DNA from: an uncultured Enterobacterales bacterium
GTDB taxonomy: Bacteria; Myxococcota_A; UBA796; CAJQPC01
Direction of reading: 5' to 3'
NCBI GenBank assembly: GCA_964610645.1
Contig: CAZSZE010000012.1
Location: forward strand, 5,095 to 69,094
Length of the DNA stretch: 64,000 nucleotides
Positions 1 through 64,000 of the stretch are shown piece by piece. Under the pieces are notes generated by a model. The model worked only from the letters and a program-made list of their open reading frames with translations. It had not been told where the DNA came from and searched no databases. The stretch's first letter is position 1, and each line of letters opens with the position of its first letter. The position numbers were made by a program, and so were the translations under genes.

Positions 1-2
1 GC

Positions 3-2045
3 ATCGACGATGACTGCGATGGACGCATCGACAGCGACGATCCCGATGTGGTCGATGCCACCACCTTCTACGGCGACTCCGATGGCGACGGCTACGGCGG
101 CACCCAGTACGCCGTCGACGCCTGCAGCGCGCCGGTGGGCTATGTCGCCACCTCCGATGACTGCGATGACCTGGACGCCAGCAGCCACCCCGGCGGCACC
201 GAGGTCTGCGATGGCGCCGACAACAACTGCGACGGCACGGTGGACGAGGGGGTGGGGCTCACCTGGTACGCCGACTCAGATGGGGATGGATACGGCGACT
301 CCGCCACGACGGCCGAGGCCTGCGATGCCCCGGTGGGCTTTGTGGCCAACGCGGATGACTGCGACGACGCCAACGCCTCCACCAGTCCCGCTTCCTTTGA
401 GGTCTGCGACGGGATCGACAACAACTGTGACGGAAACACCGACGACGCCTCCGCCATCAACGCGGGTACCTGGTACGCCGATTCGGATGGGGATGGGTAT
501 GGCAACGCTGGGGTGACTCAAGATGCCTGCGACGCACCGACCGGGTTCGTGGCCAACGCAGCGGACTGCAACGACGGCGATGCAGCGGTGAATCCAGGGG
601 GGGCGGAGACCTGTGACGGGGTCGACCAGGACTGCAACGGAATCATTGACGACAACGCCAGTGACGCTGGCACCTGGTACGCGGACTCGGATGGGGATGG
701 CCTGGGGGATGCATCGCTGACTCAGCAGGCCTGCGATGCACCGATCGGGTATGTCGCCGACAACACGGACTGCGACGACTCCAGCGCCACGGACACAGAT
801 GGCGACGGGCTCCAGGACTGCGCTGACGACGATGCCGACGGGGACGGGCTGCTGGGCACCCTGGATGCAGACGACCTGGACGCCACCGTCGTGCGCGGCC
901 CCACCGGGGGCAGCGGCATCGAGGGGGACATCGCCCTTGTCTCGGGGGAGACCCTCACCCTGGACACCTGGACCCGGACCTCCAGCCCGGCTCTGACCGG
1001 GGACGGTACCGTGGATGTCGAGAACACCACGGGCTTTGCCACTGGCGACGAGGTGCTTCTCCTTTCCCAGTCCGGCTCCGGAGTGGGCCAGTGGCAATTT
1101 GTGTTTCTCACGGGCATCAGCGGTTCAACCCTGGCCTTTGTACCGACCCTGGACACCGCCTTTGACACCGAGACCCTGGTGGCCTGGGTGCCCCACTACG
1201 ACAACGTGACCGTGGACGCCGGAGCGGTGATCGAGCCGGACTCCTGGGAAGGAAGCGGAGGCGGCGTCGTGGTCTTTCGGGCTGCCGGCGACGTGACCTT
1301 GGATGGCGTGATTGATGCCGATGACGCTGGATGGCGCGGCGGCACCGGTGTCACCGGAAATGGCTCGGACCCGACGCAAGGGGAGTCCTACACGGGCCTC
1401 GGAGCATCGGGTGACACCAGCTCCAACGGCGGCGGCGGCGGAGCCTACCCCCGGCGAGGGGACAACGCCGACAGCGGCGGTGGCGGAAGCTACGGAACGG
1501 TGGGGACCACGGGTACCAGCTACTCGGGCGGCGGGGTCTGCAACCCAGGAGACACGTATGGGGCTGCGGATCTAAGCGGGTGGTTCCTGGGATCAGGGGG
1601 CGGCGGCGGATCCCCGGACACCGAGGGCGATGGCGCGGGATCCGGCAACGTGGCCACTCCCGGGGGAGATGGAGGTGGCCTCATCGGCGTGTACGTGGCC
1701 GGCACGCTCACGATCTCCGGCACCTTGTCCGCGGAGGGGGAAGACGCGGACACGGCCTCCAGCAACTGCGGTGAGGTAGGGGCCGGCGGCGGTGGGTCTG
1801 GGGGACAGGTGCTCCTGGTGGCCAGCGAGCTGAACGTGTCGGGGACCGTCAGCGCCGAGGGAGGGCAGGGGGCCAACTCCTCTTCCTGCAACATCGGCAC
1901 ACCCTATGGTTCCGCCATTGGCGGCGACGGCGGCGACGGGCGAATTCGCCTGGACTACGGCACCCTGAACGGCGTGGCCTTCCCCGGTGGGGACTTGTCG
2001 CTCTCCGGACCCACGGCAGGACATTCGGAAGCCTACAGCGACTGA
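3..2045 (+). CDS. Secreted cysteine-rich repeat protein (MopE-like putative metal-binding repeats) with Gly-rich C-terminal region; 5' end cut by window edge
   Basis: Frame 3 is open from the window edge (IDDDCDGRIDSDDP...). There are four full modules plus one partial module of ~45 aa with the pattern (W/F)Y-x-DSDGDGYG...C-x-x-P-x-G(Y/F)V...DCDD...E-x-CDG-x-D(N/Q)(N/D)CDG. The C-terminal half is rich in GGGG/SG/TG runs. Stop at 2043-2045. Confidence 0.75.
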   Translation: MDDDCDGRIDSDDPDVVDATTFYGDSDGDGYGGTQYAVDACSAPVGYVATSDDCDDLDASSHPGGTEVCDGADNNCDGTVDEGVGLTWYADSDGDGYGDSATTAEACDAPVGFVANADDCDDANASTSPASFEVCDGIDNNCDGNTDDASAINAGTWYADSDGDGYGNAGVTQDACDAPTGFVANAADCNDGDAAVNPGGAETCDGVDQDCNGIIDDNASDAGTWYADSDGDGLGDASLTQQACDAPIGYVADNTDCDDSSATDTDGDGLQDCADDDADGDGLLGTLDADDLDATVVRGPTGGSGIEGDIALVSGETLTLDTWTRTSSPALTGDGTVDVENTTGFATGDEVLLLSQSGSGVGQWQFVFLTGISGSTLAFVPTLDTAFDTETLVAWVPHYDNVTVDAGAVIEPDSWEGSGGGVVVFRAAGDVTLDGVIDADDAGWRGGTGVTGNGSDPTQGESYTGLGASGDTSSNGGGGGAYPRRGDNADSGGGGSYGTVGTTGTSYSGGGVCNPGDTYGAADLSGWFLGSGGGGGSPDTEGDGAGSGNVATPGGDGGGLIGVYVAGTLTISGTLSAEGEDADTASSNCGEVGAGGGGSGGQVLLVASELNVSGTVSAEGGQGANSSSCNIGTPYGSAIGGDGGDGRIRLDYGTLNGVAFPGGDLSLSGPTAGHSEAYSD

Positions 2046-2104
2046 TTCCCCGCTCCCATGGCTGTTTGGGCCGACCTTGGGGTATTCTTACCCCGGGAGA
2101 TTCG

Positions 2105-3997
2105 ATGCATCGGTTCGTGTTGCTGGCACCCGCACTTTCTCTGGCGCTGGCCTTGGCCTGCCGTACTGGGAAGATCGATACGGGAGAAGGGGACACCGGA
2201 GCGGCCACCTCGGACACCGCTGAGGAGGAGTGCGGGGTGTATCCGGAGGGGGGAATTCCGGTGGATTCCTCGTGCACCTACGTGCCGCCACTCGGTGCCA
2301 TGAACTTTGGCACCGAGTGGACCATGAGCACGTTTTCCGAGTACCCGGACCACGTCAAGAGCTACGCAAGCCCCATGGTGGGGCAGCTGACCGACGACAA
2401 TGGCGATGGCGCCGTCAACGACCTGGACACACCCGACATCGCGGTGGTGTTCGATTCAAGGGAGGATTGGCGGGGGGTGCTGCGGGTGCTGTCCGGCGAT
2501 GGCACCGGTCCCCACTTCTCGGCCTATGAAATGAAGCTGGGCAATGACTCCTACTGGCCCTACCGCTACGCCGTGCCTGCCCTGGGGGATGCCGATGGGG
2601 ACGGATCCCCCGACATCGCGCTGCTCCTTTATGACGACAACACCTGCTACCTCGGCCTCGCCGGAGCCGATGGCGCCCTGAAGTGGGTCTACACAGCCGA
2701 GAGCCTGCCCTGCCGGTCCCATGCCCCGTCCATGGTGGACATGGAGGGCGATGGCGACGTGGAAGTGACCGTGGGCCACCTCATTCTCCGGGGGGCCAAT
2801 GGCGTGCTCCAAGGTCGCGGGGACGGCGGCCGCGCCTTCCACGCCGATTACTACAACTCCGGATACATTTCCGTGCCCATTGACCTGGATGGAGATGGCA
2901 TCCAGGAGCTGGTGACGGGCAGCCACATCTACTCCCCCACGGGCCAGACAATCTGCGAAATGGGCTTCCCCGACGGCTACCCGGCGGTGGCCGATCTCAA
3001 CGCCGATGGAAAGGGCGAGATCATCGTCACGGGAAACGAGTGGGTGCGCATTTTCGACGGTGGCTGCAACCTCATTGCAGCGTGGACCACGGCTGGGTAC
3101 GGCTTTGGCGGCCCGGCGACCATCGCAGATTTCGATGGGGATGGCGCTCCGGAATTCACCGTGGCCGACAAGACCCGCTTCTCCCTGTACGAGGTGGATG
3201 GCACCCTGGTCTGGTCCCTTGTCATCGATGAGACCTCCTCCGGTGCCACGGCTTCGTCGGTCTTCGATTTCGATGGGAATGGCGCTGCTGAGGTGGTTTA
3301 CGGCGATCAGGAAGCCCTCTGGGTGCTGGACGGCCGCACCGGGCAGATCCTCCTGGAAGATCCCTCCCACACGTCCGGCACGGTCCATGAGTACCCGCTG
3401 ATCGTGGATGTGGATGGCGATGGAAACGCGGAAATCGTTGTGACCAACTCCAAGGAAAAGAGCGGCATCTACGTGGTGGGAGAGGTGGACGACAACTGGG
3501 TCAGTGCCCGGATGCTCTGGAACCAGCACGCCTACAACATCGTGAATGTCGACCCGCTTCTGCACATTCCTGCCCAGCCCGTGGCCAACTGGCCGCAGCA
3601 CAACAACTTTCGCCAGGGAGCGCCGGGGGACATGAACCCGCAGGGATCGCCGGACCTGACCCTGGTGGGGGAGCGGGTCTGCCAGGAGGACTGTGGACTG
3701 GACGTGACCGTGGTGATGCAGGCTGCCAACCAGGGATTGGCGCGGATCGGAGGGGGGATCCGGGTGGAACTGTTCGGGGAAGAGGCGGATGGGACCCGCA
3801 CCCTGCTGGAGAGCGAGGCCATCACCACCGTGCTCCTGGCGGGACGCACGGCGCCGGGGTTTCTCTGGGAGTACACCCTGGCGGAGGTGGTGCCGTATGT
3901 AAGCCTTGTGGGAGTGGTCCAGGCGGTGGACACGGCGAATGAGTGCAGCGATGCCAACAACGAGGTGGTGTTGGATTTGACCGGGTTGTGCGAGTAG
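2105..3997 (+). CDS. FG-GAP/VCBS repeat beta-propeller lipoprotein (paralog A)
   Basis: The ATG at 2105 gives MHRFVLLAPALSLALALAC (signal peptide plus lipobox). It has eight D-x-(D/N)GDG-x-x-(D/E) blades (DDNGDGAVND, DADGDGSPD, MEGDGDVE, DLDGDGIQE, LNADGKGE, DFDGDGAPE, DFDGNGAAE, DVDGDGNAE) and a WNQHAYN motif. The C-terminal ~130 aa domain ends ECSDANNE...C. It is paralogous to 7059-9161 and 42450-44474. Confidence 0.8.
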   Translation: MHRFVLLAPALSLALALACRTGKIDTGEGDTGAATSDTAEEECGVYPEGGIPVDSSCTYVPPLGAMNFGTEWTMSTFSEYPDHVKSYASPMVGQLTDDNGDGAVNDLDTPDIAVVFDSREDWRGVLRVLSGDGTGPHFSAYEMKLGNDSYWPYRYAVPALGDADGDGSPDIALLLYDDNTCYLGLAGADGALKWVYTAESLPCRSHAPSMVDMEGDGDVEVTVGHLILRGANGVLQGRGDGGRAFHADYYNSGYISVPIDLDGDGIQELVTGSHIYSPTGQTICEMGFPDGYPAVADLNADGKGEIIVTGNEWVRIFDGGCNLIAAWTTAGYGFGGPATIADFDGDGAPEFTVADKTRFSLYEVDGTLVWSLVIDETSSGATASSVFDFDGNGAAEVVYGDQEALWVLDGRTGQILLEDPSHTSGTVHEYPLIVDVDGDGNAEIVVTNSKEKSGIYVVGEVDDNWVSARMLWNQHAYNIVNVDPLLHIPAQPVANWPQHNNFRQGAPGDMNPQGSPDLTLVGERVCQEDCGLDVTVVMQAANQGLARIGGGIRVELFGEEADGTRTLLESEAITTVLLAGRTAPGFLWEYTLAEVVPYVSLVGVVQAVDTANECSDANNEVVLDLTGLCE

Positions 3998-4078
3998 CCG
4001 GGACGATCTGATGCATTCTGCCTTTGGCCGCGGGCGTGCACCTGGATAGACTTCTCCGTTCTGCGATAGGAGAAGCCC

Positions 4079-5569
4079 ATGGATGCCATTGCCCCGGTGA
4101 ACTGTCAGAACCTGATTGCAGGCCATCTCGTACCAGCGATTGGTGGCGAAGTGCAGGAAAACCGCTGCCCCGCGGACACGGACCAGTTTCTGGGCACCGC
4201 GCCGGATTCCGGTTCGGAAGACGTGGAGGCGGCTGTGGCTGCAGCCAAGGCGGCCTTTCCGGACTGGGCGGACACGCCGGCCCCTACCCGGGGAGACCTG
4301 ATTCTGTCCGTGGCACGGGTCCTGCGGGCCCGCGGAGACGAGCTGGCTCAGGCCCTGTCTCTGGAGGAAGGGAAGATCTTCCCGGAGTCCAAAGGAGAGA
4401 TCCAGAAGACCCTCAAGTACCTGGAGTTTGCTGCAGGAGACGCTCGACGCATCACAGGCATGACCGCGGAAAGCGAGCTGCCCGGGACCTTTGCCTGCAC
4501 CATCTGGCGCCCCCACGGGGTGGTGGGGCTGATCACGCCCTGGAACTTCCCGGTGGCGATTCCCCTGTGGAAGATCGCCCCGGCGCTGATCACCGGAAAC
4601 ACGGTGGTGCTCAAGCCCGCCCCGGAGACCCCCCTGACGGCCCACATCATCGGGGAGATTCTGGCGGAAGCCGGCGTGCCCGAGGGCGTGGTGAACATCG
4701 TCTACGGGGATGTGGCGCCCGCCCAGGCGCTTCTCACCCACCCGGATGTGAAGGCCATTTCCTTTACCGGCTCCACCGAGGTGGGCCGCATCATCGAGCG
4801 CACCTGTGGGGAACACCACAAGCCGGTGCAGTGCGAGCTGGGCGGCAAGAACCCGATTCTGGTCCTGGACGATGCGGACCTGGACCTGGCCGCAGGTGCC
4901 ACGGCCACGGGAGCCTTTGGTTCCACGGGCCAGCGCTGCACGGCCACCTCCCGGGCGATTGTGCACCGGGATGTAGCCGATGAGTTCGTGGCCAAGGTGG
5001 TGGCCGCCGCCCAGGCGGTTCGTGCGGGTCACCCCATGGACCCCGCGACCACCATGGGGCCGTCCGTGTCCGAGCGCCAGATGGAGCAGGTTCTGCGGTA
5101 CCACGCCATTGCCGAGACCGACGGCGCCGAGCGCAAGATCGGTGGCGGACGTCTCGAGGAGGGCAACCTCTCCCGCGGCTTCTTCCCCGCCCCGTCGGTC
5201 TATGACCACGCCGCCCCCGATTCCCGCATCGCCACCGAGGAGATCTTCGGACCCTTCCTCACGGTGATCCGGGTGGACTCCCTGGAGGAGGCCATTGCCG
5301 CCGCCAATGCGGTGGATTTCGGGCTCACAAGCGCGGTCTTTACCCAGTCCCTCTCCAGCGCCTTTGCCTGCGTGAAGCACCTGGAAACAGGCATGACCCA
5401 GGTCAATGCCCCCACCATCGGCGGGGAGGGGCACCTGCCCTTTGGCGGCATCAAGGCCACCGGGGTTGGGCCCCGGGAGATGGGACCCGATGCCTGGAAA
5501 TTCTACGCCGAGCTCAAGACGGTATACATCAACCACGCAAGCGCGAAGCGCACATCCAAATTCTACTAG
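4079..5569 (+). CDS. NAD(P)-dependent aldehyde dehydrogenase family protein
   Basis: 496 aa. Motifs: ITPWNFP; catalytic Glu in ELGGKNP; catalytic Cys in GQRCTATSR; EEIFGP near the C-terminus. A GGAGAAG Shine-Dalgarno sequence lies before the ATG at 4079. Confidence 0.9.
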   Translation: MDAIAPVNCQNLIAGHLVPAIGGEVQENRCPADTDQFLGTAPDSGSEDVEAAVAAAKAAFPDWADTPAPTRGDLILSVARVLRARGDELAQALSLEEGKIFPESKGEIQKTLKYLEFAAGDARRITGMTAESELPGTFACTIWRPHGVVGLITPWNFPVAIPLWKIAPALITGNTVVLKPAPETPLTAHIIGEILAEAGVPEGVVNIVYGDVAPAQALLTHPDVKAISFTGSTEVGRIIERTCGEHHKPVQCELGGKNPILVLDDADLDLAAGATATGAFGSTGQRCTATSRAIVHRDVADEFVAKVVAAAQAVRAGHPMDPATTMGPSVSERQMEQVLRYHAIAETDGAERKIGGGRLEEGNLSRGFFPAPSVYDHAAPDSRIATEEIFGPFLTVIRVDSLEEAIAAANAVDFGLTSAVFTQSLSSAFACVKHLETGMTQVNAPTIGGEGHLPFGGIKATGVGPREMGPDAWKFYAELKTVYINHASAKRTSKFY

Positions 5570-5579
5570 GAGTCCCCCC

Positions 5580-6503
5580 ATGGCAAGAAACGTAAAGGTC
5601 GGCCTGATCCAGGTCTCGAACCCGATCAACGACGAGTCGGTCCCGGTGGCGGACATCCAGGAAGCCATGTTCCAGAAGCACCTGCCCTTTATCGATCAGG
5701 CCGGGGAAGCTGGCGTGCAGATCCTGGGGCTCCAGGAGATCTTCAACGGTCCCTACTTCTGTCCCTCCCAGGACAAGCGCTGGTACGACGCTGCTGAGGC
5801 CGCGGATGGCCCCACGGTGGAGCGCCTCCGGCCCTACTGCAAGAAGTACGACATGGTCATGGTGGTGCCGATCTACGAGCGGGTCATGGCTGGGGTCTAC
5901 TACAACTCGGCTGTGGTGCTCGATGCCGATGGCAGCACCGTGGGGATTTACCGCAAGAACCACATTCCCCAGACCAGCGGCTTCTGGGAGAAGTTCTTCT
6001 TCAAGCCCGGCAACCTGGGCTACCCCACGTTCCAGACAAAGTACGCCCGCGTCGGCGTCTACATCTGCTACGACCGCCACTTTCCGGAGGGCGCTCGCCT
6101 ACTGGGCCTGAACGGCGCCGAGATCGTGTTCAATCCGTCCGCCACGGTGGCGGGGCTCTCGCAGTACTTGTGGGAGCTGGAGCAGCCGGCCCATGCGGTG
6201 GCCAACAGCTATTTCATGGCTGCCAGCAACCGGGTGGGCACCGAGGGGCCCTGGGAGATTGGGGAGTTCTACGGCAACAGCTATATTTGCAATCCTCGGG
6301 GGGAGTTTCTGGTGAAGGCTTCTTCAGCGGCGTTTGATGCTGATCCCGCCACGGGCGAAAAGGTTTTTACCGCCAAGGGCCAGGACGAGTTGATTCATGT
6401 GGACTGTGATCTGGACATGATTGAAGAGGTTCGGAAGGTCTGGCAGTTTTTTCGGGATCGGCGTCCGGACACGTATGGGGACATGATCGAGCAGTTGCCG
6501 TAG
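5580..6503 (+). CDS. Carbon-nitrogen hydrolase, beta-ureidopropionase (beta-alanine synthase)-like
   Basis: The ATG at 5580 (MARNVKVGLIQ) lies 8 nt after the upstream stop. Nitrilase-superfamily E-K-C triad contexts are present: GLQEIF, IYRKNHIP, VYICYDRHFPE. FNPSAT and NRVGTE motifs are typical of the animal/plant-type enzyme. Confidence 0.8.
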   Translation: MARNVKVGLIQVSNPINDESVPVADIQEAMFQKHLPFIDQAGEAGVQILGLQEIFNGPYFCPSQDKRWYDAAEAADGPTVERLRPYCKKYDMVMVVPIYERVMAGVYYNSAVVLDADGSTVGIYRKNHIPQTSGFWEKFFFKPGNLGYPTFQTKYARVGVYICYDRHFPEGARLLGLNGAEIVFNPSATVAGLSQYLWELEQPAHAVANSYFMAASNRVGTEGPWEIGEFYGNSYICNPRGEFLVKASSAAFDADPATGEKVFTAKGQDELIHVDCDLDMIEEVRKVWQFFRDRRPDTYGDMIEQLP

Positions 6504-6510
6504 GGAGGGG

Positions 6511-6563
6511 CTGGGGTGGCTGGGGTGGCTGGGGTGGCTGGGGTGGCTGGGGTGGCTGGGGGG
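6511..6563. repeat. Tandem 9-nt repeat (CTGGGGTGG) x5 plus a partial unit; G-tract rich
   Basis: Read directly: units at 6511-6519, 6520-6528, 6529-6537, 6538-6546 and 6547-6555, with a partial unit at 6556-6563. It sits in the intergenic region immediately after the stop at 6501-6503. Confidence 0.95.
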
Positions 6564-6634
6564 TAGATGAGTCGATGGATTGATGCTCGAAATCGTTCCT
6601 TCTCCCCCTCGGACCTACGGGGGTTTCTGCGGGG

Positions 6635-6663
6635 GCGGCCCCATCGGCCTGCGGCCGCTTTTT
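6635..6663 (+). terminator. Candidate intrinsic terminator
   Basis: GCGGCC (6635-6640) and GGCCGC (6653-6658) form a GC stem around a 12-nt loop, followed by TTTTT (6659-6663). It lies downstream of the aldehyde dehydrogenase/CN-hydrolase pair. Confidence 0.45.
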
Positions 6664-6708
6664 GAGGGCCGCCTCCTCGAATCCCCCTGCGGTCCTCCGG
6701 AGGGAAGA

Positions 6709-7029
6709 ATGGAAGGCCGATTTGCTCACGAGAACCTCGACGTCTATCGACTGGCACTGGAGGTCGCTCGGTGGTTTCCCACGGTGGCGGTGCCGCGGGG
6801 CCGGGCCTCTCTCAGGGAGCAGGGGTGCCGGGCGGCAGACTCTGTGGTCCTGAATATTGCTGAGGGCAGGGCCCGGGGCGGTGGGGCCGGCAAGAACCAC
6901 TTTCGAATCGCCCTGGGAAGTGCGGCGGAGATGTGCGCGGTGCTGGACCTGGTGCAGTCGAGAGACGCAGCGGAATACCAGCAGAAACTCCGGCGAATCG
7001 GAGCCATGCTCGGCCGAATGTCGACGTAG
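6709..7029 (+). CDS. Four-helix-bundle protein (23S rRNA intervening-sequence protein / Avd-like family)
   Basis: The ATG at 6709 follows a GGAGGGAAG Shine-Dalgarno sequence. The sequence HENLDVYRLALEV...NIAEGRAR...HFRIALGSAAEM...LDL matches the family signature as I recall it. The track ORF start at 6580 would lie upstream of the candidate terminator, so it is probably over-extended. Confidence 0.75.
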   Translation: MEGRFAHENLDVYRLALEVARWFPTVAVPRGRASLREQGCRAADSVVLNIAEGRARGGGAGKNHFRIALGSAAEMCAVLDLVQSRDAAEYQQKLRRIGAMLGRMST

Positions 7030-7058
7030 TCGGGGACTTGACCCCTGGGGCAACGCCT

Positions 7059-9161
7059 CTAAGGACAGATCGCCTCGGTCACCACCCAGACGTTGTTGTC
7101 CTCGTTGCATTCCTCGAGGACACCCGTGCCGGTGCCGTCGTCGTCGGCGACCAGGCGCATGGTGGCGCCGGTGACCTGGTCCGGGTCGATGGAGAGGCGA
7201 TAGCCGCTGGTGGTCTGGCCGGGCGGGACCGGGTCGGTGGTGATCAGGGTGGCCAGGGTCTGCTCGGTTTCGGCGATCAGGATGTAGATCGACAAGGGAA
7301 TGCCGGCGGGCATCTCCTGGGTGCCGGAGTTGCCCAGGCGCACGATCAACTCCGCCTGGCCGTTTTCGCATTCGTCGGTGCAGACCCCCTCCAGCACCGG
7401 GACCGCATCGACCCACAGGCGGTCCACGCCGTTGCTCAAGCTGGCGCTGCGGAAGGAGTTGTACGTGGGCCAATTGGCGGGCATCGGCGAGGGGATGGCG
7501 AGGTTCTCGTCGATGTTGGTGATGCTGTAGGCATGCTGGTTCCACACGGGCCGGGCGGGCCGCCAGTTGTGGTCGGCGCTGCCGAGGGCGAACACCCCCC
7601 AGTGCTCTGTTTCGCCGTGGCCGCCCCCGTTCACCACCAGCACCTCGGCCTCGCCGTCTCCATCCACGTCCGCCACCACCGGGTACTCGTGCAGGGTGCG
7701 GGAGGTGTGGCTGTCGGTGAAATAGCGCACGGTGCCCGTGGCGCCGTCGAAAATCCAGAGGGCGGTCTCATCGCCGTAGAGGATCTCCGCGCTGCCGTCT
7801 CCATCGAAATCAAAGACCGAGGATCCCGTGGCATGGGAGGAGTCGTCCTCCACCGGGTGGCTCCAAAGTACCGTGCCGTCCGCCTCGTAGACCGCGTAGT
7901 GGCTGGCGTTTGCCACGCCGATCTCCACCTCTCCGTCCCCGTCCATGTCGGCCAGGGTCGGGGGGCCTCCATTGCCTGTGCCCGTCAAGGCAAAGGTGGA
8001 CCGCAGGCTGCAGCTGGCATCGAAGATGTTCACCCGCCCATCCCCCACAGAGACCACGTCACCCTGCCCGTCTCCATCCAGGTCGGCGACTCCCGGAAAC
8101 CCGTCCTCCTCGTCTTCGAGGACGCAGACCCGGTTGCCCTGGGCATCGTGGATCGACCGGCCGGTCACAATCTCCTGTTGCCCGTCCCCATTCAGGTCAG
8201 CGGGGAAGGAGTGGTAGCCGATTTCCGGATAGGCCATGAAGGTCCCGACGCCGTCGAGCAGTTGGGTCACCAGGGCACCGGTAGCCCCATCGATCACCAG
8301 GTTGCCCAGGATCACCTCCACCGAGCCATCGCCCTCCAGGTCTCCCAGAGCGGGGGCGTGGCCGCCGCAGGCGATCTCCACGTCGTCCAGGGCCCACTCA
8401 AACTGCCCGTCATGGGTGAATGCCACCACCCGGCAAGGGCTCTCGTGGGCATCTCGCACTGGGTTTTCCCCCGAGTCCCCGCCGGTGTCGTCCATGGGCC
8501 CCGCCGAGTCTCCTCCGCTGTCCGGCAGGGGCTCGCCGGTGTCCTCCGGGGGGTCCGGGTCATCGGGTCCGCCCTGGTACAAGCGTCCGGCCACCATCAC
8601 GATCTCCGGCAACCCGTCGTCGTCGATGTCCCCAATGGCCACGTTTGTGTACTGGTAGGGGTGGTAGTCGGTGTGTTCGTGGGTGATGTGGTTCACGGTC
8701 AGGTGCACCCCCGTGCCCCGGCCGTCCAGGATGCGCAGCACCCCGTGGAAGTTCCCGGCGTTTGCGCCCTTGTCGGTCACGATCACGATGTCCGGCACGT
8801 CGGCTGCGTCGATGGAGCCGTCGCCGTTGTCGTCGGTGAGTTGTCCCACCACCGGCGTCATGAGGGTTTCCCGGTATTCCGGGTACTCAAATGACTCAAA
8901 GTCGGTCATGGACCATTCGACCACCACTTCCAGGTCCGGCCGGCCGCCGGCCCGGCAGCTCTCGTCAAGGGCCACGCGGCTTGGCGCCTCCGTGGCCTGC
9001 GCATCGCAGAGGTCCAGCGCCAGGAGCTCCAGGCTTGTGGCGCTGGCGTGGTGGTCCTCCCCTCCCTCGGCGTCATCAGCCTTGTTGTTGAAAAAGTAGT
9101 CAGAGCACCCCATCGACCCAAAGAGGGCCAACCAGACAGAGAAGTGCATCGGACGCAACAT
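7059..9161 (-). CDS. FG-GAP/VCBS repeat beta-propeller lipoprotein (paralog B)
   Basis: Signal peptide plus lipobox (MHFSVWLALFGSMGC). Blades: DDNGDGSID, DIDDDGLPE, LEGDGSVE, DLNGDGQQE, DLDGDGQGD, DMDGDGEVE, DFDGDGSAE, DVDGDGEAE. It has a WNQHAYSITNI motif, and the C-terminus ends LEECNEDNN...C. Confidence 0.8.
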   Translation of the reverse strand: MLRPMHFSVWLALFGSMGCSDYFFNNKADDAEGGEDHHASATSLELLALDLCDAQATEAPSRVALDESCRAGGRPDLEVVVEWSMTDFESFEYPEYRETLMTPVVGQLTDDNGDGSIDAADVPDIVIVTDKGANAGNFHGVLRILDGRGTGVHLTVNHITHEHTDYHPYQYTNVAIGDIDDDGLPEIVMVAGRLYQGGPDDPDPPEDTGEPLPDSGGDSAGPMDDTGGDSGENPVRDAHESPCRVVAFTHDGQFEWALDDVEIACGGHAPALGDLEGDGSVEVILGNLVIDGATGALVTQLLDGVGTFMAYPEIGYHSFPADLNGDGQQEIVTGRSIHDAQGNRVCVLEDEEDGFPGVADLDGDGQGDVVSVGDGRVNIFDASCSLRSTFALTGTGNGGPPTLADMDGDGEVEIGVANASHYAVYEADGTVLWSHPVEDDSSHATGSSVFDFDGDGSAEILYGDETALWIFDGATGTVRYFTDSHTSRTLHEYPVVADVDGDGEAEVLVVNGGGHGETEHWGVFALGSADHNWRPARPVWNQHAYSITNIDENLAIPSPMPANWPTYNSFRSASLSNGVDRLWVDAVPVLEGVCTDECENGQAELIVRLGNSGTQEMPAGIPLSIYILIAETEQTLATLITTDPVPPGQTTSGYRLSIDPDQVTGATMRLVADDDGTGTGVLEECNEDNNVWVVTEAICP

Positions 9162-9366
9162 GGCTCACCGTGTGCCAGGGGGAGTATACCCGCTGACAGC
9201 GCGGAATTAGGAGGATGTAGTGCATTGTTCCCGTCGACTGGCTTGCCCACGCAATCCCAGGCACTTCCGCTCGTCGGTCACATGTCCAGACATGTTCCCT
9301 CCTCCCGAAAGCACCTGTAATCACGTGTGCGGCGCCATTCTCGGTCCGCAATGAACTACAGCGCTC

Positions 9367-10512
9367 CTAACAGCAACCCGAGCTGTTTTCAGCAGGCACG
9401 ATCACCCGGCTGCCCTTGGTCTCCCCTGGGTGCCGGAGGGTGTCACGATCGCAGGCGAAAAGGGCTTGTTCCGGCTCGGGGATTTCCTGCGCGGGGGCCA
9501 GGGCCACGAAATGTGGCTGGTAGGGGTCCGCGGTGAGCATGCGGAAGGTCCGTCCACAGACCGCGGTTCGGGCCCCTCGTTCGTAGCGGTGGTTGTCGTC
9601 GTCTTCTACTGCTGAAAACGGTCCCCGGTACACGACCGCGTGGCCTCCCTCCAGGCAGGGGGTGTCTTCTCCCTTGATGGCCGTGAAGGTGATGGAACGG
9701 AACTCGATGCCGTCTCTCTCCGCAAAGGGCTCCTCCGCCCAGTCCGCCACGGTGATGCCCTGGAAGCCGGTTTCGGTCAGCGTGGAGAACAAGTCCCTCT
9801 CCTCGAAGGCTCCCGATATGCAGCCGCTCCAAAGCACCGGGTCGGCCTTGAGGGCTGCGGGCACGGGCTCATCGGACACGATGTCTGAAATGGCGATCCG
9901 GCCGCCGGGCTTGAGCACCCGGAAGATCTCCTGGATCATCTGGGCCTTGTCGGCGTCCCGAACCAGGTTCAGCACGCAGTTCGAGACCACGAGGTCGACC
10001 GAGTTGTCGGGGATCATGGGCTGCGAATGGCGAAGGTGATCCCGGTGGGATTCCATTCGGGCGAGGGAGAGCGCGTCGGTGACGGGGTTTTCTGCGAGCC
10101 AGGACTCCAGCACGTCCAAGTCCAGGGCCAGGTCCTGAATGCGTCCGTGGTGGAAGGCGATGTTGTCGAAGTCAATGCGGCCGGCGACGGTGGGCTGGTG
10201 CTCTCTGGCCAGGGCCAGCATGTCGGCGTTCATGTCCACTCCGATGACCCGGCCCGTGGCCCCCACGACCTGGGCCGCCATAAAGCAGATCTTCCCGCCG
10301 CCGGCACCGAGGTCCAGCACCGTGTCGCCGGGGCGGGCCCAGCGGGAGGGGTCTCCGCAGCCATAGTCTCGCTCGATGATCTCGTCGGGAATCACCGCCA
10401 ACAACGCCCCGTCGTAGTCAATGGGGCAGCAGAGGTTCTCCTCGCGTGACTGGGCTGCCGCCGCATATCGGTCGCGAACGGCCTGCTCTACGGACAGGGA
10501 TGGGGTTTCCAT
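9367..10512 (-). CDS. SAM-dependent methyltransferase, ArsM (arsenite methyltransferase)-like
   Basis: SAM motif I is VLDLGAGGG. Cysteines sit in ArsM-like contexts (N-terminal CC, DYGCGDP, SNCVLNLV, WSGCISGA). An extra ~110 aa C-terminal domain is present. Confidence 0.6.
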   Translation of the reverse strand: METPSLSVEQAVRDRYAAAAQSREENLCCPIDYDGALLAVIPDEIIERDYGCGDPSRWARPGDTVLDLGAGGGKICFMAAQVVGATGRVIGVDMNADMLALAREHQPTVAGRIDFDNIAFHHGRIQDLALDLDVLESWLAENPVTDALSLARMESHRDHLRHSQPMIPDNSVDLVVSNCVLNLVRDADKAQMIQEIFRVLKPGGRIAISDIVSDEPVPAALKADPVLWSGCISGAFEERDLFSTLTETGFQGITVADWAEEPFAERDGIEFRSITFTAIKGEDTPCLEGGHAVVYRGPFSAVEDDDNHRYERGARTAVCGRTFRMLTADPYQPHFVALAPAQEIPEPEQALFACDRDTLRHPGETKGSRVIVPAENSSGCC

Positions 10513-10601
10513 GGGTGCCTCCAGAGGTCCAGTTTAACCGGTGCTTCCCTGGAGACGCAGGCCGAATGCGATAGGCTCGACTCCAAGGACAAGGAGACGC
10601 C

Positions 10602-12050
10602 ATGGGCCAGTCTGCGCCAGACCTTCTGTATGGAATCGAGGATGTTCCCCCCACCGGGGAATGCTTGGTTCTCGGTTTCCAGCACTACCTGACCATGTTT
10701 GGATCCACCGTGGCGATTCCGCTGATTCTCGCCGGACCCCTGGGGATCGACGCGGCGACGCCCGAGGGGGCCCGGGACCTGGGTTTCCTGATCGCCACGA
10801 TGTTCTTTGTGTCGGGCATCACCACCATGCTGCAGACCACCTGGGGAAACCGCCTGCCGATCATCCAGGGCGGGACGTTCTCCTTCCTGACACCGGCCAT
10901 CACGATCTGCGGCCTGGCGGGCGTGGCGGAGATGGGGTTCGAGTTCAAGATGCAGCATGTCCAGGGGGCCATTATCGCGGGCTCCCTGGTGGAAATCGCA
11001 GTGGGTGCCACGGGGCTTGTGGGCCGTATGCTGCGCTTTGTGGGGCCGATCACCATCGCCCCCACCATTGCCTTGATCGGGCTGTCCCTGTTCAAGTTCG
11101 GGGCCCCCGTGGCAGGCACCCACTGGCCCATCGGCGGCCTGACCATTGGCCTCATCATCCTGTTTTCCCAGTACCTGCGCACCCGCGCCCGTGCCTTTGA
11201 GCTCTACCCGATCCTCATGGCCATCGTGGGGGCCTGGATTGTGGCTGGGATCTGCACGGCCACCGGTGTGTTCCAGGAGGGCCACCCGGCCTTCACCAGC
11301 ATGAAGAACCTGGAAAACGCACCCTGGTTCCGCGTGCCCATGCCCTTCCAGTGGGGCATGCCCCAGTTTGGTGTGGCAGCTTTCGTGGGCATGTTGGCCG
11401 GGTACATCGCCTCCATGGTGGAGTCCGTCGGCGACTACTACGCCTGCGCTCGCCTCTCCGGCGCCCCCATTCCCGACCAGCGGACCATCAACCGCGGCAT
11501 CACCTTTGAAGGCATCGGCTGTCTCGTGGCGGGGATTTTTGGCACCGGAAACGGCACCACCAGCTACAGCGAGAACATCGGGGCCATCGGCCTCACCCGG
11601 GTGGGGTCGCGCAAGGTGGTGCAGGCCGGGGCGCTGATCATGATTGTCCTCGGGATGGTGTCCAAGTTTGGGGCCCTGTTCACCACCATTCCCCAGCCCA
11701 TCGTGGGGGGAATGTACTGCGCCATGTTCGGCATGATCGCGGCTGTGGGCTTGTCGAACCTGCAGTTCGTGAACCTCAACAGCGCCCGCAACCTGTTCAT
11801 CCTCGGGTTTGCCTTCTTTATGGGGTTGTCTGTGCCGGAGTACTTCAGCGCCAACCCGGTGGTGTTTGAGCCCGCATGGCTGGCCACCATCGTGAATACG
11901 CTTGGCAGCACGGGCATGGCGGTCGGTGCGTTCACGGCCTTGTTCCTGGACAACACCATCGCTGGAACTGACGAGGAACGGGGCCTGGTGGCCTGGTCGG
12001 CACCGCCTGAGGACGGCGCGGAAGACACGGCACCGCTCGCGAGCCAGTAG
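10602..12050 (+). CDS. Nucleobase:cation symporter-2 (NCS2/xanthine-uracil-vitamin C permease) family transporter
   Basis: 482 aa and polytopic. The N-terminal LGFQHYLTMFGSTVAIPL and later SYSENIGAIGLT(R/K)VGSR motifs are typical of NCS2/SLC23-type permeases. Confidence 0.85.
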   Translation: MGQSAPDLLYGIEDVPPTGECLVLGFQHYLTMFGSTVAIPLILAGPLGIDAATPEGARDLGFLIATMFFVSGITTMLQTTWGNRLPIIQGGTFSFLTPAITICGLAGVAEMGFEFKMQHVQGAIIAGSLVEIAVGATGLVGRMLRFVGPITIAPTIALIGLSLFKFGAPVAGTHWPIGGLTIGLIILFSQYLRTRARAFELYPILMAIVGAWIVAGICTATGVFQEGHPAFTSMKNLENAPWFRVPMPFQWGMPQFGVAAFVGMLAGYIASMVESVGDYYACARLSGAPIPDQRTINRGITFEGIGCLVAGIFGTGNGTTSYSENIGAIGLTRVGSRKVVQAGALIMIVLGMVSKFGALFTTIPQPIVGGMYCAMFGMIAAVGLSNLQFVNLNSARNLFILGFAFFMGLSVPEYFSANPVVFEPAWLATIVNTLGSTGMAVGAFTALFLDNTIAGTDEERGLVAWSAPPEDGAEDTAPLASQ

Positions 12051-12056
12051 GCGGTT

Positions 12057-12167
12057 CTACTCGCAGTACTCGGTCAGCTCGAAATAGGCGCGGCCGTCCG
12101 TGCTGTCGTCCGTGTCGTCCGAGGCGCCGGTGCAGGCCGCCAGAAGCAGGCCAACCGCGGTGATCAC
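12057..12167 (-). CDS. Possible 36-aa mini-lipoprotein ORF (not in ORF track)
   Basis: The GTG at 12167 overlaps the upstream TGA (GTGA). Translation is VITAVGLLLAACTGASDDTDDSTDGRAYFELTEYCE-stop (TAG at 12057-12059), with a lipobox-like LLAAC. There is no basic n-region and the ORF is very short, so confidence is low. Confidence 0.25.
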   Translation of the reverse strand: MITAVGLLLAACTGASDDTDDSTDGRAYFELTEYCE

Positions 12168-13270
12168 TCTTCGACTTCCGCAAAAACGCAGGCCGTGGCG
12201 GAGAAGTTCAGGGCTGCAACATCAGATTCCGTGAGAAGCTCCCACTCCTGGCTGGTGTAGATCGCGTTCCAGCCCGGTCGGATGTTGGATCCCAGGGCCA
12301 TGATCGCCATGCCGAAATCGTAGAAGGCCGGCACCCAGGCCAGCCCGACCGTCTCACCGCCCAGGCAGGCCCAGCCGAGTCTCGTGTCCCCGGCATCCGG
12401 GCCGGCGGGGGTGGAGTCGTCCATGTAGAGGGTGGGAAACTCCAGGCCCATCTCGAGTCCGGGCTCCGCCTCGAACAACCGGTCCGCAGCCGGCGCTCCC
12501 TCGAGGGAAAAGGAGAGGTCTCCGGTGACTTCCTCGTCCAGAGGTCGATTGGCGATCGGAGAGCCGGTGACGATCTCCAGGAGGGCAAAGGTCGCCATGC
12601 GGGCCCCCGCTGGCAAGGGGGAGGTGCTGTCGTAGGTCCCGCCGAAGGAGAACGACTCCCGCAGGCTGAACACGGTGAGGTCGGCCCCAGCACTTGGAAT
12701 GCTGATGGTCGGGTCGGTTCCCCCAGCGAAGTCCGCCGTCATCACCAACCAGGTGTCCAGGGTGTTCCCGGTGTCGGAGGTGTCCTGGTAGACCAGCAGA
12801 TCGTTGGAGGCGCCCATCACTGTGTCCCCGTCTGACCAATCGTCGCTGCTGTCCACATCGTTGTAGGCCATCAAGAGCACGACAGCCCCGGTTCCGCCGT
12901 CGTCAAAGTCGCCGATCATGCTGTCGTCCAGGGCGGAAATCTCGATTTCAACCGTGTCGCTATCGGCCTCCACTGTGGCCACCTCGCCATTGATTTCCAG
13001 GTCATCGCTGCCCGTCTCGAGGGCGAAGGCCCCGACATTCCAGCCGGACTCTGGGGCAGCATCCAGGCGCACCTCCAGGCTCACGCTGGAGCGATCCGTG
13101 TCGGCGTCTGAGTCAGCGTCCGCATCGGCATCGGCATCCGCATCCGCATCGGCATCCGCATCCGCATCGGTGTCGGCATCGGCTTCACCGGTGTCGTCCG
13201 TGTCGATCTTGCCGTCGGTACAGGAAAGGGGAGCCAAGCCCAGAAAGGCGAGGAGAATCAGGGAACGCAT
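12164..13270 (-). CDS. Acidic lipoprotein with (Asp-Ala)n low-complexity linker; function unknown
   Basis: MRSLILLAFLGLAPLSC is a signal peptide plus lipobox. It is followed by DTDDTGEADADTDADADADADADADADADADSDADTD. A GGAGG Shine-Dalgarno sequence precedes the ATG at 13270. Confidence 0.7.
   Translation of the reverse strand: MRSLILLAFLGLAPLSCTDGKIDTDDTGEADADTDADADADADADADADADADSDADTDRSSVSLEVRLDAAPESGWNVGAFALETGSDDLEINGEVATVEADSDTVEIEISALDDSMIGDFDDGGTGAVVLLMAYNDVDSSDDWSDGDTVMGASNDLLVYQDTSDTGNTLDTWLVMTADFAGGTDPTISIPSAGADLTVFSLRESFSFGGTYDSTSPLPAGARMATFALLEIVTGSPIANRPLDEEVTGDLSFSLEGAPAADRLFEAEPGLEMGLEFPTLYMDDSTPAGPDAGDTRLGWACLGGETVGLAWVPAFYDFGMAIMALGSNIRPGWNAIYTSQEWELLTESDVAALNFSATACVFAEVEE
13121..13186. 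repeat. Hexanucleotide tandem repeat (SGCATC) ~11 units inside the lipoprotein gene
   Basis: Read directly: cgcatc ggcatc ggcatc cgcatc cgcatc ggcatc cgcatc cgcatc ggtgtc ggcatc ggcttc. It encodes the (DA)n tract on the minus strand. Confidence 0.9.
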
Positions 13271-13291
13271 GGTGCCTCCGGTGCCCGGGAC

Positions 13292-14308
13292 CTATAGGGA
13301 ACGGATTATAGCGAGGTTGCCGTCGTAGAGCCGGCGTAGATCGTCGATTCCATATCGGAGCATCACCATGCGGTCGAATCCCATGCCGAACGCAAACCCG
13401 TTCCACTCGGCGGGATCATGTCCGCAGGCGGTGAGCACGTTGGGGTGGACCATGCCGCAGGGGATGACCTCGATCCAGCCCGTGGACTTGCACACGCTGC
13501 ACCCGCTGCCGGTGCAGAAGATGCACTCGATGTCCAGGTCCAGGCCGGGCTCGACAAAGGGGTAGAACGCTGGGCGGAAGCGGGTGGGGACGGTGCGTCC
13601 CATGAGGCGCTCCACCAGTCCTTCCAGGGTGGCCTTGAGGTGGCCCACGGTGACGTTCCGGTCGATGAACAAACCTTCCACCTGGTTGAAACAGGCCAGG
13701 TGCGTGGCATCGATGGTCTCGTTTCGAAAGCACTTGCCGGGGGCGATGATGCGCAGGGGAGGGGCGTGTTTCTCCAAGGTGCGGATCTGCACCGAGCTGG
13801 TGTGGGTCCGGGGTACCTCGCCGGTGGACAGGTAGAAGGTGTCCCAAACATCCCGGGCTGGGTGGTCCGCGGGGATGTTCAGGGCATCGAAGTTGTGCCA
13901 CTCATCCTCGATTTCCGGACCCGAGGCCACCGAGAAGCCCAGTCCGTGGAAGTGGTCGATCACCTCGGCAAGCAGGCGGGTGATGGGGTGCAGCTTCCCC
14001 GCACCCTGGGACTGGGCCGGCAGAGAGGGATCCAACCAGCCCTGGGCCAGGTTGGCATCTGCTTGGGCGCTCTCCAGGCTCTCCTTGCGCGCTGCGAGCT
14101 GGGCCTCGAGGGCATCTCGCAGGGCGTTGACCTGGCTTCCCCAACCGGCCCGCTCCTCGGGGGGAAGAGCACCGGTCTGCTTCAGCAGAGCCTTGACCTC
14201 TCCCTTCTTGCCCAGGTACGCCACCCGGATTCCATCGAGGGACTCCAGGTCCTCGGCGTTGGCCAGCCGGGCCTCAAACTCCGCTTGAATGGTCTCCAGG
14301 GGCTTCAC
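13292..14308 (-). CDS. pheS: Phenylalanine--tRNA ligase alpha subunit
   Basis: The GTG at 14308 (VKPLETIQAEF) overlaps the upstream stop (GTGA). Class II motifs are present: ADHPARDVWDTFY, GKCFRNETIDATH...FNQVEG, GFAFGMGFDRMVML. The longer track ORF (to 14743) overlaps the upstream gene and is over-extended. Confidence 0.9.
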   Translation of the reverse strand: MKPLETIQAEFEARLANAEDLESLDGIRVAYLGKKGEVKALLKQTGALPPEERAGWGSQVNALRDALEAQLAARKESLESAQADANLAQGWLDPSLPAQSQGAGKLHPITRLLAEVIDHFHGLGFSVASGPEIEDEWHNFDALNIPADHPARDVWDTFYLSTGEVPRTHTSSVQIRTLEKHAPPLRIIAPGKCFRNETIDATHLACFNQVEGLFIDRNVTVGHLKATLEGLVERLMGRTVPTRFRPAFYPFVEPGLDLDIECIFCTGSGCSVCKSTGWIEVIPCGMVHPNVLTACGHDPAEWNGFAFGMGFDRMVMLRYGIDDLRRLYDGNLAIIRSL

Positions 14309-15339
14309 TTTTCGCCCAACTCCCGGTCGATGATCTCTTTGAAGGAGGCATAGGGGAGAGCGCCCGACAGGAAGATCCCATTCACGAAGAACGCCGGGGT
14401 CCCGGTGACCCCGGCCTTTGCGCCGGCTTCCATGTCGGCCATGATCTCCTTCACCTGGGGCTCGGGATCCGCCACGCATGCGCGCCATGTCTCCATTTCC
14501 ACTTCTGCATCGAAGGCGTACTTTTCCAGGTCCATGTCCTGCAACGCGCCTTGGTTGGCCATGAGGATGTCGTGCATGGCCCAGTACTTGTCCTGTGCCC
14601 CAGCACAGTTCGCAGCCACGGCAGCGGGGATGGCGCGATCGTGGAATTGCAGGGGGAAGTCCCGAAACACCACCTGGATCTTGCCCTCGTATTCGGCGAG
14701 CAGTTGCTCCATGACCTCGCCGGCCTTGCCGCAGTAGGGGCACTGGTACTCAGCGAATTCAATGATCGTGATCGGAGCATCTGCCGGGCCCTTGGACGGG
14801 TTGCCAGCCCCGTCCATGGGGATGCGCGGCAGCTCCGGGTAGGGGAGGTCGATGTGGACCTTGTGCTTTTCCATCAGCTCTGTCAGCAGCGCCTGGGCCG
14901 CCTCGCCCCGGGATTGTTGCTGCCAGGCATCCGCCAGCTGGGCGCGGACTGCATCCAGGGGTTGGCCGCCAAAGTGCTGGGCGTACTGGGCGTGGAATGC
15001 GACGAGGTCCTCTTCCTTGGGCTCTCCCACCTGCGCTACTACCTGCTTTTCCAACCAGGGGTCGATTTCCATGCCGGCTGCGGCCGCCTCGGCTTCCAGG
15101 ATGGCGTCGATGATGATTCGGTTGGCCGTCTGCTTCATCAGCTCGTGGCGGTTCTGGATGTACTCGATCTCCAGTTGGCTTAGCTCCGCCTCCGCCGCCT
15201 GGCTTAGATCGCCCAGGGTCAGGGTCCCGCCGCTCCAGGTCACGACCGTGTCCGTGGCGGAAGCCTGGGCGGTGGAGGGCAGCCCCAGCACCTCTGTGGG
15301 ATGGGAACAGGCGGCGAGAAAGAGGAGGATCGAGATCAT
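14305..15339 (-). CDS. DsbA-family thiol:disulfide oxidoreductase lipoprotein with N-terminal chaperone-like region
   Basis: MISILLFLAAC is the lipobox. The thioredoxin-fold active site is EYQCPYCGKA. The C-terminal segment GVTGTPAFFVNG is typical of the DsbA/thioredoxin fold. Confidence 0.8.
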   Translation of the reverse strand: MISILLFLAACSHPTEVLGLPSTAQASATDTVVTWSGGTLTLGDLSQAAEAELSQLEIEYIQNRHELMKQTANRIIIDAILEAEAAAAGMEIDPWLEKQVVAQVGEPKEEDLVAFHAQYAQHFGGQPLDAVRAQLADAWQQQSRGEAAQALLTELMEKHKVHIDLPYPELPRIPMDGAGNPSKGPADAPITIIEFAEYQCPYCGKAGEVMEQLLAEYEGKIQVVFRDFPLQFHDRAIPAAVAANCAGAQDKYWAMHDILMANQGALQDMDLEKYAFDAEVEMETWRACVADPEPQVKEIMADMEAGAKAGVTGTPAFFVNGIFLSGALPYASFKEIIDRELGEK

Positions 15340-15416
15340 GGTGCCGCCGGATCTAACACAACGGAGCCCCAGAGAACCGCATCGCCGCGCTATAAAGCTC
15401 CACGGGAGGCCGTCCT

Positions 15417-18400
15417 TTGGCCCAAGTCGAATTCCCCACCCCTGAGACCATTGGTCCCTACCGGGTTCTTCGCCCCATCGCCCGGGGAGGGATGGGGGCG
15501 GTGTTCGAGGCAGAGGATCCCGCCAACGGGGAGCGGGTGGCGGTCAAGCTGCTGACCCACCGGGGTCTCGCCCGGCCGCGGTTTGCGCGAGAGTACAAGG
15601 CCCTGACTCGACTGGATCACAAGAACATCGTGCGGGTCTATCGGTACGGCATGCACGAGGGGAATCCCTACCTGTCCATGGAGTTTCTGGATGGCGATCC
15701 GGTGCAGGTCCACGTGCACCGACAGGGACCGCCCGGTGATGCCACCCGAGGCGAGGAGGTTGTGCGGGTGGGAGTCAACGTGTCCCGCGCCCTGGCCTAC
15801 CTGCATGAGCGCGGCATCGTGCACCGGGACCTGAAGTCCTCCAACATCATGGTGCTGCCAGAGGGGCAGGTAAAGCTGCTCGACTTTGGCACCGCCCGCC
15901 AAATGCAGGGAGAGGAGGAAATCACCCGGCGGGGGGAGTTCGTGGGCACCTTTGCCTATGCCTCTCCCGAGCAGATCACAGGGGAGTCGGTGGATGCAAA
16001 GTCCGACCTGTACTCCCTGGGGGTCCTGCTGTATCGCCTGAGCACCGGCCGCCGGCCCTTCAAGGCGGATTCTCCCCACGAGCTCGCCCGAATGCACGTG
16101 GAGCGACGCCCGGTGCCGCCCCGGAAGCTTGTTCCCATGCTGCCGGAGGCCCTGGACCAGCTGATTTTGCGGCTCCTGGAGAAGGACCCGGCGGACCGCC
16201 CGGAATCCGCCACGGTGGTGGCCGAGTTCCTGGCGAGCCAGCTGGTGGGAATTCCCCAGGCAGAACGCCCCACCCTGGGGCCCTCGCGGCTGGTGGGTCG
16301 CACCAGGCAGTTGGAACAGGTCACGGAGCTCCTTGGGCAGGAGTCCCCGGGCAAGGTGGTGCTGGTGGTGGGAAGCGCGGGGTCCGGACGCTCCCGCATG
16401 ATGCGATCCGTGGTCGCTGGAGCACGACAGAAGGGATGGCGTTGCTACAGCGGGCGGTTTGGCGGGGAGCGCGGACTGGGGGTGTTGTTGGAGGTAGCCG
16501 ACGATGTCCAGCGAACTCTGGGTATTGAGGACGAGACCACCGCGGAGTTCGGGGACGACATTGAAATGGCCACGGGCACGGTCCAGGAGCAGCTTTTTGG
16601 CTACGTGGCCACGAGCCTGATTCGCTGTGCCCAGGATGAGGGCCGCGTGCTGGTGGCCCTCGGAGATCTTCACCGCGCCAGTCCCGTGGCGCTGGATGCG
16701 CTGTCCTACACGAGGCAGCGCTGCAGGGAGGCGGAAGTTCCCGTGTTGTTCCTGGCGACCGCTCCCGATGATTCCGATGCACCGGGCACGGCCATTCGAA
16801 AGCGCTTGCCCGAGGCGGGCCGCGTGGACTTGCAGCCCCTCGAGCCCGAGGAGGTCCAGAAGCTGGTCCAGAGCATGCTCGGGGGGCAGCCCCCTTCCAT
16901 GGAACTGGCCCGGTCCATTCACAAAGTGACCGGTGGGATGCCTGGATTTGTGGGGGAGGTGGTTCGCGCCATGGTCCAGGGGTCGCTTCTTGAGGCCCGC
17001 AAGAATCGGGAGGGGATTGAGTGGGTGGATCGGACCGGGGGAGAGATCGGTATTCCCAGCACGGCCCGGGATGCCATTCGCTTGCGATTGGATGCGTTGC
17101 CTGTGGAGGCGTTGCGCTTGCTGCAGGGTCTTGCCGTGGCCGGCGGAGAAGCGCGAACCAAGGTGCTTGCGCATGCGGTGGAACGACCCCCGGTGGAGGT
17201 GGCCCCAATTCTCCAGGACCTCGTCAGCCGCCGTCTGCTCAACTCCCGGGATGGCGCCCGGGACGAGATCTGGTCCTTTCGAATGGCGTTGACCCGGGAA
17301 CTCCTGATGGAGCGGCTCCGCGACCTGCGGCGCGACGTGTTCCAGCGCCTCCTGGCCCAGGCCATGCGCGGGGAGCCGCCGGGGCCCGCCAAGATCCGCT
17401 TGTTGGCGGAGGCAGGCTGGGCAGATGAAGCCATTGCGGAGACGGTGGAGTGGGCCGTGCCGCTGTTGGAATGGGATCGGGCGGAGGAGGTGGCGCCGGT
17501 TTTGGCGACAGCCGTGGCAGCTGTCCCCTCGGTCAAGAAGCCGGATCGCGAGACCCTGGCGCGCCTCTACCTGGCGTCTGCCAGGTGTCGCCTGGTTTCC
17601 CATCCGGGAGATCCGGAAGCAAAGCTGTCCATCGAGCGGGCCTATGCCTTGGCACCCACGGAGATGCTTCGTGGCGAAATCAACATGCACCATGCCCGCC
17701 TGCAAGTGGCCCAGGGGGACTTGGATGGTGCCTGGGACCTCCTGGAGAAAGCCCGCACCAGGGTGGCCCGGGCGCCGGCGCTGCTCAAGGCTGAGGTGGG
17801 GATGAACCTGGGCCGGGTGCAGTGGTACCGAGGTCACTTTGACGAGGCCATGCACTGGTTTGAGGCGGGCCTGGAGAACGCCAGGCGCCATGGCCAGGGG
17901 CGGTACATTGCCCGGGCCCTGCTGGGCCGGGGGGTGGTCCACCTTGCCAAGGGAGAGATGCGGGCGGCTGAGACCGACCTTAGGGAAGCCGCCCTGCTCT
18001 ACGAACAAGCAGGGGACCGGGAGGGGTTGTGGCATGCCCAGGCCAATCTCTGCGATCTGTTGCGGCACAAGGCTGCCTTCGCTGAGGGAGTGCACCTCTT
18101 GGCCGAGGAGCTTCCTGCCGTGCGAGAGGGTGCCTCAGCCTTCCGGTATGCGCTGATGCTCCTGAACCTGGCGGAGTTGGAGGTGGAGATGATTCGCCTC
18201 GGCCGGGCCCGTCAGCGGGTGGAGCGTGTGGAAACCGAGTTGGATCTGGGGGAGCACCTGCACCTGCGGGCAGGGTTGGGCCTCGTGAAGGCGAAGATCG
18301 CCCTGGCCAGCGGAGATCACGCGGAAGCCCACTCTCTTCTGGATCTCCTGGTGGGGGAGGCCGAGGATGCAGACCTGCGGATCATCTCCTCCCAGCTGCG

Positions 18401-18806
18401 GGTCTATCGAGGGGAGGCCCGTGTGAACCTCGGAAGAATGGAGCAGGGGGCCGATGACCTGGCCCTGGGGATCCAGGAGCTCCAGGAGGAGGGCCACATG
18501 CCAGTGCTGGGGGAAGCCTGTGCAGCCCGGGCCCGAGCACTTTCCGGGCGGGAAGACCCGGACCTCTCGTTTGGCCCGGTGTTGCAATGGATGTTTGACG
18601 AGCCGGTCTATGCGCTGCGAATGGAGTACCTCCTGGCCAGCGCTCGCTACGCCGAGTCCCTCGGCAGTTCAAACCGTGCCTTCCAGTTCTTCAAGGAAGC
18701 AGAAGGCCTGCTCCAGGAGATCCACCGAGTCATGAAGCCCGCGGATCAAGCAGCCATGTCCATCCACCCCTGGGCCACAGCGATTCGGCGGGGGTTGGGG
18801 CAGTAG
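15417..18806 (+). CDS. Ser/Thr protein kinase fused to AAA/STAND-like ATPase and TPR-like repeats
   Basis: The TTG at 15417 follows a GGGAGG Shine-Dalgarno sequence. Kinase motifs: GGMGAVF, VAVK, HRDLKSSN, DFG, SPE. A Walker A-like GSAGSGRS is present, and the long helical C-terminus has TPR-like periodicity. Confidence 0.85.
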   Translation: MAQVEFPTPETIGPYRVLRPIARGGMGAVFEAEDPANGERVAVKLLTHRGLARPRFAREYKALTRLDHKNIVRVYRYGMHEGNPYLSMEFLDGDPVQVHVHRQGPPGDATRGEEVVRVGVNVSRALAYLHERGIVHRDLKSSNIMVLPEGQVKLLDFGTARQMQGEEEITRRGEFVGTFAYASPEQITGESVDAKSDLYSLGVLLYRLSTGRRPFKADSPHELARMHVERRPVPPRKLVPMLPEALDQLILRLLEKDPADRPESATVVAEFLASQLVGIPQAERPTLGPSRLVGRTRQLEQVTELLGQESPGKVVLVVGSAGSGRSRMMRSVVAGARQKGWRCYSGRFGGERGLGVLLEVADDVQRTLGIEDETTAEFGDDIEMATGTVQEQLFGYVATSLIRCAQDEGRVLVALGDLHRASPVALDALSYTRQRCREAEVPVLFLATAPDDSDAPGTAIRKRLPEAGRVDLQPLEPEEVQKLVQSMLGGQPPSMELARSIHKVTGGMPGFVGEVVRAMVQGSLLEARKNREGIEWVDRTGGEIGIPSTARDAIRLRLDALPVEALRLLQGLAVAGGEARTKVLAHAVERPPVEVAPILQDLVSRRLLNSRDGARDEIWSFRMALTRELLMERLRDLRRDVFQRLLAQAMRGEPPGPAKIRLLAEAGWADEAIAETVEWAVPLLEWDRAEEVAPVLATAVAAVPSVKKPDRETLARLYLASARCRLVSHPGDPEAKLSIERAYALAPTEMLRGEINMHHARLQVAQGDLDGAWDLLEKARTRVARAPALLKAEVGMNLGRVQWYRGHFDEAMHWFEAGLENARRHGQGRYIARALLGRGVVHLAKGEMRAAETDLREAALLYEQAGDREGLWHAQANLCDLLRHKAAFAEGVHLLAEELPAVREGASAFRYALMLLNLAELEVEMIRLGRARQRVERVETELDLGEHLHLRAGLGLVKAKIALASGDHAEAHSLLDLLVGEAEDADLRIISSQLRVYRGEARVNLGRMEQGADDLALGIQELQEEGHMPVLGEACAARARALSGREDPDLSFGPVLQWMFDEPVYALRMEYLLASARYAESLGSSNRAFQFFKEAEGLLQEIHRVMKPADQAAMSIHPWATAIRRGLGQ

Positions 18807-19008
18807 GGAACCGGCTGCCCAGGTGGCCGTGAAGTGAGGCGTGCGAAATCACACAAGTTCCTGTGATATGCGGGGCCTTGGCGTTGTTTGGCGGTGGTAT
18901 GATCCCTACTACCGCATAGGGAAGACAGGGAGGTCCGGAAACCCCTCCCCTCATGGGCCAGGGGACCGTCGGGCCTGGGGACGAACGCAGGAATCTGGGA
19001 GGCGATTG

Positions 19009-20529
19009 ATGGGAACCGAGTTCGGGGACCTGAGCACGGGCACACCCCACTACTCGGATAACTGGGCCGAAATGAAGGCCTACGTGAGTTTCACCGAGGA
19101 GGACTCACAGAGGCTCGCGGAGGTCCTCCCACTGCTGCGCCCTCACTTCAGGCAGCTGGTGGGGCACTTCTACGAGGTGATCGCAGAGTTTCCAGGGGCA
19201 AGGAGCGTCTTGAAGGACGATTCGCAGGTGGAGCGGCTTCAAAAGACGCTTCTGAATTGGTTGGTCGAGCTCTTTGAGGGACCCCATGACCTGTCCTATT
19301 TCGAGAGCAGGCGGCGAATCGGAGAGGTGCATGTAAGGGTCGGGTTGGAAGAGAGGTACATGTTTACGGCGATGAGCGTCATTCGCAGTGACCTTCTCGA
19401 TGTGGTCGCGGAGGTTTGTTCATCGGAAAAGACGGGCGAGATCAGCCGGTCCATTCTTCGAATCACGGATCTGGATCTTGCGGCCATGACAACTTCCTAC
19501 CGGGAGACACGAGAGCTGGCCCGTCTACAGGCATTGCACTCGGAGGTGGTCCAGAATCTTCCCGCGGGTGTGATTTGCATGGATCGAGCTGGGATCGTCA
19601 CCGCGGTGACAGAGATGACCAGGTTGATCTTGGGAGTGGACGTTGAGGTCGGTGACCAGGCTTTGGAAGTGCTTCCGACAGGGCTGTTCGGTGGAACATC
19701 GCTGGCACAGCTTCTCGAAGAGGTAATCCCTTTGGGGGTCCCCAAGCACATTGGTGGCGTGACCCTGGGCACAGGACAGGAAAGACGGACACTGCGCCTG
19801 AACGTTGTGCCCATGTTCCACGGCCTGTCGGACCTCATGATCAAGGTAGAAGACATCACGGAGGAGACCCGCGCCGAGCTGGAGGCCCGTCAGTCCAAAT
19901 CCCTCGCCCAGATTGGTGCGCTCACGGCCAATCTCGCCCATGAGATTCGAAATCCTCTCGCCGGTATCTCTTCCACGGTGCAGGTGGTGATGGGGGGGTT
20001 GGCGGAGAGTGATCGGCGGCGAAGAGCGCTGGCGCTTGTCACAGAACAGGTCGCCCGGTTGGATCACCTCGTGACCGATCTGCTCCTCTTTGGTCGCGCA
20101 ACGACGCCGCGTTGTGAGCGCACCGACTTGGGTGCTCTTGTTCTTGAGGTCATCAACGACAGGGGTTTCAATTCCGATTTCTTGGAGCGGGGCACAGCTT
20201 TGGCTTGGGCGGATCCGGACTGCGTGTGCCAGGTGCTCGTGAATCTCCTGCAGAACGCACTGGCAGCAGCAGGTCCGGGAGGCAGGGTCCTGGTCCGGGT
20301 AGGCCCGGGCCCGCAATTGGAGGTGCTGGACGATGGGCCCGGCGTGGAGGCGTCCGTACGGGAGACTCTCTTCGGTGCTTTTGTCACCACCAAGGCCAGG
20401 GGTACGGGCCTGGGTCTTGCAATCAGTCGCCAGATTTCGGAAGCGATGTCGGGAACCCTTGTCCTGGTGGAGGCGCCTGAGGATTCCCTTGGGGGGGCCT
20501 GTTTTCGCCTCAGCTTTCCTTCTGCTTGA
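19009..20529 (+). CDS. Globin-coupled sensor histidine kinase (sensor globin - PAS-like - HisKA - HATPase)
   Basis: The ATG at 19009 follows a GGGAGG Shine-Dalgarno sequence. The N-terminal sensor-globin/protoglobin signature has FTEEDSQRL, GHFYEVI (distal Tyr context) and RRIGEVHVRVGL (proximal His context). The H-box is LAHEIRNPLAGI. The ATPase domain has G-boxes (DDGPGV, GTGLGLAI). Confidence 0.8.
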   Translation: MGTEFGDLSTGTPHYSDNWAEMKAYVSFTEEDSQRLAEVLPLLRPHFRQLVGHFYEVIAEFPGARSVLKDDSQVERLQKTLLNWLVELFEGPHDLSYFESRRRIGEVHVRVGLEERYMFTAMSVIRSDLLDVVAEVCSSEKTGEISRSILRITDLDLAAMTTSYRETRELARLQALHSEVVQNLPAGVICMDRAGIVTAVTEMTRLILGVDVEVGDQALEVLPTGLFGGTSLAQLLEEVIPLGVPKHIGGVTLGTGQERRTLRLNVVPMFHGLSDLMIKVEDITEETRAELEARQSKSLAQIGALTANLAHEIRNPLAGISSTVQVVMGGLAESDRRRRALALVTEQVARLDHLVTDLLLFGRATTPRCERTDLGALVLEVINDRGFNSDFLERGTALAWADPDCVCQVLVNLLQNALAAAGPGGRVLVRVGPGPQLEVLDDGPGVEASVRETLFGAFVTTKARGTGLGLAISRQISEAMSGTLVLVEAPEDSLGGACFRLSFPSA

Positions 20530-21901
20530 TCTGGATTCCGTGCTTCTCGAGGCGGTAGCGTAGGGCGTAGCGGCTGATGTCAAGCAGCTTGGCGGCTTGC
20601 ACTTGGTTGCCCTGGGTGCGGGCCAGGGCTTGTTCCAGAAGTTGGCGCTCAACCTCCTCCAGGCTCGCCCCCGCCTCCCCCAGGACCAGCAGATTTTCGG
20701 GAACCGCTTCCCCCGGCTTGGGGTTGTGCGCCCTGGCCTCCTTGGGAAGGTGTGCGACCTCAATTGTCTCGTCTGCCTCAAGGATAATGGCACGCTCGAT
20801 CACGTTTCGAAGCTCCCGCACGTTTCCGGGCCATGGGTAGCTACACATCAGGTCCATTGCTTCCACACTGACACCGGTGATTTCCCGGCGATATTCCCTG
20901 TTGAATTGCCGCACGAAGTGATCCACGAGAAGTGGGATGTCGGTTCTACGCTCTCGAAGAGGAGGCACGACCAACTCCACGACGTTCAGCCGGTAGAAGA
21001 GGTCCTGGCGAAATGTCTTCTTCTGTACCTCTTCTGCCAGGTTTCGGTTTGTGGCCGCGATCACGCATGCGTCCATCTTGATGTCGTGGACGCTTCCCAC
21101 TCGTCTAAACCGCCGATTTTCCATGATTCGAAGGAGCTTGGCCTGCACCCCGATGCCCAACTCCCCGATCTCATCGAGAAAGAGCGTTCCGCCCTTGGCG
21201 ATCTCGAAGAGACCGGGCTTGGCAGTCCTTGCATCCGTGAAGGCACCTCGCTCGTGACCAAACAGCTCCGATTCGATCAGGGTCTCGGGCAGGGCAGCAC
21301 AGTCTACCTCCACATAGAGCCCATCCGATCGGGTGCCCGAGTCATGAATGGCCTTGGCGAGAAGGTCCTTTCCGGTTCCCGTTTCTCCTTGAATCAGGAT
21401 GGCTGGGGGATCCACGTCCTTCAATCGCTCGACGAGGGAGAGGACCCTCCGAATGCCGGCGGATTCTCCGATAATGCGTCCATAGTGGCGCTCGGCGCTC
21501 TTCTTGAGGTATCGAACTTCTAGTTGCAGGCGATGGCTCTTCAGCGCCTTCTCCACGGCGAACTCCACTTCCCGAAGATCGAAGGGCTTGCTCAGGTAGG
21601 CGTGGGCGCCCAGGCGGGTGGCCTCGATGGCTGACTCAATGGCCTCGAAGGCCGTGAGGACAATGACCGGCAGGGTGCTCTCTGTCTCTCGCAGGTGGCG
21701 CAGCACATCCAGTCCGCCCATCTGTGGCATTCGCAAGTCGGTGATCAAGAGGTCTGGTGAGACCGACGTGATCTGTTCAAGGCACTCCTTTCCGTTCTCC
21801 GCTTCGAAGATGCGATAGCCCAGGCCCTCCATGTGCTCCCGAAGCGCCCACCGGATGAGCGGTTCATCGTCACAGATGAGAATGTTGACGGGAACTTCCA
21901 T
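20510..21901 (-). CDS. Sigma-54-dependent response regulator (NtrC family enhancer-binding protein)
   Basis: Probable start is MEVPVNILICDDEP (21901). It has a receiver domain, an AAA+ core with Walker A GETGTGKD and the sigma-54 contact loop GAFTDA (a GAFTGA variant), and a C-terminal Fis-type HTH (AAKLLDISRYALRYRL). The 3' end overlaps the kinase gene by 20 nt (convergent). Confidence 0.9.
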   Translation of the reverse strand: MEVPVNILICDDEPLIRWALREHMEGLGYRIFEAENGKECLEQITSVSPDLLITDLRMPQMGGLDVLRHLRETESTLPVIVLTAFEAIESAIEATRLGAHAYLSKPFDLREVEFAVEKALKSHRLQLEVRYLKKSAERHYGRIIGESAGIRRVLSLVERLKDVDPPAILIQGETGTGKDLLAKAIHDSGTRSDGLYVEVDCAALPETLIESELFGHERGAFTDARTAKPGLFEIAKGGTLFLDEIGELGIGVQAKLLRIMENRRFRRVGSVHDIKMDACVIAATNRNLAEEVQKKTFRQDLFYRLNVVELVVPPLRERRTDIPLLVDHFVRQFNREYRREITGVSVEAMDLMCSYPWPGNVRELRNVIERAIILEADETIEVAHLPKEARAHNPKPGEAVPENLLVLGEAGASLEEVERQLLEQALARTQGNQVQAAKLLDISRYALRYRLEKHGIQIKQKES

Positions 21902-22033
21902 GGGCTGGCATCCTCTCCATTCGCTCTGGAAAAGCCATTTTTCCCAGTCAATCGCTTGCAAGCGCCATGCCGGCTGAATGAAGGCGCCGAGGGGAAGCGT
22001 ACGGCGATCGGGAATGTTCGCCTATTCTGTTGT

Positions 22034-22068
22034 GGGTGTTTTCGCACATTGTTGCCCGGTGAACACCC
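22034..22068. promoter_or_regulatory. Inverted repeat GGGTGTT-N21-AACACCC, candidate activator (UAS) site
   Basis: Perfect 7-nt arms at 22034-22040 and 22062-22068, about 75-110 nt upstream of the -24/-12 element. There is no binding-site model to test against. Confidence 0.2.
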
Positions 22069-22141
22069 TGTTTGGGGGGGGCGAAAGTGCAGGGCAGCGG
22101 CGGATCTTCGGCTGGGCGGGTGGTTGCTCGGGGCCTTGGGT

Positions 22142-22157
22142 TGGCACGCAATGTGCA
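22142..22157 (+). promoter_or_regulatory. Sigma-54 (-24/-12) promoter candidate
   Basis: TGGCACGCAATGTGCA matches the TGGCACG-N4-TTGCW consensus with one mismatch and correct GG/GC spacing. It lies ~100 nt upstream of the boxB-like ATG (22255) and divergent from the sigma-54 activator gene. Confidence 0.55.
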
Positions 22158-22254
22158 CACTTTGACCAAGGCGTTGCTGGGTGTGTCAGAGGTGTTCCCG
22201 TGTGGTTCCCTTGAAGGACACGTGCGGGCCGCAGACCTGGGAGAAGAAGTGGCA

Positions 22255-23664
22255 ATGGACTATGGGGCAACTGTCCCGAACAATGTGGGGCTCGCGAGCG
22301 ACCGGAAGCTACTGCGGGCGCTGGCCGCTTGGCAGCCCAAGTTCCGGGACTGGTGGGCAGATGTTGGCCCCCAGGGGTTCGACCAGGAGGAGGTGTACCT
22401 GCGCACGGCCGTTTCGACGGAGCCGGGTGGGTGGTCGCGCTTTGGGTTTGTGCAGATACCGGAGTATCGCTGGGGCATCTTCCTCGCGGACCCGATCGTG
22501 GATCGCAAGGTCCCCTGTGGGGATGATGCCGGGGAGAGGGCCTGGCAGGAGGTGCCGGGAGATCGGCGGAGCCTGTTGCAGAGCTTGATCGTGACGCAGG
22601 CGGACACGGAGCCGGCGTCGGTGGAGCAACAGCGGGCGCTTGGAAGTACCGCCCCAAGTCTGTACGACGCCCGAAACCTGCTGCAGGTAAATGTGGAAGA
22701 AGGCCGACACCTGTGGGCGATGGTGTACCTGCTCCATCGCTACTTTGGTAGAGATGGCCGGGACCAGGCGGATGACTTGTTGGTGCGGCGAGCAGGGGAT
22801 GCGGACTGTCCCCGAATCCTCGAGGCATTCAACCAACCGTGCGAGGACTGGCTGAGTTTCTTCTGTTTCACCTGTTTCACGGATCGGGATGGCAAGTACC
22901 AGCTGGGAGCCCTGGCGGAGTCCGGGTTTGATCCCCTTTCCCGGACCTGCCGCTTCATGCTCACCGAGGAGGCTCATCACCTGTTTGTGGGAGAACGGGG
23001 CTTGGAGAGAATCCTGCGCAGATCCGTGCAGTTGACTCGAGAGGATCCCAACGGGGACGCCAGGGGACAAGGTGGGATTGACCTCCCCACGCTTCAGAAG
23101 TACTGCAACTTCTGGTTTGCCTATTGTTTGGATCTCTTTGGTTCTGAGGAGAGCTCAAACGCGGCGCAGGCCTTCTCCATGGGGCTCAAGGGGCGGTGGA
23201 AGGAGAACCATCTTGAGGGAGATCATGTCTGTACCCACGGGGAGGTCTCCTTGCCGATGGTTCAGGACGGGGTGCTGGTCCACAAGGATGTGCCTCTTCG
23301 CCGCGCCATGAACGAGCTGCTTCGGGTGGAGTACATCAAGGACTGCCAGCGCGTGGTGGAACGTTGGAACCGGGCTCTTCAAGGAGAGGGAAGCGACTTT
23401 CGGATCAGCCTCCCCAATCACCGGTTCTTTCGACGAAAAGGACTGTACTCCGGGCACAAGTTTGACCCGGAGGGGAGGCTTGTTTCAGAGGCGGAGTGGT
23501 TGAAGCAGCAAGACGATTGGCTGCCCACTGCGTCGGATCGACGCTATGTCCAATCCTTGATGCAACCCTGCCTGGAGCCGGGAGAGATGGCCCATTGGAT
23601 CTGCGCGCCCACCCGTGGAATCAATGGGCGGCCGGTGCATTTCGAGTATCTGCGGGCGTGTTGA
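22255..23664 (+). CDS. boxB: Benzoyl-CoA 2,3-epoxidase (oxygenase) component B-like di-iron protein
   Basis: The ATG at 22255 starts MDYGATVPNNVGL. It shows extended similarity to BoxB as I recall it (WQP.F..WW, YLRTAVS, YRWGIFLA, IVTQADTEPASVEQQR, APSLYD.RNL.QVNVEEGRHLWAMVYLL, FMLTEEAHH, INGRPV.FEY). Di-iron E..H motifs are present. Confidence 0.85.
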   Translation: MDYGATVPNNVGLASDRKLLRALAAWQPKFRDWWADVGPQGFDQEEVYLRTAVSTEPGGWSRFGFVQIPEYRWGIFLADPIVDRKVPCGDDAGERAWQEVPGDRRSLLQSLIVTQADTEPASVEQQRALGSTAPSLYDARNLLQVNVEEGRHLWAMVYLLHRYFGRDGRDQADDLLVRRAGDADCPRILEAFNQPCEDWLSFFCFTCFTDRDGKYQLGALAESGFDPLSRTCRFMLTEEAHHLFVGERGLERILRRSVQLTREDPNGDARGQGGIDLPTLQKYCNFWFAYCLDLFGSEESSNAAQAFSMGLKGRWKENHLEGDHVCTHGEVSLPMVQDGVLVHKDVPLRRAMNELLRVEYIKDCQRVVERWNRALQGEGSDFRISLPNHRFFRRKGLYSGHKFDPEGRLVSEAEWLKQQDDWLPTASDRRYVQSLMQPCLEPGEMAHWICAPTRGINGRPVHFEYLRAC

Positions 23665-23775
23665 AGCGTAGCGACGAAGACGGAGTCTAAAGAGGCGAGC
23701 CGTCCTCGGGAGGCACCCGCAGCTCTTTGGCACTTCACTGCACGCCTGGCACCGGAACAGCGGCGGTAGGTTGCG

Positions 23776-25215
23776 TCAAAGAACCTCGGCCACGCAGGGG
23801 TGCAAGGTGGACAGGCGTTCGCGCAGGGTTGCCACAATGTCCTGGGTGGCAGAGTCGTCGCCGGACATCGCAGCCGCCACCTGGTGTATTGCCCGGGCCT
23901 CAGGATGGTCTGGCTGGGCCGCCAACACGCGGCTGGCCAATGTTTGCGACTGCTGGAGTCGCCAGGCCGGGTCGTGCCCCCGTACGCAGGCCCACTGGAG
24001 CCAGGACCTTGCCGCCCTGAGCTCTCCTTCTTCAAGGTCGCTATCTGGAGTGGTGGCAGGCAGCGCCGGTGGGGCCGGAACCTCCAGAATATTGGCCTCT
24101 TCAAGAGCCTGGAGCAAGCCACTGACAAGTGCGGAAACGGCAATGGGTCTTGGGTGAACCCAGTCGTAGAACCCGTCATTCCCCGGAGACGGCAGGGCCC
24201 GATTCACGGCGGCTTCCGTGTCTGCCAGTACCACACCCTTGCCGTCGGCCAGGCGACGAATGACCTCGTTGAGGTCTCTGGGGGCTCTCAGCGGCAGGCC
24301 GTCGTGATTCACTGCGGAGGCCAGGGCATTTGCAGGATCCTGGCCTGCTTCTCGAACCTTCAGTCCGAGCTGCCAAGACACGTCAGCGGACTCCGGGAAC
24401 TGGGTGGAGAGACCCTGGAGTTGACCAAGAGTCTGGTCGGACAAGCCGGCGAGGGATTCGGGGCCCTCGGTGCTCCAGTTGGGGTCCAGGCCGGACATGT
24501 TGGAGGCTTGCGTGGCGAGAATCACCGGAACGTCCGCCTTCTCGCTCATTTGGAGGATTCGATTGAGATTGCGCTCGAAGACTCCCACAATGGCTTGTCG
24601 ATGCTCTGGGGACCCATAGGAGGGTGGCCCAATCCAGCCCGGAGAGGTCGTGGGGCGTGGAAGTGCCTGGAGGAGCTGTCGCACGAGGTTGAAACGCCAC
24701 AGACTGGCCGGAAACCGCATGGGAGCTGCCAGGAACTCGTTGTGCCCGTCGTAGACAATCACGGCGCTTGGATGCCAGGAGAGTGCACGATCAAGGAGTC
24801 TCCGCGTGTCATCGGACGCCCCACCGTTGACGCCGAGATTGATGATCTCGAATTTGCCGGGAGCCACGTCGTCTAGGGAGGCCTGGAGGCTCCCAGCGAT
24901 ACCGTGCATCGGTCGGCCCATTGGCTCGGTTCCCCGCGGCCGGGTTGGATATCCAAAGGAGGTCGAGCCCCCGACCAGCAGCAGGCGGGTCACCCCCTCG
25001 GCAGGCTGTACCGAGAACTGGATGGGACGGAACTGTTGGCAGCCGAAGGTGACCTCGGTCTCGGTCTCATCCAGCCAATACCAGGATGGATCGACTGGCC
25101 AGGCGAGGTGGGTGGCGTGGTATTCCAGTGCCGCCAGGGCAACGAAGACGGCGAGCACACAGCTGGCAAAAAGCCGAAAGAGTGGCCAGAGTCGACGCAT
25201 CCCGTTCCCTGTCAC
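23776..25215 (-). CDS. Membrane-anchored SGNH/GDSL-like hydrolase-fold protein with helical C-terminal domain
   Basis: An N-terminal TM helix is present (LWPLFRLFASCVLAVFVALAAL). SGNH-like blocks: LLLVGGSTSFG (block I Ser), NLGVNGGAS, VIVYDGHNEF, YDWVHP (block V D..H). The GTG at 25215 overlaps the upstream stop (GTGA); an alternative ATG lies at 25200. Confidence 0.55.
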   Translation of the reverse strand: MTGNGMRRLWPLFRLFASCVLAVFVALAALEYHATHLAWPVDPSWYWLDETETEVTFGCQQFRPIQFSVQPAEGVTRLLLVGGSTSFGYPTRPRGTEPMGRPMHGIAGSLQASLDDVAPGKFEIINLGVNGGASDDTRRLLDRALSWHPSAVIVYDGHNEFLAAPMRFPASLWRFNLVRQLLQALPRPTTSPGWIGPPSYGSPEHRQAIVGVFERNLNRILQMSEKADVPVILATQASNMSGLDPNWSTEGPESLAGLSDQTLGQLQGLSTQFPESADVSWQLGLKVREAGQDPANALASAVNHDGLPLRAPRDLNEVIRRLADGKGVVLADTEAAVNRALPSPGNDGFYDWVHPRPIAVSALVSGLLQALEEANILEVPAPPALPATTPDSDLEEGELRAARSWLQWACVRGHDPAWRLQQSQTLASRVLAAQPDHPEARAIHQVAAAMSGDDSATQDIVATLRERLSTLHPCVAEVL

Positions 25216-25418
25216 AGCAGGGGGTACACAAAGGGGCTGATGGCTGGAAAGAGGGACAGAACCACGAGGGCAACCGCAAACACCAGGAGAACGACGACGA
25301 CGGGAATAGCGAGCTTGAGCCTATCACCAGACATGGCAGAGAGAACAGCGAAGACCGACTTCAGCGCGGATCGGGAGGCGGCGGAGCGCGTACGCTTCTT
25401 CTGGGGCGGTTGTGTCAT
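25212..25418 (-). CDS. Small membrane protein, DUF5989 (SxtK-like)-like
   Basis: 68 aa with a basic N-terminus, one TM helix and a C-terminal ...ISPFVYPLL. This resembles the ...APFIYTLF ending of the DUF5989 family as I recall it. Both junctions are ATGA/GTGA overlaps. Confidence 0.5.
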   Translation of the reverse strand: MTQPPQKKRTRSAASRSALKSVFAVLSAMSGDRLKLAIPVVVVLLVFAVALVVLSLFPAISPFVYPLL

Positions 25419-27238
25419 GCGGTCACCTTCTTGATGAAGACGTGGTCCACAACCAGGCAGGGGATCTCGCTTCTCGCAAAGAGAAGCAGCGCGTCGGCCG
25501 GGGATGCGGTCAGCGGGTAGCCTCGCTCCTGGAGCTCAAAAAGAGCGAGCGCGGGCAGGCCATGGAGGGCGCCCCATGCTTTGAGCAGCTTGTACAGGCT
25601 CGGGTGGCGCTCCGGGCTGCAGAGCAAGGGCACGCACGTGCCGTCAGGGGCCACGCAGGAGTCAACGAGTGGCCGGGCATCCGGGCAAACCTCGGCCCGG
25701 ACCTGGTTCCAGGGTGCGTCCCACGGAGGATCCACCAAGACCTGTTCCGCATCGTCCGTGGCGATGGCGAGGGAAGGAATGGAGAACTGTGGTTGTCCGG
25801 CGATTCTGTGTGCAGTCTGCGCCAGGGTTGTCGGGTGCTTTGGAGCGGCCAGAATAGCTCGATCTCCCAAGTTCCGCGTGGCACACGAAAACCTGCCCTG
25901 GTGCCATCCGATCGCGTCACCGGACTCCAGAGCGGCAACACAAGCCGCCACCAGAGAGTCCTCATGGGTGTGTACGGTGCGCTCGAGTTCGAGCCCTGAG
26001 GCCGACACGTTGCTCCCGGGCATGCGAAACCGACGCCATGCTCCTGGTCGTAGGTGGGCGGCTGTCTCCGCCGCCTGGTTTGCGTCGTAGGCTCGACCGA
26101 GAAACGGCCATTCGCCGCGTGTTGTTTCCGTCTTTCCGAACCGGGCCCCGTACAAGGCTGCGCCCAGGGCGTTGCCCGCGTCGCCGGGGTCGGGAGGCAC
26201 AAAGATCGCTTCAAACAGTCCAGATCCACGAACCCGACGAACGATCTCCGGGTCGGCTGCGATCTCTCCTCCCAGGCACAGATGGGGGAGTCCGGTATCG
26301 CCCCGGAGCTTCTCGCAAAGCGCCAGCACCCGCTCTGAGATGACCTCCTGAAGCGAGGCGGCGATGTTCGCCAGCTCCTGGTCACGCGGGCTGGAAAGCT
26401 GTCCTCTTTGTACATCGTCCGGGGCGGACCATGGCTTGCGCACGTCCCTCGGGGGACCAAAGGTCGACTCGAACTGCTCGGTCCACGGCTGCCGGAAAGG
26501 AGGAGACTCAAGGCGTTCAAACCGAAACCATCCCGGGCTGACCCGGTAGCTTCCATCCTCGGCGCCCACCAGGATTCGACGAAACTCCTCGAGTCTTGTT
26601 GGTTGGCCGTAGAGAGCGAGCTCACCCAGGTGCCACGCTTCGTTCCCAGGCGGAAAGCCAAGGTGCGTGGCGACGGCCCGGCGGAACAGCCCCAGGGAGT
26701 GTGGGTAGGAGAGGAAGCCATGAGCCAGGAGTTCGATGTCCGGAACTCGGGCTCCCTGCCCCATCGTCGTACAGGGCCACTCCCCCTTGCCATCCAACAC
26801 CAGGATGGCCGCCTCCGGAAACGGAGACGTGAGAAATGCGTTGGCCATGTGCCCCAGGTGGTGTGGGATGAACTCCACCAGGTCGGGGTGCACGTCGAGT
26901 TGGGCGCTGATCTCGTTTCGCACCCAGAGCATGGACTCCATCCACCGCTTCATCGTTCGGACAAATGGGGAGAGCCCTTTGGGGAAGGGAGCGCCGAGCG
27001 TGCAGGAGAAGACGCGACTGAAGCGGTTGTGCGGTTCCTCGTGGTACACCACCAGGTCGAGATCCTCGGCGGTTATCCGGCCCTCGTTCAGGCAGAACTC
27101 CATGGCGTAGGTTGGCACGTTGGGCTCTCCGGACTGCCGCGTGAACCGCTGCTCGGAGGCGGCCGCCACGAGTTGCCCCCCGACCACCAGCGCAGCGGCC
27201 GAGTCGCTGTGCATGGCGGACACTCCGAGCACGTTCAT
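25415..27238 (-). CDS. Carbamoyltransferase (NodU/CmcH family)
   Basis: 607 aa. The N-terminal MNVLGVSAMHSDSAAALVVGGQLVAAASEQRFTR is the typical family start. The two-domain length also fits. ATGA overlaps occur at both ends. Confidence 0.85.
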   Translation of the reverse strand: MNVLGVSAMHSDSAAALVVGGQLVAAASEQRFTRQSGEPNVPTYAMEFCLNEGRITAEDLDLVVYHEEPHNRFSRVFSCTLGAPFPKGLSPFVRTMKRWMESMLWVRNEISAQLDVHPDLVEFIPHHLGHMANAFLTSPFPEAAILVLDGKGEWPCTTMGQGARVPDIELLAHGFLSYPHSLGLFRRAVATHLGFPPGNEAWHLGELALYGQPTRLEEFRRILVGAEDGSYRVSPGWFRFERLESPPFRQPWTEQFESTFGPPRDVRKPWSAPDDVQRGQLSSPRDQELANIAASLQEVISERVLALCEKLRGDTGLPHLCLGGEIAADPEIVRRVRGSGLFEAIFVPPDPGDAGNALGAALYGARFGKTETTRGEWPFLGRAYDANQAAETAAHLRPGAWRRFRMPGSNVSASGLELERTVHTHEDSLVAACVAALESGDAIGWHQGRFSCATRNLGDRAILAAPKHPTTLAQTAHRIAGQPQFSIPSLAIATDDAEQVLVDPPWDAPWNQVRAEVCPDARPLVDSCVAPDGTCVPLLCSPERHPSLYKLLKAWGALHGLPALALFELQERGYPLTASPADALLLFARSEIPCLVVDHVFIKKVTA

Positions 27239-27936
27239 GGAAGTGCCGGAGACTCGAATTCCACGAAACCGGGTGCTTCGTCGAGGCGCTGCCTACAGGC
27301 CCAGGCGCCCCCGAGCAGGCCGAGGACATAGAGAACGGTGAGAAGGACTCTCATGGGAATCTCGCCCAGGCGCCTGGAGAATCGAAGCCAACTCTCCCAT
27401 GCACGCCGCAGCCGAGCACGTCGGATCCACCGATCTGCCTCCTTGGGTGAGCCCACGATGGCGAGGAGGAGCTTGTGGGTGAGGCCTACGTGCCCGAGTT
27501 CGTCCTTTTTTGCTTCAAGGAAGACGCTCCTTGCCGGACAGTCTCCTATTCCTGCTGCGTAGGAGTTGAACTGGTCAAAGACGTCCTTCTCCCCGACGTG
27601 GGCGTGGGCAAGAAACGCTGGTGCGGCATCCTCTCCCTTCAACGGGTCCAGGATGGGATCTCTGTGGAGGAGCGGTTTGGGTGGGTGGGAGGCCTCGTAC
27701 TGGCTGGCAACCCGATCAAACTCGCTGGCGTGGTGGAGCTCTTCGAGGGTGTGCTGGAGAACGAGGGCTCGAGTAGGGGGGTCGTCGATCTGCTCCAGGG
27801 CGTGCAGCAGCTGCCAGGCGCTGTCCGCTTCCATGACTGAAAAGTACTTGAGCCGCGATGCCATTCTCCCGGAGAACGGTCTCCAGGTCAGTGGAACCAG
27901 AACCCTTGTCAGCAGGTTTCGCGGCCAATTCGTCAT
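27235..27936 (-). CDS. Ferritin-like (putative di-iron carboxylate) protein with C-terminal TM anchor
   Basis: Two E...ExxH-type pairs are present (MEADSAW / LEELHH and GEKDVF / KDELGH) in predicted helices. The C-terminus has a hydrophobic helix (VLLTVLYVLGLLGGAWA). The ATG at 27936 overlaps the cytochrome c stop (ATGA). Confidence 0.5.
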   Translation of the reverse strand: MTNWPRNLLTRVLVPLTWRPFSGRMASRLKYFSVMEADSAWQLLHALEQIDDPPTRALVLQHTLEELHHASEFDRVASQYEASHPPKPLLHRDPILDPLKGEDAAPAFLAHAHVGEKDVFDQFNSYAAGIGDCPARSVFLEAKKDELGHVGLTHKLLLAIVGSPKEADRWIRRARLRRAWESWLRFSRRLGEIPMRVLLTVLYVLGLLGGAWACRQRLDEAPGFVEFESPALP

Positions 27937-28958
27937 GGCACCTCGGCAGCGTTCTCCACGGGAAGGGGAGCCGTGATCTGGCCTGTGTCCGCTTCTACCA
28001 GTGCCTTGCGCTGGGCAGCCTCGGGCGTTCCCTTCAGCGCGGTGAGAGAGCCGACATAGTGGGCGATCGCCCAGATTTCCTTGGACTCCAGCGTCTCAGA
28101 CCAGGCCGGCATGGCGGTTCCGGGAATGCCAATTCCAATCACCTGGGCCAGGGAGGCGTTGTCTCTCGCTCGCCTGAGCGGGCGATAGGTGAAGTCCGGT
28201 GGCACGATCATGAGTGGCTGCTCGCAGCGGCCATACCGGCAGACCTGGTCCTCACCGGTACAGTCCCGGTTGGTTTCACAGGCGGGATCGCCAGGGATCG
28301 GGCTGCTGTAGGACTTGCTTTCCTTGGCCTTTGAGCGCCACCTGTTGGGCCGAAAGTCGGTCTTGAATGACAAGCCAAGCTCCTGCCGGTCGGCGTTGGT
28401 GGCCTCGCGCGTCTGGAAGGCGGGGTGGCATGTGGAGCACTCAGCCACGCTGTGGTAGAGCGTTTCGCCCCTCTCAATGGCTGCCTTGTCGTCCGTCCAG
28501 GGGTCTTCTCCCGGACTGTAGGGGGCACTCACCTCTGAGTCCGGGTCGCGCCATCCGTCTCCTTCTGGGGAGAACGTCTTGATGTACTGAATCAGCGGCT
28601 CGAGCATCTGGTCCGGAAGCTCCCATTCCAGCATCGCGGTTCCATGCAAGCCTCCGCGTATCAGGAGCCCAAGGGACTCATCCGTTGGCAAGTACTCAGT
28701 GGAGGTCCCAGTGAACTTGTAGGTCGCGGTTCGCAGGTCGCGGGGGGGCGGCGTGAGGTCCGCGGAGGAGAGGCCTCGACCGTCCCCGTCCGTGCCGTGG
28801 CACGAGATGCAGTAGTAGGAGTACGCCGACTCTCCCGCATTGAGGGTGTCCGCGGAGACGGAGATACCTCCCAGGACCTGGGGCTCGGTGAAGGCGGGCT
28901 CGCAGCCCAACAATGGGGCAAGGACGAGCAGGGAGAGGGCGTGGAATTTGGGGGTCAA
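27933..28958 (-). CDS. Dihaem c-type cytochrome lipoprotein
   Basis: The TTG at 28958 follows a GGAGAAG Shine-Dalgarno sequence and gives (M)TPKFHALSLLVLAPLLGC (lipobox). Haem motifs are CISCHG and CSTCHP, with a Met-ligand context GTAMPAW. The track ORF to 29234 is over-extended. Confidence 0.75.
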   Translation of the reverse strand: MTPKFHALSLLVLAPLLGCEPAFTEPQVLGGISVSADTLNAGESAYSYYCISCHGTDGDGRGLSSADLTPPPRDLRTATYKFTGTSTEYLPTDESLGLLIRGGLHGTAMLEWELPDQMLEPLIQYIKTFSPEGDGWRDPDSEVSAPYSPGEDPWTDDKAAIERGETLYHSVAECSTCHPAFQTREATNADRQELGLSFKTDFRPNRWRSKAKESKSYSSPIPGDPACETNRDCTGEDQVCRYGRCEQPLMIVPPDFTYRPLRRARDNASLAQVIGIGIPGTAMPAWSETLESKEIWAIAHYVGSLTALKGTPEAAQRKALVEADTGQITAPLPVENAAEVP

Positions 28959-29200
28959 AGGACTTCTCCACGAATTGAACTCGATAGGGGCATGGGGGAA
29001 GTGTTCGCTTGATGGGCATGATGAAGCCACCTCAAGAACACTCCCAGGATCAGGATTGGAAGGCCCAGCATCAGGGCGGTTGCGGTGAGGTACGCCATCG
29101 CTTCGTCTCCCCCGAAGATCCCGGCACAATTGGGGCACGCGTCTGCTGTGCCACTTGCCAGGCCCGAGAGGAGCAGCATGAAGGCGATTCGGCTTACCAC
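28955..29200 (-). CDS. Small membrane protein with CPNC motif (unknown; oxidase-operon encoded)
   Basis: 81 aa with a signal-like N-terminus, then ADACPNCAG, then one TM helix (TATALMLGLPILILGVFL) and an HHAH patch. Its stop overlaps the downstream TTG (TTGA) and its start overlaps the upstream gene by 7 nt. Confidence 0.4.
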   Translation of the reverse strand: MVSRIAFMLLLSGLASGTADACPNCAGIFGGDEAMAYLTATALMLGLPILILGVFLRWLHHAHQANTSPMPLSSSIRGEVL

Positions 29201-29784
29201 AGGTACACCAGGCCGTAGAGGGGGGGCCAGACAAGCACCACGAAGGTCCAGTACATTCGCCCGGCTCTAAGGCGATCCATTGATTGGGTGGATCCGGGGT
29301 CCCGGAGGGTCAGCTGGTGGATGCGTGCGAACACAACCAGGGCCACGATCACGTGCAACCCGTGACAGCCCACGAGGGAATAGAACAGGGCGCCGTAGAG
29401 GCTGGAAGATGAGGTGAGTCCGTGCTGGATCAGGCGCCCCCACTCAATGCCCTGAAACACCACAAAGACGGTGCCAAGGGCCAGCGCTGCTCCCCGCAGG
29501 GACCGGGCGATGTTGTGGTTGCCCCGGGCGGATTCGGAGACGCTGCGCCAGAGAGCGCCTCCACTGGCGATAAGAATCGCCGTGTTGATGGCGGTGGCAA
29601 AGACCGGTAGGCGCGGTTGGTCGAGGGGTGGCCAGAGACCTGCTTGGGACCGCAGCACCACGTAGGCGCTGGCCAGGCCACAGAAGAGCATGGCCTCAGA
29701 GATCAGAAACAGTGCGCACCCGAGGACGATGTTGGGAATCGCCGGAGACGGTCGGGTGGGGCGCACCTGTGCTGCTGCGGTCAT
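29194..29784 (-). CDS. Haem-copper oxidase subunit III family protein (second copy)
   Basis: Start is MTAAAQV (29784), with an ATGA overlap with the subunit IV gene. It is polytopic. FQGIEW and GCHGLHVIVAL motifs parallel subunit III. The track ORF to 29973 is over-extended. Confidence 0.7.
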   Translation of the reverse strand: MTAAAQVRPTRPSPAIPNIVLGCALFLISEAMLFCGLASAYVVLRSQAGLWPPLDQPRLPVFATAINTAILIASGGALWRSVSESARGNHNIARSLRGAALALGTVFVVFQGIEWGRLIQHGLTSSSSLYGALFYSLVGCHGLHVIVALVVFARIHQLTLRDPGSTQSMDRLRAGRMYWTFVVLVWPPLYGLVYLW

Positions 29785-30074
29785 TGGACGGGCTCTGCCC
29801 CAAAGACCCAGGCGATGTCCGGAATGAGGCCCACATAGAGCACCATCAGGGCCAACAGGCAGCCGACAATCAGCACCTTGATGGCTCGTTGCTCCAGGGT
29901 CACGTGCATGAAGCGGGAAGCCACAAGCCACGCCTTGAAGAGGGCGATCAAGAAGACAAAGGCAATGGCCCACTGGCTCCCGGAGACAGCTGTGGCCACC
30001 AGCGAGATGCCGAAGGCAACCGACAGCACTATCCAGACCCGGACGTAGTTCGTGGGGGGGTGAGAGTCACTCAT
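29781..30074 (-). CDS. Cytochrome c oxidase subunit IV (prokaryotic type)
   Basis: 97 aa with three hydrophobic helices. The signature IALFKAWLVASRFMHV matches the prokaryotic COX4 family motif (KA.LV...FMH). Confidence 0.7.
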   Translation of the reverse strand: MSDSHPPTNYVRVWIVLSVAFGISLVATAVSGSQWAIAFVFLIALFKAWLVASRFMHVTLEQRAIKVLIVGCLLALMVLYVGLIPDIAWVFGAEPVQ

Positions 30075-30081
30075 GGAAACC

Positions 30082-30651
30082 TCAGCTGGCCAGGTAGAGA
30101 AGGGGGAACAAGAAGATCCAGATCACATCCACGAGATGCCAATAGAGGCCCACGTTCTCCACCCATTCGGGGCTCTTCTGGCTTGGGGTCTTCCACGCGA
30201 CAACGGCAATCGCTGTCATCCCGCCGATGACATGCAGCGCATGGAGGCCGGTCAGGATGTAGTAGAAGGACCAGAACAAGCCAGTCACGGGTGTGTACCC
30301 GGCGTGAATCTCGTGGGAGTACTCAAAGGCCTTGATGCAGAGGAACACGAGCCCCCCGCCCACCGTGAAGAAGAGAAACCGGGAGCTCTTGGCGAAGTCC
30401 CCCTTCGCTGCGGCCTCGTGGGCGAGAATTGCTGTGAGACTGCTGGTGAGAAGCACCATCGTGTTGATGGCGCCGGCGGCCGTCATGGTGTGTGCAGCCT
30501 CTGCGCTCCACTCGGGATGGCGCATCCTCAGGAGCACATAGGTGGTCACGAGGCCACCGAAGATCAGGATCTCGGATCCCAGGAACCACCACATTCCGAG
30601 GCGGCCTGTGGGCGTCTCCGTGGCGGTGCGGCGAATGGAAAGAGTGGACAT
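30082..30651 (-). CDS. ctaE: Cytochrome c oxidase subunit III
   Basis: 189 aa. Motifs: GMWWFLGSEILIFGG, FYYILTGLHALHVIGG, YWHLVDVIWIFLFPLLY. Confidence 0.85.
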   Translation of the reverse strand: MSTLSIRRTATETPTGRLGMWWFLGSEILIFGGLVTTYVLLRMRHPEWSAEAAHTMTAAGAINTMVLLTSSLTAILAHEAAAKGDFAKSSRFLFFTVGGGLVFLCIKAFEYSHEIHAGYTPVTGLFWSFYYILTGLHALHVIGGMTAIAVVAWKTPSQKSPEWVENVGLYWHLVDVIWIFLFPLLYLAS

Positions 30652-30657
30652 GGCTGC

Positions 30658-32373
30658 TCATTTCCCCGCTTGTTGATGGGTTTTCAGTGCATCGAGCGGA
30701 GCGTCGGCTGTCTCGTCGCTCTTCCAGACCGGAAGAAAGTCGGGCCCATCCCCGGGAGGGCTGTAGAAGTAGGGCCCCCGGTAGCTGACGGGGCGTTCGG
30801 TGAAGTTGCCGTGGGGGGGCGGGGAAGCGGTGTTCCACTCCATGGTCGTGGCGTTCCAGGGGTTCTTTCCGGCCACCTCTCCCTTCTTCAACGAAAGGAA
30901 GATGTTGATGACAAAAGGTACCTGGAAGATGAGCATCGCTGCGGTTGCCACGGTGGCAATCGCCTGGAGAGACTCAGCGTGCCCCTGGAGGAAGTCAAAG
31001 GAAGTAGGAACCGCGATGCGGCGGTGGTGCCCCAGGAGCCCCAGTTGGAACAGGGGAATGAAGATTGCGTTGAAGGAGAGAAAGGTGCCCAGAAAGTGAA
31101 TTGTGCCCAAGCGCTCGTCCAGCTTTCTCCCGAACATTTTCGGGTACCAGTGGTAGATGCCAGCGAAAGTGCCGAACAACGTGATGGGGACCAGGGTGTA
31201 GTGAAAGTGCGCCACCACGAAGTAGCTGTCGTGGATGTAGATGTCGGCGGCAGCTGATCCGTTCATGATGCCGGTCACTCCGCCGATAAAGAACAGTCCG
31301 ATGAACCCCAGGGCGAACTGCATGGCGGTGGTGAACCGAATGGACCCCTTCCACAGGGTCGCTACGAAGGCAAACATCGCGACCGCAAAGGGCACAGAGA
31401 TGAGGATTGTGGTCAGACTGAAGGGGGCGGCCAGGCGCGGGTCAATGCCACTGATGAACTGGTGATGGGCCCAGACGACGAAGCTCAAGATTCCAGCAAC
31501 GATCGTGGACCAGACCACATGACGCTGAGCGAACAGGGCCTTCCGCGAGTTCGCGCAGAGGACCTCTCCCATGATCCCAAGAGCAGGCAGGAGGAGCACG
31601 TAGACTTCCGGGTGTCCGAAGAACCAAAACAGGTGCTGAAAGAGCAGCGGGTCTCCCCCCAGGGAATTCGCATAGAAACCGGTTCCGATGGTGCGATCCA
31701 GCAGGAGCATCACCGCCCCCCCGATCAGGGGCCCGACGGAGATCATGAAGACGATGCTGGCGATGACAATCTGCCAGACCACGAACGGCCAGTCCCAGAT
31801 GCGCATTCCCTCGGCACGGAGATTGATCGAGGTGGTGATGAAGTTGATCCCCCCCATGAGAAAGGCCACCAACTCAAGGGCGACAGCCAGAATCCAGAGG
31901 TTCACGCCCCAATCCACGCCGCTGAAGATCGCGTCTGCTGCCAGTGGTGGGTAGGAAGTCCATCCCCCAGCGGCAGCACCTCCCGGAACGAAGAACGACG
32001 CGATCAAGACCACCGTGCTCAAGAAGAAGATCCAAAAGGACATCATGTTGAGCGTGGGAAACGCCATGTCGTCGGTGCCGATCATCAAGGGAATCAACAG
32101 GTTTCCGAAGCCTGCCACCAGCAGGGGCATGGCGACCCAAAAGATCATGATCGAACCATGCATCGTGACGTACGCGTTGTACTCGTGGGGAGAGATGGCC
32201 CCCACCAGGGGCAAGGGGTCGCCCGGCCACGCCAGCTGCAGTCGCATCCCGTAGGCCAGGAGGCCGCCAAGCACGGCCATGACCAAGCCTGTGAACATGT
32301 ACTGCTTGGCGATGACCTTGTGGTCCGTCGAAAAGACGTGGGTTCTAAGGAAACCTTGTGGAGCGTGGTTCAT
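30658..32373 (-). CDS. ctaD: Cytochrome c oxidase subunit I (A1-type haem-copper oxidase)
   Basis: 571 aa. Motifs: FWFFGHPEVYVLLLP (GHPEVY, the A1-type Glu/Tyr motif), WAHHQF, and HDSYFVVAHFHY (haem ligands). Confidence 0.95.
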   Translation of the reverse strand: MNHAPQGFLRTHVFSTDHKVIAKQYMFTGLVMAVLGGLLAYGMRLQLAWPGDPLPLVGAISPHEYNAYVTMHGSIMIFWVAMPLLVAGFGNLLIPLMIGTDDMAFPTLNMMSFWIFFLSTVVLIASFFVPGGAAAGGWTSYPPLAADAIFSGVDWGVNLWILAVALELVAFLMGGINFITTSINLRAEGMRIWDWPFVVWQIVIASIVFMISVGPLIGGAVMLLLDRTIGTGFYANSLGGDPLLFQHLFWFFGHPEVYVLLLPALGIMGEVLCANSRKALFAQRHVVWSTIVAGILSFVVWAHHQFISGIDPRLAAPFSLTTILISVPFAVAMFAFVATLWKGSIRFTTAMQFALGFIGLFFIGGVTGIMNGSAAADIYIHDSYFVVAHFHYTLVPITLFGTFAGIYHWYPKMFGRKLDERLGTIHFLGTFLSFNAIFIPLFQLGLLGHHRRIAVPTSFDFLQGHAESLQAIATVATAAMLIFQVPFVINIFLSLKKGEVAGKNPWNATTMEWNTASPPPHGNFTERPVSYRGPYFYSPPGDGPDFLPVWKSDETADAPLDALKTHQQAGK

Positions 32374-33071
32374 TAGCTCTCGTCCTTTGCTGCCAGCAAT
32401 GACTGCTGGCTCGACGTGTTGTTGACCCAGTCTTCAAAGGACTCGGCTGACTGAACGATGAGCTCACCACGCATCACCGTGTGGGAGGCACCGCAGATCT
32501 CTGCACAAGCGATCTCATAGGTGCCCTCCACCGTCGCCTCAAACCAACCCGGAATGGACCGGCCTGGGACCGCGTCCTGCTTGAGTCTCAGCTCCCGCAC
32601 AAAGAACGAGTGAAGCACGTCTTTTGACTCGAGTTGAAAGCGGACAATGCCGTCCTTGGGGACGTGCAACTCAGAGACCGTGCCGAAGTCGTCCGCGGTG
32701 TCCAGGACCCCGTCCTCCCCGGCGTAGGTAAAGTCCCAGGCAAACTGGCGAGCCGTCACCCGGACAAGCAGGTCGTGCGCCGGAACATCAATCTTCACTT
32801 CGTCCCAGACCGCGTTGCTGCGAATGTCGATCACCATGTCGCAGATGAAGACCAGTCCCACCGGGACATAGATCCAAGCAAGGGACTTTCGGCTGACCCC
32901 TGGCATCCAGGCTGCGCGGACTTTGTCTTTGCGGCGAAAGGCCACGATCGCGTAGAGAAGCAAGCCTTCGCACACCACCAGCCAGGCGAAAGCCAGCCAC
33001 CAGATGAGAAGAATGATCCCGTCGATGGCAATTCCGGATGAGGAAATTGCGGCAGGTAGGTCACCAGGCAT
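32373..33071 (-). CDS. ctaC: Cytochrome c oxidase subunit II (no fused cytochrome c domain)
   Basis: The ATG at 33071 starts MPGDLPAAI. It has two TM helices. The CuA motif is HSFFV...CAEICGASHTVM. The stop overlaps the ctaD ATG by 1 nt (TAATG). The track ORF to 33869 is over-extended. Confidence 0.9.
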   Translation of the reverse strand: MPGDLPAAISSSGIAIDGIILLIWWLAFAWLVVCEGLLLYAIVAFRRKDKVRAAWMPGVSRKSLAWIYVPVGLVFICDMVIDIRSNAVWDEVKIDVPAHDLLVRVTARQFAWDFTYAGEDGVLDTADDFGTVSELHVPKDGIVRFQLESKDVLHSFFVRELRLKQDAVPGRSIPGWFEATVEGTYEIACAEICGASHTVMRGELIVQSAESFEDWVNNTSSQQSLLAAKDES

Positions 33072-33211
33072 GAGCGAACTCTCCCGTTTCGCGAATTCGA
33101 TTGGGCTAAACGCAATGGTCGTGCCAACTCGGTTGGACGGTAGAAGGCGGGTTTCGGAGCGCTTCCTTCCTGTGGGTGTCCGACAGGGGAGGGCGTACGT
33201 GCCCATCGTTG

Positions 33212-33226
33212 GGCCCACCGTGGGCC
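33212..33226. promoter_or_regulatory. Perfect 15-nt palindrome GGCCCACCGTGGGCC in divergent intergenic region
   Basis: 7-bp arms around a single central base, too tight for a hairpin. It lies ~140 nt upstream of ctaC and ~100 nt upstream of the CRTAC-like gene. Confidence 0.25.
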
Positions 33227-33325
33227 AAACCCCACAGTTTTGCCCGGTGAGGCTGTGCGTTGTTTGCGCCAGGTGTGGTGGGCGGTAGGCACGAACCTGC
33301 TCGAATTTGGGTGTATGATGGGTGT

Positions 33326-34957
33326 ATGAGCAGTGCAGCCCGCTCGGGACGGCGGTTGGCGTGGTGCCTCCCCCTTGCTTGGACCGCTGCCTCGTGCGCG
33401 GGCTGGAAGGATGGCCCAGATCAGGACACGTCCGCGAACCAACGGGAAGTGGTGGATGGTGATCCAAAGAGAGAGGCCTGTTCCGACTTGTCCATGGAGC
33501 CAGGCCAGACCGTTCGGCTGCGCAAGGAGGATGTCCTCGGGCTGGAATTTCCGGATCAGAGAGGGCCGGGGTTGGTGCTTGTAGACCTGAATGAGGATGG
33601 CTGGCTGGACCTGGTCTGGGCGATCCCCGCGGGGGCCTCGAGGATCTTCCTGAACGATGGGGAGGGCCGTTTGGAGCGCGTGGGCGGGACCATTCTAGGT
33701 GGGGACCGCCTGCCTCCGGCCATCGCTGTGGCGGCAGCGGACCTGAACGGGGACGGCGCCACAGACCTTGTGCTTGCGTCGAAGACGGGACATCCCGATC
33801 GGGTCTTGACCCACTTGGGTGGCTTGGACTTTTCCTCCACCAAGCTGCCGGGGAGCGAAGGCGAGTCAAAGACCATCTCCATCGCGGATGCGGACAATGA
33901 TGGTGACCTGGACCTCTTCATTTGTGGGTTCTCCGCCAATGTGCCGGTGAACCCAGAGAGCGACCCGGACTGGGTCGAGCCGCACGGTGAAGGGAACTTC
34001 CTGTATTTGCAGCAGTCCGATGGCAGCTGGCTCCAGGCTTCAGATGCTCTTCCCCCGGAGATTCTGAACTCGCAGTGCTACCAGGGCACCTGGTTGGACA
34101 CCGAGGGAGACGGCGACCTTGATCTCTATGTTTCCAACGAATCGGGAATGCACTTTGTGCCCAACCAGCTTCTGCTGAACGACGGCGACGGGCATTTCGA
34201 CATCGACCCGAACTGCAATTGCGATCTGCCCATCGAGGGTATGGGCGGGGCGCTGGGCGACGTCAACGGGGATGCCCTGCCCGATCTCTACCTGACCGAC
34301 ATCGGGAGAAACCACTTGCTGGTCAACCTGGGCGAGGACGGCTTTGTGAATGAGACGGCGGCGCGGCAGGCCCTCCCGGACCAGGAGAACATCGGGGCTT
34401 CCTGGGGCACCCAGTTCGTGGACTTGAACCGGGATGGGTTGGAAGATCTCGTGACGGCCTATGGGCGCTTGATGCTCGAGGAGCAGGACAGTGCGGAGCA
34501 GGATGTGATCCTTGTCCAGCAGGAGGATGGCCTCTTTCGCGATGTCTCGGTGGAGGTTGGCTTTGATGGGGAGGGCGTGGGAAGGAACGTGGTGGTGGGG
34601 GACTTGGATCGGGATGGTCGACCGGATGTGATCACGGGGGGGGTACAGCTTGACTACGGCTCCTACTTCTTCCGGACCTGGTTTGCTCGGGGGGGCTGCC
34701 CCACAGGGATTCAGCTTGGCTTCCCCCATTCTTTTGGGTTCGGGCCAAGGGTGGAGGTGACGCTGCCAGATGGCCGCACCTACAACCGCTGGCTGGAGAC
34801 CTCGAGCACCTACGGCGCCTCGGCGCCGGAGCTGACCCTTGGGCTGGCCGGTTGGGCTTTCGCCGAAGTGACTGTCCATTGGCCGTGGGGGACGTCAGAA
34901 TCCCTGGGCCAGCTGTCCGCTGGGGCCGTTCTTGAGGTCGCTCAGACCGACCGGTGA
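33326..34957 (+). CDS. CRTAC1-family protein (FG-GAP/VCBS repeats + ASPIC/UnbV C-terminal domain)
   Basis: The ATG at 33326 gives a signal peptide plus lipobox-like LAWTAASC. Repeats include DLNEDGWLD, DLNGDGATD, DADNDGDLD, DTEGDGDLD, DVNGDALPD, DLNRDGLED and DLDRDGRPD. The C-terminal RVEVTLPDGRTYNRW...TVHWPWG is typical of the UnbV/ASPIC domain. Confidence 0.8.
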   Translation: MSSAARSGRRLAWCLPLAWTAASCAGWKDGPDQDTSANQREVVDGDPKREACSDLSMEPGQTVRLRKEDVLGLEFPDQRGPGLVLVDLNEDGWLDLVWAIPAGASRIFLNDGEGRLERVGGTILGGDRLPPAIAVAAADLNGDGATDLVLASKTGHPDRVLTHLGGLDFSSTKLPGSEGESKTISIADADNDGDLDLFICGFSANVPVNPESDPDWVEPHGEGNFLYLQQSDGSWLQASDALPPEILNSQCYQGTWLDTEGDGDLDLYVSNESGMHFVPNQLLLNDGDGHFDIDPNCNCDLPIEGMGGALGDVNGDALPDLYLTDIGRNHLLVNLGEDGFVNETAARQALPDQENIGASWGTQFVDLNRDGLEDLVTAYGRLMLEEQDSAEQDVILVQQEDGLFRDVSVEVGFDGEGVGRNVVVGDLDRDGRPDVITGGVQLDYGSYFFRTWFARGGCPTGIQLGFPHSFGFGPRVEVTLPDGRTYNRWLETSSTYGASAPELTLGLAGWAFAEVTVHWPWGTSESLGQLSAGAVLEVAQTDR

Positions 34958-34958
34958 A

Positions 34959-36113
34959 CTACCGGGGCGTCACCACGCCAGCGCTGTTGGCCCAGGCGAT
35001 CTCGGCAAAGTAGGTCACGGTGTCTTCGCCGCTGATCTGCCGGGTGTCCGTCCATTCGAGGGCACCGTTGAGGTACACGTTCATGGTGACGGGGTTTGCG
35101 CCTTCATAGGAGCTGCCCGGGTAGTCGTGCACGGCAATGGTGTAGGTGCCGTTTGTGGGCGACTTGATGTTGATGTTCTCCGGGCCGGTCCCCGTGATGT
35201 CATCCAGGTCCAGGGACGGGTCGTCGTCGGTGCTGCTTGCGCTGCCCCAGTTCACGCCGCTCCAGGTGCAGTTGCGCCAGTGGCAGTCCGTGTCGTTGTC
35301 CCAGCTTGACCCGTCTTCGTAGTAGCCGCCCGGGGCGATGAGGTGCAGGTCCATGTCGTCGCCGGGATGGGTCCAGTACATCTCAATCCACATGTCCTCG
35401 TCCGGCGCGGACGTCACGGTGGTGCGGCACGGGGCCGACTGCATGCCGGAGTCGTTGGTCACGATCAACTGGCCGACGTACTCCCCGGCGAGGTCCGGGT
35501 AGAAACCGGTGCGGTTGGCCCCGCCTCCGGGCATGCCCACTGCGGACCCGCTGGGTGCGGTGATGAGGGTCCAGTCCCAGGACACCAGCGTGCCACCGGT
35601 GTTGTCGTAGCTGTCCTCGCCCCACCAGGTGACCGGGTCCACGAGGGGTTCCACTGTGTCGGGACGCGCTTCGCACACGGCGACGGGGACGTCCAGGGAG
35701 TTCCCAAACAGGTCCACGATCACTTCCGGCTCGTAGACATCACTGCTCTGCACCAGCACCTCGCCGACGGACTCGGCGCCAGACGGAATCAGTGAGACTT
35801 CAATCTCCACGGTTTCAGAAGCCAGCATGGCCGTAGGCCACCACTCGGTGAGAATGGAGAAGTCAGAGGAGCCCGACAACGTGATGTCCTGGATCTCCAG
35901 GGTGGCGTTGCCGACGTTGGTGATGGTGAAGCTCTTCACCTGGACGTCGGTCACCGCTTCAATGTTGTACGTAAGCTGCGTGGGTTCCACCAGAATGTGT
36001 GCACCCAGCGCGTCATCCTTGTTGGTCTCGTTCAGGCTGTAGTCTGAACAAGCGGTCGCACCCGAAAGGAGGGCGAATGCAAACAAGACGCAGGGAGAGG
36101 GACGACACACCAT
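34959..36113 (-). CDS. Secreted lipoprotein with Ig-like/choice-of-anchor-like N-domain and YfaP(DUF2135)-like C-terminal domain
   Basis: Signal peptide plus lipobox (LFAFALLSGATAC). The segment FTITNVGNATLEIQDITLSG is typical of ASH/choice-of-anchor-D-type Ig domains. The C-terminal pattern DDMDLHLIAPGG...DLDDITGTGPENINI...GTYTIAVHDY is present. Domain names are from memory only. Confidence 0.6.
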   Translation of the reverse strand: MVCRPSPCVLFAFALLSGATACSDYSLNETNKDDALGAHILVEPTQLTYNIEAVTDVQVKSFTITNVGNATLEIQDITLSGSSDFSILTEWWPTAMLASETVEIEVSLIPSGAESVGEVLVQSSDVYEPEVIVDLFGNSLDVPVAVCEARPDTVEPLVDPVTWWGEDSYDNTGGTLVSWDWTLITAPSGSAVGMPGGGANRTGFYPDLAGEYVGQLIVTNDSGMQSAPCRTTVTSAPDEDMWIEMYWTHPGDDMDLHLIAPGGYYEDGSSWDNDTDCHWRNCTWSGVNWGSASSTDDDPSLDLDDITGTGPENINIKSPTNGTYTIAVHDYPGSSYEGANPVTMNVYLNGALEWTDTRQISGEDTVTYFAEIAWANSAGVVTPR

Positions 36114-36274
36114 GGGAACCTCCGGGCAACGAGCGCCTTATGCCCACCTGCACCGGGGGGTGTCAAGGAAAAAACCAGGAAAACACCGCTCCTGCTTATG
36201 TTGTCAGGCGCAGGTCAGGACAATTTCCCTCCCGGTGGCATTGCATGATCTCCGAAACAAACTCGGAGGCACCC

Positions 36275-36397
36275 ATGTCCAACTCCTCACATTCCCGCTC
36301 ACCTTTCGTGAGTCTCACACGCCGACGTTGCCGTCCAGCCGAACACCTTGTCGGTCCTCCTTATTTATTTTGTGTAACCTTTCGGGTTCTACCCTAA
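36275..36397 (+). CDS. Possible 40-aa small ORF with strong Shine-Dalgarno sequence (uncertain)
   Basis: GGAGG lies 5 nt before the ATG at 36275. Translation is MSNSSHSRSPFVSLTRRRCRPAEHLVGPPYLFCVTFRVLP-stop. It sits in the 318-nt intergenic region upstream of the MerR gene. No family was recognised. Confidence 0.2.
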   Translation: MSNSSHSRSPFVSLTRRRCRPAEHLVGPPYLFCVTFRVLP

Positions 36398-36404
36398 ACA
36401 TGAT

Positions 36405-36418
36405 AGTGTCTCTACACT
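36405..36418. promoter_or_regulatory. Inverted repeat AGTGT-CTCT-ACACT just upstream of the MerR gene (candidate operator)
   Basis: Read directly at 36405-36418, with arms extendable to 6/8 matches (GATAGTGT / ACACTGAC). It lies 14 nt before the first possible MerR start. Confidence 0.25.
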
Positions 36419-36431
36419 GACGGAGACATGC

Positions 36432-37157
36432 ATGTCGGGGAGCGTTCAGGGCTGCGGGATCACGATGGGCGAGCTGATGCGCCTGACGGGCGTCAGCCGG
36501 GCGACCATCTACCACTACCTGGAGGTCGGGCTGCTCCCCCAGCCCGAGCGACCCAACCTGCGGATGGCCTACTACGACCCGGGCTGCGTGGATCGGGTCC
36601 GCGTCATCCTGGACCTCAAGGAGCGGCGATTCATGCCGCTGGACGCGATCAAGCGTGTCTTCGACGACGGCGGCCTCGATGGGCTCCACGACCTCGACGG
36701 CCGGCTGCTGCGGGCCATGCGACGGGACGCCGACGAGGGGGGCGACGCCATTGGCCGCGCCGAGCTCCTTGAGCAGCACCCGGTCGCCTCAGAGGTCCTG
36801 GAGTCCCTGGCGGGCGCCGGGCTGGTGGCTTCGGCCGACGGGCCCTTCTGCACTGAAGAGGTCGAGGTCGTGGCGGCGGTGCACGAGATGCGGGAGGCGG
36901 GGCTCAACGAGGATCTCGGCTTCTCGGTGGACCAGATGGGCCTGTACACTGCGGCGTTGCAGACCCTGATCGACCTCGAGCTCGCCACCTTCAACGAGCG
37001 CGTGCTCGGCGCGGTCTCCCCCGAGCGGGCCGCGCCGATGGCCCATGTCGCCGTGGAGGCAACCTCGAGGATGCTGGGCGCGCTACACCGCCGACTGCTG
37101 CGCGATCGCCTCGAAGGCCTCGTCGCCGCGACGGATTCCACGAAGGAGAGACAATGA
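36432..37157 (+). CDS. MerR-family transcriptional regulator
   Basis: The N-terminal HTH is MGELMRLTGVSRATIYHYLEVGLLP, followed by a helical C-terminal domain. An alternative start lies at 36465. The stop overlaps the next ATG (ATGA). Confidence 0.85.
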   Translation: MSGSVQGCGITMGELMRLTGVSRATIYHYLEVGLLPQPERPNLRMAYYDPGCVDRVRVILDLKERRFMPLDAIKRVFDDGGLDGLHDLDGRLLRAMRRDADEGGDAIGRAELLEQHPVASEVLESLAGAGLVASADGPFCTEEVEVVAAVHEMREAGLNEDLGFSVDQMGLYTAALQTLIDLELATFNERVLGAVSPERAAPMAHVAVEATSRMLGALHRRLLRDRLEGLVAATDSTKERQ

Positions 37158-38809
37158 AGAAGCAGTTCGACGTGATCGTCGTCGGTGCGGGCATCAACGG
37201 CCTGGCCTGCGGTGCCTACCTGGCCCGCGCGGGGCTGGATGTCGCCGTGGTCGAGCGCCGCAACGAGTGCGGCCCGTTCGCCATGACCGAGGACATCTTC
37301 GGGGCCGGCGTCCCGGTGGACACTCACGCGGGGGTCTGCTTCTTGCCGATGTCCCCGGTTTGGGGCGACCTCGAGCTGGGCCGATTCGGCCTCGACCTGA
37401 TCCTCCCCGAGATCCCTGCCGGGACGCTCTGGAAGGACCGGAACCTGCTGTACTCGTACAACCCGGTGAAGAACGCCGAGGCGGTCGGTCGGTTCAACAA
37501 GAAGGACGGCGAGACATTCTTGAACTTGACCACCCGGTTTCTCCCCCACATGGTCGAGGTGGCGCAGCGAGCCATCTTCAGCCCACCGTCCGAGGAAGGG
37601 GAGGACTACCTGTTCTCCCTGGGCGAGCTTGTCGGGTTCTCTGCCGCCGATCTGAGGACAATGAACGGCGTAGAGCTGCTGGAGCTGCTGTACGACGACG
37701 ACCATGTCCGCATGAGCCTGCTCGGTGTCGCCAACATCGGCGTCTTCGGCGACCCGGGCGAGAAGGGCGAGGGCGCGATCATGACGCTGCTGACGTGGGC
37801 CCTCTCCATCGGGGTTCCGCGTGGCGGGATGCACAACCTGGTGCACGCCCTGGTTCGCTGCTTCCGGAGCCACGGGGGCACACTGCTGCTCAACGCGCCG
37901 GTCGAGCAGGTCACCTGGTCGGCGGGCAAGCCCGACGGTGTCGTCCTGTCTGAGCACTCCGCCTACGGCCCCCTGGAGCTGTCGGCTACCGACGCGGTCG
38001 TCATGCACACCAGCCCCCCGATCGCCCGCCAACTCCTGGGTGAGCACGAGCTGAAGCGCCACGATCCGGCGCTTGCCCGCAAGATGGAGCACTGGGACAT
38101 GACCGGCCACTGCGCCTTCACGTCCTACTTCCTGCTCGACCGCCCCCCGCCGTGGGGGTCGGCTTCGTGGGACGCCGGTGTCAACAAGTGCGCCTTTCCC
38201 CTGCGCGCGTGGGACACCTGGGAGGAGGCCAAGCTGTCCTTCCAGCACGGCACCAACGAGGAGCTCTTCGACGTCGCCGGTGACGTGGGCGAAATGTACA
38301 ACCTGTCGCCCATCGACCCGAGCCGCCGCTCCCCTGACGGGCGCTCAGTGATCGTCTTCGAGATGGAGTACCCGGTGAACCTGCGCCGCTTCGGCGGCAA
38401 AGAGGCGTGGGACGACCGGGCGATCACCGATCGGCTGCACGCCGAGCACAAGGCCGACCTCGAGCGCCTCGCACCGGGAATCTCCAAGCACATCGTCAAC
38501 GAGTCCTACTCGACCCCGATGGACAACTGGCGGCGCAACCCGTCGGCGATCTACGGGCACGAGCTGGGCGGCGACGTCAGCGGCGGCCAGTGGTACCTCG
38601 GCCGGATGCCCAACCGGAGCGACATCGACGGGCTGTACTTCAGCCAGGGGGTCTGGCCGGCCTCGCTGACGCACCTGGGCAACGCCTACGTCACCGCCGG
38701 CTGCGTCGCGGAGGACCTGGGGGTCCGGGACAAGGAGTGGTGGTGCCACCGCCCCTTCGACTTCTTGATCGAGAACCCGCCGCCGATGGGAGGGCGCCGC
38801 CGTGGCTGA
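37154..38809 (+). CDS. FAD-dependent oxidoreductase, phytoene desaturase (CrtI)-family-like, copy 1
   Basis: The N-terminal dinucleotide-binding motif is FDVIVVGAGINGLACGAYLARAGLDVAVVERR. At 551 aa the length is typical of CrtI-like amine-oxidase-fold enzymes. Confidence 0.75.
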   Translation: MKKQFDVIVVGAGINGLACGAYLARAGLDVAVVERRNECGPFAMTEDIFGAGVPVDTHAGVCFLPMSPVWGDLELGRFGLDLILPEIPAGTLWKDRNLLYSYNPVKNAEAVGRFNKKDGETFLNLTTRFLPHMVEVAQRAIFSPPSEEGEDYLFSLGELVGFSAADLRTMNGVELLELLYDDDHVRMSLLGVANIGVFGDPGEKGEGAIMTLLTWALSIGVPRGGMHNLVHALVRCFRSHGGTLLLNAPVEQVTWSAGKPDGVVLSEHSAYGPLELSATDAVVMHTSPPIARQLLGEHELKRHDPALARKMEHWDMTGHCAFTSYFLLDRPPPWGSASWDAGVNKCAFPLRAWDTWEEAKLSFQHGTNEELFDVAGDVGEMYNLSPIDPSRRSPDGRSVIVFEMEYPVNLRRFGGKEAWDDRAITDRLHAEHKADLERLAPGISKHIVNESYSTPMDNWRRNPSAIYGHELGGDVSGGQWYLGRMPNRSDIDGLYFSQGVWPASLTHLGNAYVTAGCVAEDLGVRDKEWWCHRPFDFLIENPPPMGGRRRG

Positions 38810-40484
38810 CAACGAGACCCAGTATGACGTCATCGTCCTGGGCGCGGGCCCCAACGGGCTGACCTGCGCCGCCTACCTGGCTCGCGCGGGCGCGAAGGTC
38901 GCCCTGGTCGAGCGGAACACGGAGACCGGCGGGGGACTGGTCACCGAGGAGTTGTGCGGGTTCAAGATGAACTTCCACGCCACCTACATGATGCTCGGCG
39001 AGCAGATGCCGCCCCACACGGACCTGGACCTGGGCGCCGGCGGCGTTCGGTACGTTCGGCCCGAGCAGCAGGCCTCGTTTCTGTTCGACGGGCACGAGTC
39101 GCTGACGCTGTACACCGACATCGAGCGCTCGGTCGCCAGCATCGCGGCGCTGTGCCCGGCCGACGCCGATCCTGCCCGACGGCTGCTGACCGAGACGGCG
39201 AGCTTGTGCGAGGCCTTCCTGGTGCCGGCGACCTACGTCCCAGCGGTAGAGCCGATCGAGCAAATGTTGCTGCTACGGGACTCTGACGCGGTCGGCGATC
39301 GCATCGCGGAGATCTCTGAGGATTCGCCGCGGGAGTACATCGAGTCGTTCGGGTTCCGGGACCCGCGCGTGCTTGCGGGCTTTCTGTACCTGGTCTCGAT
39401 GTTTGGGCTGGACCCCGAGGAGGGGGGCATGGGCTTCCTGGCTCCCATCTACCTGCACCGGATGACGCAGGCCGCGCTGGTGCGGGGAGGCTCCCACCAG
39501 CTGTCCTCGACCCTGCGGCGAAAGGTCGAGGAGGCCGGCGGCAAGGTCCTGGTGGGGCGCGGAGCGCAGCAGATCGTGACTGAGGGCGGTCGGGCGGTCG
39601 GCGTCGTGCTGGAGGGGGGCCGCGAGCTGCGGGCCCGGGCGGTCGTCAGTACGCTGAACCCCGAGCAGACGTTCCTGCAGCTCCTGGAGGGCGGCCCGGT
39701 ACCGGTCGACGTGACCGACGCGGCCGCCGCCTACGAGTGGGAAAAGACCAGCATGTTCGTCGGGAACTGGGGGATCCTCGGTGGGGCGCCGCGCTACGAG
39801 GGCTGGCCGGACCACGTCGACCAGTCGCTGCTCGTGGCGATGGGGTACGAGTCCCCCGATGACGTCCTGGGGCACCTGCAGGAGGTGGCCGCGGGCGACA
39901 CCAGCCGGATGGCCGGTCACGGGACGGTCTGCTCGCTGCACGACCCGTTGATGGCCCCCGGTCACGTGCCTTTCGGGTCCCCGCACTCGATCCGGTGGGA
40001 GTCCTGGGCGCCGTTCGACGCCGACTGGAATCGCTGCACCGCCGACTACGCCGAGCGGGCGCTGGCGACGTGGACGCGGTACGCGCCGAACCTGGCATCG
40101 GCCAACATCCGGGCCTCCGTCCCGTGGTCTCCGCGGGACATCGAGCAGCACCTGCCGACCATGAAGCGCGGATCGATCAAGCACGGGGCCTACACCTCGC
40201 TGCAGATGGGGCACAACCGGCCGTTCCCGGACTGTACGAGCTATCGCACGCCGCTGGACGGGCTGTACGTCGGCGGCGCGAGCACCCACCCCGGCGGAAT
40301 GGTGATCCTGGGGCCGGGCTACAACTCGGCCCGGATCGTCGCCCACGATCTGGACCTGGACGTCTGGTGGGACGAGCCGGAGATGGTGGTCGCCGCCCGG
40401 GAGCGCGGGTACTTGCCCGACCCGGATGCGTTCGGCGCCGTCGGCGCGGTCGACAACGATCCGGCCCCCTGGATGCCGCGATGA
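38802..40484 (+). CDS. FAD-dependent oxidoreductase, phytoene desaturase (CrtI)-family-like, copy 2
   Basis: The dinucleotide-binding motif is YDVIVLGAGPNGLTCAAYLARAGAKVALVERN. The C-terminal LYVGGASTHPGGMV is typical of the family. It overlaps copy 1 by 8 nt. Confidence 0.75.
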   Translation: MADNETQYDVIVLGAGPNGLTCAAYLARAGAKVALVERNTETGGGLVTEELCGFKMNFHATYMMLGEQMPPHTDLDLGAGGVRYVRPEQQASFLFDGHESLTLYTDIERSVASIAALCPADADPARRLLTETASLCEAFLVPATYVPAVEPIEQMLLLRDSDAVGDRIAEISEDSPREYIESFGFRDPRVLAGFLYLVSMFGLDPEEGGMGFLAPIYLHRMTQAALVRGGSHQLSSTLRRKVEEAGGKVLVGRGAQQIVTEGGRAVGVVLEGGRELRARAVVSTLNPEQTFLQLLEGGPVPVDVTDAAAAYEWEKTSMFVGNWGILGGAPRYEGWPDHVDQSLLVAMGYESPDDVLGHLQEVAAGDTSRMAGHGTVCSLHDPLMAPGHVPFGSPHSIRWESWAPFDADWNRCTADYAERALATWTRYAPNLASANIRASVPWSPRDIEQHLPTMKRGSIKHGAYTSLQMGHNRPFPDCTSYRTPLDGLYVGGASTHPGGMVILGPGYNSARIVAHDLDLDVWWDEPEMVVAARERGYLPDPDAFGAVGAVDNDPAPWMPR

Positions 40485-40795
40485 GGCTGGCATCCAAGGG
40501 ACTGGGAAAGATGACGCTGCCCTTCCGGCTGTCCGAGGCGGACGTCGTCCTGGAGGATGGAGAGTTGATGTTCCAAGGGGTGATCAAGGAGCGTACGGTC
40601 AACTGGCCGTACCGGGCACAGCTGCAGGAGTCCGACATCGTCGGGTTCGTGGTGCTCGCGCGCCGGCCCGAGGTCGTGCGCTTCGTGGCCGAGCAGATCG
40701 GCCTGCGGCTGGTCGGTGCGCTGTTGGGGGCGACGCTCCAGCTGCTGGCCCACCCGTTCCGGCGGCAGCGCGCCCAGGAGGAGTCGAAGTCGTGA
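40481..40795 (+). CDS. Small protein (104 aa), unknown; tandem paralog 1
   Basis: The ATG at 40481 overlaps the upstream stop (ATGA). The sequence is MRLASKGLGKMTLPF..., with a hydrophobic C-terminal segment (LVGALLGATLQLLA). Codon usage is the same as the flanking flavoprotein genes. Confidence 0.5.
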   Translation: MRLASKGLGKMTLPFRLSEADVVLEDGELMFQGVIKERTVNWPYRAQLQESDIVGFVVLARRPEVVRFVAEQIGLRLVGALLGATLQLLAHPFRRQRAQEESKS

Positions 40796-41121
40796 AGTTC
40801 TGGTCCAAGGGTCTGGGGAAGCGCTGCCTGCACGTGGACTGCGGCAGCGAGGAGCCTTCGGTCGAGGGCGACCAGCTCGTGCTCGAGGGGACGACGCCGC
40901 CGCCGCTGAACTGGGCCTACACGATGCAGATGGACGGCGTGGACTGGATCGAGTTCGTCTCGTTTGCGCTGCGCCCCAAGGTGGTCCGGCACATGCTGGC
41001 TCGCCGTCGGTGGGGCCTGGCGCTGCAGGCGGGCTGGCACATGGCGTGGTTCGTCGCGGCGGTGGTCTTCACGTTGCCGGGCGCGTGGGTGCGGAAGGCG
41101 CGGGTCTCGGGACACCCCTAA
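40792..41121 (+). CDS. Small protein (109 aa), unknown; tandem paralog 2
   Basis: The GTG at 40792 overlaps the upstream stop (GTGA). The sequence (V)KFWSKGLGKRCLHV... shares SKGLGK, L(E/V)(D/L)(G/E)...NW(P/A)Y and ...RP(E/K)VVR motifs with paralog 1. The C-terminus has a TM-like segment (MAWFVAAVVFTLPGAWV). Confidence 0.5.
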   Translation: MKFWSKGLGKRCLHVDCGSEEPSVEGDQLVLEGTTPPPLNWAYTMQMDGVDWIEFVSFALRPKVVRHMLARRRWGLALQAGWHMAWFVAAVVFTLPGAWVRKARVSGHP

Positions 41122-42404
41122 ACGGCCTCTGGCGCTCCCGACGCGAATGCCTTCACACTGGGGTCCGTTCCAAAGTGGGCGTCCGTCACCAGGCGTCGTC
41201 GAACGCCCGTGTCCAGGTGATCCCAGACCCGGGACGGAATTCCATCTCCAGCCCACCAGATGTGGAATTCCTCGGCCAGGGCGTCTCGCAGAAAGTCCAC
41301 TCGGCCCCGGTGGACCACCTGGCCAGAACCGTCCATCGCTGCGACCCCCGTCATTTCGGACACTTCTCCGCCGTGGGCGGTTTCGGCCCGCTTCTTCCGG
41401 CGGGCCCGGGAGAAGTCCAGGCGAACCACGCCGTTGGGGGCATAGAAGCGAACGAGGTCCTCCACCAGCTGTTGGTGAACAACCCGGCGAAGATCCGGCC
41501 CCATGGCGGCCAGGGCGGGGGTGTCCTGTTCCAGGTCAGCTGGGTGGGGGCCTGGATCTCGCTTTGCGTAGACAGGGCCCGGGTCCAAGGCGAGTCCGCT
41601 GGAGGCGTGTGGCATCGGAAGGTCCAGAGCGGTCTCCAGTCGATCGGTGGGCACCCAGCCCAAGGTGCTTCGGGTGGTCATGGGTTCCACGCTGATGTCC
41701 CCTGGGGGCAGGGCGGCAAAGGCTGTCTTGCGGCGGCGGGTGTTGTGAACCAGCGGGCGAATCAGTGTGTTCAACTCTTCGCCGGAGTAGGCGTGGGCCC
41801 CCCCCATGCAGGGAGCCCGGCCTGGAACCAGGGTGTCCAGGTGGTCCAGAATGCTCCTCGCCACCTCGGTGCGTGACACCGGGGCGTAGCGGGAGGCGGA
41901 ACGAAAGACATAGGGTGCGCCGCCATCGGGGGGCCAGACATGGCCTTCGATGATCTCGTCGAAATAGCAGCTGATTCGCAGCAGGCCCCAGGGACCCGCC
42001 GCGCTGCGCACCCGCTCATCCAGGTGGAAGCTCATGCGATTGAGTCGGGAGGGTGACCACCGAAAGGCGCCCATGACCGTCACATGGAGAATGCCTGTGG
42101 CGCCAGCGGCGGTAGCAGCCTGAATGATGTTCGCTGCGGCGTTTTTTCCGTAGAGGGGCGCATCCGGTCCTGCCGTGCGGGGATCAATGCAGGAGATCAC
42201 CCGGGTGGCTCCCTTCAGGACTGCACCAAGGGACGCGGGGTGATCAGCGTCCGCATAGGACACGCACCGAATGGGAAGTGCCTTGTTCAGGCGGCTGACG
42301 TCCCGGTCGGAACGGGCGATGGCCCGGACTTCCAGTCCCCGCCGAGTTGCCTCCGTGACCACCTCGGACCCTGTGCGTCCGTTTGCTCCAAAAACCACCA
42401 GCAT
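41118..42404 (-). CDS. NAD(P)-binding (NmrA/atypical SDR-like) protein with uncharacterised C-terminal domain
   Basis: The N-terminal MLVVFGANGRTG is a Rossmann GxxGxxG motif. The protein is 428 aa. Its stop overlaps the convergent stop of 40792-41121. Confidence 0.65.
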   Translation of the reverse strand: MLVVFGANGRTGSEVVTEATRRGLEVRAIARSDRDVSRLNKALPIRCVSYADADHPASLGAVLKGATRVISCIDPRTAGPDAPLYGKNAAANIIQAATAAGATGILHVTVMGAFRWSPSRLNRMSFHLDERVRSAAGPWGLLRISCYFDEIIEGHVWPPDGGAPYVFRSASRYAPVSRTEVARSILDHLDTLVPGRAPCMGGAHAYSGEELNTLIRPLVHNTRRRKTAFAALPPGDISVEPMTTRSTLGWVPTDRLETALDLPMPHASSGLALDPGPVYAKRDPGPHPADLEQDTPALAAMGPDLRRVVHQQLVEDLVRFYAPNGVVRLDFSRARRKKRAETAHGGEVSEMTGVAAMDGSGQVVHRGRVDFLRDALAEEFHIWWAGDGIPSRVWDHLDTGVRRRLVTDAHFGTDPSVKAFASGAPEAV

Positions 42405-42449
42405 GAAGGAATGCTAACCCGGGAATCCTCAGGGAGAGCTTCTATGAGC

Positions 42450-44474
42450 CTATTCGCAGGCGGTCTCCAGAGGTTCGGACCGGTTGTTGTCTTCGTTGCA
42501 CTCGAGGATCCACCCGGCTCCCTGGCCATCGTCATCTGCCACCAGGCGGAGTTCTGCCCCTGCGGTCTGGGCGGAATCCAGGGGAATCATGACGCCGGGG
42601 CTGGTCTGTCCGGGCAGGACGGGTGCGCTCAAGGCCGAGGTGTGCAAGACCTCCTGGCTGCCGTCTCTATTGGCGTACAAGGTGAGCTGGGTGTGGGCAG
42701 GAAGGGGATCCATGCCCTCGTTTCCCAGGCGCACCACCACCGAGAGTTGGTCTTCCCCGCAGCCGTCCATGCAGACGCCCTCGATGAGCGGAACAGCATC
42801 CGGCAGCAGGCCATGGCCCAGGTTGACCAGGGTGCCTGCCCGAAAGGAGTTGTACTGGGGCCAGTTCGCCGCAGCGGGGCTGGGGATCTGCATGTCCTCC
42901 TGGATGTTGGTGATGCTGTAGGCATGTTGGTTCCAAACGGTGCGGGCGGGACGCCAGGAGTCGTTGGCGCTCCCAAAGACCGTCAGGCCCGCCGCGCCGC
43001 CTGGCACGTGGTCACCGCCATGGGCCACCACGATCTCCGCCCGGCCGTCCCCATCCACGTCGGCGATGACCGGGTACTCGTGGAGCGTTCGAGAGGTGTG
43101 GGAGGGGTCTGTGTACCGGATGACGCCTGTTCGACCGTCGAAGACATACAGGGCGGTCTCGTCTCCGTAGAGGATTTCCGACATTCCGTTGCCATCGAAG
43201 TCGAACACGGAAGAGCCGGTGGCATGGGAGGAAGCGTCGGTGATTTCCCGCTTCCAAAGGACGGTGCCGTCCGCCTCGTAGACCGCGTAGTAGTCGGCAT
43301 CGGCGATACCGATCTCCACCAGGCCATCGTTGTCCATGTCCGCCAGCGTGGGGGGGCCACCGTTGCCGGACCCCGCCAGGGAAAAGGAGGCGGTTTCGTG
43401 GCAGTTGCGATCCATGATGTGTACGGCTCCACCACCGACCGTGACCAGGTCGCCCAGGCCGTCGTTGTCCAGGTCGGCGACCGCTGGGAACCCGTCCAAT
43501 TCGTCCGCGCGGCTGCAGCGCTGGGCCCCGGTGGACTCGTGGATCGACTGGCCGGTGATGACCTCCATTGATCCGTCTCCATCCAGATCCGCAGCAAAAG
43601 ACTGGAATCCGATGTCGTCGTAGGCTGCAAACGTTCCCTTTCCGAACACCAGCTCCCAGGCGAGCTCCCCTGTGGAACCATGGATCACCAGGGGTCCCAG
43701 AATCACCTCCACGGTGCCGTCCCCCTCCAGGTCTGCGAGGGCAGGGGAGTGTCCGCCACAGCGAACCTGGGGTTCGGTCATCGCCCAGTCCAATTCCCCG
43801 TCATGGGTAAATGCAGCCACCACGCACTTGTTCGGATCGATCATGCGGACGGGCACCTCCCCTGTGTCGGGGGGTGGACCCGGCTCCTCCGGTTGGATGT
43901 TCGAGATCGCCTGCGCAACCAGGACAATCTCTGGCAGTCCATCGCTGTCGATGTCTCCCAGGGCCACGTTGGAGTATTGGTACGGGTGGAAGTCGAGATC
44001 GCCGACCACGATCCGAGAGAGGGTCTGGTGCACTGCGCCCGTCGCACCGTCCTGGATTCGAAGCACGCCGTGCAAGTGGCCCGTGCCGAGCCCCTCGTCG
44101 GCGATGCTCACGATGTCCGGGGTGTCGGAGGCGTTGATGATGCCATCGGCGTTGTCGTCGGTGAGCTGGCCTACCACCGGGACCATCAGCACCTCCCGGA
44201 AGGTTCCCATCTCATGAAAGATGTCCGTGGCCCACTCCACCACCATGTCCAGGTCCGACGTCTGGTCCACAACACAGGACTCGTTTTTTCCGACGCGGGT
44301 AGATCGCGCCACCTGCTCCTCGTCGCAGACATCGACTTCCAGGCCCATCACCGACGTGGAGCGGTAGATGGCGGTGTCGTGTCCCCCTTCCGAGCCGGGG
44401 GGATCCTTGAGGTCCACCCCGTAGTCGATGCAGCCTCCCCACAGGGCGACGAGTCCAACAAGGGGGAGGGTCAT
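42450..44474 (-). CDS. FG-GAP/VCBS repeat beta-propeller lipoprotein (paralog C)
   Basis: MTLPLVGLVALWGGC is the lipobox. Blades: DDNADGIIN, DIDSDGLPE, LEGDGTVE, DLDGDGSME, DLDNDGLGD, DMDNDGLVE, DFDGNGMSE, DVDGDGRAE. It has a WNQHAYSITNI motif and a C-terminal LECNEDNN...C. The ATG overlaps the upstream stop (ATGA). Confidence 0.8.
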   Translation of the reverse strand: MTLPLVGLVALWGGCIDYGVDLKDPPGSEGGHDTAIYRSTSVMGLEVDVCDEEQVARSTRVGKNESCVVDQTSDLDMVVEWATDIFHEMGTFREVLMVPVVGQLTDDNADGIINASDTPDIVSIADEGLGTGHLHGVLRIQDGATGAVHQTLSRIVVGDLDFHPYQYSNVALGDIDSDGLPEIVLVAQAISNIQPEEPGPPPDTGEVPVRMIDPNKCVVAAFTHDGELDWAMTEPQVRCGGHSPALADLEGDGTVEVILGPLVIHGSTGELAWELVFGKGTFAAYDDIGFQSFAADLDGDGSMEVITGQSIHESTGAQRCSRADELDGFPAVADLDNDGLGDLVTVGGGAVHIMDRNCHETASFSLAGSGNGGPPTLADMDNDGLVEIGIADADYYAVYEADGTVLWKREITDASSHATGSSVFDFDGNGMSEILYGDETALYVFDGRTGVIRYTDPSHTSRTLHEYPVIADVDGDGRAEIVVAHGGDHVPGGAAGLTVFGSANDSWRPARTVWNQHAYSITNIQEDMQIPSPAAANWPQYNSFRAGTLVNLGHGLLPDAVPLIEGVCMDGCGEDQLSVVVRLGNEGMDPLPAHTQLTLYANRDGSQEVLHTSALSAPVLPGQTSPGVMIPLDSAQTAGAELRLVADDDGQGAGWILECNEDNNRSEPLETACE

Positions 44475-44833
44475 CCGCCCTCCAGGAGTCGACTCTTCTG
44501 GGCCTTGAATTCCGACTCGCTCAGGGCGCCGTCCTGGTGCAGACGGTGCAGGCGCTCCAGCTCTGCTCCGGGAGAGGCCGCAGGGACCTGAACGGTCACG
44601 TGTTGGGACAATCCTGGGGTGGCCGAATCGGGGGCGTTGTAGAGGGAGTCGAATTCTTCCTGGGTCATGGAGAGGATGCGCACGCCGTCGAAGAGGCCCA
44701 GCAAGGCGGGGAGACCCGTGGGGGCGAAAACAAGGGACACCACCCCGATGCCGGCCTGGCCGAGGTAGAACCGGTGGGCCCCGACCACCCCGAGAAAGAG
44801 GGCCAGGATGCCGGCAGTGACGGGATCCCTCAT
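44471..44833 (-). CDS. TM2 domain + SHOCT domain membrane protein
   Basis: The TM2 signature is AGILALFLGVVGAHRFYLGQ. The C-terminal SHOCT-like segment is LERLHRLHQDGALSESEFKAQKSRLL. ATGA overlaps occur at both ends. Confidence 0.7.
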   Translation of the reverse strand: MRDPVTAGILALFLGVVGAHRFYLGQAGIGVVSLVFAPTGLPALLGLFDGVRILSMTQEEFDSLYNAPDSATPGLSQHVTVQVPAASPGAELERLHRLHQDGALSESEFKAQKSRLLEGG

Positions 44834-45339
44834 GAATCCTCCTGGCGGTCCACGCGCTCCTGGAGGCTCAAGGGCCGCCCCTCCCCTCGAGCGGCCCGGT
44901 AGAAGTACTCGCCGGTGTCCGTGTTCAATTCCTCTTGCACCTCACCGCGCTGCTCGAGAGCTGCCAGGGTGCGCACGACCTCGACCTCACCCAAGCCGCT
45001 TGCCCGCACCAGCCCCGCCACGCTGGTGTTCTCCCCGCACAGAAGTTCCAGCAGTTTCGGTCCGTGCTGCGGCGGTCCGGGAAGGGCGGGCTGCGAGGTG
45101 GTGGCCTTCTGCTTGACCAGGCCCAAGCCGAGGATTCCCGACCCCAGGCACACCAGGGGCAGGCCGGTGGGAAGGAACCGCAGGGAAAGGGAGAGCATGT
45201 TGGCTGGATCGTACAGGGCAAAGAAGCCGGTCAGCAGGGTCCAAAGCCCGCCGCCCAGGAGCACGGTCCCCGTGAAGATCCAGGCCAGGGAAGGGCCGGG
45301 CACCTGCCCGCCCACGCGGAAAAGGGGGCTGATCGCCAT
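44830..45339 (-). CDS. Membrane protein with C-terminal winged-helix-like domain (unknown)
   Basis: The ATG at 45339 starts MAISPLF. It has about three hydrophobic helices, followed by LLELLCGENTSVAGLVRASGLGEVEVVRTLAALEQRGEV (wHTH-like). Confidence 0.45.
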   Translation of the reverse strand: MAISPLFRVGGQVPGPSLAWIFTGTVLLGGGLWTLLTGFFALYDPANMLSLSLRFLPTGLPLVCLGSGILGLGLVKQKATTSQPALPGPPQHGPKLLELLCGENTSVAGLVRASGLGEVEVVRTLAALEQRGEVQEELNTDTGEYFYRAARGEGRPLSLQERVDRQEDS

Positions 45340-45379
45340 GGGGCCTCCCTGACAGGTGTCGCATGCAGTCGCACCCGGG

Positions 45380-46381
45380 TCAAGGACGATCGGCCAGGGA
45401 TTCGGCAAGCATCTGCGTGAAGACCGCTCGTCCGGCTTCCGTGAGGTGCACATTGTCCACGAAATGTGCCTCGGTCAGGCGGGGATCCAGGGTGAAGTCC
45501 ACCCAGGTCACGTGGTGGTCGTCGAGCCAGCGCCACAGGGACTCCAGGTGTTGCTCGAGGGCGGCAGGCTGCTGGCCTGGGACCACATCTCGCCGCCGCT
45601 TGTGACGCACCAGGACCAGGCGCACCCCTGCCTCTTGGGTCTCCGCCACCAACAGGGGAAGAAAAGAGGCGGAAATGTCCAGGTCCAGGGGGCTGGCCAC
45701 CCCGCTCATCCAGAGGCTCTTGCTGGCGCGGTGGCGGGTGGTGACGGAGAAGGTGGTTCGCATGGCGTGGTCGAGGGTGTCGGGACCCTCCAGCCCAAGT
45801 CCCCCCGCCACGGCAGCCTTGAGCGTCTCGTTGACCTTGAACTGGGCCAGGCGACGGCTCTCCTGGTTCAGGAATCGGATGCGCTCCCTGGCCCTCCAGG
45901 TCCATTGTCCAAGTCTCGCCTCCAGGCGGGCCCCGGGAGAGGCGGCCGGATGGGCGGAAAACGCCCGCTGCCAGAGTTCTGGTTCCGGGCCCGCCACGTG
46001 CTCCAGGAGGGCTGGGCGCCAGGGACCGTCCACCCGGTACCGCGGGGCGGACAGCAGGTGATCCGTGAAGACCAGCACCACAGTCGATGGGGGATCGACG
46101 AGGAGTCGGTTCTTGAGCACGAGGTACCACCAGGCCGATCCCGCCCCGTCTCGCCAGGCCGTGCCCACCCGCACCCCCAGGGAGTCTGCCAGGGCCGCCG
46201 GATCCACTCCGTTGCCTACCACGCTGTTTCCAAGCACCACGATCTCCGGATCCGACATGAGTCCGTGGTGCCGCGCCGTCCATTCCTCCTGGGGCACAAA
46301 AGAAGACGGTTGGGCCGCCGGCGTGGCCCACCAGGCGATGCCAAGCACGAGGGGAAAGACAAGAGCAATGAGACGGGACAC
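45380..46381 (-). CDS. SGNH-like (DltD/AlgJ-type) partner protein of MBOAT
   Basis: The GTG at 46381 lies 3 nt after the MBOAT stop. It has an N-terminal signal/anchor. IVVLGNSVV is a GDS-like block I, and the C-terminal FVDNVHLTEAG is a block V D..H. Confidence 0.5.
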   Translation of the reverse strand: MSRLIALVFPLVLGIAWWATPAAQPSSFVPQEEWTARHHGLMSDPEIVVLGNSVVGNGVDPAALADSLGVRVGTAWRDGAGSAWWYLVLKNRLLVDPPSTVVLVFTDHLLSAPRYRVDGPWRPALLEHVAGPEPELWQRAFSAHPAASPGARLEARLGQWTWRARERIRFLNQESRRLAQFKVNETLKAAVAGGLGLEGPDTLDHAMRTTFSVTTRHRASKSLWMSGVASPLDLDISASFLPLLVAETQEAGVRLVLVRHKRRRDVVPGQQPAALEQHLESLWRWLDDHHVTWVDFTLDPRLTEAHFVDNVHLTEAGRAVFTQMLAESLADRP

Positions 46382-46384
46382 GAT

Positions 46385-47758
46385 TCAGAACCGGAAGTAG
46401 AGGAAGTCGCCGCGAAGGCCCGGCGAAAGCACGCAGCAGGCGGCGAGGCAGGCGGCAGCAAAGGCCGCGTAGAGCGCTGGATGGTTGGCCCGCTTGCAGA
46501 GGGCTTCCACCCCCCAGAAGAGAGAGAAAAAGAGGCCCCCCGACAGGAGCAGGGCAGCCGCCAGCCAGTCGCTCGGGCGAGGGGCGGTGCCAATGGCTTC
46601 CCCCAACCAGCCCAGGGAAGGTGCGCGGAAGATCGCCAGGCTCACAAAGACCACGAACAACGTCCCCAGGTGGCCGAGGAGGGCTTGCCCCTTGTGGGCC
46701 GGGACCCAGTGGGCATTCCAACCGATCCGATGTCCAATGAACAGGGCGAGGCCGTTGAAGAGGCCAAAGGCGACAAAGGTCCAGGCGGCCCCATGCCACA
46801 GTCCCGCCAGCCCCATCGTGGCCCCCATGGCCCAGGCGAACCGGGCAGCCGACGGTTGGCGAGACCCTCCCAGGGGAATGTAGACATAGTCCCGGAACCA
46901 CTGGGACATGGAGATGTGCCAGCGGCGCCAGTAGTCCGAGGGGGAGCGGGCTGCGTAGGGGGCCCGGAAATTCTCCACCAGGTCGATTCCCAGGAGCTTT
47001 GCGCTGCCCCGGGCAATGTCCGTGTAGCCGGAGAAATCCGCCAGAAGCTGGGCGCCGAAAATCAGGGCGCCGGTGGCCACCAGGAGCACCGAGGGGTCTC
47101 CGGCACTGAAGACCTTCTCCACCCGGGGGGCGAGGTTGTCGGCCACCACCAATTTCAGCGTGAAACCCCGCAACAGCAGCGGAGCGGCCCGCGCGAGGTT
47201 CTGCCAGCGCGGCGGGCGGTGGGCCTCCAGCTGTGGCAGCAGGCGACTCGCCCGCTCAATCGGCCCTGCCACCAGTTGGGGGAAGAAGGAGACAAACAGC
47301 GCGAAGTCCACCGGGTTTCGGCAGGGCTGGGTGCGGCCCCGGTAGACATCGATCGTGTAGCCCATGGACTGGAAGGTGTAGAAGGAGATGCCCACGGGCA
47401 GGACCACCCCCAGGGTGAAGGGGTCGAGATTCCACCCGACGGTGGCCAGGGCGGCTGCAGCGCTCTCCACGAGAAAGTCCAGGTACTTGAAGGTGGCCAG
47501 GAGTCCCAGGTTGGTGGCGAGGCTCACCCCGAGAGCCAAGCGGCGCTTCGCTGGCGCCCGGGCCATCCCCAAGGCAGCCAGGAAGTCGACTGTGGTGGAG
47601 GCCAGGAGCAGCCAGCAGAACCAGGGGTGGATCCAGCCGTAGAAGCCGTAGCTGGCCAGAACCAACAGGGCGTTCTGCCACCGCCGCCGGGGCAGAAGCG
47701 CGGAGCCTGTGGCCATGCAAGCAAGGAAGAGGAGGAAGACCTGGGAGTCAAAGCGCAT
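46385..47758 (-). CDS. MBOAT-family membrane-bound O-acyltransferase (AlgI/DltB-like)
   Basis: 457 aa and polytopic. The signature YWRRWHISMSQWFRDYVYIPLGG contains the conserved MBOAT His. Confidence 0.85.
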   Translation of the reverse strand: MRFDSQVFLLFLACMATGSALLPRRRWQNALLVLASYGFYGWIHPWFCWLLLASTTVDFLAALGMARAPAKRRLALGVSLATNLGLLATFKYLDFLVESAAAALATVGWNLDPFTLGVVLPVGISFYTFQSMGYTIDVYRGRTQPCRNPVDFALFVSFFPQLVAGPIERASRLLPQLEAHRPPRWQNLARAAPLLLRGFTLKLVVADNLAPRVEKVFSAGDPSVLLVATGALIFGAQLLADFSGYTDIARGSAKLLGIDLVENFRAPYAARSPSDYWRRWHISMSQWFRDYVYIPLGGSRQPSAARFAWAMGATMGLAGLWHGAAWTFVAFGLFNGLALFIGHRIGWNAHWVPAHKGQALLGHLGTLFVVFVSLAIFRAPSLGWLGEAIGTAPRPSDWLAAALLLSGGLFFSLFWGVEALCKRANHPALYAAFAAACLAACCVLSPGLRGDFLYFRF

Positions 47759-47770
47759 GAGGCGCGAGAA

Positions 47771-49435
47771 TCAGCCGGTGGCGAGCAGTTGACTGTCTCT
47801 TGAGTCTGGGCTCTGCAGGTCCCCCTGGAGGTCCAGGGCGAACCGTCGGGCTGCAGCGGAAGCCCGGCCTCCCTTGCCATTGTCGAGGGCCCATTGAGCA
47901 TGGGCGCAGAGGGAGGAGATCTGAAAGGACTGACCCAGTGCCAGGGCGAACCGTCGGGCGCCTGCTTCAAGAGCGTCGGCATCGGTCTTGTTCTCGGCGA
48001 ACCAGGTCTTGGCTCGATCCAGGTGCGCGATGGCCTGGGCAGCGGGTGCGGCGAGGGAGGCATCTGTGGCGGCCCGGCAGCCACCTCGCACCGCCTCCTC
48101 CAAGGCTTCGAACGTGCCCTCGGTGTTGAGGGCCCGGAGGGTGTCCAGGGAGAGCACGTTGGTGGTTCCCTCCCAGATGGGCAGGACCTGGGCATCCGCC
48201 AGGAGCCTTGGCAACCCCGTGTCCTCCACGTAGCCAGCGCCCCCGAAGCACTCGAGAGTCTCCGAGGCCACGGAGACGCCCTGTCGGCCCGTGGTGAGCT
48301 TTGCGATCGGAGTCAGCACCCGCGAGAGGGCTCGGTCAGCCTCCGTGGCGGCGTCTGCTTCAATTCGGCCCATGAGGCCCGCGCAATGCCAGGCCAGGTG
48401 AAAAGCGGCCTCGTAGGTGGCTTGCATCTGGGCGAGGGTGTCCCGGTGCAGTGGCTTCTGGTCGAGGGTGGCGCCAAAGGCCTGCCGGCGGGCGGAAAAG
48501 TCCCGGGCCAGGGCGATGCCCCGCCGCATGCCCCAGACCGCTGCCATGGCGTTCCAGGTGCGGGTCACGTTCAGCATGGGGGTGATGTTCCGAACGCCAT
48601 TGGTTGTGCCGTACACAAGCGTGGCAGCGCAGCCATCCATCTTGAGCTCGGCTGTGGGCACCTTGCGGGTCCCAAGCTTGTCCTTGAGACGGTGAATGGT
48701 GATGCCGTTCAAGGCACCGGCGGCATTTCGGGTCTCCAAGTAGAACAGGGCAAGTCCGCGTCCTCCATCGGGATTGCCCTCTGGACGGGCCAGGGTGAGG
48801 GCCATTTCCGAGGTGGTGGCGGAGGTGAACCACTTGGTTCCAAACAACTGCCAGCTCCCGTCCTGCTCCACGGCACGAGCCAGGGAGGTGCCGACATCCG
48901 ACCCCCCGGTCTTCTCGGTCATCCACTGACCGCTGGTCCAGGCGGTGGCGGGGTCTCGGGAGGTGAGGCGGGGCATGGCCCGTTCAATGAGACTCGCATT
49001 CCCGCTCTCCAGCAGGGTGCGGGCTGCGCCATCTGTCATGGCGAGCGGACAGGACCACACATCGAGGGAGGATTGCACCAGGGAGTTGAGGGTGAACTGG
49101 TGCAGCCGGCTGAAGGCGCCGTCCTCTTGCTCATAGGCACAAGCCACAAAGCCATGCTCCGCCGTCAACAGCTTCGCCCGCTCCCACAAGGGGCTGACGG
49201 TGACGAGGTCTACGCGATTTCCCCAGCCATCCCAGTTCTGCAAGACGGGCTCGTTCTCCCGATCTGCCAGCTGGGCTTCCAGGAGCGCACCCCCACCCAG
49301 ATCGCCCAGGTGGCGGTATTCCTCGGTGTGGCGGGCCAGAACCTCGGGGGGAAGCTGGCGTGCCAGGTACTCCTGCAGCAAGGAGTCGTCGTCGAATTGG
49401 TTGCCGAGGGACGGCGGTTCTTGAATGAAGTCCAC
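47771..49435 (-). CDS. Acyl-CoA dehydrogenase family protein (AidB-like); start uncertain
   Basis: An ACAD-type C-terminal motif is present (FGGAGYVEDTGLPRLLADAQVLPIWEGTTNV), and the length and N-domain are AidB-like. The GTG at 49435 was chosen because ATG starts further upstream would overlap the divergent gene at 49527. The range 49435-49546 is possible. Confidence 0.75.
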   Translation of the reverse strand: MDFIQEPPSLGNQFDDDSLLQEYLARQLPPEVLARHTEEYRHLGDLGGGALLEAQLADRENEPVLQNWDGWGNRVDLVTVSPLWERAKLLTAEHGFVACAYEQEDGAFSRLHQFTLNSLVQSSLDVWSCPLAMTDGAARTLLESGNASLIERAMPRLTSRDPATAWTSGQWMTEKTGGSDVGTSLARAVEQDGSWQLFGTKWFTSATTSEMALTLARPEGNPDGGRGLALFYLETRNAAGALNGITIHRLKDKLGTRKVPTAELKMDGCAATLVYGTTNGVRNITPMLNVTRTWNAMAAVWGMRRGIALARDFSARRQAFGATLDQKPLHRDTLAQMQATYEAAFHLAWHCAGLMGRIEADAATEADRALSRVLTPIAKLTTGRQGVSVASETLECFGGAGYVEDTGLPRLLADAQVLPIWEGTTNVLSLDTLRALNTEGTFEALEEAVRGGCRAATDASLAAPAAQAIAHLDRAKTWFAENKTDADALEAGARRFALALGQSFQISSLCAHAQWALDNGKGGRASAAARRFALDLQGDLQSPDSRDSQLLATG

Positions 49436-49526
49436 GAGACCGAGAGTAGTGCTGGCGGCTCGCCGCGTCCATAGAAGTTGCGGTTCGGATTGCTTGGGGT
49501 AGGCTTGGAGGGGACTGGAGACCCAT

Positions 49527-51059
49527 TTGAAGCGACCCCTTCGCATTGCGGTTGTGAGCTTGTACGCCCTGGAGAACAATGGCGTGCGGCACGTGGCTTC
49601 GAGTCTTCGACAGGGAGGCTTTGGCGTCACCGAGATCTACTTCAAGGACTGGGTGAACAACCGGTTCCCCTGGCCCGAGGAGCGAGAGGTCCAGGCGCTG
49701 TTGGACTTGCTTCGGGAGCGGCGCATCGAGGTGGTGGGACTTTCGGTGCGCGCGAGTGCATTTCACCGCTTGGCCAAGTACCTCACTGAGCGCATTCGCC
49801 ATGAGCTGGGCCTGCCCATTGTCTGGGGCGGCATGCACCCCACCTTCCTGCCGGAAGACTGCATTCCCATCGCGGACCACATCGCCATCGGGGAGACCGA
49901 CAATGCGGTGGTGGACTTCTTCGTGGCCATGGACGAGGGGGGCGACCTGCGTAGCTGCGCGAGCTTCTGGACCCGGGAAGGGGACACCGTCTACAAGAAT
50001 GGGCTGGCACGCTTGGTGGAGTTGGACGAGATTCCCTTCCGGGACTTCCACACAGGGGCAGACAAGTTCCACATCAAGGGGAACAAGGTCACAAAGGGCG
50101 ATCCCTTCATCACCAACCCCGAGTACACGCTCCTGGCCAGCCGTGGATGCCCCTTCTGGACCTGTACCTTCTGCTCGAACACCCTGACCAAGCCACTGTA
50201 CGAGGGGCTGGGCAAGAACTTCCGCATGCGCAGCGTGGAGAACCTGATCCAGGAGATGGAGTACGCGAAGAACCTGTGCAAGGACATCAAGATCGTCCGC
50301 TTTGACGACGAGGTCTTTCCCATTCGCAAGCGATGGATCGACGAGTTCTGTGAGAAGTGGCCCGCCCGCGTGGGCTTGCCCTTCGAGGTGCTGGTGGACC
50401 CGCGCATGGTGTCCTACGAGCCGCTGAAGAAGCTGAAGGGTGCGGGGCTGCGGGGCATCTGCATGGGCATCCAGGCCAACGACCGGGTGAACCAGGAGTT
50501 CTACAACCGGCACACCACCAACCAGATGATTCTCGACTGCCAGAAGGTCTTTCGGAAGGTGGGAATTGTCGCAAACCTGCAGATCATCTGGGATGACCCC
50601 TACTCCACGGAGCAGGACAAGGACGAGCTCTTTCACATGGTCATGGAGCTGGAGCGGCCCTTTGAGCTCTACCTGTTCGGGCTCACTGTCTATCCCAACA
50701 CCCACCTCGCCCGGCGGTTGTTGCGGGAGAAGTTGCTCACGGAGGACGACATCGAGGGCCTCAACACCCATGCCTTCGAGCAGTTCCGGGTGGACCTGAG
50801 CTATCCACGCCCCAAGGCGGACCAGCGGTGGCTCGCCCTCATCGTGCTGGCAAACAAGCCGTTTCTGCCCAAGAGCGCGGTCTGGAAGCTCTATGAGGAT
50901 GAGCGCTTCAAGGAGGACCCGCGTCCCCTCACGGCCATGGCCCAGGCTGCCAGCCTGGTGCGCATGGGGGTCTTTGCTGCAGGCATGGCCGCGCGAGGCG
51001 AGATGACGCCGTTGTTGATCAAGCGCTGGGTGAACCCGCGCTCTCTGGTCACCATGTGA
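49527..51059 (+). CDS. B12-binding-domain (class B) radical SAM protein with non-canonical CX4CX2C motif
   Basis: TTG start. The N-terminal Rossmann-like cobalamin-binding-type domain includes RIAVVSLYALENNGVRHVASSL...VVGLSV. The radical SAM core is LASRGCPFWTCTFCSN. 510 aa. Confidence 0.8.
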   Translation: MKRPLRIAVVSLYALENNGVRHVASSLRQGGFGVTEIYFKDWVNNRFPWPEEREVQALLDLLRERRIEVVGLSVRASAFHRLAKYLTERIRHELGLPIVWGGMHPTFLPEDCIPIADHIAIGETDNAVVDFFVAMDEGGDLRSCASFWTREGDTVYKNGLARLVELDEIPFRDFHTGADKFHIKGNKVTKGDPFITNPEYTLLASRGCPFWTCTFCSNTLTKPLYEGLGKNFRMRSVENLIQEMEYAKNLCKDIKIVRFDDEVFPIRKRWIDEFCEKWPARVGLPFEVLVDPRMVSYEPLKKLKGAGLRGICMGIQANDRVNQEFYNRHTTNQMILDCQKVFRKVGIVANLQIIWDDPYSTEQDKDELFHMVMELERPFELYLFGLTVYPNTHLARRLLREKLLTEDDIEGLNTHAFEQFRVDLSYPRPKADQRWLALIVLANKPFLPKSAVWKLYEDERFKEDPRPLTAMAQAASLVRMGVFAAGMAARGEMTPLLIKRWVNPRSLVTM

Positions 51060-52129
51060 TGCTGCCTCGCAGCATCGGGTTTGTACGGCGGGCGCGTGCG
51101 TGGCGCCACATCGCCACATCGGCCACGATGCGCCGGGTCAAGCCGGAGTGGGTTCCGCCACCCCGCGCTGGCCACTTGATCGTGAGCTACCGGTGCAACC
51201 TCAAGTGCGATGCGTGTCCCAGTTGGCAGGTGAAAGACCACGCGGACCTCACCACTGAAGAGTGGTTGCACCTTTTTGGCCAGTTGCGTTCCCTGGACCT
51301 CGTGAAGCTCCTCGGGGGGGAGCCTTTTGTCCGCAAGGACATTGTGGAGATCCTGGCCGGGGTTCGGGACATCATTGACCCCTATGTGTTGCAGCTCACC
51401 ACAAACGGAATGCTCACCAAGAGGGTCGTGGAGGCCATCCATGCGGTGGCCTGGCCCGGCTTGCAGCTGCGCATCTCCCTGGACGGAGTGGAGGAGACCC
51501 ACGACAAGATGCGCGGGGTGAAGGGGAGCTGGAAGATGGTGACCCGGACCGTTGCAGCGGCCGCGGAGCTCAAGGAGAAGTACGGCTTCACGCTGGGCAT
51601 CAACTTCGCTATCACCGACGACTCTGTGGAGGAGTTGGAGGAGATGATTGAATTTGCCGCGTCCATGGGAGCGGACCTCATCCCCGGTGTGTGTGTGGAT
51701 CCTTTCCTGGTTGGGACGGCGCCGCCCGAGGAAGAGCAGCAGCGGGTGATTCTCATTGACAACAAGGAGCGAGCCATGGCGGCCCTGGAGGATTCGCGGG
51801 TCGGCATTCGGCGGCAATTGCCTGTTCTTGATCACGTGATTTCCAGGTTCATCACGAGGACCACACTTCGGCAGCAGGTCATGGGGGAGAATTTTGGTTT
51901 TACCTGCCGGGAGCTGCGGGACCTGCTCTACATGTTGCCCAATGGAAGCGTCGTGCGCTGTGGGCTGGACCACCGGCCGATCGGGAACGTGCGAGAGCAG
52001 TCCTTTGATGACATATGGTTTGGCGAGGCAATCAAGCCCTTCCGCAAGAGCGTTGACGACTGCCCTGGCTGCATGCAGACCAGCGTGAAGATCTTAAGCC
52101 GACTTTATGGCGGGTGCTTGTTGTCTTAG
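51056..52129 (+). CDS. Radical SAM protein with Cys-containing C-terminal (SPASM/twitch-like) extension
   Basis: The GTG at 51056 (or the ATG at 51059) overlaps the upstream stop. Motifs: YRCNLKCDAC (CX3CX2C) and LLGGEPF (GGE motif). C-terminal cysteines sit in FTCRE...VVRCG...DDCPGC. Confidence 0.8.
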   Translation: MMLPRSIGFVRRARAWRHIATSATMRRVKPEWVPPPRAGHLIVSYRCNLKCDACPSWQVKDHADLTTEEWLHLFGQLRSLDLVKLLGGEPFVRKDIVEILAGVRDIIDPYVLQLTTNGMLTKRVVEAIHAVAWPGLQLRISLDGVEETHDKMRGVKGSWKMVTRTVAAAAELKEKYGFTLGINFAITDDSVEELEEMIEFAASMGADLIPGVCVDPFLVGTAPPEEEQQRVILIDNKERAMAALEDSRVGIRRQLPVLDHVISRFITRTTLRQQVMGENFGFTCRELRDLLYMLPNGSVVRCGLDHRPIGNVREQSFDDIWFGEAIKPFRKSVDDCPGCMQTSVKILSRLYGGCLLS

Positions 52130-52148
52130 TCGCCGTGATCTCCCGGGC

Positions 52149-52385
52149 CTACCGGTCTTCGAACGATTCACAGGCCAGACGCATGGTGGCATCGAAGCAG
52201 GCTTGTTGGTCCTGGTCCTGGGCAAGGGCAGCCCCCTCGTTGAGGCAGTCTGAGAGTTCGGTGCCCTCGCACCAGGTGTTGCAGGTCTCGGAATAGGCCA
52301 CGCAGTGATCAACGTTCTCGCCGCATCCCAGGAAGCTGGACAGCGACATCGCAACGAGAACGAAACCACCTGGCCAGGCCCGCAT
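52149..52385 (-). CDS. Small Cys-rich lipoprotein (78 aa), unknown
   Basis: The ATG at 52385 gives MRAWPGGFVLVAMSLSSFLGC (lipobox). Six further Cys occur in 52 residues (HC, TC, WC, DC, AC, AC). It is convergent with the radical SAM gene. Confidence 0.5.
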   Translation of the reverse strand: MRAWPGGFVLVAMSLSSFLGCGENVDHCVAYSETCNTWCEGTELSDCLNEGAALAQDQDQQACFDATMRLACESFEDR

Positions 52386-52519
52386 TTTCTGTCTCCTCGA
52401 GGGTTGTTCGAGCCTCCCACGCGCTGGTCTCGGGGTCAATCCCAGGCCGGGCAAACGGGCTTCAGCGTGGTTATTCCGTGGGCACGCCGAGAGGGTCTGA
52501 GCCCTCGGAGGAGCACACC

Positions 52520-53353
52520 TTGATCCTTGTCACTGGCACCAAGCGGTCGGGCACCTCCATGTGGATGCAGATTCTCGTGGCTGCCGGCCTGCCTTGGATT
52601 GGCAAGGAGTTTCTCGGGCGGTGGGACAAGTCGATCCGCGCGGCCAACCCGGAGGGGTTCTACGAGTCCCTGTTCCGCAGAGGCATCTTCTTTGCCACGA
52701 ACCCGGATCCCAGGACCGGTGCCTTTCTCTTCCCTCAGCAGTGCGAGGGTCACGCGGTCAAGGTCTTCATTCCGGGCCTTGTCCGCACCGATTACGCTTA
52801 CATCGGTCGCGTGGTGGCCACCCTTCGCCCCTGGCGGGACTACTGCAACTCCATTCAGCGCCTGTACGACATGGAGGACTCCTTCCTGGCGGACCTCCCC
52901 CCGGAAGAGGGACCCGACGGGAAAGTGGAGCAGCCTCTGGAGCGGGCGCTGCGGCAGCGACCGAAGATCCACCCGGCCCTGGAGTGGTGGTTCGAGAACT
53001 ACGACCTCATCCGGGACATTGCGACCCGGCGCTACCCGGTGAACCTGGTCAGCTATGACACGTTGCTGGCGGATCCGGGGGCTGTGATTCCCAAGGTGCT
53101 GGAGTGGATTGGGCAGGGGGATGCGGAGGCGGCCCTGGAGGTGGTGAAGCCCCGGCTGCGCACACAGGTGGACTCGGTGGCGGATGCCCCCGTGGACGAT
53201 GCAGCCGTGGAGGTCTTTGATGCGCTCCACGGGGAAATCGCCGAGAGCCAGTCCCTGTCGCGGGACCTGCTGGAGGCCATGAACGCCCTCAACAGTCGGC
53301 TGGAGGACGAGTGGTTGGGGGGCGAGCCGCGAGAGCGCACCACCGGGGGGTGA
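52520..53353 (+). CDS. Sulfotransferase-family protein (putative)
   Basis: The TTG at 52520 follows a GGAGGA Shine-Dalgarno sequence and gives (M)ILVTGTKRSGTSM, a PAPS 5'-phosphosulfate-binding-loop-like motif. LRPWRDYCNS is a 3'-phosphate-binding-motif-like segment. The track start is 52478. Confidence 0.55.
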   Translation: MILVTGTKRSGTSMWMQILVAAGLPWIGKEFLGRWDKSIRAANPEGFYESLFRRGIFFATNPDPRTGAFLFPQQCEGHAVKVFIPGLVRTDYAYIGRVVATLRPWRDYCNSIQRLYDMEDSFLADLPPEEGPDGKVEQPLERALRQRPKIHPALEWWFENYDLIRDIATRRYPVNLVSYDTLLADPGAVIPKVLEWIGQGDAEAALEVVKPRLRTQVDSVADAPVDDAAVEVFDALHGEIAESQSLSRDLLEAMNALNSRLEDEWLGGEPRERTTGG

Positions 53354-53355
53354 GA

Positions 53356-53817
53356 TCAGGAGGTGTCGAGGAGGCTGTAGATCAGCGGTTCACTCTCGCC
53401 GGCTTTCTGGCAGGAGAGGAGCACCTCGAGGGTGCAGACCATGGACGGGGACTCGTCCAGAAAGAGCACTTCGTAGCTGGAGGCAACTTCCTCGCTTGGG
53501 CGAACCCACACGCGCTGGGCGACGTTCTCGTGAGCGGTAGCGCTCACGTTCACGTCGGACCCGTTGTAATCAAATTCCAGGTCCTGGACGAAGCTGTCTG
53601 TGGAGAAGATCCATCCGGTGAGGTTGTCAACAACGGTCAGGCCCTTGTCCACGACTTGGGTGGTTCCTTCTGATTCGTCGACGCTGGTGAAGGGCATTTC
53701 ATCCCCGCGCATTTCAATCATCTGCCATTCGCCGACAATGGGATCCGAGGCGCAGCCTGGGGCCAGGCCGATGCAGAGGGTGGCAAGCATGGCAAGGGAG
53801 GGGGGGCGTGGCGTCAC
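53356..53817 (-). CDS. Lipoprotein (lipocalin-like?), unknown
   Basis: The lipobox is LATLCIGLAPGC, followed by GEWQM. The GTG at 53817 overlaps the upstream stop (GTGA); an alternative ATG lies at 53790. Confidence 0.5.
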   Translation of the reverse strand: MTPRPPSLAMLATLCIGLAPGCASDPIVGEWQMIEMRGDEMPFTSVDESEGTTQVVDKGLTVVDNLTGWIFSTDSFVQDLEFDYNGSDVNVSATAHENVAQRVWVRPSEEVASSYEVLFLDESPSMVCTLEVLLSCQKAGESEPLIYSLLDTS

Positions 53818-54365
53818 TTTCCCTTGCTCCGCTCGAAGGCCCAGTAGCCGCCTGCATTTCGATCGACGCAGTCAAGCAGAACGGGACCCTCGTGGAGCAC
53901 ACAGTCCAGGTTTAGCGTCTGTTCCGCGCTTTCCTCTGTCTCTCCCCCGTCCGAGTTCTCACAGACGCTGGTCTGGCCGTCGACGCGAATCTCGAAGATA
54001 CGCGGTTCCACCTCCACCAACGGGCCGGTCAAGGTGGCAGCGCAGCTCCTGCTGTAGAAAGTGGACTCCCCATCCTCTGTATAGGGGGAATACCCCTCGG
54101 ATTCGTCCAGGGTCAGGGTGAGGCTTGCGGTCCCGGATGCGGAGACCGCCAACGAACCGGTGATGCTGTAGGTGTAGCCCGTGTAGTAGCCATCGTAGGG
54201 GCCTCCGGTGATCGTGACGGCGGAGGTGGTGGCCAGGGGCAGGCCCACGTCGTTCATGACGGTCAGGTCCCAGTTGCCCTCGATGCCTTCGGTGTCCCCT
54301 CCACAGCCGGTGAAGCCGACGCTTAGCGCTGCGAAGGCGGGAATGAGTCGTTTGGGCGGGCGCAT
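53814..54365 (-). CDS. Lipoprotein with Tyr-rich and acidic segments, unknown
   Basis: The ATG at 54365 gives MRPPKRLIPAFAALSVGFTGC (lipobox), followed by GNWDL. It contains GGPYDGYYTGYTYS and DESEGYSPYTEDGESTFY. Confidence 0.5.
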   Translation of the reverse strand: MRPPKRLIPAFAALSVGFTGCGGDTEGIEGNWDLTVMNDVGLPLATTSAVTITGGPYDGYYTGYTYSITGSLAVSASGTASLTLTLDESEGYSPYTEDGESTFYSRSCAATLTGPLVEVEPRIFEIRVDGQTSVCENSDGGETEESAEQTLNLDCVLHEGPVLLDCVDRNAGGYWAFERSKGK

Positions 54366-54587
54366 TGGGTTGGAGAATGTACCACGGGATTGAAGGTCTC
54401 CCGGGGCGCCGGGCAACCTCTTTTGGACGGTCAGAGAGGTGGGTGGATCTGCTTGGGAAACTGTGCTAAATCACCCAACCACGTGCGGGCGGCGCCAAGA
54501 AACGGCCCTTAGGGCCTGGAATCGCGCTGCTGAACCCGAGGAGGGGCTGGAGTGGATCTTGCAACCTCCTATCCACGACTGGAGTCC

Positions 54588-55571
54588 ATGAGGTTCTTTC
54601 ACGCCCGCGCTCGTGCAGTCGCCAATGTAGGCGCTTCTGCGTGTCTGTCTCGAATGGGAATCGTCTCTCCTCCGCGATTCGCACACATTGCGCTTCGTGT
54701 TGAAGAATCGAGTGGGTCGTGGGATTCGTTGGAACTCCACCAGTGGGAAACCGTCTTCACTCGTCTCCGTGGGCTGGATGTGGCGAAGATCGTGGGGGAT
54801 GATCCTTTCGCGCGGGAGGACATCGAGGATCTCCTCTACATGCTGTTCCGGGAGGTTCGGCCGGCGTTGTTCCAGGTGGGCACGCCGGGAGGGTGGCCCA
54901 CGCGTGTGGAGTCTTTTGCGAGGCGTCTGAAGTGGCCAGGACTGCACCTACGCGTGCGAATGGAGGGTTGGCCCGGTGTAGATGCCCCAGGGAGGGAGAC
55001 GCTGGATCGCCTTGTGGCCCTCAAGAAGGGGGGCGCCCAGTTTTCCCTTGGCCTCAACTACCACCTCACGCCGGACACCCTCGAGGAGATGAAGGAGGCT
55101 GAGGCCTACTGCCAGAAGAAGAACGTCGGCTTCTTTCCGGGGATCCCCGTTCACTCCGTGGTCTTTCAATGTGGGCCGGGAGATCTGGCTGAACACACCG
55201 TGGATCCGGCTTGCGCTGCGGCTCTCTTCTCGAGCCTCAAGGTCCAGGACGACCAGCGGTATGGGCGCGTCGCAGGGAAGCTGTGGGGGAGCGCGAATCG
55301 AAAGCAGTTCGGCGGTCTCGTGGAGCAGGGGCCCAACCAGCGGTTTCGCTGCCAGGAGTTGGGGGCGCTGGTGTACGTGATGCCGGATGGCAGCGTGGTG
55401 ACTTGTGGACACCGGTTCAGGCCTCTTGGTTCACTTCTTGACCAGGATCTGGAGGCCTTGTGGGGGTCTCGGGAAGTGAAGGACGAGCGCGTTCAGATCC
55501 GAGATTGCCCCGGGTGCTTTCAAATGAGTGTGCAGCTTGCCAGCGCACTGTACGGGGGGGAGTGGTGGTAG
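54588..55571 (+). CDS. Paralog of the 51056-52129 radical SAM protein lacking the CX3CX2C cluster motif (degenerate radical SAM-like protein)
   Basis: Colinear similarity to 51056-52129 is seen in FFHARARAV vs FVRRARAW, VMPDGSVVTCG vs MLPNGSVVRCG, and RDCPGCFQMSVQLASALYGG vs DDCPGCMQTSVKILSRLYGG. However, VEESSGSWDS replaces YRCNLKCDACPSW, and GDDPF replaces GGEPF. Confidence 0.65.
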   Translation: MRFFHARARAVANVGASACLSRMGIVSPPRFAHIALRVEESSGSWDSLELHQWETVFTRLRGLDVAKIVGDDPFAREDIEDLLYMLFREVRPALFQVGTPGGWPTRVESFARRLKWPGLHLRVRMEGWPGVDAPGRETLDRLVALKKGGAQFSLGLNYHLTPDTLEEMKEAEAYCQKKNVGFFPGIPVHSVVFQCGPGDLAEHTVDPACAAALFSSLKVQDDQRYGRVAGKLWGSANRKQFGGLVEQGPNQRFRCQELGALVYVMPDGSVVTCGHRFRPLGSLLDQDLEALWGSREVKDERVQIRDCPGCFQMSVQLASALYGGEWW

Positions 55572-55669
55572 GGGGTCCTGGGTCGATTGGAGAACAGGGG
55601 CTTCTTTCCCTTGGCAGGTTTGCGGCTGCATTGGCCGGGGACCCGGCGGGATCCGGATTGAAGGAGGGG

Positions 55670-57310
55670 ATGGAGGTTCTTCGCCACGAGACGGGCGCCA
55701 ACCGGTGTGAGCTGTTTCTGGTCGACGGGCAGGGCGATGAGCTTCTCCTGGTGGAAGAGGTGTCGCGCCGGCCCCGCCACAGGGGTCCCGAGCGCCTGCA
55801 ATTGCAGGATGGTCTGGAGGGGCTGTCCGTCGAAAGGGGGGAGCCTCTTTGGGCCGATATCACACCGGTTGGGCTGGCTCTTGAGCGTGAAGACCTGGTG
55901 GAAGCCGACTTCGCAGCGGCTCTTTGTGTGCCGGTTTGCCAGGAAGGAGAGGCTGTGGGGGTCCTCCAGCTTGTCTGGCGTCGGGATCTCTGGGCCGAGG
56001 CCAGAAGGCAGATCGGCAGGTTCGTCAATTGTGCCATGCCCCTCCTGGCGGCCCAGGTGATGTCCACACAGCAACGAGGCCTGGTTGATCTGCTTCTCTC
56101 TTGTCGAAACGGGCCACCAGACCTTCAAGACCTGATCCATGCATTCAAGGACGTCAGTGGGGCTGACATCGCGACAGTTCATTTGCTGGCGCAAGATGGA
56201 GAGGGAGTCGTGGATCGGGACTCCACATCCAGCCACTTCCTCACATGCGATGGCCTGGAGGCGGGGCTACTCTCCGAGTGCCCGCGTGAAACAGGGAAAG
56301 GCCGCTGCACGGGAATCAGTGGGCCAAGGAGAAAGTGGGATCGACGCTGTCGCTCCTTGGGCCGGGAATTTCAAACGGTGCTGGAGATTCCTCTCGTAGA
56401 GGAGGGGACAGTGCTGGGCGTTGTTTTCTTGGGGTGGAAGGAGGGAGATCGCGTCTCCCCCCTCGCTGTAGCAACTCGTGTCAGTCTTCTCGCGAGGTGC
56501 GCAGCCCGGCTTGTCTCCGCTCGAAGGCTTGAGGCTGTGCCGTGCGCCCCCGCCTCTGCGATGCCGGTTGCGGAAGAAAGGCGCCTCGAAATCCGGGTTT
56601 TGGGTGGGATGAGCGTTTTCGTGGACGGACGGCTGGTTCCACCACGAGCGTTTGGGAGGTCCAAGTCCTTGGAGCTTCTTGCCCTTTTGGCAATGCGAAG
56701 AGGCCGGAGAGCAAGCCGGGAGTACCTGTGGGAGGCGCTCTGGCCGGATGCAACTCCCGAGTCCGGACTCTCTCGGCTGCATGTGACCGTGCATGCTCTG
56801 AGAAAGGTGATTGAGCCGCAACGCGAAACCCGAGGCTGGCATCACATTCTGGAGGAACAAGGCAGCTTCTGGTTGCCCATGGAGACCGTGAGCCTGGACC
56901 TGGTTGTTTTTGAGGATCTTCTCTCCAGCGCCCGTCGAAAGAGGGGCACCGGGGAGTCACTTGCGGAGTGTCTGGACCTCGCTGACAGTGCAATCAGGCT
57001 TTGTCACGGCGAGCTGCTGGGGGATCGGTTGGAGTGGGAGTGGGCTGATCCCTGTAGGGTGGCCTTTTCCGACAAGCTGCGCGACGCATTTGGATTTGCG
57101 GTTGCCTCTGCCATGCAGCTGGATCGACCCGACCTTGCAGTCTCCTATCTTCGAGTGGCCGTACAGGCGCAGCCATTTCGCGAGGACTATCGAGAAGAAC
57201 TGGTTCGGATTCTGCTGAAAGACGAGAGAACCAGCGAGGCAAACCGGGTGTTGGGTTCCTGGAGGGAATTCAACAAGATGGAAGAAGTCTCTATGCTCAT
57301 CGATGGGTGA
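55670..57310 (+). CDS. GAF-GAF-wHTH-BTAD (SARP/AfsR-DnrI-like) transcriptional regulator
   Basis: The ATG at 55670 follows an AAGGAGGGG Shine-Dalgarno sequence; upstream GTG starts around 55562 cannot be excluded. It has two GAF-like regions. The OmpR-type wHTH is LEIRVLGGMSVFVDGRLV...LELLALLAM...REYLWEALWPD. The BTAD-like helical domain includes FEDLLSSA...QPFREDYREELVRILL. Confidence 0.7.
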   Translation: MEVLRHETGANRCELFLVDGQGDELLLVEEVSRRPRHRGPERLQLQDGLEGLSVERGEPLWADITPVGLALEREDLVEADFAAALCVPVCQEGEAVGVLQLVWRRDLWAEARRQIGRFVNCAMPLLAAQVMSTQQRGLVDLLLSCRNGPPDLQDLIHAFKDVSGADIATVHLLAQDGEGVVDRDSTSSHFLTCDGLEAGLLSECPRETGKGRCTGISGPRRKWDRRCRSLGREFQTVLEIPLVEEGTVLGVVFLGWKEGDRVSPLAVATRVSLLARCAARLVSARRLEAVPCAPASAMPVAEERRLEIRVLGGMSVFVDGRLVPPRAFGRSKSLELLALLAMRRGRRASREYLWEALWPDATPESGLSRLHVTVHALRKVIEPQRETRGWHHILEEQGSFWLPMETVSLDLVVFEDLLSSARRKRGTGESLAECLDLADSAIRLCHGELLGDRLEWEWADPCRVAFSDKLRDAFGFAVASAMQLDRPDLAVSYLRVAVQAQPFREDYREELVRILLKDERTSEANRVLGSWREFNKMEEVSMLIDG

Positions 57311-57365
57311 CACGCTTTCTGTAAGTGGCCTGAAAGAGCGCCCCGGTATTTATCCCTCCTGAACT

Positions 57366-57384
57366 TGGTGACCGAGTGTCACCA
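57366..57384. promoter_or_regulatory. Perfect inverted repeat TGGTGAC-N5-GTCACCA in the leader of the nitrate reductase cluster
   Basis: Read directly. It ends 2 nt before the AAGGGGAGG Shine-Dalgarno sequence of the cytochrome c gene. It could be an operator or a 5'-UTR hairpin. Confidence 0.3.
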
Positions 57385-57401
57385 GCAAGGGGAGGTTGCC
57401 G

Positions 57402-58277
57402 ATGTTCCAGACCTCATCTTCCGGGCGGGCAGCGGGCTGGAGCGCTTGGGCTCTTCTCTTGGGGGCGTCCTTGTGGTCTGGCATCGCCTTGGCCGCTGAC
57501 GCAGAACAGGAGTTCGCGATTCGTTGTGCGGCCTGTCACTCCATCGGGGAGGGCCGGCGAGTAGGACCCGACCTGCAGGGGGTTCTGGATCGTCGCACTG
57601 AGGATTGGGCTGTCGCTTTTGTTCAAGACTCCGCAAAGGTGGTCGCGTCGGGGGATGCCGAGGCGGTGGCCTTGTTCACCGAATTTGCCCAGATTCCGAT
57701 GCCGCCTCAGGATTTGTCCCGAGAGGTGATTCTGGACCTTCTTGAGTTGACCCGGGTGGCGAAAGACCCTGGGAGCACTCCGGATGCCCCCGCTGCCGAG
57801 GAAGCTGTAGCCGTGATGGGCGATGCTGATCGGGGACAGGACTTGTTTCAGGGAATTCAGCGATTCGAAAAGAAAGGCCCGAGCTGCATTTCTTGTCACA
57901 GCGTCCGAAATGACGCAGTCATCAGTGGGGGCTTGTTGGGGCCGGAGCTGACCGAGACGCTCAAGGGGATGGATGCTCCCGCTGCCGGCCAGGCCAAGGT
58001 GGGAGGGTTTGTGCAGGCACAGCCGATCATGCAGCGGGCCTATGTGGACCACGCTCCCACAGACCAGGAGGTCGCGGATCTGGCTGCCTTTCTGGTCCGA
58101 ATCAACAAGGACCAGGCTCGCCATATGCCTGGTGACACCGGGCGAAAGCTGGCGATGAGTGGGGCGGTGGGGACGGTTCTCCTTCTGGGCTTGTACAGCG
58201 CCATTTGGAGAAAGCGAAAGAGATTCAGCGTGAACGAGAGCATCTACGATCGACAGATCAAGTCATCTGACCTCTAA
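57402..58277 (+). CDS. Membrane-anchored dihaem c-type cytochrome (NarC-like position upstream of narG)
   Basis: The ATG at 57402 gives MFQTSSSGRAAGWSAWALLLGASLWSGIALA (signal peptide). Haem motifs are CAACHS and CISCHS. The C-terminal TM helix is AMSGAVGTVLLLGLYSAIW. Confidence 0.7.
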   Translation: MFQTSSSGRAAGWSAWALLLGASLWSGIALAADAEQEFAIRCAACHSIGEGRRVGPDLQGVLDRRTEDWAVAFVQDSAKVVASGDAEAVALFTEFAQIPMPPQDLSREVILDLLELTRVAKDPGSTPDAPAAEEAVAVMGDADRGQDLFQGIQRFEKKGPSCISCHSVRNDAVISGGLLGPELTETLKGMDAPAAGQAKVGGFVQAQPIMQRAYVDHAPTDQEVADLAAFLVRINKDQARHMPGDTGRKLAMSGAVGTVLLLGLYSAIWRKRKRFSVNESIYDRQIKSSDL

Positions 58278-58301
58278 GACACAAGAAACACGGGGAACAT
58301 C

Positions 58302-61300
58302 ATGGGCTGGATCAAGGACATCATCTCTCCGGACACCCGAAAGTGGGAGGAGTTCTACCGAAATCGGTTTCAACACGACCGAATCGTTCGGAGCACGCAC
58401 GGGGTGAATTGCACGGGGGGTTGTTCCTGGCAGATCCACGTAAAGGACGGAATCGTCACCTGGGAAACGCAGCAGCTTGACTACCCGCTGCTGGAGGATG
58501 GGCTGCCTCCCTACGAGCCCCGTGGATGCCAGCGGGGAATCTCCTATTCCTGGTATCTGTACAGCCCACTTCGTATCAAGTATCCGCTGATTCGCAGTGC
58601 CTTGCTCCAGGCATATCGTCAGAAAAAGGCTGAGCAGGGAGGCGACCCCATGAAGGCGTGGGTCGCCTTGCAAGAGGATGAGGATGCGCGTCGCAACTAC
58701 CAGAAGGCTCGGGGCAAGGGTGGCTTCCTTCGGGCAACTTGGGATGAGGCGCTGGAAATCGCAGCGATGGCCAACCTGTATACGGCGAAGAAGTACGGGC
58801 CAGACCGCGTAATCGGGTTTTCCCCAATTCCAGCGATGTCCATGCTGTCCTATGCGGCGGGATCCCGCTTTCTGCAGCTCTTTGGCGGCATCAATCTGAG
58901 TTTTTACGACTGGTATTGTGACCTGCCCACCGCCTTCCCCGAGATCTGGGGCGAACAGACCGATGTGGGGGAGAGCGCCGACTGGTACAACGCCAAGATG
59001 ATCGCCGACATGGGGGCTTGTCTGAACATGACACGCACCCCGGACTGTCACTTTTTCGCAGAGTCGCGCCACAATGGCACCAAGGCTGTGGTGTTTGCGC
59101 CCGACTTCAGCCAGGTCTGCAAGTATGCGGACCAGTGGGTTCCGCTTCATGCGGGAAGCGACGGAGCCTTCTGGATGGCGGTCACCCACGTGATCCTCAA
59201 GGAGTTTCATCACGAGCAGAAGACGCCGTTCTTCCTGGACTACGTAAAGCAGTATACGGACAGCCCCTACCTTGTGAAGCTGGACAGTGAGGGGGGGCAC
59301 TTCAAGCCGGGTCGTCTTCTCCGGGCGTCGGACCTTCCCGCCTACCAGGATGTGGAAAAGGGCGAGTGGAAGTTCGTCAACATTGATGAAACGACAGGGC
59401 AGCCCGTGGTTCCGAAGGGGAGCTCCGGTTCCCGCTGGGATGGCTCCGGCAACTGGAACATGAAGTCGGAAGACGCAGTCAATCATCAACCCTACGATCC
59501 GGTCTTGTCCCTTCTTGGACGGGGCGGTGGCGTCGCACAGACGGAGTTCACCGAGTTCGGGTTGGACAACAAGGTGCTCCGCGGCGTGCCTACCATGGAG
59601 ATCCAAACGGTCAACGGACCCCAGACCGTCACCACGGTCTACGATCTGATGATGGCCCAGTATGGGGTGTCTCGAGATCTTCCGGGTGACTACCCGAGTG
59701 ACTACTCCGACAAGGACGCTGCATACACCCCGGCCTGGCAGGAGATCTTCACCGGAGTGGCCACCGACACGGTGCTGCAGTTTGCCCGTGAGTGGGCGTC
59801 GACGGCTGAAACCACCGGCGGCAAGTGCATGATTATCATCGGGGCTGGCATCAACCACTGGTACCACTCAAACCTGATGTACCGGGCCGGCGCCATGGCG
59901 CTCATGCTCTGTGGCTGTGTCGGAAAGAACGGCGGTGGGCTGAATCACTACGTGGGACAGGAAAAGCTGGCTCCCGTGGATTCATGGGGTTCGATCGCCT
60001 TCGCCAAGGACTGGAAGAAGGCTCCCCGCCTCCAGCAGGCTCCCATCTGGCACTACATCAACACTTGTCAGTACCGCTACGACGGACAGTTTTCACGCTA
60101 CAACACCGTCCCCGACAATGACATGACGAGGATGCATACGGCGGACAGCATCTTCAAGTCTGTGCGAATGGGTTGGATGCCGTTCTACCCCCAGTTCAAG
60201 CAGAACTCGCTGGAGCTGACAAAGGAGGCCCAGGAAGCTGGTGCAGGCACGGACGCGGAGATTGAGAACTACGTGTTGGAGAAGCTCAAGTCCAAGGACC
60301 TTGAGTATGCTGTGTCGGATCCGGAGGCGCCGGAGAACTTTCCGCGGCTCTGGTACATCTGGCGAGGCAACGCCATCATGGGGTCGATGAAGGGGCATGA
60401 GTATTGCCTGAAGCACTACCTGGGAACCCACTCCAATGCCATCGGACAAGACAGCGAGGAGCATCCCGCTGAGGTGAACTGGAGAGAGGAAGCGCCCGTC
60501 GGAAAGATGGACCTGATCGTCAACCTCAACTTCCGCATGGACAGCTCGGCCTTGTACTCGGACATCGTCCTACCTGCAGCCTCCTGGTACGAGAAGGCTG
60601 ACCTGAACAGCACGGACCTGCACTCGTTTATTCATCCTCTTTCGGCGGCCATTCCACCTGTTTGGGAGTCAAAGACGGATTGGGACATCTTCAAGGAGCT
60701 TGCCCGCTGCACAAGTGAGGCGGCAAAGAAGTATCTACCTGAGCCTCAAAAGGACGTGATTGCGGCACCCCTCTCCCACGACTCGCCAGGAGAGGTGAGC
60801 CAGCCTGAGATCAAGGACTGGTACCTGGGCGAGTGTGAGGCTGTGCCCGGTGAGACAATGCACAAGATTATCGTGCAGGACCGGGACTACACCGCCCTGT
60901 ACGACGAGTTTATCGCCTTGGGCGAGAACGTCCGAAAGAACGGACTTGGGGCCCACGGGAACCACTTTCAGTGCGAGGACGAGTATGACGCGATGGTGGC
61001 GTCAAACCACTTCCCGGTGGAGCGGCGGGGTGACAAGGTGTTCCCCTCCCTGAAGGAAGACAAGTGGGCTGCAAACGCGGTGTTGCACCTTTCTTCACTC
61101 ACCAACGGGAAGCTCACTGTCCGCGCATACGAGAACGCGGCAAAGAAGACGAGTCTGCCACTGGTGCCGCTTGGAGCGGGGAGTGCGGACGTGCGGATTC
61201 GCTACGAGGATCTTCAGGCCCAACCACGGCGTTACAACTCCTCCCCGTTGTGGTCCGGGTTGATGCATGAAGGCCGCGCCTACTCTGCGTACACCTACAA

Positions 61301-61916
61301 CGTGGAGCAACTGGTTCCCTGGCGGACACTGACCGGCCGACAGCACTTTTATCTGGACCACGAGATGTACCTCGCCTACGGCGAGAACCTCCCGACATTC
61401 AAGCCATCACCAAAGCCGGCAGCGTATGGGGACTTGAAACAGACGATCAAGGAGGGTGACGCAAGAATCCTGAACTGCCTTACCCCACACGGCAAGTGGC
61501 ACATCCATTCAACCTACATGGAGAACCACCGCATGTTGACCCTGTCTCGAGGCTGTGAGCCCGTCTGGATCAGCGAAAAGGATGCAGAGGCCTTGGGCAT
61601 TCAGGACAACGACTGGTGCGAGGTGTACAACGACCATGGCGTCTACTGCACTCGCGCTGCGGTCAGCGCTCGGATTCCGCTTGGCGTGTGCATCGTGTAC
61701 CACGTCCCCGAACGCACTGTTGGGATTCCGAAATCCCAGGTTCGCGGGGGGAAACGAGCAGGTGGGCACAACAGCTTTACCCGGATTCACCTGAAGCCGA
61801 ACTTCCTCGCCGGGGGCTACGGGCAGTTCAGCTACCACTTCAACTACTGGGGTCCAATCGCTCCCCAGCGGGACACCCATGTGATCGTCAAGCGCATGGA
61901 CAAGTTGGAATGGTAG
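58302..61916 (+). CDS. narG: Respiratory nitrate reductase alpha subunit
   Basis: 1204 aa. The N-terminal FS0 motif is [11 protein letters not shown] (H-x3-C-x3-C). No twin-arginine signal is present. Colinear NarG hallmarks run throughout ([26 protein letters not shown]). Confidence 0.95.
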
Positions 61917-61953
61917 TCCGCGTCCCTTCACCCCTGCAGACTCGAGGCAAGTC

Positions 61954-63510
<1,557 letters not shown>

Positions 63511-63511
63511 G

Positions 63512-64000
63512 ATGTTGATTCGAGCTCATTACGAACAGCTTTCCAGCTTGTTTTTGTATCCGGATGACAACTATCTGCCTCGCCTGGAGACCACGATGAT
63601 GGCCCTGCAGGGGAAGCACCCGGCGGCTGCGGCATCCTTGAAGGAGTTTCTGTCCCTTGTGCCGGGCGAGACCGATCGCGGCCTCGCTCCCTTGCAACGG
63701 CTCCAGGAGATCTTCACGCGCACCTTCGAGGTCCAGTCGATCACCACACTGGACGTGGGGTACTTGATGTTCGGCGACGATTACAAGCGAGCCGAGCTGC
63801 TGGTGCAGCTGAACCGCGAGCTTCAGGAAGCCAAGGTGGTTGTTGGTACGGAGCTTCCCGACCACCTCTCAAGCATCTTGCGACTGCTTGCCAGGTGGGA
63901 CGATTTCGAGACTGCGCAGGAATTGGTGCAGCTCCTTCTTCACCCGGCAGTCGGAGCAATGATCTTCGAGTTTCGGGAAGAGCGCATAGAGCAAAGAAAT
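63512..64000 (+). CDS. narJ: Nitrate reductase Mo-cofactor assembly chaperone (NarJ/TorD family); 3' end beyond window
   Basis: This ORF is not in the track because it is open-ended. I translated it from the ATG at 63512: MLIRAHYEQLSSLFLYPDD...LQEIFTRTFEVQ...YLMFGDDYKRAELLV...ELPDHLSSILRLLA, with no stop to 64000. The position after narH and the helical TorD-like pattern support the call. Confidence 0.7.
   Translation, partial: MLIRAHYEQLSSLFLYPDDNYLPRLETTMMALQGKHPAAAASLKEFLSLVPGETDRGLAPLQRLQEIFTRTFEVQSITTLDVGYLMFGDDYKRAELLVQLNRELQEAKVVVGTELPDHLSSILRLLARWDDFETAQELVQLLLHPAVGAMIFEFREERIEQRN

Follow-up and report, generated by a model that had tools for sequence, protein, structure and literature searches.

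A predicted globin-kinase, sigma-54-dependent oxygen-response circuit adjoining a solitary boxB gene in an uncultured Myxococcota bacterium

The window, that is, the whole 64-kb stretch of DNA analysed here, carries a sensor kinase gene, a response regulator gene and a boxB gene side by side, and a second kinase gene lies directly upstream of the first.

15417-18806, + strand: Ser/Thr protein kinase of 1129 aa, Pkinase plus AAA_16/TPR (NCBIfam kinase matches)
19009-20529, + strand: soluble globin (Protoglobin)-PAS-histidine kinase (Pfam, structure match, homologue alignment)
20510-21901, - strand: NtrC-type sigma-54 enhancer-binding response regulator (Pfam and NCBIfam)
22255-23664, + strand: BoxB, di-iron oxygenase component of benzoyl-CoA 2,3-epoxidase (TIGR03225 equivalog)

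The histidine kinase had been noted, from the DNA letters alone, to show sensor-globin hallmarks (an FY distal context and a proximal His in RIGEVH), and the homology searches agreed with this. Residues 18-168 form a sensor globin (Pfam Protoglobin PF11563, E=3.2e-32, above the cut-off), approximately residues 169-290 are PAS-like (PF08448 PAS_4 was found in homologues), and the phospho-acceptor H311 lies in a HisKA domain followed by HATPase_c, with PF00512 and PF02518 both above their cut-offs. The globin matched the structure of AfGcHK (PDB 5OHE) with E=1.5e-24 and that of the GsGCS globin with E~1e-24. When aligned to 5OHE, F54/Y55 of the FY motif and H108 of RIGEVH paired with the distal Tyr45 and the proximal His99 of AfGcHK. 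In that kinase His99 ligates the haem, Tyr45 serves to recognise O2, and the enzyme is switched on once O2 is bound (PMC8697598). F54, Y55, H108 and H311 were unchanged in all 24 family members, and the motif AHEIRNPL containing H311 was invariant among the 24 kinase homologues aligned. The Ser/Thr kinase gene is directly upstream of the sensor kinase gene also at three other loci of the family (L001, co-directional; L086 and L118, divergent), and its product is a possible second input to the circuit.

The response regulator comprises Response_reg (PF00072), Sigma54_activat (PF00158, E=1.3e-63), AAA_lid_14 and HTH_8 (PF02954) domains, as expected from the previous recognition of an NtrC-type activator with a GAFTDA loop next to the kinase. 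The loop, the predicted contact with sigma-54, reads GAFTDA and not GAFTGA (G to D at position 5); this non-canonical form was counted against the circuit, but F-T-D-A, together with D55 of the receiver and K105, was invariant in 9 of 9 orthologues, so that the loop appears to be a conserved variant. The recognition helices of HTH_8 were conserved family-wide. rpoN was absent among the ORFs of the 64-kb window, which was likewise counted against the circuit.

The kinase and regulator genes are convergent with their 3' ends overlapping by 20 nt; thus they are neither co-directional nor an operon, and this lack of co-transcription was also counted against the circuit. The tail-to-tail arrangement was found in 14 of the 15 lineages examined, and the pairing persists down to identities of 39% for the kinase and 56% for the activator. 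The best NCBIfam models were those of AtoS/AtoC and ZraS/ZraR, with AtoS giving 169.7 bits for the transmitter and AtoC 449.5 bits for the regulator; all scores were far below the equivalog cut-offs. AtoS/AtoC and ZraS/ZraR, of the NtrB/NtrC class, work by His to Asp phosphotransfer and subsequent AAA+ remodelling of the sigma-54 holoenzyme. The pair would belong to the same mechanism class, from which it differs in the globin sensor domain and the targets.

Promoter and enhancer elements around these genes were also examined.

18840-18855, no strand assigned: dyad CGTGCGAAATCACACA, a candidate activator site preceding the kinase start by ~155 nt (best dyad PWM match in the window, 17.9 bits)
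21957-21972, - strand: sigma-54 promoter facing the regulator gene, CGGCATGGCGCTTGCA (top PWM match in the window, 17.2 bits)
22033-22048, no strand assigned: candidate enhancer (UAS) dyad TGGGTGTTTTCGCACA (PWM 17.0, conserved)
22142-22157, + strand: sigma-54 (-24/-12) promoter of boxB, TGGCACGCAATGTGCA (PWM score 15.6, conserved)

The sequence-only reading had placed a near-consensus sigma-54 promoter facing boxB at 22142-22157, in the 353-nt divergent region between the activator gene and boxB (21902-22254), and had proposed that it be scored with a sigma-54 PWM. The element is present, with one mismatch to TGGCAC-N5-TTGCW and with its GG and GC elements 10 nt apart; the predicted transcript start is near 22168, which would give a leader of ~87 nt. 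Using a PWM trained solely on promoters of other loci, it ranked second of ~128,000 window positions, and the top three, 21957-21972(-), 22142-22157(+) and 33111-33126(-), were all intergenic and all correctly oriented. The bare sigma-54 promoter pattern was not enriched in the window (2 matches versus 2.1 expected). In orthologous regions the boxB promoter was kept as TGGCACACAACGTGCA (L001), TGGCACGTCTTGTGCA (L004) and TGGCACATCCTGTGCA (L089), with diverged flanking sequence. The promoter facing the regulator gene was kept in L001 as TGGCATGGCGTTTGCA and had equivalents in L007 and L123; in L004, TGGTATGCCTCTTGCG was seen by eye, without a score, at the same relative place. Autoregulation of the activator is predicted from this promoter. 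Sigma-54 promoters flanked the pair in every family locus with enough flanking DNA to scan, and the short loci L118 and L119 gave no intergenic match.

The dyad at 22033-22048 lies upstream of both promoters, its centre being 103 nt from the GG of the boxB -24 element and ~70 nt from the divergent promoter, and it was conserved in L001 and L004/L089. A 7-nt inverted repeat had been proposed at this place; although it exists (GGGTGTT at 22034-22040 and AACACCC at 22062-22068), it was not conserved, and the overlapping dyad was conserved instead. When dyads were enumerated without bias, TGTG-N8-CACA came out on top, being found in 7 of 16 upstream regions against a mean of 0.04 for this same dyad in shuffles; the highest count for a dyad of any kind in any shuffle was 4 of 16. 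In the form TG[T/G]G-N8-CACA the dyad is found repeatedly ahead of sigma-54 promoters throughout the kinase-activator family and is likely to be the enhancer of the activator. A dyad PWM was made from other loci only. Its best match in the window, 18840-18855, had no sigma-54 promoter nearby, the best sigma-54 PWM score in 18800-19020 being 1.5.

It is also conceivable that the pair is merely adjacent to boxB, with another enhancer-binding protein serving the boxB promoter, or a Crp/Fnr-family factor binding the dyad, and with the pair controlling other genes. A CRP-type site is TGTGA-N6-TCACA, and NtrC-like activators commonly bind at two or more sites. The dyad might serve another factor because its outer bases are CRP-like and crp/fnr genes are common neighbours; in addition, boxB has a single dyad, which was counted against the circuit, the kinase and regulator genes are convergent rather than operonic, and myxobacteria have dozens of NtrC-like activators (PMC11841059). 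However, the half-sites are TGTGC/GCACA and not TGTGA/TCACA, and dyad and sigma-54 promoter adjoin the pair with no crp in the fetched flanks at the window, L006, L007, L087, L120 and L121, among others. The dyad stands 90-104 nt from the -24 element, a typical sigma-54 enhancer distance, both at boxB (in the window, in L001 and in L004) and at the cox operon of the window described below. Moreover, the divergent arrangement of activator and boxB was kept with promoter and dyad in all three lineages for which the boxB upstream region was available. We thus regard mere adjacency as improbable and prefer direct control of boxB by the pair.

Further candidate members of the regulon were found in the window.

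27933-33071, - strand: aa3-type (A-family) haem-copper oxidase operon (NCBIfam and Pfam, as for its five genes)
27933-29234, - strand: multi-haem cytochrome c
29194-29973, - strand: coxIII-like gene
30082-30651, - strand: coxIII
30658-32373, - strand: coxI
32373-33071, - strand: coxII
33111-33126, - strand: sigma-54 promoter TGGCACGACCATTGCG, preceding the coxII start codon by ~40 nt (third-best PWM match, 13.0)
33221-33236, no strand assigned: dyad TGTGGGGTTTGGCCCA as read on the - strand (dyad PWM 13.6 bits)
54462-54477, + strand: dyad TGTGCTAAATCACCCA (dyad PWM 17.2)
54548-54563, + strand: weak sigma-54-like element TGGAGTGGATCTTGCA (PWM 7.3; 17 window positions score 7 or more)

The cox dyad lies upstream of the cox -24 element, with 104 nt between its centre and the GG, the same geometry as at boxB. 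By itself this dyad is weaker, since 13.6 bits is near the best score expected by chance; from its promoter and dyad, the aa3-type oxidase operon is a probable further member of the regulon. The elements at 54462-54563 lie upstream of a string of genes for a SPASM protein, a GAF-SARP regulator, a cytochrome c and narG-narH, of which NarG and NarH pass equivalog cut-offs; this string is a tentative member.

At the family loci, in related uncultured bacteria, the pair adjoins cbb3 or aa3 oxidase operons, crp/fnr, usp and hemN, and the genes behind the sigma-54 promoters include ccoNOQP-ccoIS, crp/fnr, usp and CBS-hemN. At L123 an aa3 oxidase operon adjoins the pair without a detectable sigma-54 promoter. 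Given these neighbours (terminal oxidases, crp/fnr, usp and hemN), the pair appears to control an oxygen regulon. The same gene classes make up the experimentally defined NmpR regulon (PMC11841059).

The same wiring could instead respond to NO, CO or the redox state of the haem. Sensor globins bind O2, NO and CO alike, and ligand selectivity is not assignable from sequence alone. AfGcHK is active, too, with its haem as Fe(III) or as Fe(II)-CO (PMC8697598), and nitrogen oxides are expected to be physiologically relevant, because the window encodes NarGH. On the other hand, the distal Tyr, equivalent to the O2-stabilising Tyr of AfGcHK, is invariant, the genes next to the pair across the family have overwhelmingly to do with O2 (cbb3 and aa3 oxidases, hemN), and NO-detoxifying genes were not seen adjoining the pair. 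A signal other than O2 is accordingly considered quite unlikely, and O2 is the ligand that we prefer.

The gene first called boxB-like encodes a full and orthodox BoxB by sequence (TIGR03225, 699.9 bits versus a cut-off of 499.1), and it matched the structure of A. evansii BoxB (3PER) with 595 bits. The equivalents of E120/E150/H153/D211/E240/H243 (3PER numbering), which we take to be the di-iron ligands of Rather et al. (2011), are all conserved. This BoxB belongs to a clade of four solo proteins, all of which retain 140 of the 159 columns invariant in canonical BoxB; the sole clade-wide change is the conservative E104D. No boxC was found at any of the four solo-clade loci, the window included, whereas boxC lies directly upstream of boxB in 22 of the 25 other BoxB loci. 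The window as a whole contains no boxA, boxC or CoA ligase gene, and the missing BoxA and BoxC partners were counted against the circuit.

In L001, L089 and L090, boxB is followed by a gene for a tryptophanase-family (tnaA-like) lyase. When the lyase of L001 was searched against the window by tblastn, the best match was the following stretch, in which 11 of 15 residues are identical to the C-terminal end of the lyase, with an overall E=0.052.

23710-23754, + strand: possible remnant of the tryptophanase-family gene, last ~15 codons, EAPAALWHFTARLAP (tblastn)

These results suggest that boxB is co-transcribed with the tryptophanase-family gene in the relatives and that the gene was deleted in the window. 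L122, a second and distant lineage, encodes another BoxB of this clade (67.5% identity) in a ccoI-ccoS-radical-SAM operon adjoining a family kinase. The boxB gene would be a lineage-specific addition to the regulon, a target in one clade only.

The solo BoxB might act outside benzoate catabolism, on another substrate or mainly in O2 consumption or handling within the oxygen regulon, with the tryptophanase-family lyase as its ancestral operon partner. The absence of boxC from the clade, the 64 kb devoid of boxA, boxC and CoA ligase, the tnaA-like gene behind boxB and the ccoI-ccoS-radical-SAM operon of L122 all speak for this, and the NmpR regulon includes a radical-SAM (HemN) and di-iron hemerythrin pair (PMC11841059). 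These points are opposed by the six retained ligand positions, the 140 of 159 invariant columns and a score exceeding the equivalog cut-off by 200 bits; boxA and boxC could sit elsewhere in the genome, and L123 adjoins anaerobic benzoyl-CoA genes, which suggests that these organisms do have a use for benzoyl-CoA metabolism. We consider a non-benzoate role unlikely and tentatively retain the assignment to benzoyl-CoA epoxidation.

Taken together, a direct two-component, sigma-54-dependent oxygen-response circuit at this locus is, with moderate confidence, our favoured interpretation. The cytoplasmic kinase would bind haem in its N-terminal sensor globin, with His108 proximal and Tyr55 distal. 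Binding of a gas, most likely O2, would be passed through the PAS-like linker to alter autophosphorylation of His311, from which the phosphoryl group would be transferred to Asp55 of the convergently encoded activator. The activator would then assemble on TG[T/G]G-N8-CACA ~100 bp upstream and use ATP to open sigma-54 promoters, namely those of boxB, of its own gene and probably of the aa3-type oxidase operon in the window, and those of cbb3 oxidase, crp/fnr, usp and hemN genes in the wider family. In this clade boxB would have been recruited into a regulon for respiration and oxygen utilisation. Haem binding, O2 as the signal, its polarity, the phosphotransfer and the dyad as the activator site are what we infer from the sequences. 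Synteny and the conservation of promoter and enhancer lend good support to the core of the originally proposed circuit, from haem kinase through sigma-54 activator to boxB; several details are revised, among them the inverted repeat and the place of boxB, which is only a lineage-specific target.

The polarity is ambiguous. The cbb3, hemN and usp genes are classically hypoxia-induced. Such targets, and NmpR, which is on in hypoxia, stand against the O2-activated kinases of the AfGcHK type. By analogy with AfGcHK, the O2-bound form as the active kinase is slightly favoured, in which case the circuit would act as an 'oxygen present' switch that turns on O2-consuming enzymes.

Such a regulon had been thought to be undescribed, which was too strong a statement. 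In Myxococcus xanthus, NmpRSTU is a globin-kinase-initiated, NtrC-like, sigma-54-dependent oxygen-utilisation regulon (Bretl 2018, PMC6211767; McAllister 2025, PMC11841059). With the circuit predicted here it shares a protoglobin histidine kinase at the start of the pathway, an autoregulated NtrC-like sigma-54 activator as the output, matching target classes (cbb3 oxidase and its P-type ATPase, USP, CBS protein, HemN) and a myxobacterial host. NmpRSTU is, however, a four-protein relay that inverts the signal: NmpU feeds the hybrid kinase NmpS, NmpT serves as a sink, and NmpS in turn feeds NmpR. The kinase of the window differs in its extra PAS-like domain, its AtoS/ZraS-like transmitter and its direct pairing with the activator, and neither an NmpS-type hybrid kinase gene nor an NmpT-type double-receiver gene flanks the pair in the window and the family loci examined. 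The binding sites differ as well, being GCGCA-N5-TGCGC for NmpR and TG[T/G]G-N8-CACA here; the NmpR site was not found in 21902-22254 at up to 2 mismatches, and its window-wide count was below chance. Furthermore, boxB is not among the known Nmp targets.

AfGcHK of Anaeromyxobacter sp. Fw109-5 (5OHE, PMC8697598) is likewise a soluble kinase with a homologous globin and equivalents of His99 and Tyr45. Its globin is joined straight to the kinase (phospho-His183), with no PAS, and its partner is receiver-only. In the kinase of the window, ~120 PAS-like residues are inserted ahead of the phospho-His, which is residue 311, and a sigma-54 activator takes the place of the receiver-only partner. The proposed logic also resembles rhizobial FixL-FixJ-FixK/fixNOQP, where a two-component system that senses O2 through haem controls a Crp/Fnr-family regulator and cbb3 oxidase; the same gene neighbourhood was found at L086, L088 and L124. 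FixL senses by haem-PAS and not by a globin, and FixJ is a LuxR-type sigma-70 activator and not a sigma-54 enhancer-binding protein.

The BoxB family and low-oxygen aromatic degradation are shared with the BoxR-regulated boxABC clusters of Aromatoleum/Azoarcus and other Betaproteobacteria, in which boxA and boxC are present and BoxR, an XRE-type repressor responsive to benzoyl-CoA, acts at ordinary promoters (PMC10803450, PMC6449761). Unlike these, the present boxB stands alone, behind a sigma-54 promoter and beside a gas-sensor pair. A literature search found no sigma-54 control of box genes.

By its gene content, the locus thus appears to be a shorter, direct two-component variant of the Myxococcus oxygen-response circuit, with another binding site and a new target, boxB. 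If true, an O2-requiring oxygenase that dearomatises benzoyl-CoA would be coupled to oxygen availability. A broader and rather doubtful, though possible, reading is that the whole BoxB clade left the boxABC operon and became fixed in the globin-kinase/sigma-54 oxygen regulon of uncultured Myxococcota with cbb3 and aa3 oxidases, having ancestrally been co-transcribed with the tryptophanase-family lyase. If this is the case, the sensor pair may decide whether benzoyl-CoA is dearomatised by the oxygen-sensitive (Bcr) or by the oxygen-dependent (Box) route, or BoxB may have a new role in oxygen handling or one linked to aromatic amino acids.

The first component of the circuit proposed by the sequence-only reading was a kinase with sensor-globin hallmarks in its N-terminus, and these were confirmed by a Protoglobin match and by alignment of residues with AfGcHK, the globin kinase of Anaeromyxobacter sp. 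Fw109-5. The kinase and its neighbouring regulator are as follows.

19009-20529, plus strand: sensor kinase, 506 aa, soluble; Protoglobin (E=3.2e-32), HisKA and HATPase_c
20510-21901, minus strand: sigma-54 activator; receiver, AAA+ (Sigma54_activat, E=1.3e-63) and HTH_8

The globin matched the structure sequences of AfGcHK (5OHE, E=1.5e-24) and GsGCS (2W31). In the alignment, Y55 and H108 of the kinase fall on Tyr45 and His99 of AfGcHK, which in that protein recognise O2 on the distal side and bind the haem on the proximal side, respectively (PMC8697598). F54, Y55, H108 and the phospho-acceptor H311 showed no variation among 24 full-length homologues. The globin and the DHp helix are separated by a gap of ~120 residues, where PAS_4 is annotated in homologues; in contrast, AfGcHK is without this insert and is phosphorylated at His183 (PMC8697598) instead of H311. 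Many full-length globin-(PAS)-kinase proteins with 39-48% identity were found in the kinase search, and those that were named belonged mostly to Myxococcota MAGs. When contigs were searched with a profile of the kinase alignment, generic kinase motifs brought in mostly unrelated kinases, and only L006 and L007 were useful (handles beginning with L denote loci of relatives). The gene directly before the sensor kinase encodes a Ser/Thr kinase (15417-18806, 1129 aa, AAA_16/TPR); a Ser/Thr kinase gene has the same place in L001 (co-directional) and in L086 and L118 (divergent), and may represent a conserved second signalling input.

The domains of the regulator agree with its earlier description as an NtrC-type activator with a GAFTDA loop. 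It had also been called adjacent to the kinase; it is indeed the neighbouring gene, but the two genes are convergent and their 3' ends overlap by 20 nt (20510-20529). Such overlaps were also observed in L004 (2449-2468), L086 and L121, and reach ~60 nt in relatives. Gene neighbourhoods were compared across 15 kinase lineages, with gene calling partly manual in GC-rich loci. A tail-to-tail sigma-54 activator, often overlapping and 55-79% identical to that of the window, was located beside the kinase in 14 of them, the exception being L122. Since this arrangement is stable across wide divergence, despite no co-transcription, there is good evidence that the kinase and the activator are a cognate pair. 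The convergent transcription could itself be regulatory. The sigma-54 contact loop reads GAFTDA instead of GAFTGA, and F-T-D-A was invariant in all nine aligned orthologues, indicating a family trait rather than decay.

Two sigma-54 promoters lie on opposite strands between the activator gene and boxB.

22142-22157, plus strand: boxB sigma-54 promoter, TGGCACGCAATGTGCA, in the 353-nt intergenic region
21972-21957, minus strand: activator-facing sigma-54 promoter, CGGCATGGCGCTTGCA
22255-23664, plus strand: BoxB, 699.9 bits against a BoxB equivalog cut-off of 499.1

The near-consensus promoter that the sequence-only reading had placed before boxB is thus present, and it is conserved in the orthologous loci L001 (TGGCACACAACGTGCA), L004 (TGGCACGTCTTGTGCA) and L089 (TGGCACATCCTGTGCA) while the flanking sequence diverges. 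The second promoter has counterparts in L001 (TGGCATGGCGTTTGCA) and L004 (TGGTATGCCTCTTGCG); because it faces the activator gene, it would imply autoregulation of the activator, as in the Nmp system of Myxococcus xanthus. The proposed scoring was carried out with a sigma-54 PWM trained on 22 promoters from other loci only. Among the ~128,000 window positions scanned, the boxB promoter ranked second with 15.6 bits, after 21957-21972 (minus strand, 17.2 bits) and before 33111-33126 (minus strand, 13.0 bits). These three sites lie between genes and in the correct orientation; the matches ranked after them scored at most 11.5 bits and lay inside called ORF coordinates. The counts of simple promoter and dyad patterns in the window were not above chance; the significance of the promoters and of the dyad described below comes only from conservation and from the PWMs of other loci. 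The PWM scan found no sigma-54 promoter upstream of the kinase gene, rpoN was not found among the large ORFs of the window, and the predicted fold of the boxB leader was no more stable than that of shuffled sequences (z = 0.29).

A 7-nt inverted repeat, GGGTGTT/AACACCC, had also been noted upstream of the boxB promoter. It is present at 22034-22040 and 22062-22068 but is not conserved and, being absent from L001 and L004, was rejected as the enhancer. Overlapping it is a conserved dyad, TG[T/G]G-N8-CACA.

22033-22048: conserved dyad of the window, TGGGTGTTTTCGCACA
L001: TGGGCGATTTGGCACA
L004/L089: TGTGCGATATTGCACA

Similar dyads were observed upstream of sigma-54 promoters in L006, L007, L086, L087, L088, L120, L121, L123 and L124. 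In an unbiased enumeration of all 4-mer dyads with spacers of 2-12 nt across 16 upstream regions, TGTG-N8-CACA occurred in seven regions and TGTG-N10-CACA in four (means of 0.04 and 0.08 in 300 shuffles), and the best dyad in any shuffle reached at most four regions. The distance from the dyad centre to the -24 GG of the boxB promoter was 103 nt in the window, 92 nt in L001 and 90 nt in L004, and that to the cox promoter of the window was 104 nt. Distances of 90-104 nt are typical for enhancers, and the spread among those observed is roughly one helical turn. With a dyad PWM from other loci, three matches in the window reached at least 17 bits, all intergenic (18840-18855, 54462-54477 and 22033-22048), compared with an average of 11.3 bits for the third-best match in shuffles. 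We infer that the dyad is the site of the adjacent activator, with the caveat that the outer bases of the dyad are like those of a CRP site and that crp/fnr genes are common neighbours of the pair; the intergenic region contains no NmpR consensus (GCGCA-N5-TGCGC). The highest-scoring dyad of the window, 18840-18855 (CGTGCGAAATCACACA), lies between the Ser/Thr kinase and sensor kinase genes; no sigma-54 promoter was found nearby in the PWM scan, and the dyad might serve in repression or in autoregulation linked to sigma-70.

The gene facing this promoter had been described as boxB-like. Its score identifies it as a full BoxB, and it matched the sequence of the A. evansii BoxB structure with 595 bits. 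We recovered 29 metagenomic BoxB loci (57-77% identity), from which the close relatives L089 and L090, the 5'-truncated L116, and L104, where boxC is present, were set apart. In 22 of the remaining 25 loci, boxC (TIGR03222, above cut-off) lies immediately upstream of boxB, and the sensor pair is absent from all 25. The BoxBs of the window, L001, L089 and L122 group together in UPGMA on identities, a crude clustering, and boxC is absent from all four loci. The four proteins keep all six positions that we take to be the di-iron ligands and are identical to canonical BoxBs at 140 of the 159 columns invariant in 20 canonical sequences; the sole clade-wide change at such columns is E104D. These positions thus give no sign of functional divergence, and the active site appears unchanged. 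Neither boxA, boxC nor a CoA ligase was found among the large ORFs of the window.

In L122 (10316-15437), a BoxB 67.5% identical to that of the window is encoded in the operon ccoI-ccoS-radical-SAM (TrsS/Tes-like)-boxB, which is followed by a PCMT-GspE-like fusion. The operon adjoins a distant kinase of the family (43% identity), and no activator was found within 7 kb. A distant kinase beside a cco-boxB operon suggests that the link of BoxB to an oxygen regulon is older than the lineage of the window.

In L001, L089 and L090, boxB forms an intact operon with a following tryptophanase-family gene (NF009709, 609 bits, cut-off 285), whose start overlaps the boxB stop by 4 nt in L001. After the boxB stop of the window, 23710-23754 (EAPAALWHFTARLAP) shows 11 of 15 identities to the last residues of this lyase and is its best tblastn match in the window, with an overall E of 0.052. 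We read it as a putative deletion scar retaining the last ~15 codons; from this remnant and the intact operon of relatives, the lineage of the window seems to have deleted ~1.3 kb. Nothing relevant on a BoxB-tryptophanase link was found in the literature.

The nature of the signal is suggested by the genes around the pair in other loci.

Genes around the kinase-activator pair and sigma-54 promoters before them (P0033 is another such kinase locus)
boxB divergent from activator: window; L001/L002 (kinase 75% identical); L003-L005/L089 (62%)
crp/fnr-family gene divergent from activator: L086, L088, L124 and the P0033 locus; promoter in L086, L088, L124
Activator as last gene of a ccoNOQP-ccoI-ccoS (cbb3 oxidase) operon: L087, L120; promoter before ccoN in both
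aa3-type oxidase operon divergent from activator: L123; no upstream promoter found
usp genes: L088, L120, L122, L124 and the P0033 locus; promoter in L088, L120, L122, L124
CBS-hemN-CBS-kinase operon: L123; promoter present
Acetyl-CoA hydrolase/transferase genes: L006, L121; promoter in both

These gene classes match those of the NmpR "oxygen utilisation regulon", which has been defined by experiment in M. xanthus (PMC11841059), and this likeness is the main reason to believe that the signal would be oxygen. In L003, a hemerythrin-radical-SAM fusion (1148-2923, 591 aa) just upstream of a 62%-identical kinase resembles the HemN-hemerythrin operon of the NmpR regulon. In L123 (1-4300), a cluster for anaerobic benzoyl-CoA degradation is divergent to the sigma-54-driven CBS-hemN-CBS-globin-kinase operon; bcrC, oah and had score above their equivalog cut-offs and dch below its own, and a sigma-54-like element lies 13 nt ahead of the had start codon. 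This proximity may link benzoyl-CoA metabolism and the sensor more generally, or could be coincidence.

Further predicted targets in the window are supported by weaker sites than that of boxB.

27933-33071, minus strand: aa3-type cox operon; coxII, coxI, coxIII, coxIII-like gene, cytochrome c
54462-54563: dyad (17.2 bits) and, 70 nt after it, a weak sigma-54-like element (7.3 bits)

The promoter at 33111-33126 (minus strand) lies ~40 nt upstream of coxII, the first gene of the cox operon, with a family-type dyad (33221-33236) 104 nt upstream of it, and the operon probably belongs to the same regulon as boxB. The site at 54462 precedes genes for a SPASM-domain protein, a GAF-SARP regulator, a cytochrome c and genuine NarG and NarH (58302-63510). 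It is a tentative regulon member, hinting that nitrate respiration may also be under the control of the sensor. After coxI, tandem coxIII-family genes (29194-30651) encode 189 and 259 aa; the longer product fits coxIII models only from about residue 80, indicating an N-terminal extension. Neighbouring genes for a B12-binding radical-SAM and a radical-SAM/SPASM enzyme (49527-52129) may form a peptide- or cofactor-maturation cassette. Several large FG-GAP/MopE-repeat proteins (48-9161, 33260-34957, 42450-44474) are consistent with a myxobacterial-type genome, and the 64 kb gave no tRNA genes (ARAGORN) and no Rfam matches.

All functional statements rest on sequence and synteny. In the best-supported model, the haem ligand state would alter autophosphorylation of the kinase at H311, the phosphoryl group would move to D55 of the activator, and the activator would assemble at the dyad and open the sigma-54 promoters of boxB and its own gene, and probably that of the cox operon. 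Binding of O2 turns AfGcHK on, and its deoxy form is off (PMC8697598). Based on this behaviour, the direct wiring and the O2-consuming targets (cbb3, aa3 and BoxB), we slightly favour an "oxygen has appeared" switch, which would be coherent in a nitrate-respiring facultative anaerobe. A switch of the opposite polarity, like that of FixL, is nearly as likely: low oxygen is the classic condition for hemN, usp and cbb3, and it is in hypoxia that NmpR is active (PMC11841059).

Among known systems NmpRSTU comes closest; it differs in its relay (NmpS and NmpT), which is absent at the window locus, and in its enhancer, GCGCA-N5-TGCGC instead of TG[T/G]G-N8-CACA. FixLJ-FixK serves an analogous function through another sensor fold and another sigma factor. 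The box clusters known so far are under the XRE-type regulator BoxR (PMC10803450, PMC6449761), and our literature searches revealed no case of box genes controlled by sigma-54 or a gas sensor. The predicted novelty lies in the direct coupling of a globin-PAS kinase to a sigma-54 activator, an enhancer motif of its own and a new clade-specific target.

To our knowledge, only one lineage of globin-coupled histidine kinases (AfGcHK/NmpU) has been studied, in which the signal reaches the genome via a multi-step relay. The globin-PAS kinases wired directly to a sigma-54 activator represent a widespread family, mostly of uncultured Myxococcota. Since its enhancer motif is predicted and its target promoters are clear, this family offers a compact, testable model of haem-based oxygen control of respiration. 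The regulation of box genes known so far is by substrate, via BoxR, and the boxB of this locus is the first box gene to be a candidate for direct control by an oxygen sensor. Such a direct oxygen input would bear on the choice that facultative anaerobes make between oxygen-sensitive and oxygen-dependent attack on the aromatic ring.

Follow-up and report, generated by a model that had tools for sequence, protein, structure and literature searches.

A co-conserved four-gene operon joins a ferritin-like di-iron candidate to a carbamoyltransferase homologue with a degenerate carbamoyl-AMP-forming site

Introduction

In the saxitoxin cluster the genes sxtI, sxtJ, sxtK and sxtL are adjacent and encode a carbamoyltransferase (CT), a small membrane protein of 134 aa, a DUF5989 protein of 54 aa and a GDSL lipase (PMC2679770). 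The functions of SxtJ and SxtK are unassigned, the two having only been "hypothesised to work in conjunction" with SxtI (PMC2679770, PMC2684587). By annotation only, cassettes of the same protein classes are found in one operon in several cultured bacteria: GDSL-SxtJ-DUF5989-CT on pT173d of Ensifer canadensis, beside GT4, sulfotransferase and oligosaccharide flippase genes; SxtJ-DUF5989-CT-GDSL on pSC52_3 of Rhodobacteraceae SC52; CT-GDSL on a plasmid of Leisingera sp. S132, beside YjbF/YjbH and ManC; and CT-68 aa-SGNH on the Ralstonia solanacearum megaplasmid. The neighbours named for Ensifer and Leisingera are exopolysaccharide genes.

The characterized enzymes of this CT family, among them TobZ, NovN, GdmN and NodU/NolO (PDB 3VEN, 9S2T and 7VYJ), share a full-length architecture of a Kae1-like and a YrdC-like domain (PMC9633730, PMC9654439). 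The YrdC domain forms carbamoyl-AMP by means of a KxR...SxN tetrad, and the Kae1 domain transfers the carbamoyl group by means of an HxxH...D motif (PMC9654439, PMC9633730). The metal ligands of GdmN (His-133, His-137, Asp-156 and Asp-333) and its base (His-27) are the source of the ligand identities used here (PMC9633730).

Here we describe a four-gene module found in a stretch of 64,000 nucleotides from an uncultured Enterobacterales bacterium, the whole of which is referred to as the window. The module encodes a ferritin-like protein (FL), a CT-like protein, a DUF5989-like mini-protein and an SGNH hydrolase, a composition for which we found no characterized system, in keeping with the first-pass annotation of the window.

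Results

Four ORFs on the minus strand, spanning 23776-27936, are present in the window where the first-pass annotation had placed them. Read in order, they encode FL (27235-27936, 233 aa), a candidate ferritin-like di-iron protein whose C terminus carries a hydrophobic anchor; the CT-like protein (25415-27238, 607 aa), a homologue of the TobZ/NovN/GdmN/NodU carbamoyltransferases; the DUF5989/SxtK-like mini-protein (25212-25418, 68 aa); and the SGNH/GDSL hydrolase (23776-25200, 474 aa from the ATG at 25200, the alternative GTG at 25215 giving 479 aa over 23776-25215). All features given below are likewise on the minus strand.

All three internal junctions had been described as 4-nt start/stop overlaps. 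The two ATGA overlaps, FL/CT at 27238-27235 and CT/mini-protein at 25418-25415, are present and conserved: of 14 orthologous loci, 8 and 9, respectively, show a -4 overlap. The GTGA at 25215-25212, between the mini-protein and the SGNH gene, does exist in the window sequence but is probably not a true start. In the closest orthologues (loci L001 and L007), no SGNH start codon overlaps the mini-protein stop; their SGNH proteins begin at a conserved MRRLWPL.../MNGL... N terminus after a spacer of 11-13 nt containing an SD-like GAGAGG or AGGGA, and public annotations of contigs that match the window at 100% identity start the SGNH gene from ATG, giving 474 aa. The orthologues and the public calls thus suggest that the real start is probably ATG 25200, 11 nt after the mini-protein.

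An additional ATGA overlap, absent from the first-pass annotation, joins the start of FL to the stop of an upstream gene (27936-27933). This gene (27933-28958; ORF open to 29234, with public calls starting near 28958) encodes a di-haem cytochrome c lipoprotein with two CxxCH motifs and a lipobox, LLGC, and is the last of a cox operon. The cytochrome c-FL coupling is retained in the closest clade only (L001 and L005), being found neither in L007 nor in other contexts, and the cytochrome c gene probably lies outside the core of the module.

Overlaps of 4 nt are frequent in operons, so the overlaps alone are unremarkable; what stands above chance is the co-conservation of the genes. CT directly follows FL in each of the 23 distinct loci, every one of the 17 loci long enough to include it has the mini-protein, and an SGNH gene adjoins the module in most. 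This co-conservation holds across unrelated flanks and down to 23% FL identity. Neighbourhood analysis therefore bears out the co-conservation that had been proposed, and the four-gene set is a real operon, strongly co-conserved in many uncultured bacteria.

The classification of FL as a ferritin-like di-iron candidate is supported by both its ligands and its predicted fold. The pattern E...ExxH...E...ExxH is made up of Glu-36 (27820-27834), Glu-66 and His-69 in the first ExxH (LEELHH, residues 64-69, 27730-27747), Glu-116 (27583-27597), and Glu-146 and His-149 (27490-27507), all of them fully or almost fully conserved across 13 close relatives and 141 diverse ones. The AF2 model has a pLDDT of 86, and nearly all of its top 50 Foldseek matches are ferritin-like (bacterioferritin, ferritin, PaaC, MiaE), with a best E value of ~0.07 and a best query-normalised TM-score of 0.54, to MiaE. 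PDB profile matches have E values of 1e-3 or weaker, and no ferritin-type model of Pfam or NCBIfam (Rubrerythrin, COQ7, AurF, MiaE, ferritin) matched the window FL at its curated threshold; among the 141 relatives, Pfam matches, mostly sub-threshold, are to Rubrerythrin (89), COQ7 (18) and AurF (13). A profile search gathered 454 cluster representatives at E<=1e-3 (clusters at 50% identity), and conserved residues peculiar to FL include Trp-18, Phe-32, Asp-38, Phe-73, Arg-92 and Phe-123. On these comparisons FL belongs to an undescribed ferritin-like family of ~450 clusters, with a predicted four-helix bundle bearing the E...ExxH...E...ExxH ligands. Coq7, AOX/PTOX and rubrerythrin-type proteins have the same bundle and ligand pattern, and Coq7 and AOX/PTOX also share with FL a hydrophobic membrane-attachment segment and the want of a dedicated reductase gene, but FL has no significant sequence match to any of them and falls below every Pfam threshold.

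Hydropathy and the family consensus mark a C-terminal segment of FL (27295-27414) that consists of a basic amphipathic helix, RLRRAWESWLRFSRRLGEI, a hydrophobic anchor, MRVLLTVLYVLGLLGGAWAC, and a conserved RxRL, together a probable monotopic membrane anchor. FL had been described as a membrane-anchored protein. A natural FL-CT fusion protein (P0052) and conserved basic residues on both sides of the hydrophobic segment make a monotopic protein of the cytoplasmic face more likely than a membrane-spanning one. In a second fusion protein, P0041, FL is joined to a PEMT/ICMT-like membrane methyltransferase. The anchor weakly resembles SxtJ: the Pfam SxtJ model (PF19588) matches 3 of 141 FL relatives (best E 7.4e-4), SxtJ positions 47-81 align to the anchor segment, with E values of 0.04 and 0.13 for isolated fragments, and hhalign of SxtJ against FL finds the same region (E 0.06). 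This likeness is sub-threshold, and the window FL itself does not match the SxtJ model.

The mini-protein has a basic N terminus, one transmembrane helix (25248-25313) and a C-terminal PxxxPF(V/I)YPL motif (25215-25247) that is invariant among orthologues. The window copy scores 15.9 bits against Pfam DUF5989 (PF19451), below the gathering score of 27, but 16 of 16 orthologues match the family (best E 1.5e-7; 37 bits for the orthologue from Sphingobium), so that its description as DUF5989-like holds. The PF(I/V)Y motif also occurs in proteins of L029 and L030 that are bona fide DUF5989 members, and the protein fits the DUF5989/SxtK layout of 50-70 aa, one transmembrane helix, a PF(I/V)Y end and an adjoining carbamoyltransferase gene.

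The last gene product matches Pfam Lipase_GDSL_2 with 38 bits (cut-off 32.9), and its description as an SGNH-fold membrane protein agrees with a signal or anchor segment at the N terminus (25126-25182) and with the catalytic blocks GGS (24952-24975), NGG (24820-24840), YDGxNE (24733-24753) and DWVHP (24145-24165); all four, which are blocks I (Ser), II (Gly), III (Asn) and V (Asp-x-x-His), are invariant (GGS, NGG, GxNE, DWxH) in nine orthologues. The protein also has a helical C-terminal domain and two invariant cysteines, and its PDB matches are weak, to acetyl-xylan esterases.

Membership of the CT-like protein in the NodU/CmcH-type family is unambiguous. HMM searches match it to Carbam_trans_N (1e-40, 140.5 bits, cut-off 24) and Carbam_trans_C (4e-18, 65.9 bits, cut-off 27), and it aligns over its full length with NovN (7e-43), TobZ (7e-36) and also GdmN, with a Kae1-like domain at ~26144-27238 and a YrdC-like domain at ~25418-25948. 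Compared with TobZ, NovN, GdmN and NodU, it keeps the Fe-binding His/His/Asp/Asp set in HHLGH (26849-26863) and the partner motifs VLDGKGE (26780-26800) and DPGDAG (26174-26191). This Kae1-type site, HxxxH...D...D, is intact in the window and in L001 and L007, and many other members of the clade have lost it. The putative base histidine lies in AMHSDS (27200-27217), one position earlier than in the canonical S(Y/A)xxHD (SAMHSD in the window).

The YrdC-type active site (25529-25897) is degenerate. GPRALGxRS is replaced by ATRNLGDRA (25856-25897), KxR by AxQ (IAGQ, 25793-25804) and SxN by ExQ (FELQ, 25529-25540), as found concordantly in an HMMER alignment to NovN and TobZ and in two MAFFT alignments, and half of the catalytic residues are thus gone from the window CT. 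The closest orthologues have TxK...GxE and TxR...AxQ at the tetrad positions, unlike the AxQ...ExQ of the window; since the substitutions differ even among these proteins, the positions appear to be unconstrained. Erosion of the CT catalytic residues follows different patterns across 13 loci from the clade of the window. They are all intact only in L004, L016, L026, L032 and the fusion P0052, and the tetrad and GPRALGxRS are canonical in these, in L029 and L030, and in TobZ and NovN. The dN/dS of CT is 0.15-0.26 overall and 0.14-0.41 per domain, and that of all four genes is 0.08-0.26.

The first-pass annotation had included a carbamoylation step. The tetrad and GPRALG are needed for the formation of carbamoyl-AMP (PMC9654439), and with AxQ...ExQ and ATRNLG in their place carbamoylation by the window CT alone appears doubtful. 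No other CT gene was found in the 64-kb window. The loss of canonical residues is not proof of total inactivity, and an adenylate supplied from another source could serve the Kae1-like site. A Nod-factor decoration system (NodC/NodU/NolO) was considered and rejected: the window CT scores 41.6 bits against the NodU equivalog model, far under its cut-off of 1000, and no GT2 or NodC homologue is found across the 64 kb.

The pairing with sxtI and sxtK to which the first-pass annotation had drawn attention can be extended to the whole of sxtI-sxtJ-sxtK-sxtL, with FL in the SxtJ slot (PMC2679770). Both loci contain, adjacent and co-oriented, an ~610-aa relative of the class III O-carbamoyltransferases, a DUF5989 protein and a GDSL-class protein, the likeness of the SGNH hydrolase to SxtL being one of protein class only. 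The window differs in its gene order (FL-CT-mini-protein-SGNH), in a CT that lacks GPRALG and KxR...SxN, in having no toxin core genes nearby, and in filling the SxtJ slot with the 233-aa FL, whose relation to SxtJ rests on the weak likeness of the anchors. Given that likeness, the module appears to be a lineage-specific variant of a widespread CT-SxtJ-SxtK(DUF5989)-GDSL cassette, with FL at the SxtJ position. The cassettes of Ensifer, Rhodobacteraceae, Ralstonia and Leisingera, unlike the window, have SxtJ instead of FL and canonical CTs (HHxxH, GPRALGxRS, NTSFN), and their SGNH proteins have no BLAST similarity to that of the window; across cassette types the SGNH partners show no detectable mutual similarity.

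An FL-CT-DUF5989 triad is carried by plasmid pTomTYG65a of Sphingobium sp. TomTYG65 (AP027331.1, TomTYG65_28700-28740; locus L032), whose FL aligns with the FL family at an hhalign probability of 99.6% (E 6e-25). This locus, L004, L016, L026 and P0052 have the FL family, gene order and overlaps of the window, but no catalytic residue is missing from their CTs. The accompanying genes also vary: Sphingobium has a cupredoxin together with a SAM methyltransferase, L004 has a GT2-GH synthase (a GT2 with five transmembrane helices and a GH-like domain) as well as a TPR protein, and the SGNH proteins of L016 and L026 belong to other subfamilies.

Further glycan-related neighbours are GT87 and a sulfotransferase in L003, an arylsulfotransferase and GT4 in L022, and PGM/PMM in L024; such genes occur in only about one-third of FL contexts, counted as a raw share. 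Within 10 kb of the module, the window contains no substrate-synthesis genes. Cytochrome c and cupredoxin are the redox genes that recur beside FL, and no obvious reductase partner is found in its neighbourhoods. Both carriers are periplasmic and therefore a poor fit to an FL on the cytoplasmic face.

Discussion

On balance, and with modest assurance, we favour a membrane-associated tailoring module in which FL is an oxidase, the CT-like protein is a scaffold and the substrate is an exported glycan or glycolipid. FL would be attached to the inner membrane from the cytoplasmic side by the basic amphipathic helix and the hydrophobic, hairpin-like anchor and, together with the single-pass DUF5989 protein, would tether the soluble CT-like protein at the membrane; the FL-CT fusion argues for such a physical complex. 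FL may be an O2-activating di-iron oxidase or hydroxylase, and by analogy with the interfacial di-iron enzymes Coq7 and AOX its electrons would probably come from the membrane. The SGNH hydrolase, exported or anchored outside the cytoplasm, would add an ester to, or remove one from, the same product after its export. The substrate class is most likely an exported glycan or glycolipid, either exopolysaccharide or lipo-oligosaccharide, in line with the exopolysaccharide genes near the Ensifer and Leisingera cassettes and the glycan-related neighbours of several FL loci.

Ancestral-type modules (L004, L016, L026, Sphingobium L032 and P0052), with their canonical CTs, would both oxidise and O-carbamoylate the substrate. 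The CT of the window's clade has kept the fold, and in the window itself the Kae1-type metal site, without the residues that form carbamoyl-AMP. Because these residues are gone, it is most likely a non-catalytic or half-catalytic scaffold or substrate-binding subunit rather than a self-sufficient carbamoyltransferase. A bolder arrangement, which we offer tentatively and would not expect to hold in full, is that FL, the CT-like protein and the DUF5989 protein form a membrane-bound oxygenase complex in which a dead CT is the scaffold or substrate-binding subunit of an interfacial di-iron enzyme, wired through the membrane to respiratory carriers (cytochrome c here, cupredoxin in Sphingobium); SxtJ/SxtK-type proteins would then be a general membrane docking platform for such carbamoyltransferases.

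The alternative that survives best, although we judge it unlikely, is the one implied by the first-pass annotation: a pathway active at every step, with oxidation by FL, O-carbamoylation by a competent window CT and acylation or deacylation by SGNH of a membrane or envelope substrate. The clear family membership of the CT, the metal ligands retained in the window, L001 and L007 and the purifying selection on both domains are what such a pathway would have, and the existence of canonical FL-linked CTs implies that the ancestral module did carbamoylate. For the window CT itself, however, all four tetrad residues and GPRALG are substituted, the substitutions vary among the three closest orthologues as if those sites were free of constraint, other members of the clade have lost the metal ligands as well, and there is no second CT gene in the window.

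The redox neighbours could instead mean that the module serves respiration, with FL as an interfacial di-iron oxidase dependent on quinol or another electron carrier, or as an accessory of an aa3-type cytochrome c oxidase, and with the other three proteins as its partners. In the window and its closest relatives an ATGA couples FL to the di-haem cytochrome c at the end of the cox operon; in L020, whose FL is 46% identical, the module lies directly upstream of cyt c-COX2-COX1-COX3; in Sphingobium the gene for a Sec-exported cupredoxin overlaps the FL start; and FL relatives give weak COQ7 and AurF matches in Pfam. Yet cox, cytochrome and cupredoxin genes are all missing within 8-10 kb in at least 12 other contexts, FL has CT rather than any respiratory gene as its invariant partner, and the FL-CT fusion puts FL on the side of the membrane where ATP is, opposite the periplasmic cytochrome c and cupredoxin. 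We regard a respiratory role as improbable.

More improbable still is a role in tailoring a small secondary metabolite, for instance one that is saxitoxin-like or another natural product that is carbamoylated. The closest named analogue, sxtIJKL, does sit in a toxin cluster (PMC2679770), and the characterized relatives TobZ, NovN and GdmN act on antibiotics, but neither the window nor any of the 23 loci has a PKS, NRPS, amidinotransferase or other core biosynthetic gene in its flanks, all three partners of CT are membrane-associated or exported, and the module shifts between unrelated housekeeping contexts. That the locus is a decaying, functionless remnant of a former carbamoylation cassette, as the progressive and heterogeneous loss of CT catalytic residues across the clade might suggest, is scarcely credible given four ORFs intact in more than 15 lineages, the low dN/dS of all four genes, the invariant FL ligands, SGNH blocks and DUF5989 motif, and the conserved gene order and overlaps.

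The CT-SxtJ-SxtK-GDSL cassette occurs widely, and what SxtJ and SxtK do in it has stayed unexplained since the saxitoxin cluster was described. The FL variant gives this cassette a partner with a readable chemistry, its candidate di-iron site, and Sphingobium sp. TomTYG65 is a cultured host of that variant. The window's clade may represent an enzyme turned scaffold, one that has shed its adenylation residues while remaining under purifying selection beside conserved catalytic partners, and the label "carbamoyltransferase" on the genes of this clade is likely to be misleading.

Organization and Conservation of the Module

Both the ORF listing and a direct reading of the minus strand place four consecutive genes at 23776–27936, as the first-pass annotation had proposed. 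They encode a ferritin-like protein (FL, 27235–27936, 233 aa), a carbamoyltransferase homologue of the TobZ/NodU class (CT, 25415–27238, 607 aa), a DUF5989-like mini-protein (25212–25418, 68 aa) and an SGNH/GDSL hydrolase (SGNH) that ends at 23776 and comprises 474 aa from an ATG, as in public gene calls. Of the three 4-nt start/stop overlaps that the annotation had described, the ATGA at 27238–27235 and the ATGA at 25418–25415 stand, and at orthologue junctions a −4 overlap is found in 8 of 14 loci for FL/CT and in 9 of 14 for CT/mini-protein. The third, GTGA at 25215–25212, is present in the sequence but is probably unused. In the nearest orthologues, L001 and L007, SGNH lacks a start codon overlapping the preceding stop, and its conserved N terminus (MRRLWPL... 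or MNGL...) lies 11–13 nt downstream, after an SD-like motif; on this orthologue evidence GTG 25215 was rejected as the SGNH start. Public gene calls for contigs identical to the window begin SGNH at the same ATG. Their placement of the CT start at Met9 was rejected, as the homologues begin MN(I/V)LG(V/I)S. A fourth overlap, absent from the earlier annotation, lies at the FL start, which shares an ATGA (27936–27933) with the stop codon of the di-haem cytochrome c lipoprotein gene upstream. An Rfam scan of the window gave no matches.

The comparison set was 23 distinct FL loci, obtained by looking up encoding contigs, scanning metagenomes and genomes and searching plasmids; the scan of genome contigs with CT yielded a single locus. 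Co-conservation of the four genes is borne out: CT is the gene next to FL in 23 of 23 loci, and every one of the 17 loci that extend past CT has a DUF5989 gene, which in L021 is found upstream of FL. The module is followed by an SGNH gene of the window type in 10 loci, with that of L008 inverted. L004, L016 (two copies), L026 and L010 are flanked by SGNH genes from other subfamilies, and no SGNH gene was found near the module in L021, L024 or L032. The organization is kept down to 23% FL identity (L025 and L026). The neighbors on either side are unrelated from locus to locus (TetR/EAL, radical SAM, two-component systems, ABC transporters and others), so the module acts as a unit of its own. 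It is a conserved, translationally coupled set of four protein classes in which the catalytic signatures of FL and SGNH are intact and CT is half-degenerate.

FL Represents an Undescribed Ferritin-like Family

Although FL matched no curated family, its proposed identity as a ferritin-like, putative di-iron protein is supported. Across 13 close and 141 diverse relatives, residues E36, E66, H69, E116, E146 and H149 show little or no variation. An alignment-based AlphaFold model has a pLDDT of 86, and ferritin-like proteins (bacterioferritin, ferritin, PaaC and MiaE) make up almost the whole of its top 50 Foldseek matches, with E values of only ~0.07. Among the 141 relatives, Pfam matches, mostly sub-threshold, were to Rubrerythrin (89), COQ7 (18) and AurF (13). 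An exhaustive profile search collected 454 cluster representatives (50% identity) at E ≤ 1e-3 and 148 at E ≤ 1e-30, nearly all of 200–260 aa. Given the invariant ligands, the model, the fold and Pfam matches and the number of representatives, FL is a real and sizeable ferritin-like family that has not been described. Other searches returned little: a word-index homologue search with the 141-sequence alignment gave 13 proteins amid swamping candidates, tblastn of the window FL against plasmids had no matches, and the Sphingobium FL found only itself among plasmids. Two natural fusions occur among the representative proteins, one of FL with a complete canonical CT (P0052, 847 aa) and one of a PEMT/ICMT/NnrU-like membrane methyltransferase with FL (P0041, 434 aa).

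The Mini-protein and SGNH

The DUF5989 assignment of the mini-protein holds for its orthologues, 16 of 16 of which match the family (best E 1.5e-7), but the window copy itself scores 15.9 bits, under the threshold of 27. The orthologues all have a basic N terminus and a single transmembrane helix, and their C-terminal P...PF(V/I)YPL is invariant. A word-index search with the 68-aa protein returned only the self-match. The description of the last gene product as SGNH-like is sound, with a Lipase_GDSL_2 score of 38 bits (cut-off 32.9) and with GGS, NGG, YDGxNE and DWxHP blocks, an N-terminal signal/anchor helix and two Cys residues that are invariant in 9 orthologues. Its PDB matches were weak and confined to acetyl-xylan esterases, NCBIfam gave no matches for the SGNH family and otherwise only weak EncB and NodU matches, and a single-sequence model (pLDDT 41) was left out of the analysis. 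SGNH genes flanking canonical FL-CT modules (L016, 3473–5679; L026, 157–1215) weakly match the NCBIfam Leptospira LA_2486/LA_2490 family GDSL esterase, a hint that a related, unexplored locus may exist in Leptospira.

Erosion of the Carbamoyltransferase Sites

The NodU/CmcH-type homology of CT is clear from its Pfam matches (Carbam_trans_N, 1e-40; Carbam_trans_C, 4e-18) and an end-to-end alignment to NovN, TobZ and GdmN. Class III carbamoyltransferases form carbamoyl-AMP in a YrdC-like domain by means of a KxR...SxN tetrad and transfer the carbamoyl group in a Kae1-like domain with an HxxH...D metal site (PMC9654439); the GdmN residues are H133, H137, D156 and D333, with H27 as the base (PMC9633730). 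All canonical residues, together with GPRALGxRS and NTSFN, are kept in the FL-linked CTs of L004, L016, L026, L032 and the P0052 fusion. The window CT retains HHLGH and both Asp residues. Its base His is shifted by one position (SAMHSD), KxR...SxN has become AxQ...ExQ and GPRALGxRS has become ATRNLGDRA, changes on which an HMMER alignment and two MAFFT alignments concur. The tetrad differs again in the closest orthologues (TxK...GxE in L001, TxR...AxQ in L007), and the other ten loci of this eroded clade, with FL at least 46% identical to that of the window, have lost varied residues from both CT sites. No second CT gene was found elsewhere within the 64-kb window.

The CT genes gave NG86 dN/dS values of 0.16–0.26 over the whole gene and 0.14–0.41 per domain, compared with 0.08–0.21 for FL and 0.12–0.17 for SGNH; dS is saturated in the window pairs (1.2–3.4), and the unsaturated pair L010/L011 gives a dN/dS of 0.26. 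Because residues are lost and yet the genes are intact with low dN/dS, the window CT appears to be kept for something other than the canonical two-step reaction. The first-pass annotation had suggested oxidation, carbamoylation and (de)acylation. With the YrdC-type tetrad and GPRALG motif replaced, carbamoylation by the window CT alone is doubtful, and we regard a fully active pathway as unlikely.

Comparison with the sxt Cassette

Saxitoxin clusters have sxtI (CT), sxtJ (134 aa), sxtK (54 aa) and sxtL (GDSL lipase) side by side, and sxtJ and sxtK are without known function (PMC2679770, PMC2684587). The window module differs in that FL holds the SxtJ position. At its C terminus FL has a segment that begins as a basic amphipathic helix (R.RRAW..W.RFg..lGE) and continues with a hydrophobic stretch and RxRL. 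This segment weakly matches SxtJ model positions 47–81 in 3 of 141 full-length relatives (best E 7.4e-4) and in two fragments (E 0.04 and 0.13), and hhalign of FL against SxtJ picks out the same region (E 0.06), which is suggestive of a relationship between the FL anchor and SxtJ but does not establish one.

Cassettes of these protein classes also occur on plasmids of cultured bacteria. That of Ensifer canadensis pT173d comprises GDSL/AlgX-like, SxtJ-like, DUF5989 (84 bits) and CT genes, after which come GT4, a sulfotransferase, a pectate-lyase-like gene and an oligosaccharide flippase. The Rhodobacteraceae cassette, likewise on a plasmid, consists of SxtJ (28 bits), a DUF5989 gene lacking annotation, CT and GDSL, and a Ralstonia megaplasmid carries CT, a 68-aa gene and SGNH. 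On the plasmid of Leisingera sp. S132 (L034), CT and GDSL adjoin YjbH/YjbF and ManC; at 1–4790, CT and SGNH are followed by a second gene, annotated as "carbamoyltransferase C-terminal domain-containing protein," giving a tandem CT beside yjbF/yjbH. Sulfotransferase genes recur beside the cassette (Sulfotransfer_3 in L003 and L030, arylsulfotransferase in L022) and are also present in the sxt cluster. Together with the methyltransferase gene of L032, they resemble a toolkit for glycan or Nod-factor-style decoration.

Predicted Topology and Proposed Function

CT should be cytoplasmic because it requires ATP. The FL-CT fusion and the basic residues that bracket the hydrophobic segment of FL, which often has a central Gly-Pro, argue for a monotopic FL on the cytoplasmic face, resembling the interfacial di-iron enzymes Coq7 and AOX; a membrane-spanning FL was rejected on the same grounds. 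DUF5989 is predicted to have its N terminus inside and its conserved tail on the outer side, and the signal/anchor segment and two invariant Cys residues of SGNH would fit an extracytoplasmic domain.

The explanation to which we give somewhat better than even weight is a membrane-docked FL/CT-like/DUF5989 tailoring module with an associated SGNH. FL and DUF5989 would dock the CT-like protein at the membrane, where FL would oxidize or hydroxylate a membrane-associated substrate. In canonical relatives CT would then O-carbamoylate the modified substrate, SGNH would act on the product outside the cytoplasm, and in the window's clade the CT-like protein would serve mainly as a scaffold or binding subunit. 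With less confidence than in this overall scheme, we favor an exported glycan or glycolipid as the substrate because of the neighbors of L004 (a GT2 with 5 TM helices and a GH-like domain; a TPR protein), L003 (GT87, sulfotransferase), L022 (arylsulfotransferase, GT4) and L024 (PGM/PMM), and because the Ensifer and Leisingera cassettes lie among exopolysaccharide genes. Glycan-related neighbors occur, as a raw share, in only about one-third of contexts, and no glycan genes lie within 10 kb of the window module.

The Respiratory Neighborhood and Other Neighbors

Directly upstream of FL is a minus-strand cox operon (27933–33100) of COX2, COX1 (30658–32373), COX3, COX4, a second COX3-like gene and, last, the di-haem cytochrome c lipoprotein gene. 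The whole set may be one transcript; no terminator-like site turned up between these genes, and a promoter/terminator scan of the window was uninformative. A role linked to respiration would account for this coupling of cytochrome c to FL, for the cox operon adjoining L020 and for the Sec-exported cupredoxin gene that overlaps the FL start in Sphingobium. It is at odds with at least 12 contexts without such genes and with the mismatch of compartments, and we hold it to be improbable. In L020 (7829–16000) a diverged module (FL 46% and CT 29% identical to those of the window) precedes cyt c, COX2, COX1 and COX3 on the same strand, a second cytochrome oxidase operon adjacency in the order opposite to the window. 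Sphingobium sp. TomTYG65 provides an example from a cultured organism; its plasmid (L032; AP027331.1, 153207–157303) encodes the cupredoxin, FL, a canonical CT (annotated nolO), DUF5989 and a class I SAM methyltransferase, with overlaps of 4, 1 and 4 nt in the series. A periplasmic electron carrier is again coupled to FL, a pairing that does not fit an FL apparently placed on the cytoplasmic face. Tailoring of a secondary metabolite seems to us very improbable, and least probable of all is a decaying remnant, pseudogene decay being rejected on the dN/dS values.

Convergent with SGNH on the plus strand is a gene for BoxB, the benzoyl-CoA 2,3-epoxidase subunit (22072–23664, 699 bits), itself a di-iron enzyme. 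Synteny of this gene is kept in L001, L005 and L007, and in L027, an otherwise identical contig, it appears as two shorter gene calls. Downstream of BoxB (18841–21961) are genes for a protoglobin-domain histidine kinase and for a sigma-54-dependent response regulator; L001 and L005 share both. Two contexts of the window's clade have radical SAM genes immediately after the module (L003, 13078–end; L023, 5164–6531), one with a Zn_ribbon_HMPTM domain.

Literature searches on DUF5989, on O-carbamoyltransferases with GDSL and polysaccharide and on carbamoyltransferases with rubrerythrin found nothing relevant, and no publications were found that deal with FL or pair a ferritin-like protein with a carbamoyltransferase. 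Outside the sxt cluster, this class of cassette is known from annotation only. Neither the FL variant nor the eroded-CT clade appears to have been described.

Follow-up and report, generated by a model that had tools for sequence, protein, structure and literature searches.

The window, a 64-kb stretch of DNA, contains on its minus strand a unit of 11 genes that runs from position 33071 to position 23776, in which neighboring genes overlap or lie no more than 7 nt apart, with one junction possibly measuring 11 nt. All 11 open reading frames (ORFs) and the junction positions listed in an earlier sequence-only reading were upheld when coordinates and junctions were re-read. The unit consists of two modules, the first being a seven-gene aa3-type cytochrome c oxidase cluster whose last gene encodes a lipoprotein diheme cytochrome c, an identity upheld by Pfam (COX2, COX1, COX3, COX4_pro, a second COX3, and diheme cytochrome c). 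The cluster opens with ctaC (32373..33071) for the 232-aa subunit II (Pfam COX2, 3e-14; TIGR02866 CoxB, 2e-41, just under the cut-off), which by motif and hydropathy has two transmembrane (TM) helices and a CuA motif, CAEICGASHTVM, and no fused heme c domain. It continues with ctaD (30658..32373) for the 571-aa subunit I (Pfam COX1, 2e-132; TIGR02891, 577 bits), 91% identical to the copy in a sister species; a first COX3-like subunit of 189 aa (30082..30651; Pfam COX3, 1e-18); the 97-aa prokaryotic oxidase subunit IV (29781..30074), which scores over the cut-off for Pfam COX4_pro (2e-7) and 37.0 bits vs. a cut-off of 37.25 for TIGR02229; and a second COX3-like subunit of 196 aa (29194..29784; Pfam COX3, 4e-20), the copy that in related clusters is usually flanked by ctaD and the cytochrome c gene. 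The sixth ORF (28955..29200) encodes an 81-aa small membrane protein with a signal-like N terminus, a CPNC motif, and one TM helix, for which a profile search returned no family match. It is uncalled by public gene callers, and without it the gap would be 235 nt; it is probably a genuine gene because the protein is conserved in three lineages (57% identity with the sister species, 41% with L021, and 33% with L102). The 341-aa cytochrome c itself (27933..28958; Pfam Cytochrome_CBB3 and Cytochrom_C), which has 297 homologs at E ≤ 1e-10, carries an LLGC lipobox at C19, CISCH at 50, and CSTCH at 174, and is presumably the electron donor to CuA. Pfam and TIGR profiles detected none of the oxidase assembly genes ctaA, ctaB, ctaG, or sco within the 11-gene unit.

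The second module is a four-gene membrane-associated cassette whose conserved core is a di-iron protein and a class III carbamoyltransferase homolog. The sequence-only reading had named a di-iron protein, a carbamoyltransferase, and an SGNH-like gene here, and all three assignments held. The 233-aa di-iron protein (27235..27936) is a tail-anchored, ferritin-like protein in which E36, E66xxH69, E116, and E146xxH149 are invariant among 13 homologs and a TM helix spans residues 193 to 214 approximately. AlphaFold2 predicts a helical bundle with a long C-terminal helix (pLDDT 86), and Foldseek matches this model to bacterioferritin, ferritin, PaaC, and MiaE (probability ~1, E ~0.07). A profile search gave no Pfam match above noise for this protein, and two members of its family (P0240 and P0300) score just under the cut-off for Rubrerythrin. 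At every locus examined the di-iron gene adjoins a carbamoyltransferase gene, and in one 847-aa protein (P0275) the di-iron domain is fused to a complete canonical carbamoyltransferase.

The 607-aa carbamoyltransferase homolog (25415..27238) belongs to the TobZ/NodU family (Pfam Carbam_trans_N, 1e-40; Carbam_trans_C, 4e-18) and can be aligned over its full length with NovN, TobZ, and GdmN. Its Kae1-like domain is intact, with the iron ligands H127 and H130 (within HHLGH, 126-130), D149, and D353 all kept, and its YrdC/TsaC-like adenylation domain is degenerate. TsaC/Sua5 domains cannot bind ATP without the KxR/SxN tetrad, and carbamoyl-AMP is made by the C-domain of TobZ (PMC6004061; PMC9633730). 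The counterpart domain in the window is devoid of this tetrad, with AGQ (481-483) in the KxR column and LFELQ (566-570) in place of NTSFN; carbamoyl transfer is uncertain in the window because of this loss. The two domains are almost equally close to the sister copy (72% identity for the C-domain, 73% for the N-domain). Downstream lies a gene for a 68-aa single-pass membrane protein (25212..25418; TM helix at 36-54) that is DUF5989-like (SxtK-like), with a Pfam score under the cut-off (E = 0.014); the proteins encoded at the same position in L020 and L017 give stronger matches (2.6e-5 and 1.9e-3, respectively), and that in L008 gives a weak one. The last gene (23776..25215) encodes a membrane-anchored SGNH/GDSL enzyme of 479 aa, or 474 aa if the start is the ATG at 25200, with an N-terminal TM helix (12-30), a C-terminal helical domain, and a Lipase_GDSL_2 match (38.0 bits vs. 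a cut-off of 32.9). Its catalytic triad is intact, and blocks I (GGS), III (NGG), and V (DW(V/I)HP, DWVHP in the window) are kept in seven homologs.

Within the oxidase module, ctaC and ctaD meet at a TAATG (32373), one gap of 6 nt and one of 7 nt occur, subunit IV and the second COX3-like gene share an ATGA (29781-29784), the latter overlaps the 81-aa ORF by 7 nt (29194-29200), and this ORF meets the cytochrome c gene at a TTGA (28955-28958). The passage from oxidase to cassette is an ATGA stop/start overlap (27933..27936, minus strand), identical in the sister species, that leaves no room for signals between the two genes. It is preceded by a GAGG Shine-Dalgarno-like sequence and lies in RNA predicted to be unstructured, with less structure than shuffled controls (z = +1.3). 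While the modules had been described as translationally fused, what stands is the stop/start overlap; the reading frames stay separate. The cassette genes are joined by ATGA at 27235-27238 and 25415-25418 and by a GTGA at 25212-25215, the last of which holds with the start originally assigned to the SGNH gene and becomes an 11-nt gap with the alternative start (the sister species has only the Met6 equivalent). All 10 junctions in the unit are tight (≤7 nt), vs. 3 of 12 same-strand junctions elsewhere in the window (Fisher p = 4.6e-4, with a baseline from a crude gene call taking the most upstream starts), and the packing thus exceeds chance and the local baseline. The sister species displays the same junction geometry, except that ctaC and ctaD overlap by 4 nt rather than 1 nt, and about half (~50%) of the codons at conserved residues differ between the two. 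Together, these features support an 11-gene unit with the anatomy of a single operon.

A putative sigma-54 (-24/-12) promoter, TGGCACGACCATTGC, lies on the minus strand (33112..33126), 41 nt before the start codon (ATG) of ctaC. No other site on either strand of the 64 kb matches TGGCAC-N5-TTGC perfectly, and the motif belongs to a 19-nt island, AGTTGGCACGACCATTGCG, that is identical in the sister species within an intergenic region otherwise only about 70% identical. The sequence-only reading had proposed predicting internal promoters. Scans for terminators and for sigma-70 and sigma-54 consensus sequences found no sigma-54 motif within the unit that is positionally conserved between window and sister species and no terminator-like or sigma-70-like site near the cytochrome c/di-iron junction. 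In the window, the coding strand of the cytochrome c gene has neither kind of promoter-like site. Nearby are genes, both syntenic in the sister species, for an NtrC-type sigma-54-dependent response regulator (20510..21961, minus strand; Pfam Response_reg, Sigma54_activat 1.5e-63, HTH_8), with a sigma-54-like motif upstream (21958-21972), and for a protoglobin-PAS-HisKA-HATPase sensor kinase (18841..20529, plus strand; Pfam Protoglobin 4e-32, HisKA, HATPase_c). By proximity and by analogy, the regulator is a candidate activator of the ctaC promoter and the kinase a candidate heme-based O2 sensor. In Myxococcus xanthus, the protoglobin kinase NmpU, an analog of the kinase in the window, and the NtrC-like NmpR drive sigma-54 promoters, including that of a cbb3 oxidase operon (PMC11841059). 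No conserved NmpR-type box (GCGCA-N5-TGCGC) was detected upstream of the unit, no shared upstream motif emerged from motif comparison, and rpoN is absent from the 64-kb window. The conserved motif before ctaC and the nearby kinase and activator lend support to the earlier suggestion of oxygen- or respiration-linked expression and make oxygen-linked co-expression of the cassette with the oxidase plausible.

Conservation of the adjacency in relatives, proposed as a test by the sequence-only reading, proved largely negative. The ctaC-ctaD-COX3-cytochrome c order is seen across loci L021-L100, with the diheme cytochrome c gene usually last; of the 40 related loci that extend far enough upstream, 33 have a same-strand cox gene directly before it. 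Cassette genes were found at none of 80 related cox loci, among them 33 with 2 kb or more of downstream sequence, and in 11 other lineages no cox gene lies within 10 kb of the di-iron/carbamoyltransferase core. The cox-cassette adjacency is limited to one narrow clade among the loci compared. In a third lineage of this clade, a spacer of ~439 nt apparently separates the cytochrome c gene from the cassette and holds a perfect sigma-54 motif, TGGCACGAACTTTGC; the spacer was pieced together from two short contigs of different samples. L102 encodes the cytochrome c (66% identity) and L103 the di-iron protein (62% identity), and across the 133 nt in which the contigs overlap they are about 93% identical. 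The ATGA takes the place of the spacer in the window and the sister species. With three lineages compared and no outgroup having the adjacency, we infer that a spacer was deleted rather than inserted.

The relatives speak against a general partnership between oxidase and cassette and point to a lineage-specific event. We therefore favor, with a probability of roughly 0.6, a composite operon that would have arisen by recent, lineage-specific fusion of two separately conserved modules under a single oxygen-linked promoter. The ancestor of the clade would already have had the cassette downstream of the cox cluster, behind a ~440-nt spacer with its own sigma-54 promoter. Deletion of the spacer in the lineage of the window and sister species would have made the cytochrome c stop overlap the di-iron start. 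The cassette would now most likely be transcribed only from the promoter upstream of ctaC, probably switched on by the NtrC-type activator under the protoglobin kinase, and ribosomes would re-initiate at the overlaps to translate it.

The same architecture might have no adaptive meaning, the cassette having landed by chance beside the cox cluster, with the spacer deletion tolerated but unselected. The modules are independent of each other everywhere else, no mobile-element scars or flanking repeats surround the unit, and the COX3/COX4 pair, which in most relatives lies elsewhere or on the opposite strand, has also been drawn into the main cluster, suggesting a general tendency to compaction. 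However, the adjacency persists in three lineages, which could reflect some selective link to the oxidase, and the exact ATGA is kept in two species even though synonymous sites have turned over heavily between them. Moreover, the ctaC-like promoter motif in the third lineage hints that regulation was shared before the fusion, and oxygen-linked control has a rationale since a di-iron enzyme needs O2. We consider such neutral hitch-hiking unlikely, if deserving of serious attention. Doubtful to a greater degree is that two transcription units persist, with the cassette driven mainly by a promoter in the cytochrome c gene or further upstream. There is precedent for promoters inside upstream genes in NtrC-like regulons of M. 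xanthus (PMC11841059), our scans were confined to two promoter classes, and the sister species has a weak sigma-54-like site with two mismatches 96 nt upstream of the di-iron start codon. Yet this site is not conserved in the window, whose cytochrome c gene has no candidate of its own; the last 25 cytochrome c codons show no raised synonymous-site conservation (0.58 vs. 0.53), and no terminator precedes the junction.

Least credible, and in our view very improbable, is that the aa3 oxidase, to be assembled or active, depends on a lipid, cofactor, or subunit modified by the cassette. While a single operon architecture for all genes, four proteins that are all membrane-anchored or plausibly membrane-associated, and an adjacency kept in three related lineages would fit, the core occurs apart from cox genes elsewhere, none of the 33 informative cox clusters is followed by the cassette, distant cassette versions are centered on a large GT2 glycosyltransferase, and ctaA, ctaB, ctaG, and sco lie outside the unit. 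We have therefore set aside the cassette as an oxidase assembly factor, and the role in oxidase or membrane biogenesis proposed earlier is, insofar as it is tied to the oxidase, unsupported.

More likely, the cassette tailors a lipid or glycan of the envelope in an O2-dependent manner. The glycosyltransferase of the distant versions is ~1124 aa long, and envelope-related genes (GT87, sulfotransferases, LpxR, outer-membrane proteins) are frequent neighbors of the cassette. On the cytoplasmic face of the membrane, the di-iron protein would oxidize or hydroxylate a substrate, acting with the carbamoyltransferase-like protein, which in this clade is probably unable to make carbamoyl-AMP itself; the SGNH enzyme would work on the outer side. 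If the two modules have indeed been fused under one oxygen-linked promoter, this cassette would be made together with the oxidase upon a change in oxygen status.

The sequence-only reading had proposed that a cytochrome c oxidase operon runs without a break into a carbamoyltransferase module, and ORF listing and translation confirmed 11 consecutive minus-strand genes between 33071 and 23776, with the junctions that it had described. Reading from ctaC, this gene and ctaD share a TAATG (32373), ctaD and the first COX3-like gene are separated by 6 nt, and that gene and the subunit IV gene by 7 nt. The subunit IV and second COX3-like genes meet in an ATGA (29781-29784), the second COX3-like gene and an 81-aa ORF overlap by 7 nt (29194-29200), and the 81-aa ORF joins the cytochrome c gene through a TTGA (28955-28958). 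The cytochrome c and di-iron genes, at the border between the seven oxidase genes and the four-gene cassette (27936-23776), meet in an ATGA (27933-27936), as do the di-iron and carbamoyltransferase genes (27235-27238) and the carbamoyltransferase and 68-aa genes (25415-25418). The last junction, between the 68-aa and SGNH genes, reads as a GTGA (25212-25215), but since the sole start available to the SGNH gene in the sister species is the equivalent of Met6, it is probably an 11-nt gap instead. This junction geometry is kept in the sister species, apart from a ctaC/ctaD overlap of 4 nt instead of 1 nt. A public gene caller starts the di-iron gene of that species at Met25, leaving a 68-nt gap; we rejected that start because the first 24 residues of the protein are conserved throughout the family, with W18 present in at least 90%, and form a helix in the model. 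The unit is packed more tightly than its local background: all ten junctions are of 7 nt or less, as against 3 of the 12 other same-strand junctions in the window (Fisher p = 4.6e-4), the latter taken from a crude gene call with the most generous starts. The 11-gene unit that had been described is real and unusually tight. Convergent on it is a plus-strand BoxB gene (22072-23664; BoxB equivalog, 699 bits against a cut-off of 499) for benzoyl-CoA 2,3-epoxidase subunit B, also a di-iron, O2-dependent enzyme. This gene is broken by a frameshift in contig L001 of the window's own species, and the sister species has an additional beta-eliminating lyase gene between BoxB and the unit.

As for the oxidase module (33071-27933), which comprises ctaC, ctaD, a COX3-like gene, subunit IV, a second COX3-like gene, the 81-aa ORF and the cytochrome c gene, Pfam and NCBIfam searches upheld these assignments: COX2, COX1, COX3, COX4_pro, a second COX3, a dihaem cytochrome c and, beyond it, a two-domain carbamoyltransferase and a GDSL/SGNH protein. 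CtaD belongs to the subunit I family (Pfam COX1, 442 bits against a cut-off of 34.8) and reaches 577 bits with TIGR02891, under the strict equivalog cut-off of 671. CtaC (COX2, 53 bits; cut-off 22), which has no fused haem c domain, carries the motif CxExCGxxHxxM at residue 189 and the upstream His within DVLHSFF, a predicted CuA site, which marks the enzyme as oxidising cytochrome c rather than quinol. Subunits III and IV are represented by COX3 matches of 68 and 73 bits and a COX4_pro match of 31.7 bits (cut-off 28.9), and the cytochrome c (341 aa) has a lipobox (LLGC) and two CxxCH motifs. The 81-aa ORF (28955-29200, minus strand), uncalled by public gene callers and pipelines and with no family match, has a signal-like N terminus, a CPNC motif and one transmembrane helix, and is kept as a protein in three lineages. 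The module has the same gene order as the A-family ctaC-ctaD-COX3-cytochrome c clusters of Myxococcota and other soil and sediment bacteria, and ends in the same family of lipoprotein dihaem cytochromes c (35-66% identical across 80 metagenomic loci). It differs from these clusters in the extra 81-aa ORF, in the four unrelated genes after the cytochrome c gene, and in a COX3/COX4 pair inserted between ctaD and the COX3-like gene preceding the cytochrome c gene, where most have nothing. The two COX3-like genes of the window (29194-30651, minus strand) encode proteins of 189 and 196 aa with ~30% mutual identity, and the subunit IV gene lies between them; most related clusters have a single COX3-like gene between ctaD and the cytochrome c gene, the second of the relatives being elsewhere or on the opposite strand, with a detectable COX4 partner only in L069, one of the related cytochrome c loci.

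The di-iron family was traced by a protein search (13 clusters) with look-ups of the encoding contigs, by a scan in which each GTDB species was represented by one genome (10 loci) and by tblastn with all window proteins. In every locus examined the di-iron gene lies directly upstream of the carbamoyltransferase gene, usually followed by the 68-aa and SGNH genes. Cox genes stand beside this cassette only in the window's species (contigs L001 and L002) and in its sister species (L003/L004/L011), whose di-iron protein is 81% identical to the window's and whose neighbourhood is syntenic throughout, so that the second case reflects shared ancestry and is not independent evidence. In 11 other lineages, the surroundings of the cassette core are unrelated to these and include no cox gene up to 10 kb away. 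From the oxidase side, the cytochrome c family gave 297 matches at E<=1e-10, and a metagenome scan with its alignment yielded 80 loci. Of the 40 loci whose upstream sequence is long enough, 33 have a cox gene immediately before the cytochrome c gene and on its strand, so that clusters of this type normally end with the cytochrome c gene; cassette genes were found in none of the 80, including the 33 with at least 2 kb downstream. The adjacency of the two modules is thus conserved in the window's species, its sister and apparently a third lineage, and missing from the 11 cassette lineages and the 80 cytochrome c loci, a distribution that lends no support to the suggested role of the module in oxidase or membrane biogenesis. 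Among the papers listed by a literature search on carbamoyltransferases and oxidase operons in myxobacteria, none describes a cox-carbamoyltransferase operon, and among those listed by one on carbamoyltransferases clustered with ferritin-like or diiron proteins, none mentions a carbamoyltransferase. A search for a mobile-element signature, in the form of direct or inverted repeats flanking the cassette, returned short matches at chance level only.

The history of the border may be read from the third lineage, ~62-66% identical to the window and represented by two short contigs. In L102, the cytochrome c gene is followed by 393 nt (L102:1376-1768), and in L103 the di-iron gene is preceded by 179 nt (L103:1-179). 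Since the tail of the former and the head of the latter overlap over 133 nt at ~93% identity, they imply a spacer of ~439 nt between the two genes in this lineage. The window and the sister species have the ATGA in its place. The spacer contains a perfect sigma-54 motif (TGGCACGAACTTTGC) and a 29-aa ORF with a prepilin-type N terminus (MGRNERGFTLTELVV...), which is probably the remnant of a pilin gene, since the two contigs do not share its reading frame. It also has a hairpin that immediately follows the stop codon of the L102 cytochrome c gene and is not a canonical terminator. As the third lineage appears to have both modules adjacent with the spacer between them, the adjacency is older than the fusion. 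An independent promoter at the junction, the finding that the sequence-only reading had named as speaking against continuity, is absent from the window and present, as a sigma-54 motif, in the spacer of a relative. The best interpretation of the arrangement is an operon fusion confined to this lineage, whereby deletion of the spacer would have put an independent ferritin-like/carbamoyltransferase cassette under the oxidase promoter.

Scans of the window are in keeping with one promoter for the whole unit. A perfect TGGCAC-N5-TTGC, with the GG and GC of a -24/-12 promoter, is situated 41 nt before the start codon of ctaC (33126-33112, minus strand) and is the only one on either strand of the 64 kb; the number expected by chance is ~0.25 for the whole window, and far lower for an intergenic region of ~200-400 nt with the correct orientation. 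It sits in a 19-nt island (AGTTGGCACGACCATTGCG) that is identical in the sister species, the surrounding intergenic region being ~70% identical. Inside the unit, no further sigma-54-like site occupies the same position in the window and its sister, the neighbourhood of the cytochrome c/di-iron junction has nothing that resembles a sigma-70 site or a terminator, and a terminator and promoter scan after the last gene returned nothing. At that junction, the RNA folds into less structure than shuffled sequence, and synonymous-site conservation does not rise at the 3' end of the cytochrome c gene; Rfam, run over the entire window, recognised no RNA family. Junction geometry, these scans and conservation in the sister species together point, indirectly, to a single transcript from 33126 to 23776 across all ten junctions. 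Sigma-54-like motifs with GG and GC intact also precede the di-iron gene of two free-standing cassettes, by 67 nt in L009 (CGGCACGATTCCTGC) and by 58 nt in L015 (CGGCACGCGGCTTGC), where ~1 such match is expected by chance among 15 upstream regions.

Just beyond the convergent BoxB gene, and syntenic in the sister species, lie two genes, one for a protoglobin-PAS-histidine kinase (18841-20529) and the other, ~11 kb from the promoter motif, for an NtrC-type sigma-54 activator (20510-21961). A sigma-54-like motif directly upstream of the regulator gene, both in the window (21958-21972, minus strand; CGGCATGGCGCTTGC) and in the sister species (L011:17243-17257; TGGCATGGCGTTTGC), suggests that the regulator may be autoregulated. 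Sigma-54 promoters of Myxococcus xanthus, among them that of a cbb3 oxidase operon, are governed by NmpU, a protoglobin kinase, and by NmpR, an NtrC-like regulator (PMC11841059), and by analogy the 11-gene unit is probably oxygen-regulated. The likeness to this NmpRSTU oxygen-utilisation regulon lies in a protoglobin-domain kinase, an NtrC-like sigma-54 activator that is possibly autoregulated, and a candidate sigma-54 promoter directly upstream of a haem-copper oxidase operon. However, the window's oxidase is of the aa3 type (A family), not cbb3, and one kinase and one regulator are visible in the window, not a four-protein relay. No NmpR box (GCGCA-N5-TGCGC) is conserved upstream of ctaC in the window and sister species, k-mers common to five sigma-54 upstream regions amounted to one weak 7-mer, with no conserved activator site, and rpoN is absent from the window. 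Oxygen- or respiration-linked expression, as suggested from the sequence alone, is plausible, backed by the ctaC promoter motif and by candidates for sensor and activator.

The first protein of the cassette (233 aa) was rightly labelled di-iron, since 13 sequences all share its ligands E36, E66, H69, E116, E146 and H149, its confident AlphaFold2 model (pLDDT 86) is ferritin-like, and Foldseek matches it, with probability ~1, to bacterioferritin and ferritin at the top and also to PaaC and MiaE. The model predicts a helical bundle (helices 22-47, 53-80, 98-130 and 134-161) followed by a C-terminal transmembrane helix, so that the two E...ExxH motifs would lie on a four-helix bundle as in the ferritin-like superfamily. 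As in bacterioferritin, rubrerythrin, MiaE and PaaA/PaaC, these motifs are ~30 residues apart. In contrast to those di-iron carboxylate proteins, it has no significant sequence-family membership, an additional N-terminal helix, a C-terminal transmembrane tail anchor and an obligate carbamoyltransferase partner. The window protein has no Pfam or NCBIfam match; its relatives score 20-22 bits with Pfam Rubrerythrin, under the cut-off of 22.8, and PDB profile matches are weak. When 1.8 billion representative proteins were searched with a profile, the family came to ~450 clusters at 50% identity; it has no curated model. Two clusters are natural fusions: P0275 (847 aa) joins a di-iron/ferritin-like domain to a complete canonical carbamoyltransferase, and P0264 (434 aa) a PEMT/ICMT-like membrane methyltransferase to a ferritin-like domain.

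The carbamoyltransferase homologue (607 aa; 25415-27238, minus strand) has the two-domain architecture of its class (Carbam_trans_N, 140.5 bits, and Carbam_trans_C, 65.9 bits, against cut-offs of 24 and 27) and aligns end to end with NovN (E 7e-43), TobZ (E 7e-36) and GdmN. It shares a Kae1-like N-domain and a YrdC/TsaC-like C-domain with the class III O-carbamoyltransferases TobZ, NovN, GdmN, NodU, CmcH and SxtI. The iron ligands H127 and H130 (HHLGH, 126-130), D149 and D353 and the N-terminal catalytic H10 align with those of TobZ, NovN and GdmN, so the window copy retains the ligand set H, H, D, D and catalytic His of the Kae1-like domain (PMC9633730). Unlike class III enzymes, it is without the KxR/SxN ATP-binding tetrad: in a pairwise alignment with TobZ, its residue opposite K443 is Ala, AGQ takes the place of KxR in the MAFFT alignment, and NTSFN, which holds S530, is replaced by LFELQ. 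The adenylating-domain motifs GPRALGNRS, FRPFAP and HVDGTxRxQ are degenerate, and the NodU model scores 41.6 bits, against 107.6 for a canonical cassette copy. The KxR/SxN losses are common to the window, the sister species and the protein cluster P0136, whereas canonical enzymes and distant cassette copies retain every motif. TsaC/Sua5 domains cannot bind ATP without this tetrad (PMC6004061), and the YrdC-like domain produces carbamoyl-AMP in TobZ and GdmN (PMC6004061; PMC9633730). The window protein is, by its sequence, a homologue that lacks a defining feature of a complete class III carbamoyltransferase; it is probably unable to form carbamoyl-AMP itself and may be a pseudo-enzyme or a repurposed enzyme. 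Its C-domain is under selection, being as conserved between window and sister as the N-domain (72% and 73% identity). The degenerate copies (window, L005, L008, L013, L015 and L016) remain linked to the di-iron gene and under purifying selection, and several related lineages have, in addition, lost the HHxxH iron ligands of the Kae1-like domain. A further difference from characterised class III members, which are unpaired, is that the cassette homologue always has a ferritin-like partner.

The 68-aa protein matches DUF5989 (PF19451) weakly (15.9 bits, cut-off 27, E = 0.014), and positional counterparts, which have its size, position and single transmembrane helix in common, reach 24.6 and 18.6 bits. 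In SxtI-SxtJ-SxtK modules, a carbamoyltransferase is followed by small DUF5989/SxtK and SxtJ membrane proteins. The cassette is similar to these in that the gene for a DUF5989-like single-pass protein comes directly after the carbamoyltransferase gene, with a stop/start overlap, but its DUF5989 match is below threshold, no SxtJ homologue was found, and the window has no saxitoxin-type biosynthetic context. The SGNH protein (479 aa; Lipase_GDSL_2, 38.0 bits; cut-off 32.9) is anchored in the membrane by its N terminus and carries the Ser, Asn and Asp-x-x-His of blocks I, III and V (GGS at 82, GVNGG at 128, DWVHP at 351); GGS, NGG and DW(V/I)HP are kept in seven homologues. A membrane-anchored SGNH protein with intact Ser/Asn/Asp-His, cytoplasmic activation machinery and small membrane proteins recall the SGNH systems for envelope glycan O-acylation (AlgX/AlgJ, PatB, OafA/OafB; reviewed in PMC9487903), and distant cassettes adjoin a large GT2 synthase. 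This resemblance is architectural only, and the cassette, in contrast to these systems, is without an MBOAT or AT3 acyl-shuttle protein.

Two groups of cassettes can be told apart. In the distant group (L010, L012a, L017a/b, L018, L019 and L020), the di-iron protein is 31-39% identical to the window's and the carbamoyltransferase motifs are all retained. In the window's group (window, sister, P0136, L005/L014, L006, L008, L009, L012b, L013, L015 and L016), this identity is 48-100%, the KxR/SxN tetrad and neighbouring YrdC/TsaC-like motifs are lost, and several members are also without the Kae1-like His ligands. Three distant cassettes (L010:1250-9856, L018:32-8677 and L020:10001-18585) have the order di-iron, canonical carbamoyltransferase, DUF5989, GT2 glycosyltransferase (~1124 aa), 143-aa protein, SGNH and TPR protein, which looks like a complete operon for synthesis and modification of a polysaccharide or oligosaccharide; neither a canonical carbamoyltransferase nor a GT2 synthase was found elsewhere in the window. 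In a Myxococcales-labelled MAG (L012:6213-12519), two di-iron/carbamoyltransferase pairs lie ~1.4 kb apart on the same strand, one with a canonical carbamoyltransferase and one with a degenerate one, which suggests a duplication as the origin of the degenerate form. In L005/L014, L009 and L017, genes for large radical SAM proteins (455-693 aa) recur a few genes downstream of the cassette; the window's unit has no adjoining counterpart. The intact SGNH triad, membrane anchors on three of the four cassette proteins and frequent envelope-related neighbours of cassettes elsewhere (GT87, sulfotransferases, LpxR, outer-membrane proteins and GT2) suggest that the substrate belongs to the cell envelope. 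As a working model, the cassette would tailor an envelope lipid or glycan in an O2-dependent manner.

The fusion is a known kind of event and reveals no new component of the respiratory oxidase, adding nothing to respiratory-chain biology; its main value lies in the visible states before and after, and in an unstudied cassette. It is a clean and datable case of operon growth through spacer deletion, with the "before" (a separate sigma-54 motif in a ~439-nt spacer) and the "after" (ATGA) apparently captured in three related lineages, and such cases help to explain how regulons are rewired. The aa3-type oxidase joins a small set of haem-copper oxidase operons apparently under a globin-coupled kinase and a sigma-54 activator. 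Attention is also drawn to the uncharacterised ferritin-like/carbamoyltransferase pairing, in which the annotation "carbamoyltransferase" is probably misleading for many family members, since the adenylation motifs are gone. At its boldest, the combined reading would be of a fairly widespread, so far undescribed ferritin-like/carbamoyltransferase system for O2-dependent envelope tailoring, whose carbamoyltransferase has become a non-adenylating partner in the window's clade, as a pseudo-enzyme or an enzyme of new chemistry, and which has there entered a globin-sensed sigma-54 oxygen regulon. We regard this combined reading as unlikely, with perhaps one chance in seven of being right; if true, the cell would remodel its envelope each time this terminal oxidase is switched on.
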